Part shown: positions 1-31,266 of the stretch, piece after piece
Position numbering within the stretch: the stretch's first letter is position 1
Layout: each line of letters begins with the position of its first letter
Assembly (NCBI GenBank): GCA_031370645.1
Contig: JANMQV010000175.1
Location: 1 to 31,266, forward strand
Origin: Candidatus Eiseniibacteriota bacterium
Lineage (GTDB): Bacteria; Eisenbacteria; RBG-16-71-46; SZUA-252
Direction of reading: 5' to 3'
DNA: 31,266 bases
Translations under genes and position numbers: made by a program
Notes under the pieces: generated by a model
What the model was told of the DNA's origin: nothing
Seen by the model: only the letters and a program-made list of their open reading frames with translations
Database searches by the model: none

Positions 1-2
1 CG

Positions 3-425
3 ACTTGGGAGTTCCGCTCCCTGGTGGAGCAGTTGCGGCGCGAAGGAACGACGATTCTCCTCTGCTCGCACCTCCTCGCCGAAGTCGAGCGCGTGGCCGA
101 CCGGGTCCTCATTCTGCTCCACGGAAAGCGCGCGGCGCTCGAGTCGCTGAGCACGCTCCGGGAACGGCAGGTGACCGCGACGAGGCTTGTCATCGAATTC
201 CGAGACGAGACCGCTCCGGCGCGGAGCCGGCTCGAAGCGGCCGGGTTCCCTTGCGAGACACTCGACGCGCGACGGCTCGTGATCGACGGCGCCGAGGGGC
301 GCGGCGTGGCGGCTCTCGATCTCCTGCGGGACGGCGGCGTCGCCATTCGGTCGTTCGAGCTCTCGCGTCCGACGCTCGAGGAACTCTTCCTCTCCGTCGT
401 CCGCGGACGGGGGAACGATGCGTAG
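3..425 (+). CDS. ABC transporter ATP-binding protein, C-terminal part (NosF-like), truncated by window start
   Basis: Frame is open from the window edge; H-loop region 'TTILLCSHLLAEVERVADRV' and C-terminal 'PTLEELFL' are typical of ABC-2 ATPases; upstream of a NosY-like permease. Confidence 0.85.
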   Translation, partial: TWEFRSLVEQLRREGTTILLCSHLLAEVERVADRVLILLHGKRAALESLSTLRERQVTATRLVIEFRDETAPARSRLEAAGFPCETLDARRLVIDGAEGRGVAALDLLRDGGVAIRSFELSRPTLEELFLSVVRGRGNDA

Positions 426-485
426 GCCACGGGCTACCGCCGCGCTTGCCGCGCCGAGGCTCCTCGCTACGGCGGGAGGCGCGTG

Positions 486-899
486 ATGAATCGCCCTTAC
501 CTTCGACTCGCCCTCGCCGTGCTTGTCGTAGGAGTCGCCCTCGGTCTCCTATCGCGACTCCCTCGGCGCGAGCCCGCAAGACTTCATCCGACGCCTGCCG
601 CCGCGCGCATCGTGGTCTCCGTCGAGCTCGGCGCCGACGGCTCGGTCACGACCGATCCAACGTCGGTCCCGAAAGGGGCGTTCCTGATGCTCCGCGCCGT
701 GAATCTTGGGACCCTCCCCCGCACGCTCTCCCTCTCGGGGTACGAGGAGCGCCTCCGGCTGGTAGTCACACCGGGCGAATTCGCCCACGCGATCCTCCGC
801 GCCGATCGACCCGGAAGCGACCTCGCCTGGCTGGTGAATGGAACTCCGACGGGACGATTCGCGGTGACCGGGTCGCACCTCGAGGAGGAAACACCGTGA
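486..899 (+). CDS. Membrane-anchored protein with a cupredoxin-like beta domain, no obvious Cu ligand set
   Basis: GGAGG precedes GTG483/ATG486; N-terminal TM helix; 'PTSVPKGAFLMLRAVN...ADRPG' resembles cupredoxin strands; stop overlaps the next start (GTGA). Confidence 0.55.
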   Translation: MNRPYLRLALAVLVVGVALGLLSRLPRREPARLHPTPAAARIVVSVELGADGSVTTDPTSVPKGAFLMLRAVNLGTLPRTLSLSGYEERLRLVVTPGEFAHAILRADRPGSDLAWLVNGTPTGRFAVTGSHLEEETP

Positions 900-1735
900 G
901 TCGCGCCGGACGCTTCCGTCGCATTCGAATCGTCGCGGCGGAGGAATACCGCCGCGCGCTCGAGACGCGCTGGCTCTTCGCCTTCACGGCGCTCTTCGCG
1001 CTCCTCGTGCTCGGGCTCTCCTATTTCGGGCTCGCGCAGAGCCGCGAAGTGGGGTTCCAGGGATTCTCGCGTGTGACGCTCAGCCTGATGAACCTCGTGC
1101 TCTTTCTCGTCCCGCTGACGGGGCTCGTCGTCGGAGTCGGGAGCGTGGCGGGCGGAGGGGACGCGCTGCCGCTCCTTCTCGCGCAGCCGGTCTCTCGAGG
1201 CGAGGTCCTCATCGGAAAGTACCTCGGACTCTGCGCGGCGCTCGGTGCGGCGCAAGCGCTCGGATTCGGGGGCGGGGGCGTCGTCGTCGCGTTCCAGGCC
1301 GGGAGCGAGCAGATCGCCGGGTTCGCGGCCCTCACGTTCCTCTCGTTCGTTCTCGGCTGCCTCTCGCTTTCGGCCGCGCTCTGCATCGCCTCGATCTTCC
1401 CCGATCGCTTGCGAGCGCTCTCGGCGGCGCTATTTCTCTGGCTTCTAATGGTGGTGCTCTATGATGTGGCCGTCCTCGGCGCCACCGCGATCCTCCGTGG
1501 CGTGCCGCTCCAGGCCGTTCTTATTCCGGCGCTCCTCGTCAATCCGGTCGACCTGGTCCGAATCCTCATCACGATCGCCGTCGGATCGGGCGCCCTCTTC
1601 GGGCCCACTTCCGCCGTCCTCGTCAAATTCTTCGGCGGTTTCGGCGGCGCCTTCGTGGCGCTCGCCGTGCTCGCAATGGAAACCGTCGTGCCGTTCCTCG
1701 TGGCGCTCCGCGTCTTTCGTCGAAGGGATTGGTGA
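896..1735 (+). CDS. nosY: ABC-2 type permease, NosY-like
   Basis: GAGGAGG then GTG896; 'RWLFAFTALFALLVLGLSYFG', 'LLLAQPVSRGEVLIGKYLG', 'LLVNPVDLVR', C-terminal 'FRRRD'. Confidence 0.75.
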   Translation: MSRAGRFRRIRIVAAEEYRRALETRWLFAFTALFALLVLGLSYFGLAQSREVGFQGFSRVTLSLMNLVLFLVPLTGLVVGVGSVAGGGDALPLLLAQPVSRGEVLIGKYLGLCAALGAAQALGFGGGGVVVAFQAGSEQIAGFAALTFLSFVLGCLSLSAALCIASIFPDRLRALSAALFLWLLMVVLYDVAVLGATAILRGVPLQAVLIPALLVNPVDLVRILITIAVGSGALFGPTSAVLVKFFGGFGGAFVALAVLAMETVVPFLVALRVFRRRDW

Positions 1736-1738
1736 CGT

Positions 1739-2944
1739 GTGACGATTCCGCTTCCCGTCCGTGAGGCGCCGAGAGTCATTCCGGGGCGCGAGCCCTACCG
1801 GCGGCTCTTCCCGCTCGGCATCGTCATCGGATGGACCGGGGTGGGACTCTGGATCGCGCACGCGGCGGGGTGGATCGCCTACCCGGGAACGCTTCACGCC
1901 ACGCTCCTTCTCCTCGGATTTCAACAATGTTTCGTCCTCGGCTTTCTCATGACGGCGATGCCATCTTTTCTCCACGCTCCGCATTGCCGAACGGCGGAAC
2001 TTGCGGCGGCGCTCGCGCTGGTCGGGGCCACGGCGACCAGCGCGCTTTTCGATTGGGGTACGGCGGCGGGTCTCTTCTATCTCGGAAGCCTCGGGGTTCC
2101 GGTCTGGATGGCGGTGAGCCGCCTCATGGGAAAAGAGCACGGTCCCCCTCCCGAGGAATTCATCCTGGTGGCGGCGGGCTTCGCGACGGGGATGGTCGGC
2201 GCGGTATGGATGGTGGGCGCAGCGGCGGGACTCTGGACCGAACCCGCTCCACGTTTCGGTCTCCGGCTGATCGGATTCGGAATGATTCTCCCGGTCGTCC
2301 TCGGCGTTGGCGGACTTCTCGTCCCTACCTTCATGGCGATGCGGGAGCCGCTCACGATACCGGGCATCGCGCGCGCGCATGAGCGCGGGCCGCGGCGCGT
2401 GCTCTACGCCCTCATCGTTCTCTTCTTAGTCGGCGCCGTCGCGATGGAGGGATCCGGACTCCCGATCGCCGCCGCCTGGATTCGCGCCATCGTCGGGAGC
2501 GTGCTCCTTCTTTGGGTCTGGAAACTCTTCCGCCTTCCGGGGCGCGCCGACCGACTCTCCTACGCGCTCTGGTCCTCCGGATGGCTCCTCTTCATCGGAC
2601 TCTGGCTCGGCGTCCTCGTTCCGGCGCGGCCGCTTCTCGGAGAGCACGTGGTCTTCATCGGCGGGTTTGGATTCCTCACGCTCGGTATCGCGACCCGCGT
2701 CGTGGTGCGACACGGTGGCTATCCGCTCGCGTTCGAATCGCGCGTGATCGGAATCGCGGCGCTCGCCTTCCTCGGCCTGGCGCTTTTGCTTCGCGCGTTG
2801 GCCGAGCCGCTCGATCCGGCCGGCGCCGCGAAGACGTGGACGCTCGCCGCCGCGGCCGCCGCCTGGATGGCTGCCTGGGGGCGATGGGCTTGGAAGGCCG
2901 TGCCGCTCGCGCTCCGCCTCCCGCCCAACTCGCCGAAGCCGTAG
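1739..2944 (+). CDS. nnrS: NnrS family membrane protein (NO stress)
   Basis: 'EPYRRLFPLG', 'HATLLLLGF...LGFLMTAMP', 'HVVFIGGFG...ATRVVVRHGG'; many TM segments. Confidence 0.8.
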   Translation: MTIPLPVREAPRVIPGREPYRRLFPLGIVIGWTGVGLWIAHAAGWIAYPGTLHATLLLLGFQQCFVLGFLMTAMPSFLHAPHCRTAELAAALALVGATATSALFDWGTAAGLFYLGSLGVPVWMAVSRLMGKEHGPPPEEFILVAAGFATGMVGAVWMVGAAAGLWTEPAPRFGLRLIGFGMILPVVLGVGGLLVPTFMAMREPLTIPGIARAHERGPRRVLYALIVLFLVGAVAMEGSGLPIAAAWIRAIVGSVLLLWVWKLFRLPGRADRLSYALWSSGWLLFIGLWLGVLVPARPLLGEHVVFIGGFGFLTLGIATRVVVRHGGYPLAFESRVIGIAALAFLGLALLLRALAEPLDPAGAAKTWTLAAAAAAWMAAWGRWAWKAVPLALRLPPNSPKP

Positions 2945-3005
2945 CGATCCAGCGCGCGCTTTCAGGACGCAGCCAGCTTCCTTGGCCGGCGACCCGTGAA
3001 GGGTC

Positions 3006-3011
3006 TAGAGT
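3006..3011 (+). promoter_or_regulatory. -10 element (TAGAGT) 6 nt before ATG3018; candidate leaderless promoter
   Basis: TANNNT hexamer at leaderless spacing. Confidence 0.4.
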
Positions 3012-3017
3012 GAAGGG

Positions 3018-4268
3018 ATGATGCTCAGCTGGGAAGATGCTCGCGCCATCGCCGTGGCGGCACTGGGAGGAGCGGCCATCGGCGTGGAGCGCCAGTGGTC
3101 TGGACATGCGGCGGGCCCAGCGGCTCGGATCGGCGGAGTCCGAACCTTCACCCTGCTCGGCATTCTGGGCGGACTCGCGGGCTGGCTCTGGCTGCAGGGA
3201 GAGCCGCTGCTCGGTGCCGCGCTCCTCCTCGCCGGCGGAGCGCTGGTAGTCGCGGGCTACGCCGCCGTCAGCCATCGCGATCCGGACGGCACCACGGAGG
3301 TGGCCGCCCTCGTGGTGCTCGCCACCGGAACCCTCGCGGGAGCCGCGCACCTCCAACTCGCGAGCGCGGTCGTCGCTGTGACCGCCCTCCTCCTCGTCGA
3401 GAAGTCGCGCCTTCACAAGGCAGTGGCCCGGCTCGACGACGCGGAGATCCGGGCCGGCGTCCGCTTCGCCGTGATGGCGATCGTGATCCTTCCGCTTCTC
3501 CCCGAGGGACCCTTCGGGCCGTGGGGCGGCGTTCGTCCTCGCGAGCTCTGGATCTGGGTCCTTCTCTTCTCCGGCCTGAGCTTCCTCGGATTCATCCTAC
3601 GGCGCGCGGTCAGCCCCGGACGCGGCGATCTCGTGGCGGGCCTTCTCGGCGGGGCCGTCTCCTCCACCAGTGTCACCTTCACCTTCGCGCGAGCGAGCCG
3701 CGCTCATCCCGCGCGCTCGCGCCCCCTCGCGTTCGGCGTCCTCGCCGCGTGCGCCGTGATGATCCTGCGCGTCGTTGTCGCGGCCTCGATCCTCAATCCG
3801 CGTCTCGCCTGGGCCCTCCTCCCGTATCTGTCTCCTCCACTCCTCGTCTTCACCCTCGGGACGCTGGGCGGCCTTCGCCGTCAGGAATCCCGCGAGGGCA
3901 CGACGGAGAGCCCGGGGAATCCGCTCGAGATCTGGCCCGCGCTCCAGATGACCGCTATCTTCCAGGCGGTCCTCTTCGTCGTGCACGAGGTGGGAACCGC
4001 ATTCGGCGGCGTCGGGCTTGCGGTGAGCGGCGCGATCCTCGGATTGACCGACATCGACGCGCTGACAATGTCGATGGCGCGCCTGGCCGCGGCCCCTGAA
4101 GCGCTTCACGTCGCGGCTCTCGCCATCGCCGTTGGCGTCCTCTCGAACACGCTCTTCAAGCTGGTGGTCGCGGTGGTCGCGGGGAGCGGGGCCATGCGGA
4201 CGCTTCTGCCGAGCATCCTCGCCGCTTCGGCGGCGGCCTCTCTCGCCGCGATCATCTGGATCCGTTGA
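3018..4268 (+). CDS. MgtC/SapB family membrane protein with DUF4010
   Basis: 'GAAIGVERQW', 'GGVRTFTLLG', 'GTTEVAAL', 'GGAVSSTSVT', 'GLTDIDA'. Confidence 0.9.
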   Translation: MMLSWEDARAIAVAALGGAAIGVERQWSGHAAGPAARIGGVRTFTLLGILGGLAGWLWLQGEPLLGAALLLAGGALVVAGYAAVSHRDPDGTTEVAALVVLATGTLAGAAHLQLASAVVAVTALLLVEKSRLHKAVARLDDAEIRAGVRFAVMAIVILPLLPEGPFGPWGGVRPRELWIWVLLFSGLSFLGFILRRAVSPGRGDLVAGLLGGAVSSTSVTFTFARASRAHPARSRPLAFGVLAACAVMILRVVVAASILNPRLAWALLPYLSPPLLVFTLGTLGGLRRQESREGTTESPGNPLEIWPALQMTAIFQAVLFVVHEVGTAFGGVGLAVSGAILGLTDIDALTMSMARLAAAPEALHVAALAIAVGVLSNTLFKLVVAVVAGSGAMRTLLPSILAASAAASLAAIIWIR

Positions 4269-4867
4269 ACCAGTCCGAGCCCCGCTCCGCGCTCCCGGCC
4301 GATTTCCTCTTCGTCTTCGCGGGCGCCGACGATCGGAAGTACTTCGCGATCGACGCGTGGCGGAAGGGGCGCGGCAAGACGCTCGTGGTGAGCGTCGCGC
4401 GATTCGAGTGGCGCCGTGTGCCCGCGCTCGGGCTCCCCGGGGAAGGCGGACTCTTGGCGCTGGTCGAAGCGACTCCCCCGGTACGGCGGCTTTTTCAGCT
4501 CGTCGTCGCGGGAGAGTCGGTGGAAGCGCGCGTCGTACCGAAGGGGCGCTGGGGAACGTGGAGCGAGGCGGTGGCGTTCGCACGGCTGGTGCGGGAGCGA
4601 AAAGCCGAGTCGCTGCTCGTCTGCACGAGTGACTACCATTTGCCGCGCGCGCTCCTCTCGGTCCGCCGCGCACTCGCGCGGACGGCCGGACCGCCCTGTA
4701 CCGTCACGGGCCTCGGGTTCCACGAGCGTCCCGGCTCTCCGCTCGAGGCGTCGCGCCGTTGGCGCTCCCCTCTCGCCTGGATCGCGCTCGCATTCGAGGG
4801 GGTGAAGTACCTCGTCTACTGGCTCGGAATTCCCACCCTCTTCGATCGACACGAGACGGATCGCTGA
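4265..4867 (+). CDS. YdcF/DUF218 (ElyC/SanA-like) protein
   Basis: 'GTWSEA', 'LLVCTSDYHLPRA', C-terminal 'EGVKYLVY'; TTG start overlaps the upstream stop. Confidence 0.7.
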   Translation: MNQSEPRSALPADFLFVFAGADDRKYFAIDAWRKGRGKTLVVSVARFEWRRVPALGLPGEGGLLALVEATPPVRRLFQLVVAGESVEARVVPKGRWGTWSEAVAFARLVRERKAESLLVCTSDYHLPRALLSVRRALARTAGPPCTVTGLGFHERPGSPLEASRRWRSPLAWIALAFEGVKYLVYWLGIPTLFDRHETDR

Positions 4868-4874
4868 AGCAGCC

Positions 4875-6263
4875 TTAGGAAACGAGCCACCCCGCCTGCT
4901 CGAGGGCGCGCCACGCGTCGGCCTCGCCTCGGTCCATGAGCGGCACGGCATTTCGAGGCGAATACGCGAGCACACCGCCGGGAAGCGGCGCGTCCGGTTC
5001 CACGACGCAGAGCCGCCGGGGCATCGCGGAGAGGTACCAGTCGGCGGGCAACCCCCTCAGCTCGTGCTGCAGGTCACGCCAACCCGCGATGTCGAGATAG
5101 CGCCCCCAGAGTTCCACGATGGTCCGCGGCGCCTCCGCGACGGGCGGACCTCCGCTCGGCGCGACCACCACGACGAGCGCCGCGTCGGCGTCGGCATAGA
5201 GCGCGGCGCGGAGCGGATGGGTCGAGAGCGCCACGGCGTCGAGATACTCGTGCCCTCGCACCGACGCCGGCTCGAAGAAGAGCGGGATGGCGCTCGACGC
5301 CACCGCCGCGTCCATGACCTCCTCCGGCGTCCGCACGGACACGACCTCGCCGAGCGTCGTCTCGGCTCGCTCATGAAACGCAGCGCTCGGCTCGGCGCCG
5401 GCAACGAACATTGCGACGCGGCCTGTCTCGAGCGAGAGTCCGGTGAGGATCACGACAGGCGCGCCGCTGACCAAACGTGCGGCCGACCCCTGGCGGACGA
5501 GATCGGTAAGCACCTGCCGTCTCGCGACGTCGCCCCACAGTCCGCGCCCTCTCGACTCCGGGAGAAGGTGGCTGAAGAGGCGGCGAACCCAGGCGCCGGA
5601 GCGGCCCGGTTTCGCCGCGATCCAGAGCACGACGGCGAGCACAAAAAGTGTCGCGCTGAATCGATGGGGCCACGGAATTCCCGTAACCCAGACAATAAGG
5701 TGAAGCACGGCCCACCCTCCGAGCACATAGGCGATCCGCTTGTGGGTGCGGCGCCCGCCTCCCGGCACGGTCGCCTTCGCCAGAACCGCCTCCGTCTCCC
5801 GCGATCCGCGAAGAATCAAAACGCCGGCGACCGAGACGAGCGCCCACGCGAAGGTATCGAGGAGAACGGAGCCGCGGCCGAGGCCGTGAACACCCTGACC
5901 TTGGAGCCACGACGCGAGGCTCAGCTCGGGCGAACCGAGAATCGCGAGCCCCGCCTCGAACGTGCCGAGCACCACCAGAAACGCGCCGAAGGCGCGCCCG
6001 GCGAGCGTGCTCCAGCGAAATCCGATCGTGGAAGGCTCGATCCGTTTCCAGACTTCCTCGAGCCGGTCGGTCGCCAGCCCCGCCGCGACCCAGCAGACGG
6101 CGTTCAGCGCCCCCGCCGACGCGCCCGCGACGATCGCCGGTTCGAGCCCCGCGCTTCGGATCGCGCGGAGGACGCCGACTTCGTACGCGCCGAGCGCGCC
6201 TCCGCCGGAAAGAACGACCGCGATCCGGCGAAATGGAAGATCGCTTCGCAGAGTGCGTGCCAT
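4875..6263 (-). CDS. Patatin-like phospholipase with a central multi-TM insertion
   Basis: 'VLSGGGALG' oxyanion motif, 'GASAG' nucleophile elbow, 'ASSAIPLFF', Asp in 'YLDAV'; hydrophobic helices between Ser and Asp. Confidence 0.85.
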   Translation of the reverse strand: MARTLRSDLPFRRIAVVLSGGGALGAYEVGVLRAIRSAGLEPAIVAGASAGALNAVCWVAAGLATDRLEEVWKRIEPSTIGFRWSTLAGRAFGAFLVVLGTFEAGLAILGSPELSLASWLQGQGVHGLGRGSVLLDTFAWALVSVAGVLILRGSRETEAVLAKATVPGGGRRTHKRIAYVLGGWAVLHLIVWVTGIPWPHRFSATLFVLAVVLWIAAKPGRSGAWVRRLFSHLLPESRGRGLWGDVARRQVLTDLVRQGSAARLVSGAPVVILTGLSLETGRVAMFVAGAEPSAAFHERAETTLGEVVSVRTPEEVMDAAVASSAIPLFFEPASVRGHEYLDAVALSTHPLRAALYADADAALVVVVAPSGGPPVAEAPRTIVELWGRYLDIAGWRDLQHELRGLPADWYLSAMPRRLCVVEPDAPLPGGVLAYSPRNAVPLMDRGEADAWRALEQAGWLVS

Positions 6264-6281
6264 CCGGCTATCCTACCCGGC
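6264..6281. promoter_or_regulatory. Overlapping divergent -10 elements (TATCCT on +, TAGGAT on -) in an 18-bp gap between two ATGs
   Basis: TATCCT 6269-6274 is 7 nt before ATG6282; minus-strand TAGGAT 6275-6270 is 6 nt before ATG6263; no convincing SD. Confidence 0.6.
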
Positions 6282-6947
6282 ATGTCGCTCCAATACGATC
6301 CCCAAGCCGCCGCGCTCGCGCTGGCCGAAGCGGATCCTCCGCTCGGGCGAGTCATCGAGGAGGTGGGCCACTGCGGCATCCGGCTCACGAGCGCGAGCAC
6401 CCCGTTCGCCTCCCTCGTCGAATCGATCACCTACCAGCAAATCACCGGGCACGCCGCGTCGCGCATTCTCGGACGCGTCGTCGCACTCTACCGTCCGCGC
6501 CGCTTTCCGCGCCCGGAGGACCTCCTGGCCACGCCGGACGATACGCTTCGCGCGGCGGGGCTCTCGCGCACGAAGGTCGCGTCCATGAAAGACCTCGCCG
6601 CCAAGTGTCTCGACGGGACGGTGCCGCCGCTTCGATCGCTGAGGCGTCTGGAGGACGGAGAGATCGTGGAGCGCCTGACCGCCGTGCGTGGCATCGGGCA
6701 GTGGACGGTGGAGATGCTTCTCATCTTCCGCCTCGGCCGTCCCGATGTCATGCCGGCCACCGACTACGGCGTGCGGAAGGGATTCCAAACGACATTTCGC
6801 ACGCGGGGACTTCCGACGCCGGCGCAGATCTTCAAGCGCGCGGAGCGATGGCGCCCCTATCGTTCGGTCGCGGCCTGGTACCTCTGGCGGGCGCTCGATC
6901 TGAAGAAGAAGGCGGAGGGAGCGAAACCGGGCGGCGGGAGGGCGTGA
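6282..6947 (+). CDS. alkA: DNA-3-methyladenine glycosylase II (AlkA family, HhH-GPD)
   Basis: 'FASLVESITYQQI', HhH 'LTAVRGIGQWTVEM', 'PDVMPATDYGVR', 'WRPYRSVAAWYLW'. Confidence 0.9.
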   Translation: MSLQYDPQAAALALAEADPPLGRVIEEVGHCGIRLTSASTPFASLVESITYQQITGHAASRILGRVVALYRPRRFPRPEDLLATPDDTLRAAGLSRTKVASMKDLAAKCLDGTVPPLRSLRRLEDGEIVERLTAVRGIGQWTVEMLLIFRLGRPDVMPATDYGVRKGFQTTFRTRGLPTPAQIFKRAERWRPYRSVAAWYLWRALDLKKKAEGAKPGGGRA

Positions 6948-7095
6948 CGCGCGGAGGCGTGGGCGGCGGCGGCGCTCGGCGCGCCCGAGATCGAGAAGTC
7001 TACGTGCGGCGCCGCGGCCCCGGCGCCACGAGGGTCGATTCCACCTCGGAGCAAAGATTCGTCCAGGGCGGCCTTCGCCCGAAGCCCACCCGGCT

Positions 7096-10000
7096 TCAGA
7101 CCGACGCCTCCAGCACGGCGCCGGGGACGCCGGCCGGAACGCCCGCGAGAACATCTTCCTCGTGGATTTCCTGGAGGCTCACCACGTCGAGCGGCCGGTC
7201 GCGGAGCGCCCGGATCGCCTCCACCGTGGCGGCGGAGGCGGTGAGCGTCGTCAAGCAGAGGACACCGTAGAGAATCGCCGTCTTCCGGATGGCGCCGTCG
7301 TCGTAGAACGACTCCTCCCCGAGCGGCGTGTTGATCACGAGATCGATGCCGTGGCTCTTGATCCGGTCGACGATGTTCGGGCGTCCCTCGTTCACCTTAT
7401 AGATCGTCTCGGCGGGCACGCCCTGGGCGCTTAGGTACGCGGCCGTCCCCCGCGTCGCCACGATCGAGAAGCCCATCTCCTGAAGCGCGCGCGCGTGCGG
7501 CAGAACGCCGGCCTTGTCGCGGTCGTTCACGCTCACGAACGCGGTTCCGGAGCATGGAAGCTTCGATCCGGCCCCCGCGAGGGCCTTTGCGAAGGCGACC
7601 CCGACGCTCTTCGATATCCCCATCACCTCGCCGGTCGATTTCATTTCCGGTCCGAGGAGAATGTCGGCGCCCGGAAACTTCAAGAACGGGAAGACCGGAG
7701 CCTTCACGAAGAATCGATCGACCGTGAGGTCGCGGGTGATTCCCTGGGCGGCGAGCGTCTTGCCCACCATGATGCGGGCCGCCACCTTCGCGAGCGGCAC
7801 GCCGGTCGCCTTGCTGATGAACGGAACGGTGCGAGAGGCGCGCGGGTTCACTTCCAGCACAAAGACCGAGTCGTTCTGGATGGCGAACTGGATGTTCATG
7901 AGTCCCCGAACGCCGAGCGCCAAGCCGAGCCGCCGGGTCATGTCGCGGATCCGCTCGAGCTGACTTTCGGGGATCTTGTACGTCGGGAGCACCATGGAGG
8001 AGTCGCCGCTGTGGATTCCCGCTTCCTCGATGTGTTCGAGAATTCCCCCGATGACGACCCGTTCCCCGTCGGCCACCGCGTCGACGTCGACTTCATAGGC
8101 GTCCTCGAGAAAGCGGTCCACCAGGATCGGATGCTCGGGCGAAGCCTTCACCGCTTCGCGCACGTATTCCTCGAGGTGCGACTCGTCGTAGACGATCGCC
8201 ATCGCGCGCCCGCCGAGCACATAGGAGGGGCGGACGAGTACCGGATAGCCGATCCGCCGCGCCACGATCTTCGCCTCCTCGAGGGAGGTCGCCGTGCCGC
8301 TCTCGGGCTGCGGGATGTCGAGACGGTCGAGGAGTTCTCGAAAGCGCTTCCGATCTTCGGCCAAGTCGATCGCGTCGGGGCTCGTCCCGAGGATCCGCAC
8401 GCCTGCGCCGTGAAGCGCGACCGCCAGGCGAAGGGGCGTTTGTCCACCGAATTGAATGACCACCCCCTCGGGGCGCTCCTTCTCGACGACGTTCATCACG
8501 TCCTCGAACGTGAGCGGCTCGAAGTAGAGACGGTCGGAAGTGTCGTAGTCGGTGGAGACGGTCTCGGGGTTGCAGTTCACCATGATCGTCTCGAAGCCCT
8601 CCTCCTTGAAGGCGAAGGCTCCGTGGCAGCAGGCGTAGTCGAACTCGATCCCCTGCCCGATCCGGTTCGGCCCGCTTCCGAGAATCATGACCTTTCGGCG
8701 GTCGGTCGGTTCGGCCTCGCACTCCTGCTCGTAGGTCGAGTAGAGGTACGGCGTGTGCGACTCGAACTCGGCCGCGCAGGTGTCGACCCGCTTGAAGACG
8801 GGAACGATCCCGGCCGCTTTGCGCCGCGCCCGGAGCGCCGCCTCGGTGACGCCCGTGAGCCGTGCGATCCGCGCGTCGGAGAAGCCGTAGCGCTTTGCTT
8901 CGCGGAGGATCTCGTCCGACATCCCCGGAACGATTCTTTCTTTCAGTTCCGCGATCTGTCCGATCTGGTCCAGGAACCACGGATCGATGCCCGTCAGCCG
9001 CCCCACATCTTCTTGTTTCCAGCCAAGTTCCAGCGCTCGCTTCACGTAGAGGATTCGGTCGGGATCGGCGGTGACGAGCTTCTCCTTGATGCGATTGTCG
9101 TCGAGGTCGCTCTTCCCGAATCCCTCTCCACCGGTCTCTAGTCCGCGGAGTCCCTTCTGAAGGGCTTCCTTGAATGTCCGACCGATCGCCATGACTTCGC
9201 CGACCGACTTCATCTGAGTTCCCAACCGAGGGTCGGCGTCGCGGAATTTCTCGAACGCCCAGCGCGGAATCTTCACGACGACGTAGTCGATGACCGGTTC
9301 GAAAGAGGCGGGCGTGACACGGGTGATGTCGTTCTGAATTTCGTCGAGGCGGTAGCCGATGGCGAGGAGCGCCGCAATCTTTGCGATCGGGAACCCCGTC
9401 GCCTTGCTGGCGAGCGCCGAAGAGCGGGAAACGCGCGGATTCATCTCGACCACAACGAGGCGGCCGTTTTCCGGGTTCACCGCGAATTGGATGTTCGATC
9501 CGCCCGTTTCGACACCGACCTCGCGGATGATCGCGCGCGAGGCGTCGCGCATCGCCTGGTATTCGCGGTCGGTCAGCGTCTGCGCCGGGGCGACCGTTAC
9601 CGAGTCGCCGGTGTGGATCCCCATCGGGTCGAAATTCTCGATCGAGCAGATGACGACGAAGTTGTCGGCGCAGTCGCGCATCACTTCGAGCTCGTACTCT
9701 TTCCACCCGATGACCGACTCCTCGATGAGAACTTCCTTCACCGGGGAGAGCTCGAGCCCGCGCGACACGATTTCGTCGAACTCCTCGACGTTGTAGGCGA
9801 TACCGCCGCCCGTCCCGCCGAGCGTGAAGGAGGGGCGAACGACGGCCGGGAGCGAGGTCGTGTCGAGGACGCCCCGCGCCTCCTCCACGGTCTTGGCGAA
9901 GCCGCTTCGCGGCACGTCGAGTCCGATGCGCGCCATCGCCTCTTTGAAGAGTCGCCGATCCTCCCCGACCTCCACCGCGCGGCGACTGGCTCCGATGAGG

Positions 10001-10341
10001 CGGACGCCGAGGCGGTCGAGGACGCCGCGGGCCGACAGTTCGACCGCGAGGTTGAGCGCCGTCTGGCCGCCCACCGTGGGAAGTAACGCATCGGGACGTT
10101 CCCGTTCCAAGACCGCTTCCAGTACCTCGGGCGTGAGCGGTTCGATGTAGGTCCGGTCCGCGTACTCGGGGTCGGTCATGATCGTCGCGGGATTCGAATT
10201 CACGAGCGAGACGCGGATCCCCTCGCTCCGAAGCGCCTTCACCGCCTGCGTGCCGGAGTAGTCGAATTCACACGCCTGCCCGATGACGATGGGGCCGGAG
10301 CCGATGACGAGGACGGAGCGGATGGTACCGTCGCGCGGCAT
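7096..10341 (-). CDS. carB: Carbamoyl-phosphate synthase large subunit
   Basis: '[17 protein letters not shown]', duplicated ATP-grasp domains, '[16 protein letters not shown]', C-terminal MGS domain; 1081 aa. Confidence 0.99.
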
Positions 10342-10344
10342 GTT

Positions 10345-11505
10345 CTAAGCGTGAACCTCGATCGCCGCGCTCTGCCCACTTCGCTGGGCGGCCATGTGCG
10401 CGACGAATTCGCGGAAGAGGTAGCGACTGTCGTGCGGGCCGGGGCTCGCCTCGGGGTGGTATTGCACCGCGAAGAGCGGGAGTTCCCGGTGGGCGAACCC
10501 CTCGACCGTGCCGTCGTTCAGATTGAGATGTGTCAGTTCATGCTCCGGCCGGTCGAAGAGCGAAGGGTCGAGGGAGAATCCGTGATTCTGCGCGGTGATC
10601 TCCACCTGACCGGTCCGGAGATTTCGGACCGGATGGTTGGCGCCGCGGTGCCCGAACTTGAGCTTGTACGTCCGGCCGCCGCAGGCGAGACCGAGGATCT
10701 GATGCCCGAGGCAGATGCCGAAGAGCGGGAGAGGCTCCGGGGCGCGCATCAATTCCTGCGCGGCTCGGATCGCATAGCCGCACGCTTCCGGATCGCCGGG
10801 ACCGTTCGAGAGAAAAATCCCATCGGGACGGCGCCCGAGAACGTCCGCGGCGCTCGTTCCGCCCGGGACCACGGTCACGTCGCAGCCGGAGCGGGCCAGG
10901 AGACGGAGGATGTTCCGCTTGATCCCGAAGTCGTAGGCGACCACCCGGAAGGGGTGCGCGGTCGAGTCGGGCGTCGGCGTTCCGCCGTAGGAATAGGCGG
11001 TGGCGCAGGTAACGGCTTGCGCCAAGTCGGCACCGACCATCGAAGGAGAGCGTCGTGCGCGTTCGGCCAGGGCGGCGGGATCGTCTGACTCCGTGGAGAT
11101 GATGCCCCGCATCGCACCCCGCGACCGGAGATGGCGCGTCAGGGCGCGGGTGTCGATCTCGGCGATGCCGAGGACGCCCGCCTTCTCGAGATAATCGTTC
11201 AACTCGCCGGTCGAGCGCCACGAAGAGGCCCGGGTGGCGATTTCACGAACCACGAACCCGGCCACCTGGGGCCGCGCCGACTCGGCGTCTTCCAGATTCA
11301 CCCCATAGTTCCCGACATGGGGGTAGGTCATGGTGACGATCTGGCCGTGGTAGGAGGGGTCGGTTAGGACCTCCTGGTAGCCGCAAAGGGCCGTGTTGAA
11401 TACCACTTCCCCCGTCGTCTCCCCCCGGCGCCCAAACCCGCGACCCACAAAAAAAGTGCCGTCCTCGAGGGCGAGGATGGCACGCGGATTCTCGGGCGTC
11501 GTCAA
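10345..11505 (-). CDS. carA: Carbamoyl-phosphate synthase small subunit
   Basis: 'GEVVFNT...GYQEVLTDPSY', 'LSNGPGDP', 'GICLGHQ', 'QYHPEASPGPHD'; GGAGG before TTG start. Confidence 0.99.
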   Translation of the reverse strand: MTTPENPRAILALEDGTFFVGRGFGRRGETTGEVVFNTALCGYQEVLTDPSYHGQIVTMTYPHVGNYGVNLEDAESARPQVAGFVVREIATRASSWRSTGELNDYLEKAGVLGIAEIDTRALTRHLRSRGAMRGIISTESDDPAALAERARRSPSMVGADLAQAVTCATAYSYGGTPTPDSTAHPFRVVAYDFGIKRNILRLLARSGCDVTVVPGGTSAADVLGRRPDGIFLSNGPGDPEACGYAIRAAQELMRAPEPLPLFGICLGHQILGLACGGRTYKLKFGHRGANHPVRNLRTGQVEITAQNHGFSLDPSLFDRPEHELTHLNLNDGTVEGFAHRELPLFAVQYHPEASPGPHDSRYLFREFVAHMAAQRSGQSAAIEVHA

Positions 11506-11608
11506 CGGCGTCCCTCCGTGGGCTGTCAGTAGTATCTCGGTCTCAACGGGTTTAGGCTACTTGCGGGGTCACGTCAAGGATTCTTCCTCGACCTCCCGGG
11601 AGGATACC

Positions 11609-12049
11609 ATGGGCCGTGTCTCGGACATTCTCCGTTCGAAGGGTTGCCACATCTACTCCATCGGTAGTGAAGCGAGCGTCTATGACGCGGTGAAGGAAAT
11701 GGTCAAGCACAACGTCGGCTCGCTCCTCGTGCTCGATGGCGACGGCGTCAAAGGGATCATCACGGAGCGCGACTACCTTCGCGAGATCGTCCTTCACGGC
11801 CGAACCTCCAAGACGACTCAGGTTCGAGAGATCATGACGACCGAGGTGGTCGCCGTGGAATCGACACGTCCCATCGAGGAGTGCATGGCGATCATGTCGG
11901 AACGACGGATCCGGCATCTTCCCGTTGTCGACGAGGGAGCGCTCGTCGGCCTCGTCTCGATCGGCGATTTGGTCAAACAGATCGCGGACGACCGCGAAGT
12001 CGAGATCCGGTATCTCACGGAGTACATCACCGGGCGATACCCGGCCTAG
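11609..12049 (+). CDS. CBS-domain pair protein
   Basis: GGAGG then ATG11609; 'GIITERDY', 'IRHLPVVD', '[10 protein letters not shown]', 'YI.G' tail. Confidence 0.92.
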
Positions 12050-12177
12050 CGAACGCGGCCCCGAAACGGAAGTCACAATTCCGGCTCCCTCCCCGTATTG
12101 ACTCGTGCAGGGGTCGAACCGATGGAACACCCTGGCTCTCGCCCCGGACCCCGGCGGGCATTCTCTCAGGAGGGATC

Positions 12178-12741
12178 ATGAGTCGACGCACCCACTTCGC
12201 CGTCGCCCTGCTCGTCACGGCCCTTGCGGCCGCCCTCGCTTTCGGTGGAGAAGCGACCGCCCGCGGCAAGGCTCACTCGAAAGCCGCCGCCGCCGCGTCG
12301 TCGCGGGTCAGACTCTATTCCGTCGATCGAAAGGAGTACGTCATGGTGGAAAAGGTGGTGAAGCCAGAAGCGGAGTGGAAGAAGGTCCTCACACCCGAGC
12401 AGTTCAAAGTCACCCGGCTCGCCGGCACGGAGCGGGCCTTCACCGGAATCTACTGGGATCATCACGACCGCGGCACCTATCGCTGCATCGGCTGCGGCAC
12501 CGACCTCTTCGCCTCCGACACGAAGTTCGATTCGGGAACCGGTTGGCCGTCGTTCTGGAAGCCGATCGCGAAGGAAAATGTGGCCGAGCACGCGGACCCC
12601 TCCACGTTCGGGATGGGCGCGGAGATCCGGTGCAGCAGGTGCGACGCGCACTTGGGACACGTGTTCTCCGACGGGCCGAAGCCCACGGGTCTTCGGTACT
12701 GCATCAATTCCGCGGCATTGAAGTTCGAAGACTCGAAGTAA
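12178..12741 (+). CDS. msrB: Peptide-methionine (R)-S-oxide reductase with N-terminal signal peptide
   Basis: AGGAGG then ATG12178; 'GTERAFTG', CxxC pairs CIGC/CSRC, '[10 protein letters not shown]', '[10 protein letters not shown]', 'RYCINSAAL'. Confidence 0.96.
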
Positions 12742-12879
12742 TCCCTCTTCCCCGCTCGGTCATTCCCCCTCTTCGCCTTTCGTAGCGTGGGCGGCGGGAT
12801 GCGTCGGGATTACCCTTAGTAGTAGAGGCACTGATGCGGAGCGGCCGCGCGGTTCCGGCGTTCGAAACGGGGGTGAACC

Positions 12880-13314
12880 ATGAAAGTCGTGATCGGAGTC
12901 GATGATTCGTCCTTCTCGAAGGCGGCAATCGAACATGTGAAAGCGGCGAGCTGGCCGGCGGGAACGGAGTTTCTCGTGATTTCGGCATCGGCGCCGGTGT
13001 TCGTCGGCCCGGGCGAGGCGGCCGCACCTGGCGCGATCGCGGAGATCATCGAGCAGCAGGAGCGATTCCATCGCGAAGTCGCCGAGAAGGCCGCGGCGAC
13101 ATTGAAGGCGGCGGGCTTGAAGGTCTCGGCCAAGATGGTGCCGACCGACCCTCGGGGCGCCCTCGTGGATGCCGCGAAGCGTCTCCCCGCCGACCTCGTG
13201 GTCGTCGGTTCTCACGGCCGCTCCGGACTCTCGAAGTTGCTCCTGGGAAGCGTGGCCACGCACGTCGTGACGCATGCCCCCTGCAACGTTTTGGTGGTGA
13301 AGCTCCGCGCGTAG
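12880..13314 (+). CDS. Universal stress protein (UspA family)
   Basis: 'VVIGVDDS', 'DLVVVGSHGRSGLSKLLLGSVATHVVTHAPCNVLVV'. Confidence 0.95.
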   Translation: MKVVIGVDDSSFSKAAIEHVKAASWPAGTEFLVISASAPVFVGPGEAAAPGAIAEIIEQQERFHREVAEKAAATLKAAGLKVSAKMVPTDPRGALVDAAKRLPADLVVVGSHGRSGLSKLLLGSVATHVVTHAPCNVLVVKLRA

Positions 13315-13329
13315 CGGCTTGGCGTCAGC

Positions 13330-14616
13330 TCACCCTGAGGCGGCGGTGCCGGATGGCCCCGGTGCCGGCGGCGGGGTGTTCCCTCGCCGCTCCTCCGGCG
13401 GAGGGAGCCGCCGGAATGCCGCGTAGAGCAGGATGTCGTAAACGATCTTGAGCGAGGCGCCGGCGATGAGCGGCGCTCCGAGCGTCGTCCCCGCCATGGC
13501 CGCGCCGGCGAAACCGGGCGCGATCGCCCACCCTCCCAGACGCACGAGCGAGGTGACCCCCGATGCGATCGTCCGCTCGTGCGGCGCCACGACCGCCATC
13601 ACATACGACTGGCGAGTCGGCACGTCCATCTCCACCAAGCCCTCCCGGAGAAGAAAGAGTCCCGCCGCGATCGGGAACGTCGGCGCGAAGGGGACGGTGA
13701 GAAGGAGAAGGCTCGAGGGGATGTGCGTGAAGACCATTGTATTCACGAGGCCGATCCGCTTCGCGAGCCACGCGGCCCCGATGTGGGAGCCGGCGTTCAG
13801 CACGCGCGCCCCGAAAAAGAGGAGGCCCATTCCCTGCTCCTCCACTCCGAACCGGGCGTAGAAGAAGTAGGCGAGGAGCGCCGAGACAAGGAATCCCCCC
13901 CCGATCGCGTCGAGCGCGAAGAGCGCCGAGATCCGGGTGATCACCTTCCGCGATTCGGCGGAGAGCGCGGGCCCACGCGCTGTGGGCACCTCCACCGCGG
14001 GAGAGAGGCGCCGATAGAGGAAGAAGGTGCCAAAGAGGAGAAGCGAGTAGAGGCCCACGGCCGCCCGCAGCGAGTCTCCCTCCGAAAGCGGCGCCACGCT
14101 CCGAAAGAGCGCGGGAACTCCCGCCAAGAGCGCGCCGAACGCATGCCCCGCATCCTGAACGACGTTGTACGCCGCGAAGGCCGCGGTCCGCCCCTGATCG
14201 CTCGCGGTCGCGGGGAGCACGGCTTGGTCGAGAATCGACGAGGCGCCGCGATCGCGGCCCATGCCGTTCAGCATTCCGACGAACGCGGCGAGCGCCACGA
14301 CCATCTCGCCGCTTGCGAGCGCCACGGCGGCCCCGCCCGCCGCTCCGAGAAGCGCGAGCGCGAGCAGCGCACGGCGGCGGCCGAATCGATCGCCCGCCCA
14401 GGTGACGAGAACCCCGGCGGCCGCCGCCCCCGCGAGCCCCGCCGAAACCACGATGCCGATCGCACCTGGGGCGAAGCCGTGCTTCGCCAGGTGGATTCCG
14501 ATCAGGACACCGATCATCCCCGTGGCGAGCGCGCGGCCGAACGCACCGGCCAGAATGATCCGGCGATCGGTTAGAAACGGGGTTCGCGGAACGTCGCGCG
14601 GTGGAACTTCAGGCAT
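13330..14616 (-). CDS. MFS transporter
   Basis: Motif A 'GDRFGRRRAL'; 'MDVPTRQSYVMAVV'; about 12 TM segments. Confidence 0.9.
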   Translation of the reverse strand: MPEVPPRDVPRTPFLTDRRIILAGAFGRALATGMIGVLIGIHLAKHGFAPGAIGIVVSAGLAGAAAAGVLVTWAGDRFGRRRALLALALLGAAGGAAVALASGEMVVALAAFVGMLNGMGRDRGASSILDQAVLPATASDQGRTAAFAAYNVVQDAGHAFGALLAGVPALFRSVAPLSEGDSLRAAVGLYSLLLFGTFFLYRRLSPAVEVPTARGPALSAESRKVITRISALFALDAIGGGFLVSALLAYFFYARFGVEEQGMGLLFFGARVLNAGSHIGAAWLAKRIGLVNTMVFTHIPSSLLLLTVPFAPTFPIAAGLFLLREGLVEMDVPTRQSYVMAVVAPHERTIASGVTSLVRLGGWAIAPGFAGAAMAGTTLGAPLIAGASLKIVYDILLYAAFRRLPPPEERRGNTPPPAPGPSGTAASG

Positions 14617-14634
14617 GTCGCCCGGCTCGCCTCG

Positions 14635-15639
14635 CTACGACGCGACGCGCGAGATGATGAGGTAGGTGAGCGCCGCCGTGGCGGCCGAGGCGGGTATCGT
14701 GAGAATCCATGCCCAGACGATACGCCCGGCGATGCCCCAGCGCACGGCCGAAAGGCGGCGCGTGGCGCCGACACCAACGATGGCGCCGGTGATCGTGTGC
14801 GTCGTGGAGACGGGGATGCCGAAATGCGTGGCGACGAAGAGGCTCGTGGCTCCCGCGGTCTCGGCGCAGAAGCCTCCGAACGGGCGGAGGTTCGTGATCT
14901 TCGACCCGAGCGTGTGGACGATGCGCCACCCCCCCGACATGGTCCCGAGTCCGATCGCCACGCCGCAGGCTACGGCGACCCAGCCGGGGACGTAGAAGTG
15001 GTCGATCCGGCCGTTGCTGTACAGCAGGAGCGCGATGATTCCCATCGTCTTCTGCGCGTCGTTTCCGCCGTGCCCCAGCGAGTAGAGCGCGGCGGAGACG
15101 AGCTGGAGCCGCCGGAAGAGCTTGTCCACTTTCCCCGGTGGCGTTTTTCGAAACGTCCACGAAGCCGCGATCGTGTAGATCCATGCGAGCCCCAGGCCCA
15201 CCAACGGCGCGATGACGATGAAGGCCGCCACCTTGATGAGACCGGGGAGGATCACGGCCCCGTATCCATTTCCCGCCACCGCTCCGCCGACGAGTCCGCC
15301 GATCAGGGCGTGGGACGAGGACGTGGGAAGGCCGAGCCACCAGGTGACGAGATTCCAGAGGACGGCGCCGACCAGGGCGGAGAAGAGGACGTGATTGCTC
15401 ACCGCTTCGGTGACGATGATCCCCTTCCCCACCGTCTTGGCCACCGCCACGCCGAGAATGAAGACTGCGATGAAATTGAAGAAGCCGGCCCAGAGGACGG
15501 CGAAACCGGGGGTGAGAACGCGGGTGGAGACGACGGTCGCGATGGAATTGGCGGCGTCGTGGAATCCGTTCAGGAAATCGAATGCGAGAGCGAGGCCGAT
15601 GATCAGCCAGAGATAGAGGGTCGCGGAATCGCCGTGCAC
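14635..15639 (-). CDS. pit: Inorganic phosphate transporter, PiT family
   Basis: 'NGFHDAANSIAT', 'GLPTSSSHA', 'HGGNDAQK', 'GIPVSTTH'; GTG15639 follows GAGGGAG. Confidence 0.95.
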   Translation of the reverse strand: MHGDSATLYLWLIIGLALAFDFLNGFHDAANSIATVVSTRVLTPGFAVLWAGFFNFIAVFILGVAVAKTVGKGIIVTEAVSNHVLFSALVGAVLWNLVTWWLGLPTSSSHALIGGLVGGAVAGNGYGAVILPGLIKVAAFIVIAPLVGLGLAWIYTIAASWTFRKTPPGKVDKLFRRLQLVSAALYSLGHGGNDAQKTMGIIALLLYSNGRIDHFYVPGWVAVACGVAIGLGTMSGGWRIVHTLGSKITNLRPFGGFCAETAGATSLFVATHFGIPVSTTHTITGAIVGVGATRRLSAVRWGIAGRIVWAWILTIPASAATAALTYLIISRVAS

Positions 15640-15647
15640 CAGCTCCC

Positions 15648-16262
15648 TCAGTTGTTCTTGACGACGATGCCTTCGAGGATGTTCGCCACGTCCTCGCAGT
15701 CGTCGGTCGTGGCCTCGAGACGCCCGTAGAGCTCCTTCCACTTGATCAGCTCGCGGAAGTCGGCGGCGTCATCGAACAGTCGCGCCGTGCTGGCGCGGGA
15801 AATGTGGTCGGCTTCGTTCTCGAGCTGATTGATCTGCACGCAGTATTCGTGGATGCGCTTGAAGTCTCGCAGGTGCCGCACCGCCTCGTGGATCGCTCCG
15901 CACGCCTTCTCGATGATCGAGATCAAGTGAACCGTCTCGGGCGTGATCTTCTCGATCCTGAATAGCGCGAAGCGGCTCGACACGCCTTCGATGTTGTCGA
16001 GCACGTCGTCAAGCGCGCTCGCCAGGGCGTGGATGTCTTCCCGGTCGAACGGCGTGATGAACGTTCGGTTTAGGTTGTCGATGATGGAGTGCGTGATGCT
16101 GTCGCCGCGGCTCTCGAGTTCTTTGATGTGCTGGGCCTTCTCGGCGACGCGCTCGTAGTTGTGCGCCATCTCCTGGAGCGCGCGCGCGGCTTCCAGAACA
16201 GTCGCGGCCTGCGTTTCGAAGAGGTCGAAGAACTTCGGCTCGACGGGCAAGAGTCTCAACAC
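15648..16262 (-). CDS. DUF47 / PhoU-like phosphate transport regulator
   Basis: 'LNRTFITPFDREDIHAL', 'LENEAD', 'IKWKELY..LE...D.CEDVANILEGIVVK'; typical upstream partner of pit. Confidence 0.93.
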   Translation of the reverse strand: MLRLLPVEPKFFDLFETQAATVLEAARALQEMAHNYERVAEKAQHIKELESRGDSITHSIIDNLNRTFITPFDREDIHALASALDDVLDNIEGVSSRFALFRIEKITPETVHLISIIEKACGAIHEAVRHLRDFKRIHEYCVQINQLENEADHISRASTARLFDDAADFRELIKWKELYGRLEATTDDCEDVANILEGIVVKNN

Positions 16263-16270
16263 GGCGGCGC

Positions 16271-16276
16271 AGTGTA
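16271..16276 (-). promoter_or_regulatory. -10 element (TACACT) 8 nt before GTG16262; candidate leaderless promoter of the DUF47-pit-MFS unit
   Basis: TANNNT hexamer; no SD before the GTG. Confidence 0.45.
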
Positions 16277-16327
16277 ACGAGGAAGTTCCGAAACTTCTAC
16301 TCCCGAGGCGGCTCCGCGCGCCCGCCA

Positions 16328-16383
16328 GCCTGTCACGTGCCGCCTGTCATCCTGGCAGTCCTAACCCCCGCCAAATTCGGCAG
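16328..16383 (+). promoter_or_regulatory. Candidate upstream activator sequences for a sigma-54 enhancer-binding protein
   Basis: GCCTGTCA repeated at 16328 and 16342; imperfect dyads CTGTCA-N3-TGGCAG (16344-16358) and GCCAAATTCGGC (16370-16381); about 75-130 bp upstream of the -24 box. Confidence 0.4.
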
Positions 16384-16402
16384 CCCACAATTGAACTGAA
16401 GG

Positions 16403-16426
16403 CTAAGCACTTACCACTAAGCACTT
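16403..16426 (+). repeat. 10-bp direct repeat CTAAGCACTT x2; IHF-like TAA-N4-TT cores between the UAS and the sigma-54 promoter
   Basis: Exact copies at 16403-16412 and 16417-16426 in an AT-richer stretch. Confidence 0.55.
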
Positions 16427-16456
16427 TGTGTGGCTATTAGCGACATTTTTCACGAG

Positions 16457-16472
16457 TGGTATGGTGCTTGCT
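16457..16472 (+). promoter_or_regulatory. Sigma-54 (RpoN) -24/-12 promoter of the cytochrome operon
   Basis: TGGTATG-GTGC-TTGCT matches TGGCACG-N4-TTGCW with exact GG-N10-GC spacing. Confidence 0.75.
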
Positions 16473-16611
16473 GACTCAAGTGGCTGATCAAATGCCGTCG
16501 CCCGAGTCGGTTACACCTCCCAGACCGATGGGTGTATCGCCCGGTAGACCGAAGGCCACCTTGGTAGAAGTGCCTGTAAGCCCGACGATTGGATCGAGGA
16601 GAAAGAGACCG

Positions 16612-17586
16612 ATGACCCGTCGCCATCAGAACAGAGCCCGCATCGTCGCCACCTCCTCGATTGCTGCCCTTCTCGCCCTCTCGATTCCCTTCCAGCCCTC
16701 TCGCGCCTCGGTGGTCGCACCGGAGCTGGTGCTGAGCGGCTTCTCCGCCGACGCGACGTTCAAGGTTCCGCGCGCAGTCGCACTCGACACCGCTCACGGC
16801 GAGATTTTGGTCGGGAACACTGGCGCCCACACGATTGAAGTCTTCTCGCTCGCGGGACGTCCGCTCGCACGCTACGTCCACCGGGTGGAACGCCGGGACG
16901 GCGCTTGGGTCGACGGCGAACCGACCGCGTTGGCGGTCGACTCGGCGGGGCGAATTCTGGTGATCGACGCCGCGGCGGGCTATGTCGATGTCCTCGACGG
17001 CCTCGGCCGCGCCTACGCGCGCCTGCAGCCGCCGCTCCCCAAAGGGAACCACGGACCGGGCGCGGTGACCGTGCTACGGAGCGGCGAAATTCTCGTCGGG
17101 ATGTCGGGTGAAACTGGCCGGGTCTATCGCTTCACGCGCGAATACGCGCAGTCCGGGTCGTGGGGCGAGGCCGGCCGGACGCCCGGTCACGTTCGGAATG
17201 TCCGCGGGCTGGCGGAGGAGCCGGACGGCTCGATCCTCGTCCTCTGCCCCGACACCGATCTCGCGGTGCAGCGGTACTCCCCCGCCGGCGCCTACCTCGG
17301 CGGCTTCGGCCGGCACGAGATCGGCGAAGGAAACTTCTCCTTCCCGTCAGGAATCGCCGTCACCGCGGACGGACGACTCTATGTGACCGACGAGTTGAGG
17401 CATCTCGTGGTGGTGCTCGACGCAACGGGGCGGCAACTCGACGTCATCAGTGGCGGCGATGCCGGTCTCGGACTCTTTCAATATCCAAGCGCCCTCGCTA
17501 GCGACGGACAGGGCCGGCTAGCCGTCATCGAACGAGGGTCCGCTCGTTTGCAGCTCCTGCGTCTCGCAGGAAACAATCCGGAATGA
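16612..17586 (+). CDS. Secreted NHL-repeat beta-propeller protein
   Basis: GAGGAG then ATG16612; signal peptide ending 'SRA'; repeats 'FKVPRAVALD', 'PTALAVDSAGRILVID', 'FSFPSGIAVTADGRLYVTD', 'FQYPSALASDGQGRLAV'. Confidence 0.88.
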   Translation: MTRRHQNRARIVATSSIAALLALSIPFQPSRASVVAPELVLSGFSADATFKVPRAVALDTAHGEILVGNTGAHTIEVFSLAGRPLARYVHRVERRDGAWVDGEPTALAVDSAGRILVIDAAAGYVDVLDGLGRAYARLQPPLPKGNHGPGAVTVLRSGEILVGMSGETGRVYRFTREYAQSGSWGEAGRTPGHVRNVRGLAEEPDGSILVLCPDTDLAVQRYSPAGAYLGGFGRHEIGEGNFSFPSGIAVTADGRLYVTDELRHLVVVLDATGRQLDVISGGDAGLGLFQYPSALASDGQGRLAVIERGSARLQLLRLAGNNPE

Positions 17587-17597
17587 AGCGTAACACG

Positions 17598-17646
17598 GAG
17601 GTGGGAAGGCCCATCCGCGATACCACCTCGCACGAAACTCGGATGG
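17598..17646 (+). promoter_or_regulatory. Candidate H-type pseudoknot or switchable RNA structure at the RBS of the OmcS-like gene
   Basis: GAGGTGG(17598-17604)/CCACCTC(17623-17629) and CCATCCG(17611-17617)/CGGATGG(17640-17646): two perfect crossing 7-bp helices. Confidence 0.4.
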
Positions 17647-17660
17647 AGGGAGGCTTCCTC

Positions 17661-18665
17661 ATGAAACGCTTCGCGATCGTAGGTGCAGGGTGCCTGCTGG
17701 CGTTCGCGGCCACGGCAACCGCCGGCGATTTTCACACCGGCGCGAGCCTTGTCTGTAGCGACTGCCATGTGGCGCACTACAGCCAGTCGCACGATTACGG
17801 CGGCTCGGCTTCCGAATTCGTTCCGCTCGGCGCGGGCGGACCGTTCACGCATCTCCTCCGCAACGAGGTGAACGAGTTGTGCTTGACCTGTCATGACGGC
17901 GAGCCTGGGGTGCCCGATGTGTTCGGGTCCAACGCCTTCAACACGAATCGGCTCGCGGGCGGCCTGAACGCGGCCGCCGGACATCGTAGCAATGACACGA
18001 ACTTCGACGACCCGGACGGCCACACGCTTTGGTCCACGGCGACGGCGCCGGGCGGCACGTTCTCGCACGCTACCGACGGCCTCGAGTGCACCGACTGCCA
18101 CGCGCAGCACGGCAGCGCGACCCAGTACCGCAACTTGCTCAATCGCGGGATCTTCACGGGCAAGAACCTCACGTACGCCATCACGACGAACGATCTCACG
18201 AAGGACGTCTACGAACGCTCGCCGGCATCGTACAATGTCGCAGACGTCGACTATAACGAACCGAACACGAACGCCAGCGCCTATGCGAACTGGTGCAAGT
18301 CGTGCCACACCGATTTCCACGGCGCGAGCGGCGGCCCCGAGGTCGGCGGACAGAGCAACGGCGGCACCGGGTGGGATCGGCATCCCCAGGCGGACGTCAA
18401 TATCGGCCAGAACGCGACCTTCATCTCGAGTCTCTCCGTGTTCAACAGCCGCACGAATCACGTGAAGGTGATGGACTCGCAGGGCCTCTGGAACGGGACG
18501 ACGGCGGACAACACCGTGACGCCGACGTGCTTCTCGTGTCACAAGTCACACGGTAACCAGAACAGCTTCGCCTTGATCTTCATGAAGGGCACCGGAACCG
18601 TGACGGAAGAGGGCGATGGCGGCGCGTACAAGGACCTGTGCAAGCAGTGCCACATCCAGGGCTAA
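17661..18665 (+). CDS. Hexaheme c-type cytochrome, OmcS-like (nanowire subunit candidate)
   Basis: Strong SD; Sec signal ending 'ATA'; 6 CXXCH (CSDCH, CLTCH, CTDCH, CKSCH, CFSCH, CKQCH); OmcS-like landmarks FH-x6-CxxCH-xx-H, GH...TAPGGT, YR.L, WCxxCHTD.H, RHP, terminal LCxxCH. Confidence 0.85.
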   Translation: MKRFAIVGAGCLLAFAATATAGDFHTGASLVCSDCHVAHYSQSHDYGGSASEFVPLGAGGPFTHLLRNEVNELCLTCHDGEPGVPDVFGSNAFNTNRLAGGLNAAAGHRSNDTNFDDPDGHTLWSTATAPGGTFSHATDGLECTDCHAQHGSATQYRNLLNRGIFTGKNLTYAITTNDLTKDVYERSPASYNVADVDYNEPNTNASAYANWCKSCHTDFHGASGGPEVGGQSNGGTGWDRHPQADVNIGQNATFISSLSVFNSRTNHVKVMDSQGLWNGTTADNTVTPTCFSCHKSHGNQNSFALIFMKGTGTVTEEGDGGAYKDLCKQCHIQG

Positions 18666-18680
18666 TCTCCTAGCTTCACC

Positions 18681-18723
18681 CCGGCTCGGCCGGCCCCTCC
18701 GGGGGCCGGCCGTCCGGTTATTT
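18681..18723 (+). terminator. GC-rich hairpin after the OmcS-like gene (partial terminator or 3' stabiliser)
   Basis: CGGCCGGCCCC-TCCG-GGGGCCGGCCG (18687-18712), extended by CCGG/CCGG and followed by TTATTT. Confidence 0.65.
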
Positions 18724-18791
18724 GAGCGCTTCGCACCACACACGGATGTCTTCAGTCCCTCGCGTCGCGGCGAAGGGGACGGCGGTGCAGA

Positions 18792-20225
18792 ATGAGACCA
18801 ACGACGAAGTGCGAGGCGCGCGCGCTGATCGACGCGCGTTCTCTCCTCCGGCTCGCGGCGCTCCTGGCGCTCGGAGCCGGCTCGCTCGGCGCGGGCCCCG
18901 GCCCCCATCGGACGAGCGCGGAGATCTCCGGCATTCTCGCGCAGGGGCCGCACGCGGGCGCCTGCGACGCCTGCCACGTCGCGCACGGGCAGGAGGGTGA
19001 ACTCCCCGAACTCCACGCTCTCGTCGGACCCGACGACAACTCGCTCTGCGATCGCTGCCATTCGACGGCATGGTCCGGCGGATCGTATCCGGGGCCGCTC
19101 GTCTATTCGCGCTCGTCCCACGGCTCGGATGGAAACGCCGTGTGGCCGGGACCGGTGCCCCCCACGCGCACGGAGCCGGGAGCCGCCGGAAAGTGCGTAA
19201 ACTGTCACGATCCGCACGGCCAGAGCGACGCGAATGGCGAGATCCCGTCGTTGGGTCTCGCCCGCGAAGAATCGCTCTGCCTCACCTGTCACGATGGGTC
19301 GCCGGCCACGTCCGATATCGCGTCCGAAACTCTCCTTCCGTACCGTCACCCCACGTCGTCTCTCTCGGGGCTCCATACGGGTCCGACGGAATCGTTCCCG
19401 ACCGACTTCGGCGCGGCACCACTCAACCGGCGCCACGCCGAGTGCGAGGATTGCCACAATCCGCACCTCGCCTATCACGATCCGTCGGGACCGCCGTCCG
19501 ACTCCGATCTCTCCAAGCGGAATCTCGGCGTGAGCCGACTTCGTGTTCAAAACGGCGGTCCGGGCGCGCCTCCGGCCTACGCCTTCGTCGCCGCGGCGGA
19601 CACGCTGAGCCCGGCGCTCACGGAATACGAACTCTGCTTTAAGTGCCACTCATCCTGGACGTCTCAACCGACGGGTCAAACCGACCTCGCGCTCGTCCTC
19701 AATCCCGCGAATCCGTCGTTTCACCCCGTCGAGGCTCCGGGACGGAATTCGTCGATCCGATTGGGCGCGTTCACGGCCGGATGGAACCCCGGTTCCACGA
19801 CGCGCTGTGGGTCGTGTCACGGAAGCGATACCGGCACGACCGAGGGACCCCACGGTTCGAATTACCGCTACATCTTGAAGCAGCCCTATACCGCATCGCC
19901 GTTCGAGCGGACGATGTTTCCCGAGGAGAGTTGTTTCGCCTGCCACTCCTACGATGTTTATGCGAACGCCTCCTCTCCCGGGCTCACGCTCGAGAATTCG
20001 CGTTTCAACGAGCCCGGCGCCGGGAAGGGACATGCCAAGCACGTCGACGAGGAGCGGGTCCCCTGCTATTCCTGCCATGCGACTCACGGCTCGACGACGC
20101 TTCCGCATCTTCTTCAGAAGGGGCGCTCCCCCGGAATTCAGTCGGTCACCGTGACCGCGACGGGCGGCACCTGCACGCCGACTTGCCACGACACGCAGTC
20201 CTACACGGTGAACTATGCGCGATGA
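18792..20225 (+). CDS. Multiheme c-type cytochrome (9 CXXCH + 1 CX3CH), paired-CXXCH type
   Basis: CDACH, CDRCH, CVNCH, CLTCH, CEDCH, CFKCH, CGSCH, CFACH, CYSCH, CTPTCH; hydrophobic signal 'LLRLAALLALGAGSLGA'. Confidence 0.9.
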   Translation: MRPTTKCEARALIDARSLLRLAALLALGAGSLGAGPGPHRTSAEISGILAQGPHAGACDACHVAHGQEGELPELHALVGPDDNSLCDRCHSTAWSGGSYPGPLVYSRSSHGSDGNAVWPGPVPPTRTEPGAAGKCVNCHDPHGQSDANGEIPSLGLAREESLCLTCHDGSPATSDIASETLLPYRHPTSSLSGLHTGPTESFPTDFGAAPLNRRHAECEDCHNPHLAYHDPSGPPSDSDLSKRNLGVSRLRVQNGGPGAPPAYAFVAAADTLSPALTEYELCFKCHSSWTSQPTGQTDLALVLNPANPSFHPVEAPGRNSSIRLGAFTAGWNPGSTTRCGSCHGSDTGTTEGPHGSNYRYILKQPYTASPFERTMFPEESCFACHSYDVYANASSPGLTLENSRFNEPGAGKGHAKHVDEERVPCYSCHATHGSTTLPHLLQKGRSPGIQSVTVTATGGTCTPTCHDTQSYTVNYAR

Positions 20226-21891
20226 TCCCGCCCGGCGCCGGAGGCACAAACGCTCGGGGAGTTTCGCGGCGGCGCTCGCCGGGGCGCTCCTGATCGCCCC
20301 GGGACCCCGCTCGGGATTTGCGGAGACCCTTCGGGGCTACGCGCGGCTCCAATACCAGAGCCAAGACCAACGGGGCGGCCAAGGCGACGACGTCGAGTGG
20401 TGGCTCCGCACGGTTCATCTCGACTACGGGACGAAACTTCGAAACGATTACGACATTACGGTGCAGGGCGAGTGGAACGACCTCTCGTACGTCGATCGCC
20501 CCGACCGTCGGATCGATCCGCGCGGATCGATTCGGCTCGCCCACCGCGACTTTGGTGGCGCCACCTCCTACCGTCCGCTCCGCGTCACCGACGCCCAGGG
20601 CGCGACGACGCGCCAGCGCGAGACCACCGCGAGCGGTTATCTCCGCGCCAGGAACCTTCCGCAACTGAACGGGACCTATATCCGCCGTCGGCAACTTTCG
20701 GTCAGCCGCTCGCCGGCGACTACATCCATGACGGGGACGATCAACGCATTCTATGACCTCGGCGCCGTCGACCTGCGCGCCGGGTGGAACAACCAGGTGC
20801 GCTTTACCGATCTCGACGACCAGAATCGAGTCAGCCAAGTGAATTGGACGGGTGGCGGATCTTGGAGCGTTGCTCGCCGCGCCAGTTCCGCGAACGCGAG
20901 CGTCGAATTCCAGGAGGGGCGCCGTCATGCGGAGCACGGATTGACCACGTCTTCCTCCGGACGCTCGGCGACGCTCGCCGGCGCGCACCGTTTCTCGCGG
21001 CGCGTCGACGCCGGGCTCACCTACGGCTATCGGCACTCCGCCGCGACGAATTTAACGACCCGGCAGCTCGACGATCACGACGGCGTGCTCCTCTTCTCCT
21101 ACCGGCCGCGTCCTGCCGTGACCTTCTCGAGCGGGGGCGGCCTCCGAACCGCACGGGTCGAGGAGCGGCGTGAGATCGAGCGCTACCTCGTCGCCTCGGC
21201 CGCGGCCCAGGGGACGATTCGCCCGGGCTGGTCGGGGGGCGCGAGCATCGCGCGGTCGTACAACTGGCTCCCTGGCGAAACGTCGAGACCGGTCGACGCA
21301 GGGACGCTCACGAGCCGCTTGCGGCTCACACACGGTCTCGACGTGAATGCCCAGACGCAAGTGACCGCCGCCCGACCGAGCTCGACCGTGGCCGACACCT
21401 CGGGCGCTCCCACTCGCGTCACCTCCCAGACGACCCTCGGATTCCTCGCGACGCCACTCCATGCCATCACGTTCGGCTACTCCCGAAGCGAGTACCGATC
21501 GGGGGATGACGTCTTCTCCCCTCGATCCCGCTCCCGCAGCGACGCCTGGGACGGTCGCTGGAATCCCGTGCCCTCGCTTCGGTTTTCTGGCAACCTGAGC
21601 CGCGCTCGCGGGCTAAATGCACAGGAGCCGTCGCTACGCACGCGCCAGGCGACCACGGTCTGGGCGCCGAGCAGTGCGTTTCAGTTGAGCGGGACGTATA
21701 CGCGAAACGACCGGAGCCAATTCGCCGCCTTCAGCCAGAGTGCGGCGGGGCGCGAGGTCTATGGCGTGCGGCTTCTCAGTTCAATCGCGCGCGAGTGGCG
21801 CGTGCAAGTTTCCGTCAATGACGTGGATCCCGGGCAGCCGACGCACGTGCGGCAGTGGGACGCCACGGTGACCCGAAACGTCCGGAGGTAA
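20215..21891 (+). CDS. Putative outer-membrane beta-barrel (porin of a porin-cytochrome conduit)
   Basis: Signal peptide ending 'GFA'; amphipathic strands throughout (LRGYARLQY, YDITVQGEW, VDAGLTYGY, LRFSGNLS, FQLSGTYT, WRVQVSV); no TM helices; sits among cytochromes. Confidence 0.65.
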   Translation: MRDDPARRRRHKRSGSFAAALAGALLIAPGPRSGFAETLRGYARLQYQSQDQRGGQGDDVEWWLRTVHLDYGTKLRNDYDITVQGEWNDLSYVDRPDRRIDPRGSIRLAHRDFGGATSYRPLRVTDAQGATTRQRETTASGYLRARNLPQLNGTYIRRRQLSVSRSPATTSMTGTINAFYDLGAVDLRAGWNNQVRFTDLDDQNRVSQVNWTGGGSWSVARRASSANASVEFQEGRRHAEHGLTTSSSGRSATLAGAHRFSRRVDAGLTYGYRHSAATNLTTRQLDDHDGVLLFSYRPRPAVTFSSGGGLRTARVEERREIERYLVASAAAQGTIRPGWSGGASIARSYNWLPGETSRPVDAGTLTSRLRLTHGLDVNAQTQVTAARPSSTVADTSGAPTRVTSQTTLGFLATPLHAITFGYSRSEYRSGDDVFSPRSRSRSDAWDGRWNPVPSLRFSGNLSRARGLNAQEPSLRTRQATTVWAPSSAFQLSGTYTRNDRSQFAAFSQSAAGREVYGVRLLSSIAREWRVQVSVNDVDPGQPTHVRQWDATVTRNVRR

Positions 21892-21893
21892 GC

Positions 21894-22487
21894 ATGAGGT
21901 TCCCGCTTCCGGCCCTGGTCCGCCGCGCGGCGCTGGTGGTCCTTCTCGCGGCCGCCACGGGGTGCGCGGCGGGACCGCGGCTCTATGTCAACTCGCAGGC
22001 CGATCTTTCGTTCTATAAGAAGATCGCGGTCATCCCCTTTCGCAATTTGACCAACGAGCGATTCGCGGGCGAGCGCGTGACACGCGCGTTCCTGACCGAG
22101 TTGGTCATGACCGAGCACTACGAGATCGTCGACCAAAACGAGTTTGCCGCAGCACTCGACAAGATTGGCGGTAATCCCGGATTCGAAGGTATCTACGACC
22201 CCGCCAAGGTGAGGGAAGCCGCCACGCAGATCAGCGCCTCCGGCGTGCTCCGAGGCAGCGTCACCGAATACACGATGCAGCGAAGCGGCACGTCCGACAT
22301 ACCCGTCGTGGCCTTCGACGCCGAGTTGATCGATGTCGCGACGAGCAACGTCGTCTGGCGCGGTTCGGTGGTGCGGCGCGGCAAGGGTCGCGTTCCGCTC
22401 TTCGGCGGTGGCGCACGGACGTATGGGCAGCTGGTCCAATCCGCGACGCGCGAACTCGTCCGGCAGATCGAGCGCGAGGCATTCTGA
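21894..22487 (+). CDS. Lipoprotein with CsgG/PelC/DUF799-like alpha/beta fold
   Basis: GGAGGT then ATG21894; lipobox 'ATGC'; 'KKIAVIPFRNLT', 'VLRGSVTEY', 'AELIDVATSNVVWRGS'. Confidence 0.75.
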   Translation: MRFPLPALVRRAALVVLLAAATGCAAGPRLYVNSQADLSFYKKIAVIPFRNLTNERFAGERVTRAFLTELVMTEHYEIVDQNEFAAALDKIGGNPGFEGIYDPAKVREAATQISASGVLRGSVTEYTMQRSGTSDIPVVAFDAELIDVATSNVVWRGSVVRRGKGRVPLFGGGARTYGQLVQSATRELVRQIEREAF

Positions 22488-22489
22488 CC

Positions 22490-23107
22490 ATGCGCTCCCG
22501 CCTCGCGTCCTACGCGATGACGCTCTCGGTTCTCCTGGTGACAGGGTGCGCGGGGAGCGCCCCCCCACGGTCGCACGGCGGGGCGGTCCCAACGGACCAT
22601 CCACGCATCGCCCTGCTTCCGTTCGAGAATCTATCCGGGCGGGAGGAGCAGGGTCGCTTCTTCACGCAGGCGTTCCTAGCGGCTCTGGTCAGCAGCGATG
22701 CCGCCGAGATCGTCGACCTCGGGCACGTGGAGGCGACAGTGGAAGCGCTACGAATTAGAGCGACCGCCGCGCCCAGCCGCGAGCAGTTGGCCGCGCTCGG
22801 GGAGTCGCTCCAGGTTCGATACGTACTTCTGGGGAGCGTGCTCGAAGCGGGGACGATTCGTACGAACGATGGCGATGTCCCGTCTGCCGGCGCTTCGCTC
22901 CGGCTCGTCGACGTCACGAATGCCCGGGTCGTTTGGGCAAGGGCGCACGTGGTGTCCGGCGACGATCGGGAAACATTCTTCGGATGGGGCCGCGAGCGGA
23001 GCGCCGGACGGTTGCTCACGAACCTGGCGGACGACATGCTTCGCCCCTTTCGCGAAGCGGGTGACGCCTGGCGGCATCGGACGGCCGCTCGCGGAGAGGC
23101 TCGATGA
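22490..23107 (+). CDS. Second CsgG/PelC/DUF799-like lipoprotein (paralogue)
   Basis: Lipobox 'VTGC'; 'RIALLPFENLS', 'YVLLGSVLE', 'LRLVDVTNARVVWA'. Confidence 0.75.
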   Translation: MRSRLASYAMTLSVLLVTGCAGSAPPRSHGGAVPTDHPRIALLPFENLSGREEQGRFFTQAFLAALVSSDAAEIVDLGHVEATVEALRIRATAAPSREQLAALGESLQVRYVLLGSVLEAGTIRTNDGDVPSAGASLRLVDVTNARVVWARAHVVSGDDRETFFGWGRERSAGRLLTNLADDMLRPFREAGDAWRHRTAARGEAR

Positions 23108-23118
23108 AGGAGGCGACG

Positions 23119-23628
23119 ATGGGTTGGGTCAAGAGGTCGAGCCGGTACCTGGCTCCGGCGCTGCTACTCCTGCTGCTTGGTGGAGCCCTCGGCGCCAAGT
23201 CGGCGACCGCTCCGGTCGCTTCGCACGGGGCGCGCGTGAAGTCGGTGACGCTCGCGATGCGGCACCGGGTCTTCAAGAATTTCAGCGACCTGCAGGAGGT
23301 GACACTGCTTAAGGAGTTCCCGGTCGGAGATTCCGATTTCTCCGCCCGCGTCGTTCGCTACGTCCCCGACTTCATGATGAATTTGAAGAGCGGGAACGTC
23401 ACCTCCCGCTCGAACGAGCCGAAGAATCCGGCGTTTCAGATCATCGTGCGCGAGAAGAAGGTGGTTCAGGACACCACCTGGGCCTTCATGAATCTTCCGC
23501 CTCACTTCGGACGGAAATCGATGTTGGCCTTCAAGATCGTGCGCATCGATTTCCTCGGCGCCCCGCCCGTCGTGGCCGACACCACGCACGCAGCCCCGAC
23601 AACCGCCGCGGGCGGAACGAAGCCGTGA
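23119..23628 (+). CDS. Exported protein resembling the periplasmic domain of ResB/Ccs1 cytochrome c biogenesis proteins
   Basis: AAGGAGG then ATG23119 (alternative start ATG23104); signal peptide; 'RYVPDFMM...VTSRSNEPKNPAFQIIV'. Confidence 0.5.
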   Translation: MGWVKRSSRYLAPALLLLLLGGALGAKSATAPVASHGARVKSVTLAMRHRVFKNFSDLQEVTLLKEFPVGDSDFSARVVRYVPDFMMNLKSGNVTSRSNEPKNPAFQIIVREKKVVQDTTWAFMNLPPHFGRKSMLAFKIVRIDFLGAPPVVADTTHAAPTTAAGGTKP

Positions 23629-26600
23629 CACTCGTTCGGCGCGCCATCCGGCCACGCGGCATCGCCGCGGTGGCCGCGATCGTGGCCGCACTCTTCCTCA
23701 CCGGCTCCTTCGTGGAAGCGGCCGGCCCGAAGAAGAGCGAGCGAGCCCAGCGCGCCTGCTACGACTGCCACAAGACCGCGAAGGAGGAGTACCGGAAGAA
23801 GGTCGTGCACGCTCCGGTAGCGAAGAACGACTGCTACTCCTGCCATCAGAGCCACGGCTTCAAGCAGAACCTCGTCCTCCAGAAGAAACTTCCCGAACTC
23901 TGCTTCGAGTGCCACAAGAACACCAAAGAGTCGGTCCCCCAGCATCAACACGAGGCGTTCGCCAAGGGAGACTGCCTCGGCTGCCACGACCCCCACGCAT
24001 CGAACCAGCCGGCGCTGATGCGCGACGGCGGCCCCACGACCACGTGCTTCAAGTGCCACGAGCAAGCCGCGGCAGCCGCGAAAGAGCCTCACGTCCATGC
24101 CGCGTTCGCCAAGGGCGACTGCGCCGCGTGCCACACGTCGCACGGCTCGGCCGAGCCGGGGCTCTTGCGTGGCAAAGGCGACGCGCTATGCGCCACCTGC
24201 CACGTCCCGGCCGAGATGGCCACGAAACACTCCAAGGCCCCCGCCGCCGGACTCGCGTGCCTCGACTGCCACGAGCCTCATGCTTCCCCGAAGGCGAAGC
24301 TCCTCCGGCGAAATGCGCACGCGCCCGTCGCCGAGGGGGATTGCGCCGCGTGCCATGTGATGCAGGGCACGACCGCCACCCCACGCCTGACCGCGGCCGT
24401 TCCGAAGCTCTGCATGGAGTGCCACGAGGAGATCGGCGAACAGACCACGAAGTCACACAAGCATCCGCCCGCGGCGGAGGGCGAGTGCCTGGCCTGTCAC
24501 GATCCTCATCGGGGCACCGAGCGCGCGTTATTGAAGAAGAAGCCCGATGCGCTCTGTGGTGAGTGTCACGACGAAATCGCGGCGGTGAAATCGAAGCCGG
24601 TCCAGCATCAAGCTTTCACGCTCGGGAAGTGCGCCTCCTGTCACGAGCCGCACGGGAGCGAGAACGAAAAACTGGCCAAGACTGCGGACGGCACGATGTG
24701 TCTCGCCTGCCACGACCCGATCGCGAAGAAGATCGGAGCAACGGCGGGCGTCCACCCTCCCGCCGGGAAGAAGGATTGCCTCCGCTGTCACGCACCACAC
24801 GCTTCAGAGCAGGCCGGACTCCTGGTCAAGCCGGCGCGCGACGTTTGCCGCCCTTGCCACGCAAATCTCGACCAGAAGCTCGCGGGATTGGAAGTCCATC
24901 CTCCGTTCCGTTCCGGGAATTGCCAGGCCTGCCACGATCCGCATCAGTCGAACGAGCCGGCGATGCTTCGCGCCAAGGCGGTCGAAGTCTGCACGTCGTG
25001 CCATCCGCAGGCGATGCGGGAAGCCCAGCAGGCCTTCCCTCACGACCCGGCGAAGAAAGGCGACTGCCTCGCCTGCCACGCGCCGCACGGAGGGCAAACG
25101 AAAGCGCTCCTCGTCGCGAAGCCCGTGGATCTTTGCACCAAGTGTCACGCCGGCATCGCCCTGAAACTGAAGAGCGCCGGCGCCCATACCGCGGCGGCGA
25201 AGGGGATGTGTGCGGCCTGCCATGAACCGCATGGCGCGAAGGCGGAGAAGCTCTTGAAGGCCCCGCCGAGCGCACTTTGCCTCTCCTGCCACGCGGGTAT
25301 CGGCAAGGAGGGACCTGAAGTCCATCCACCGGTCGCCGAGCAGGAATGCCTGAGCTGCCACGACCCCCACGGGGGAAAGGCGGCGCCGGCGCTCGTGAAG
25401 TCCGTCCCCGCCCTTTGCACCGATTGCCACGACCTCGCGGATCAGGATCTTTCAAAGGCGCATGGAGGGGCGGCGTTGACCGGAGTGAATTGCCTCTCGT
25501 GCCACACGGCGCACGCGTCGGCCCACAAAGGTCTTCTCGCCGCGAAGACGCATCCCGGCTTTGCGGAGAAGGGGTGCACGAAGTGTCACGCGGCGGGGGC
25601 CCCGCCGAGCGCCACCTCGCTCGCCAAACCGAAGGCCACCCTCTGCGCGAGCTGTCACGATGTGCCGAAGCGCGGAACGCCGGCCGCGCGGGTCCACCCG
25701 CCGGCGGCGAAGGGCGACTGTGTGGCCTGCCACTCTCCCCACGCTTCCGACGAGCCGTCGCTTCTTGCCGACGCGCCGAAGCGCCTCTGCGTGAAATGCC
25801 ATGCGGCGGTCGTCGCGGATGCAGGGCGTTCGCATGCGCATCCCCCGGCCGCCGCCGGGGAGTGCATGAGCTGTCACAAGCCCCACGAGAGTTCGGAACC
25901 GGCGCTCTTAGCGAAGGCGGTTCCGGCGCTCTGCCAGTCGTGTCACGGTTCGCTCCTGAAACGCGTCGCGGAGGGCGTGCCGCACAAACCGGTCGCGTCG
26001 GGCAAGTGCCTCATCTGCCACGCGAGCCACGGTTCGGACAACGAGGGAATGACGAAGGACCGTGCGGCGGGAAACGTTTGCACCGGGTGCCACCTGGCAG
26101 CGAAAGGCGAACTCGACGCCAAGCATCAGGGCTTCTCCGTCGCGAAGTCGAACTGTGTCTCCTGCCACGACCCGCACGTTCAGGCGAAAGGCCGAAAGGG
26201 GCTCCTCTTGAGTTCGCCGCACGAACCGTTCGCGCGGCTCGAGTGCGCGAAGTGTCATGGGACCGACAAACGAGGCATCCCGATTGCCCGGGGGACGGCG
26301 CTCTGCTTCCAGTGCCACGAGACGGCGAAGGCTTGGCTGGCGAAGCCGGTGGTCCATCAGCCGCTGAAGACCGACCGCGCCTGCCTCTCCTGCCACGGCG
26401 CGCACGGCGGCTCGGCCGCACCGGTGCTTCGCCGCGAAGCCGACAAGCTCTGCATGAGCTGCCACGGAGACCGGCTCTTCAAGGGGAAGGTGCGGCACGC
26501 GGCGCTGGATGACGGCTGCGCGTCGTGTCACGAACCGCACGCGGGGACAAGGCCGAAACTTCTGAAGAACGACGTGAATGCCCTCTGCCAGGGGTGCCAT

Positions 26601-26789
26601 GACGATCTCACGAAGCACGCGCACCGGACGAGCGGCGGACGCGATCCTCGGACGGGCCAACCGCTCACGTGCGTCGGCTGCCATCTCCCCCATACCTCGG
26701 ATCTCCCGTCGCTCCTGCCCTACGAGTCGAAACGGGAGCTCTGCCTGCAGTGCCACGATCCAACGATGACGGCGCCCAAAGATCGGTAG
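23625..26789 (+). CDS. Very large multiheme c-type cytochrome, 42 CXXCH motifs (cytochrome c3 / doubled-CXXCH repeats)
   Basis: 42 CXXCH counted by hand in 1054 aa; repeating H.P....CxxCH.PH.....LL......LCxxCH unit; signal peptide ending 'VEA'. Confidence 0.95.
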   Translation: MTLVRRAIRPRGIAAVAAIVAALFLTGSFVEAAGPKKSERAQRACYDCHKTAKEEYRKKVVHAPVAKNDCYSCHQSHGFKQNLVLQKKLPELCFECHKNTKESVPQHQHEAFAKGDCLGCHDPHASNQPALMRDGGPTTTCFKCHEQAAAAAKEPHVHAAFAKGDCAACHTSHGSAEPGLLRGKGDALCATCHVPAEMATKHSKAPAAGLACLDCHEPHASPKAKLLRRNAHAPVAEGDCAACHVMQGTTATPRLTAAVPKLCMECHEEIGEQTTKSHKHPPAAEGECLACHDPHRGTERALLKKKPDALCGECHDEIAAVKSKPVQHQAFTLGKCASCHEPHGSENEKLAKTADGTMCLACHDPIAKKIGATAGVHPPAGKKDCLRCHAPHASEQAGLLVKPARDVCRPCHANLDQKLAGLEVHPPFRSGNCQACHDPHQSNEPAMLRAKAVEVCTSCHPQAMREAQQAFPHDPAKKGDCLACHAPHGGQTKALLVAKPVDLCTKCHAGIALKLKSAGAHTAAAKGMCAACHEPHGAKAEKLLKAPPSALCLSCHAGIGKEGPEVHPPVAEQECLSCHDPHGGKAAPALVKSVPALCTDCHDLADQDLSKAHGGAALTGVNCLSCHTAHASAHKGLLAAKTHPGFAEKGCTKCHAAGAPPSATSLAKPKATLCASCHDVPKRGTPAARVHPPAAKGDCVACHSPHASDEPSLLADAPKRLCVKCHAAVVADAGRSHAHPPAAAGECMSCHKPHESSEPALLAKAVPALCQSCHGSLLKRVAEGVPHKPVASGKCLICHASHGSDNEGMTKDRAAGNVCTGCHLAAKGELDAKHQGFSVAKSNCVSCHDPHVQAKGRKGLLLSSPHEPFARLECAKCHGTDKRGIPIARGTALCFQCHETAKAWLAKPVVHQPLKTDRACLSCHGAHGGSAAPVLRREADKLCMSCHGDRLFKGKVRHAALDDGCASCHEPHAGTRPKLLKNDVNALCQGCHDDLTKHAHRTSGGRDPRTGQPLTCVGCHLPHTSDLPSLLPYESKRELCLQCHDPTMTAPKDR

Positions 26790-26838
26790 AGGAGCGTGGC
26801 GCCTGGAGGCGGCCGATCAGCGGAACAAGCGACTCCTG

Positions 26839-27264
26839 CTATGAAAGTAGCGTGGCGTCGAGAGAAATCGCCGCGTTCAGCGCCCGCGACACGATGCACC
26901 CCGCCTTCGCGCCTTCCGCGATCTTGGCAAATTCTTCCGGTTTCGCCCCAGGGACCTTGGCCGTGAGTGTCAGATGCGAGGCGGTGATCGTGAACCCCGC
27001 TTCCAACTTCTCCAACGTGACCTTCGCGGTCGTCTCGATCCGTTCGGCGGTGAAGCCCGCGGTTTGGAGTTGGAGGGAGAGGGCCATCGAGAAGCAAGCC
27101 GCATGCGCCGCGGCGATCAGCTCCTCGGGATTCGTGGCGGGCGCGGATTCGAAGCGCGAACCGAAGGAGTAGGGGGAGCCGCGAAGAACACCGCTCTCGG
27201 TGGAGACGGTGCCTTTGCCTTCGCGGAGGTTGCCCTGCCAGACAGCGGAGCCGGATCGGATCAT
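26839..27264 (-). CDS. osmC: OsmC family peroxiredoxin
   Basis: CAGGAG then ATG27264; 'RSGSAVWQGNLREGKG', 'TNPEELIAAAHAACFSMAL', second Cys in 'AKAGCIVSRAL'. Confidence 0.95.
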   Translation of the reverse strand: MIRSGSAVWQGNLREGKGTVSTESGVLRGSPYSFGSRFESAPATNPEELIAAAHAACFSMALSLQLQTAGFTAERIETTAKVTLEKLEAGFTITASHLTLTAKVPGAKPEEFAKIAEGAKAGCIVSRALNAAISLDATLLS

Positions 27265-27398
27265 GGGAGTCTCCTGGGTTGGACGAGTTCTCGGGAACGG
27301 CCCATTCTCGCAGATTTGAGCCGCTTCCTGCGCGTCCCTTGAGACTCCCGGCACCCGTCGATCGATGCGGGCGTTCTGGCCTTGCAGACTGGAGGGGA

Positions 27399-29246
27399 TT
27401 ACTTCGCCATCACCATCTTCACGACGTCGGAGGTGATTTCGGCGCCCTTCTCGTCCACCACCGTCGCCTTCGCGAAGTAGATCCCCGTCGGCGCGGGGCC
27501 GCGTCCGGCGGAACCGTCCCACTGGACTTCGTGCGACCCGGCCGGGAAGAGGCCGCTCGCGAGCGTCTTCACGTGTTCGCCCCGCACGTTGAAGATTCGG
27601 AGGTCGAGTCGGCCCGGCTTGGCGAGGGCGAAGCGGATCGTGGTGCTCGGATTGAACGGGTTCGGCGCGTTCTGGAGCAGGCGCACGGCATGGCCCGGCG
27701 GATTGCCGGTGTTGACCTGCGCGAAACCGAATCCGACGAAGCGACGTCCGCGAACGGACGAATAGGCCTGCACCTCGCACGGCACGACGCGATTCACGAG
27801 GCCAAAGCTGATCAGTCGCGCTTCGACGTCTCTCCGGCTCAAGTTCATCTGGAAGGCGTAGTGCCCCGACTTCACGACGTTGTCCACGGACGTGTAGGGC
27901 GAGCCATTGACGGGCGACGTCGGCGCTTGGAGTCCCACGAAGGTCGGGCTGAGGAGTATGTTGCTTCGATTCTTCACGCCTTCCGTCCCCGCGGGAATTG
28001 CGCCGCCGTGATCAACCACGTCGGCCTGCGCCCGGTACCCGAACGCCTCCGTCTCCGGCGGCATGCTGACGGTCACCGTGACGGTCTTTCCGTTGCTTCC
28101 AAGCCCGAGCGTCGTCGGACTGACGTCCACCCCGAGCGGCAGCGGAGGGAGGCAACTGATCCAGCTCCCGCGCCAGATGCCGACACCCTGCTTCGCCGCC
28201 TGGCTCGACATGAGGAAGAGGTTGTAAGGCACCGGATCGAGCGACGTGTTCGTCCGTCGAGAAACATCGGGGTCCGCGTCTCCGGTTGCATCGAGATGAA
28301 TGTCGCACTTCGCCTGGGTGGCGAGGTCGAGGCGCCAGATGTCGCTGTTCTTCTCGCCATCTTCGTCTTCGGGAGCGTCGTAATAGATCGATCCGCCATC
28401 GGGGGCCCAGGACGGATTCCGGTGGCCGACCTGCGCGAAATTGGTCTCCGCGAGACGGACGCTGGAGTCGCCGAGGTCGACGATTTCGAGGAGGTCGGCG
28501 CCGAACTTCTGAGTCACATACACGATCTTATTTTCCGGTCCCCACGACGGCGACATTTCCGAGGTCCGATTGTCCGTCGTCGCTTGCGTCGGGGTGCCGA
28601 CGGTTCGCGTGGCGGCGTCCACCGGAACGATGATGATGTCGAGCGAAGGTCCCGCCCTGTTCGAGGAATAGGCGATCGCATCGCCCGCGGGGCTCCAGGA
28701 GGGAGATCGATTGCGAAGTCCGTCGGCCCCGGCCGCGATCAGGAGCGGCGGGCCGACCGCTGTCGCGGCTTCGGCCGAATTCTCGCTCAGCCTGTACTCC
28801 TGGACGTAGATCTCGGTCCGGACGACGAGCGGATCGGTCTTCACGTAGGCGAGATATTTCCCATCCGGGCTCCAGGCGGGATCGGCGTACGACACCGTGG
28901 CCGTCGGATCGAGGAGCAACGGGCGCCGCGCGTCGAATATGTTAGGAAGTCGGAGTCCGGCTTGATCGAGATTACGCCCGAGCCAAATGGAGCGCGCGGT
29001 CTCTCGCCCCACCACCGAACTCCTGGTGGAGAATGCGTACCAGCGTTCCACGATCTCGTGCCCGCCCGTGGGCGCGTAGAGGCCGGGACGAAGACTCGGT
29101 TGCTCGCAGCCGTTCGGGAGGCCGGCATTGAAGATCGTGCCGATCGTGAGGTAGTCCCAGACGCCTCGAAGCGACGCGGAGGCGGGAATCGGCAGGAGCG
29201 TGAGTCCGAGCGCGAGCGCCAGGGCCTGTCGTAGATGTCTCTTCAT
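27399..29246 (-). CDS. Secreted TolB-like (PD40) beta-propeller protein with C-terminal FlgD-Ig / T9SS-type sorting domain
   Basis: Signal peptide ending 'ASA'; 'DPAWSPDGKYLAY', 'SPSWSPAGDAIAY', 'NPSWAPDGGSIYY'; C-terminal 'QNAPNPFNPSTTIRF...IFNVRGEHV...WDG...TGIYFAK...KMVMAK'. Confidence 0.85.
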   Translation of the reverse strand: MKRHLRQALALALGLTLLPIPASASLRGVWDYLTIGTIFNAGLPNGCEQPSLRPGLYAPTGGHEIVERWYAFSTRSSVVGRETARSIWLGRNLDQAGLRLPNIFDARRPLLLDPTATVSYADPAWSPDGKYLAYVKTDPLVVRTEIYVQEYRLSENSAEAATAVGPPLLIAAGADGLRNRSPSWSPAGDAIAYSSNRAGPSLDIIIVPVDAATRTVGTPTQATTDNRTSEMSPSWGPENKIVYVTQKFGADLLEIVDLGDSSVRLAETNFAQVGHRNPSWAPDGGSIYYDAPEDEDGEKNSDIWRLDLATQAKCDIHLDATGDADPDVSRRTNTSLDPVPYNLFLMSSQAAKQGVGIWRGSWISCLPPLPLGVDVSPTTLGLGSNGKTVTVTVSMPPETEAFGYRAQADVVDHGGAIPAGTEGVKNRSNILLSPTFVGLQAPTSPVNGSPYTSVDNVVKSGHYAFQMNLSRRDVEARLISFGLVNRVVPCEVQAYSSVRGRRFVGFGFAQVNTGNPPGHAVRLLQNAPNPFNPSTTIRFALAKPGRLDLRIFNVRGEHVKTLASGLFPAGSHEVQWDGSAGRGPAPTGIYFAKATVVDEKGAEITSDVVKMVMAK

Positions 29247-29360
29247 GTTCCCGTCTCCTCTCCAACATTGGACGAATGGCCTCCGCGAGGAGGTCGGCCA
29301 CGAGATCGGAACGAACGGACGACTGCGGAAGCGCGGGGGACCAGGCCGGTAAGATCGCGT

Positions 29361-29389
29361 ATTATATAATATTAGCGGGTCGAAATCAA
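29361..29389 (-). promoter_or_regulatory. Sigma-70 promoter TTGATT-N17-TATAAT for the PD40 gene
   Basis: -35 at 29389-29384, -10 at 29366-29361, 17-bp spacer. Confidence 0.7.
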
Positions 29390-29393
29390 GGAG

Positions 29394-29421
29394 GAATCCG
29401 CCAGCGATTGCTGGCGGATTC
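29394..29421. repeat. Perfect 12-bp inverted repeat (REP-like or insulating hairpin)
   Basis: GAATCCGCCAGC-GATT-GCTGGCGGATTC. Confidence 0.7.
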
Positions 29422-29460
29422 GGTTATCCCCCAAGCGAAATCAGAAGGTAGGATCGGCGC

Positions 29461-29940
29461 ATGAGGCCGAGGCGCTGGACGATTGACCAACTCAAGGAAG
29501 CCGCGAGTAGCGCCAAGACGATTCGGCAGTTGCTCACCCTGATCGGACTGAGGCCAGCAGGGGGCAATTACGCGCAGATCTACCGCGAGCTCGAAAACAA
29601 CAAGATCTCTACCGACCACTTCGTCGGACACGGTTGGAGCAAGGGCCTGAAGCTCGTCCGGACACCAAGACTTGCGCTCGAAGCGATCCTCGTTGAGGGG
29701 AGCACCTTTCAATCAGCAAAATTGAAAAAGCGCCTGTTTGCTTCCGGCCTGAAGAAACCCCAGTGTGAACTCTGCGGATGGGCGGTGCGATCGCCCGACG
29801 GCAGACTCCCTCTGGAACTGGACCACATCAACGGCTGTCGATCGGACCATCGCCTTTCGAATCTTCGAATTCTTTGCCCCAATTGTCACAGCTTGCAGCC
29901 GACGCACCGTGGCTTGAATATTCGAAAGCGGCAAAGGTAG
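29461..29940 (+). CDS. HNH endonuclease with N-terminal helical domain
   Basis: 'CELC', 'LELDHING...NLRILCPNCHS'; TAGGAT 6 nt upstream of the ATG. Confidence 0.92.
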   Translation: MRPRRWTIDQLKEAASSAKTIRQLLTLIGLRPAGGNYAQIYRELENNKISTDHFVGHGWSKGLKLVRTPRLALEAILVEGSTFQSAKLKKRLFASGLKKPQCELCGWAVRSPDGRLPLELDHINGCRSDHRLSNLRILCPNCHSLQPTHRGLNIRKRQR

Positions 29941-29950
29941 AACTGCTCGT

Positions 29951-30034
29951 GGGCGAGTGGCGGAATTGGCAGACGCACGGCGCTTAAGACGCCGTGTCCG
30001 TAAGGACGTGTGGGTTCGATTCCCACCTCGCCCC
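29951..30034 (+). tRNA. tRNA-Leu (anticodon TAA at 29985-29987), long variable arm
   Basis: Acceptor GGGCGAG/CTCGCCC; D-arm GCG-GAATTGGCAGA-CGC; anticodon stem CGGCG/CGCCG with loop CTTAAGA; variable arm GTCC-GTAA-GGAC; T-arm GTGGG-TTCGATT-CCCAC. Confidence 0.95.
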
Positions 30035-30068
30035 AATTAATACATCTGGTGTCGGCTCCTTTACCGGG

Positions 30069-31205
30069 TCAAACGGTCGCTTTGCGAGGGTCGTCCACTT
30101 CCACTTGGCTGGATGACGCCGACCCGATCCGCGCGCCGCCTCCCGGATCGTGCTCGTCCTCCACTTCGCCGATCAGCTCCTCGACGATGTCCTCCAGCGT
30201 GATGATCCCGATCGCCTCGCCCGCCTCGTCGCTCACGATCGCCATCTGGCGGCGGATCCGACGGAATTCTTTCAGCTGATCCGACGTCGAGCGGTCGGCC
30301 GGCGCCCACGTCGCCTCGATCATCGCGTCTTCCAAATTCACCAATCCGCTCGTCGCATAGATCGCGAAGAGATCCTTCGAATTCACGATCCCGACGACGC
30401 GAGTCCGCTCGCCGTCGAATACCGGGAAACGCGTGTGCACGCTGTCCTGCAGCGCCACGAGAATCTCGGGTGGCTGCATGCGGTACTCGAGCATCGTGGC
30501 GGTGGCGAGCGGCACCATCGCTTCCCCCACCTTCTTCTCCGGGAGCCGGAAAGCGTTCTTCAACAACTCGGCCTGATCCTTCGACATCTTCCCCGCCTCG
30601 CTCACGTCTTCCACCAGGAGCTGCAGCTCCTGCACCGAGTGGAGATGCGACGCATGAGCGGCGGGACGGAAGCCGAGCAGCCGGACGAGCCCGTTTCCCG
30701 AACGATTCATCGTGGAGATGAACGGACGGAAGATCCGCTCGAACGCGAGAAGCGGTGCTGCCACGCGGAGCGCCACCACGTCCGGGATACGAAGCGCGAT
30801 CGTCTTCGGGGCCAGTTCCCCGACGACGACGTGGAGAAACGTGATGCAGAGGAACGCGATCGCGGTCGCCACGCCGTGCGCCGCGAGGGGCTCCCACCGC
30901 TCCGGGATGAAGCGGAGCCATGGCTCCATGAGGCGCGCCAACCCGGGCTCTCCCACCCAGCCGAGGGCCAGGCTCATCATCGTGATGCCGAGCTGCGTGG
31001 CCGCGATCGTGTCGTCGATGCGGCGAGTCGCCTCTTCCGCCGCAGCGATCCCCGCCACTTTCTTCGCGGCGAGTTCCTCGAGGCGCGTTCGGCGAACGGT
31101 GACGAGCGAGAATTCCGCCGCGACGAAGAACGCGTTCCCCAGCACGAGGATCGGAATGAAAATGATTTGTATGCTGGTGCCGACGGCGCTCCAGAACGAT
31201 TCCAT
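30069..31205 (-). CDS. Hemolysin-family / CNNM (DUF21 + CBS pair) Mg2+/Co2+ transport-related protein
   Basis: 'NAFFVAAEFSLV', 'QLGITMMSLALGWVGEP', 'HVVVGELAPK', 'HTRFPV', 'GIITLEDIVEELIGE'. Confidence 0.93.
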   Translation of the reverse strand: MESFWSAVGTSIQIIFIPILVLGNAFFVAAEFSLVTVRRTRLEELAAKKVAGIAAAEEATRRIDDTIAATQLGITMMSLALGWVGEPGLARLMEPWLRFIPERWEPLAAHGVATAIAFLCITFLHVVVGELAPKTIALRIPDVVALRVAAPLLAFERIFRPFISTMNRSGNGLVRLLGFRPAAHASHLHSVQELQLLVEDVSEAGKMSKDQAELLKNAFRLPEKKVGEAMVPLATATMLEYRMQPPEILVALQDSVHTRFPVFDGERTRVVGIVNSKDLFAIYATSGLVNLEDAMIEATWAPADRSTSDQLKEFRRIRRQMAIVSDEAGEAIGIITLEDIVEELIGEVEDEHDPGGGARIGSASSSQVEVDDPRKATV

Positions 31206-31226
31206 GGATCTCGGGCGGCGCGGCGG

Positions 31227-31266
31227 TTAGGCGAGGGCGGCGGTGAGGGTGGCGACGGCGTCGCCC
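31227..31266 (-). CDS. Probable 3' end of an upstream gene (…GDAVATLTAALA*), truncated by window end
   Basis: GC3-rich codons ending in TAA just upstream of the CNNM gene; too short to identify. Confidence 0.35.
   Translation of the reverse strand, partial: GDAVATLTAALA

Follow-up and report, generated by a model that had tools for sequence, protein, structure and literature searches.

A conserved eight-gene cytochrome cluster in Eisenbacteria, probably a compact relative of the Geobacter osc system for extracellular electron transfer

We describe a cluster of eight genes in the genome of a sediment-dwelling, uncultured member of the candidate phylum Eisenbacteria. It is probably an operon under sigma-54 control that serves in extracellular electron transfer, as a compact form, in Eisenbacteria/FCB, of the omcS-companion (osc) system of Geobacter. 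We read it as a real and conserved FCB variant of a known system and not as a new kind.

Gene content and transcription signals

The window, i.e., the whole stretch of 31,266 nt that was analyzed, carries the eight genes at 16612-26789, all in the same direction on the + strand (ORF calls and translations). A hydrophobic signal-like segment opens all eight products, and those of g5 and g6 carry lipoboxes. The 58 heme motifs (57 CxxCH and one CxxxCH) are spread over g2 (6 CxxCH), g3 (9 + 1) and g8 (42 CxxCH). The first-pass annotation had described just such a co-directional cluster of exported proteins with 58 heme motifs, and the ORFs, motif counts and translations agree with it. The features are the following:

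16457..16471, + strand: candidate sigma-54-type -24/-12 promoter (GG-N10-GC, 2 mismatches to TGGCAC-N5-TTGC)
16612..17586 (ORF opens at 16456), + strand: g1, exported NHL-repeat beta-propeller, ~324 aa from M53 (PF01436, 2.3e-19)
17661..18665 (ORF opens at 17583), + strand: g2, OmcS-family hexaheme c-type cytochrome, 334 aa including the signal peptide, 6 CxxCH
18792..20225, + strand: g3, decaheme cytochrome, candidate partner of the barrel
20215..21891, + strand: g4, large outer-membrane beta-barrel of ~28 strands (AF2 model)
21894..22487 (ORF opens at 21855), + strand: g5, PelC-like outer-membrane lipoprotein, paralogue 1 (PF13036, 4.4e-10; lipobox)
22490..23107, + strand: g6, PelC-like outer-membrane lipoprotein, paralogue 2 (PelC profile matches; lipobox)
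23104..23628, + strand: g7, small exported protein of an unnamed conserved family with an invariant P133-H134 in a PPHF-like motif
23625..26789, + strand: g8, 42-heme cytochrome of 21 paired-CXXCH units (PF09699 in 21 stretches, 3.2e-214)

The gene pairs g3/g4, g6/g7 and g7/g8 share 4-11 nt, and g4/g5 and g5/g6 abut. When M27, which was set by the family alignment, is taken as the likely true start of g2, the remaining gaps are ~75 nt (g1/g2) and 126 nt (g2/g3). The Pfam match of g1 confirms its NHL propeller label. The proposed ResB-like identity of g7 was rejected, as Pfam, NCBIfam and a 26-sequence profile search of the PDB all returned no match; in the Atlas, g7 falls only into its own cluster, with a weak lead to DUF2155.

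The candidate promoter lies 155 nt 5' of the start of g1. In the four closest loci a motif of the same type recurs at -153 to -157, 23 of 66 loci have one 5' of the NHL gene, as against 6.35% of random 350-nt windows, and rpoN is present in the host genome. These observations favor the suggested sigma-54 promoter, although the count of such motifs in the window (19 found, 19.8 expected) is at the level of chance. Between 16200 and 27000, no sigma-70-like site was found, and terminator-like sites were not in excess (7 against 7.8 expected).

A distant member of the OmcS family

The family membership proposed for the hexaheme cytochrome was borne out by a full-length profile match. A profile of 74 g2-family sequences matched OmcS (PDB 6EF8/6NEF; E 2.2e-22 for 6EF8) with its positions 31-350 over residues 1-404 of 407, and a narrower profile of 30 sequences gave 6e-9 for the same structure. 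The kinship is distant, since a pairwise phmmer search of g2 against the PDB did not have OmcS among its matches. Judging by these alignments, g2 is a true but distant member of the OmcS family.

The two proteins share six CxxCH motifs in identical order, collinear from end to end. The mature N-terminus of g2 aligns from residue 1 of OmcS, with an aromatic-His pair, the first heme motif and a His at +3 that corresponds to OmcS His16, the residue that ligates a heme of the next subunit. In both, a further His also comes after heme motifs 3, 4 and 5, and an R-H-P stretch is present. In contrast, mature g2 has ~310 residues and OmcS 407, the hexaheme protein being ~70 residues shorter by the osc comparison.

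In the family alignment, His25, 39, 121, 150 and 297 of g2, i.e., the His16 equivalent and four other non-motif histidines, are invariant (74/74 sequences), and two more are conserved at ≥90%. The arrangement His-x7-CxxCH-x2-His occurs in 78 of 79 loci (66 by regular expression and 12 of the 13 others by eye), and 77 of 79 g2 orthologues have six heme motifs. The AF2 model of g2, with a pLDDT of 39.4, is not confidently folded and gives no view of the subunit interface.

According to the available part of 10.1101/2025.11.06.686851, OmcS is the sole known polymerizer among four Geobacter paralogues; in the same source and in the accessible text of PMC13194489, oscC is listed as periplasmic by a localization predictor. 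The conserved His16 equivalent is probably common to the non-polymerizing paralogues too and therefore does not discriminate for polymerization. We regard assembly of g2 into a filament as a tentative proposal, with a chance slightly below even.

Relation to the osc system

The Geobacter osc machinery was reportedly published by Shen et al. in 2025 (Cell Chem Biol 32:239), under a title that calls it widespread and ancient, so the novelty is smaller than the first-pass annotation had claimed. In the available part of 10.1101/2025.11.06.686851, the eight-gene block GSU2500-2493, located 3' of the OmcS-like GSU2501, is tied to nanowire maturation and secretion. The accessible text of PMC13194489 assigns folding to OscH, secretion to OscE/F/G and morphology to OscD, and it identifies oscI as GSU2495, for which the former source gives 26 hemes.

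We compared the cluster with these literature descriptions and with L090, a deltaproteobacterial-type contig, and not with the Osc sequences of G. sulfurreducens themselves. As described for G. sulfurreducens (GSU2505/2504-GSU2493) in the available parts of the two sources, an OmcS-family hexaheme gene adjoins that of an NHL protein; the genes that follow, in the same order as here, encode one or more further cytochromes, a candidate outer-membrane barrel with no Pfam family, a pair of PelC-like lipoproteins and a giant multiheme cytochrome. The suggested likeness to the omcS cluster thus extends to composition and order, with respect both to these descriptions and to L090.

The differences, on the same partial sources, include the host phylum, which here is Eisenbacteria. 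There is one hexaheme gene in place of three (omcS, omcT, oscC). Neither an OscH-like PPIase nor a second, OscD-like propeller, which in Geobacter stands between hexaheme and barrel, was found in the window, and the position of the PPIase is taken by g7. The giant cytochrome has 42 hemes as compared to 26.

L090 encodes three hexahemes and a 7-heme cytochrome, along with an NHL protein and a propeller. Also on this contig are genes for a Pfam-less protein of 689 aa, an LpoB-like lipoprotein, a double GNA1162/CsgG-like protein and a PPIase. BLASTP of the window against it gave matches for g1 (1.3e-29, 27% identity, to the NHL protein), g2 (1.3e-34), g3 (2.5e-14), g5 (1.4e-14) and g6 (1.6e-14). 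Between g4 and the putative L090 barrel no homology was detected (hhalign 3.9%).

The two lipoproteins named in the first-pass annotation proved to be LpoB/PelC-like, by profile and, for g5, by Pfam. The g5 profile matched the PelC structures 5t11_A (4.4e-10) and 9h80_C (4e-5), and that of g6 matched 9h80_C (4.4e-15), 5t11_A (8.6e-13) and 5t0z_A (1.6e-9). PelC of the Pel polysaccharide export system is represented by PDB 5T11, 5T10, 5T0Z and 9H80. The two are paralogues of each other (hhalign 100%, E 1.6e-39). On this profile evidence g5 and g6 are PelC-like ring proteins. PelC itself forms a 12-mer ring beneath the PelB porin, a 16-strand barrel with TPR repeats ahead of it. As in the Pel system, the lipoproteins are encoded straight after the barrel gene; unlike it, the cluster has two paralogues instead of one PelC, and its cargo or partner is presumably a cytochrome and not a polysaccharide.

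A synteny search, which had been proposed earlier, collected 79 loci that keep the gene order; they come from Eisenbacteria, Zixibacteria, Latescibacterota, Krumholzibacteriota, Ignavibacteria and Gemmatimonadota. The hexaheme gene is accompanied by g1 in 75 of them, g5 in 63, g8 in 63, g6 in 62, g3 in 53, g7 in 49 and g4 in 34, many of the loci ending at contig edges. Across phyla, lipoproteins and barrel always co-occur with OmcS-like and giant cytochromes. Within the host phylum the trait is patchy: the hexaheme is present in 67 of 206 genomes and in 0 of 13 of a genus labelled "g3". The host, a Candidatus Eisenbacteria MAG, falls outside the Desulfobacterota, in line with the predicted non-Geobacter origin, and genomes of its genus coincide with loci labelled Eisenbacteria. 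The T9SS-type CTD protein ascribed to it matched TIGR04183 only below threshold (16.6 bits, cut-off 23).

The barrel and its candidate partner

The AlphaFold2 model of g4 (558 aa; pLDDT 86.5, pTM 0.68) is all-beta with 31 strand elements, which confirms the beta-barrel label; neither a Pfam family nor a TPR part was found in g4. In Foldseek, its best solved match was MtrB of Shewanella MtrCAB (6r2q_B of PDB 6R2Q, E 1.7e-9) at a modest TM of 0.48, and 22-26-strand transporters scored nearly as high. Profile comparison also brought out divergent g4 homologues in loci of two further phyla, Latescibacterota (hhalign 97%) and Zixibacteria (95.9%).

Like MtrA and MtrB, g3 and g4 pair a decaheme gene with an overlapping barrel gene. 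Nine CxxCH motifs are present in 35 of 50 g3 orthologues. Complex prediction for g3 + g4 scored 0.43 (runs 0.43, 0.01 and 0.52) against 0.00 for the best of three controls, with contact agreement of at least 27% and partner pLDDT of at least 73. Among solved complexes 116 of 157 reach the mark that it passed, and among mismatched pairs 2 of 215; with scores of ≤0.60 the figures are only 18 of the 157 and both of those mismatches. These counts hold here only roughly because g3 + g4 was predicted from our own alignments. As the MtrAB structure is solved, the pass may stem from resemblance to it. The prediction lends weak support to binding of g3 to g4.

These data bear on a reading in which the cluster encodes a filament-free porin-cytochrome conduit like those of Mtr or Pcc clusters. 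In that case g3 would thread g4, g8 would bridge the periplasm, g2 would be a monomeric periplasmic or surface cytochrome, and the PelC-like ring would stabilize or dock. The MtrB match, the g3-g4 prediction and the cited behavior of the Geobacter paralogues, with OmcS alone known to polymerize and oscC predicted to be periplasmic, speak for it. Nevertheless, the transporters that rival MtrB weaken the structural argument, and g3, longer at 477 aa, is not a member of the MtrA/DmsE family TIGR03508 (43.9 bits, cut-off 192). The cluster has no MtrC/OmcA-type lipoprotein cytochrome, and its OmcS-type N-terminus with the His16 equivalent is invariant. The PelC-like pair and the NHL protein belong to the osc set; we know of no Mtr or Pcc cluster with either, nor of an Mtr cluster with an OmcS-like protein. 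We consider the conduit possible but unlikely.

The giant cytochrome and the direction of electron flow

Exactly 42 motifs occur in 41 of 42 g8 orthologues longer than 1000 aa, and g8 is likely a periplasmic heme rod. The genome holds 16 ORFs with ≥3 CxxCH (167 motifs together). In one of these proteins a 13-heme cytochrome is united with a cytochrome b561 domain, and contig C34 encodes a cytochrome b alongside 9- and 18-heme partners. It also encodes NrfA with a NapC/NirT partner, and an NnrS gene lies inside the window.

NrfA, its NapC/NirT partner and NnrS would suit a system run in reverse, in which Fe(II) minerals, cathodes or partner cells supply the electrons for respiration (e.g., reduction of nitrite or N2O), a direction proposed for PCC3 and Mto of iron oxidizers. 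In the available part of PMC9900912, the PCC3 clusters of Gallionellaceae iron oxidizers also join a very long periplasmic cytochrome (21-27 hemes) to a porin and an additional, extracellular multiheme cytochrome, the cytochromes being predicted linear heme rods; that text makes no mention of an OmcS-family protein, PelC-like lipoproteins or an NHL protein. Cyc2-type iron oxidase genes are reported from Eisenbacteria MAGs in the accessible part of PMC9769843. Against this stands the electron export performed in Geobacter by the closest characterized relatives, OmcS and the osc system, as far as the sources above describe them, and nothing in the sequence sets the direction. Reverse operation seems to us improbable.

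Least credible by far is a periplasmic multiheme complex for redox work or storage, acting as an electron capacitor or as a soluble-substrate reductase with no extracellular electron transfer, whose barrel and lipoproteins would export other cargo such as polysaccharide, like PelBC: among solved structures g5 and g6 are closest to PelC, and a 42-heme protein could store electrons, an idea raised for the large PCC3 cytochromes in the available part of PMC9900912, but the window has no pel or other polysaccharide synthesis genes, g4 with its ~28 strands and no TPR part is far larger than the PelB barrel, and lipoproteins and barrel keep constant company with the OmcS-like and giant cytochromes.

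Proposed electron route

In the preferred reading, an osc-like export system, quinol oxidases of the inner membrane, encoded elsewhere in the genome, would pass electrons to the periplasmic g8. The MtrB-like barrel g4, with the PelC-like ring of g5 and g6 on its periplasmic face, would form a station in the outer membrane, and g3 would sit in or at the barrel. The OmcS-family g2 would be exported through or beside this station and act on the cell surface. Its most likely form in this scheme would be a polymer whose subunits each offer the conserved His, three residues past the first heme motif, as a ligand to a heme of the following subunit, the role that His16 has in OmcS. For the NHL propeller g1 and the small protein g7, an accessory part in assembly or maintenance is proposed.

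Because a member of the Eisenbacteria carries a compact relative of the OmcS nanowire gene set, in which g2 may or may not form wires, the OmcS "nanowire"-type electron route out of the cell probably extends well past Geobacter.

Layout of the cluster and its candidate promoter

The cluster consists of eight open reading frames arranged head to tail on the plus strand (16456-26789). Overlaps of 4-11 nt occur at three of the gene junctions, and at two others the genes abut. Translation followed by motif counting in g2, g3, and g8 gave a total of 58 heme motifs, the same number as claimed in the first-pass annotation.

Genes of the cytochrome cluster
16612-17586, plus strand: g1, NHL propeller protein (ORF of 376 aa, probably 324 aa from M53)
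17661-18665, plus strand: g2, hexaheme cytochrome (360-aa ORF, 334 aa from M27; 6 CxxCH)
18792-20225, plus strand: g3, decaheme cytochrome (477 aa; 9 CxxCH and 1 CxxxCH)
20215-21891, plus strand: g4, predicted barrel (558 aa)
21894-22487, plus strand: g5, lipoprotein with a lipobox (210 aa, or 197 aa with the inner start at 21894)
22490-23107, plus strand: g6, lipoprotein with a lipobox (205 aa)
23104-23628, plus strand: g7, small protein (174 aa)
23625-26789, plus strand: g8, giant cytochrome (1054 aa; 42 CxxCH)

A search of the cluster region for sigma-70-like sites returned none, and terminator-like sites there were not in excess of expectation. The sigma-54 candidate at 16457-16471 (GG-N10-GC) has two mismatches, and sigma-54-type matches are no more frequent in the window than chance predicts. 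A better motif lies at an equal distance in the four closest loci. Among the 66 loci with enough upstream DNA, 23 carry such a motif upstream of the NHL gene, versus 6.35% of random windows. The case for a sigma-54 promoter comes from positional conservation rather than from motif frequency, and the host genome carries rpoN.

The flanking genes are housekeeping ones on the opposite strand (carAB, a PHO4/PhoU pair, and OsmC). At 2-2944 (plus strand), a 577-aa membrane protein of the ABC-2 type, whose reading frame is open at the window start, precedes an NnrS-family protein; genes of the NnrS type are often tied to NO/N2O metabolism. A PD40/TolB-like propeller protein with a C-terminal FlgD_ig-type domain is encoded at 27399-29246 (minus strand). 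Its tail, described earlier as T9SS-type, matched T9SS-dependent tails only below the cut-offs.

The hexaheme protein and OmcS

In pairwise phmmer comparisons with PDB chains, g2 found no cytochrome whatever among all chains and g3 found nothing relevant. A delta-type hexaheme (P0251) likewise gave no relevant match. Pfam recognised only generic multiheme domains in g2. A word-seeded search with g2 returned 713 proteins at E <= 0.001 (the best 120 of the 713 are all at least 56% identical), while an exhaustive profile search yielded 755 cluster representatives at E <= 0.001, including 188 at <= 1e-30.

A profile of 30 sequences matched OmcS (6ef8_A) with an E-value of 6e-9; the match falls into three collinear segments, of which the first starts from residue 1 of mature OmcS. 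With 74 sequences, taken from the cluster representatives, the match formed a single stretch (profile positions 31-350 versus OmcS residues 1-404 of 407; E 2.2e-22, 82.7 bits), in which all six CxxCH motifs of g2 aligned with the six of OmcS in 6EF8. The next chains, both at about 3e-6, were 7tfs_A ('Cytochrome c'), which we take to be the OmcE filament, and 9yuq_N ('putative multiheme cytochrome c'). Six motifs are present in 77 of the 79 g2 orthologues, and the remaining two ORFs are truncated. Judged by these alignments, g2 is an OmcS-family protein.

The g2 family and OmcS also have extra histidines in common: beside an N-terminal aromatic residue, at +3 after motif 1, in a G-H pair, and after motifs 3, 4, and 5. 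Across the 74 aligned sequences, five histidines outside the motifs are invariant and two more are conserved at >= 90%; by sequence, the conserved extra histidines would be enough for bis-His ligation of six hemes in g2. The one at +3 after motif 1, which all 74 sequences keep, aligns with OmcS His16, which reportedly ligates heme 5 of the neighbouring subunit. The accessible part of a review describes a distal histidine from the neighbouring subunit that ligates heme across the OmcS interface. An AlphaFold2 model of g2 built from a 30-row alignment was unusable (pLDDT 39.4). We infer that g2 may polymerise into a filament.

Comparison with the osc cluster

According to the accessible text of 10.1101/2025.11.06.686851, an eight-gene block (GSU2500-GSU2493) tied to the maturation and secretion of OmcS nanowires is found in Geobacter genomes that carry the OmcS-like GSU2501. 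The same text gives 26 hemes for OscI/GSU2495 and states that, among four paralogues, wire formation is known for just OmcS. In the available part of PMC13194489, oscC corresponds to GSU2501, oscI to GSU2495, and oscJ to GSU2494, and folding is assigned to OscH, secretion to OscE/F/G, and morphology to OscD.

The window was compared with a stand-in for Geobacter osc (the omcS-companion cluster), the metagenome contig L090, which encodes a 437-aa member of the family whose cluster has the source label Deltaproteobacteria. Its genes follow the published osc order and encode three hexahemes, an NHL protein, a cytochrome with 7 hemes, a propeller of 462 aa, a Pfam-less protein of 689 aa, an LpoB-like lipoprotein, a double GNA1162/CsgG-like protein, and a PPIC-type PPIase. 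In BLASTP, g1, g2, g3, g5, and g6 matched their positional counterparts in L090 at 1e-14 to 1e-34, with 1.3e-29 for g1 and the NHL protein and 1.4e-14 and 1.6e-14 for g5/g6 and the two corresponding proteins.

Shared with osc are the NHL gene and the lipoprotein pair. The NHL-repeat protein g1 (assigned by Pfam) is encoded beside the OmcS-like gene, and the two adjoin in 75 of 79 loci. Two PelC/LpoB-like lipoproteins, g5 and g6, stand at the positions of OscF and OscG.

For the barrel and the giant cytochrome, the correspondence is one of position. The OscE slot is occupied by g4, a barrel according to a confident model; comparison of its profile with the 689-aa protein of L090 detected no homology (hhalign, 3.9%). 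In the position of the 26-heme OscI stands g8, with 42 hemes; L090 ends before such a gene.

Other traits differ. Between hexaheme and barrel, where osc has the OscD-type propeller and L090 its 462-aa propeller, the window has g3, in which no propeller domain is recognised. A scan of the eight cluster genes and 23 flanking ORFs turned up no rotamase domain, and the position of the PPIase (OscH), where L090 has its PPIC-type enzyme, is occupied by g7. Additionally, the window has one hexaheme versus three.

The comparison with L090 thus presents the window as an osc-like cluster that is devoid of the PPIase and second propeller and contains g7 and a 42-heme giant cytochrome. We conclude that it is a lineage-wide variant of the published osc system and not a new kind. 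The locus is real and conserved, and the first-pass annotation had recognised it correctly.

Barrel, lipoproteins, and the two distal genes

No family match was found for g4. Its AlphaFold2 model (27-row alignment, pLDDT 86.5) is all-beta, with 31 strand elements and about 28 long strands. Among solved structures, the model comes closest to MtrB from the Mtr complex (Foldseek 6r2q_B, E 1.7e-9, TMq 0.48), a likeness at fold level only (8% identity); 22-strand TonB-dependent receptors and LptD come next. Loci of Latescibacterota and Zixibacteria encode, at the place of the barrel, a Pfam-less protein of roughly 570 aa that is homologous to g4 by profile (97% and 95.9%).

The predicted complex of g3 and g4 scored 0.43, versus 0.00 for the best of three controls, with contact agreement of at least 27% and partner pLDDT of at least 73 across runs. 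Of 157 solved complexes, 116 pass the mark applied, as do 2 of 215 mismatches; with a score of 0.60 or under, it is passed by only 18 of the solved complexes and by both of these mismatches. The alignments were custom-made, which makes these rates approximate, and a similar complex, MtrAB, has already been solved, so the pass may reflect likeness only; it weakly suggests that g3 may bind g4.

The main rival explanation is a porin-cytochrome conduit that operates without a filament. An MtrB-like barrel (modelled for g4) is shared with Mtr/Pcc systems at fold level, whereas g3 is not an MtrA/DmsE-family decaheme (43.9 bits against TIGR03508, versus a cut-off of 192.2). We regard this explanation as possible but doubtful, and keep to the reading in which g2 would form an OmcS-type filament.

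The lipoproteins g5 and g6 are paralogous (hhalign, 100%). Their profiles matched PelC: 9h80_C at 4.4e-15, 5t11_A at 8.6e-13, and 5t0z_A at 1.6e-9 for g6, and 5t11_A at 4.4e-10 for g5. A CsgG-type channel was considered and rejected, as PelC fits far better and LpoB scores just 0.0012 to 0.05. The PelC-like pair is a likeness to Pel export. Unlike the TPR-porin PelB, g4 matches no Pfam family, TPR included, and has about 28 strands in the model; the window holds no pel genes.

For g7, searches of Pfam, NCBIfam, and the PDB gave no match, and an Atlas search offered just a weak DUF2155 lead. Its earlier description as "ResB-like" fell away: 0 of 26 family members had a Pfam match above noise. 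The family has a common core of about 110 residues with an invariant Pro-His.

Pfam resolves g8 into 21 paired-CXXCH units. Exactly 42 CxxCH are present in 41 of the 42 orthologues longer than 1000 aa, which come from several phyla, and this strict count may correspond to a fixed length requirement. On a Latescibacterota chromosome (L046:15915-19096), the ORF for the giant cytochrome spans just 608 aa and overlaps a 507-aa ORF whose end is a sorting domain of the T9SS type (FlgD_ig, Por_Secre_tail, CHU_C). Either the cytochrome is shorter there, with a T9SS cargo protein after it, or the arrangement reflects a frameshift.

Distribution and host

Scanning species-representative genomes, we obtained 115 g2 relatives and kept 79 loci, all in MAGs. 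Most are labelled Candidatus Eisenbacteria; other labels are Zixibacteria, Latescibacterota, Krumholzibacteriota, Ignavibacteria, Gemmatimonadota, Fibrobacteraceae, Armatimonadetes, and Glassbacteria. Using tblastn, we found g1 in 75 of the 79 loci, g5 and g8 in 63 each, g6 in 62, g3 in 53, g7 in 49, and g4 in 34, counts affected by the many loci that end at contig edges. Eisenbacteria loci keep the gene order of the window, and a Zixibacteria locus has the same parts in a different order.

Within the host phylum, the hexaheme (E <= 1e-10) is present in 67 of 206 genomes and in 44 of the 121 high-quality ones. Its spread is patchy: 6 of 7 genomes in the host's own genus, 4 of 10 in the genus numbered g2, and 0 of 13 in a sister genus of the same family, numbered g3. 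One copy (G037:C2:501077-502042) contains three in-frame TGA codons and is likely a pseudogene.

Near-complete clusters were also seen in L005, L007, L008, L024, and L033, loci labelled Acidobacteriota, Hyphomicrobiales, Saccharimonadales, Bacteroidota, or Verrucomicrobiia. By taxonomy, L005 belongs to the same genus as the window, so some of the odd labels are probably binning or naming errors rather than gene transfer. The hexaheme matches from the same genus have coordinates identical to those of L002, L006, and L049, all labelled Candidatus Eisenbacteria, which identifies the host as an Eisenbacteria MAG (3.0 Mb, 247 contigs, 95% complete). NCBI places Eisenbacteria under candidate phyla, and one paper, in its accessible part, groups them with the FCB superphylum.

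At least half of the sequence words occur in seven DNA sequencing runs from two studies of freshwater or other sediment, one of which is a possible source of this DNA; no RNA sequencing runs carrying them were listed. For OmcS-like genes in Eisenbacteria or FCB phyla, our literature search returned only a related, FeGenie-based survey (PMC8478452), the accessible text of which counts Eisenbacteria among taxa with iron-cycling genes and does not tie OmcS to them.

Proposed electron path

The host genome contains 16 ORFs with at least three CxxCH, 167 motifs altogether. A second cytochrome cluster (C34; L081:4521-12270, minus strand) encodes a protein of 1012 aa that joins 13 CxxCH to a cytochrome b561 domain at its C-terminus, a cytochrome b of 406 aa, and two proteins with 9 and 18 hemes, the second of which has a NapC/NirT-like N-terminus. 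Elsewhere, a 19-heme cytochrome adjoins a cytochrome b561-like protein (C94; L085:2167-5083, minus strand). NrfA (cytochrome c552) with a NapC/NirT-type partner (C233; L089:1150-3646, minus strand) suggests nitrite ammonification.

In Geobacter, inner-membrane proteins such as CbcL and the Cbc complexes feed extracellular electron transfer. By analogy, the C34 proteins are candidate inner-membrane quinol oxidases feeding the system of the window. Based on the 13-heme/b561 protein, the cytochrome b, the 9- and 18-heme proteins, and this role of CbcL and Cbc, we infer a path in which electrons would pass from a quinol oxidase to g8, from g8 to a g3/g4 station ringed by g5 and g6, and from there to g2 outside the cell. 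Reverse operation, with electrons taken up by the same hardware, appears unlikely.

An extended version of the outward path would combine, in the FCB form, two ideas so far described separately; taken jointly, we consider it improbable. In this version, g3 would thread the Mtr-like barrel, and a PelC-like hetero-ring of the two lipoproteins would cap the periplasmic side of the conduit and dock a rigid rod of exactly 42 hemes. The conduit would plug directly into an OmcS-type filament outside, and g7, a new small family, may replace the Geobacter PPIase as a heme-handling or assembly factor. If so, the strict 42-heme conservation would reflect a fixed periplasmic span.

Significance

The value of the finding is limited by the fact that the osc system has, reportedly, already been published as widespread. 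The compact set of eight genes, without the PPIase and extra paralogues, is nonetheless a smaller candidate set than the Geobacter locus for heterologous reconstitution of a cytochrome wire. The connection of the wire to the cell is still called speculative in the accessible parts of reviews; the 42-heme count, the PelC-like hetero-pair, and the unnamed g7 family provide testable handles on it.

If g2 polymerises, OmcS-type nanowires would be made beyond Geobacter and its relatives by common uncultured sediment and soil phyla, namely Eisenbacteria, Zixibacteria, Latescibacterota, Krumholzibacteriota, Ignavibacteria, and Gemmatimonadota. This would change which organisms in metagenomes count as mineral or electrode respirers.
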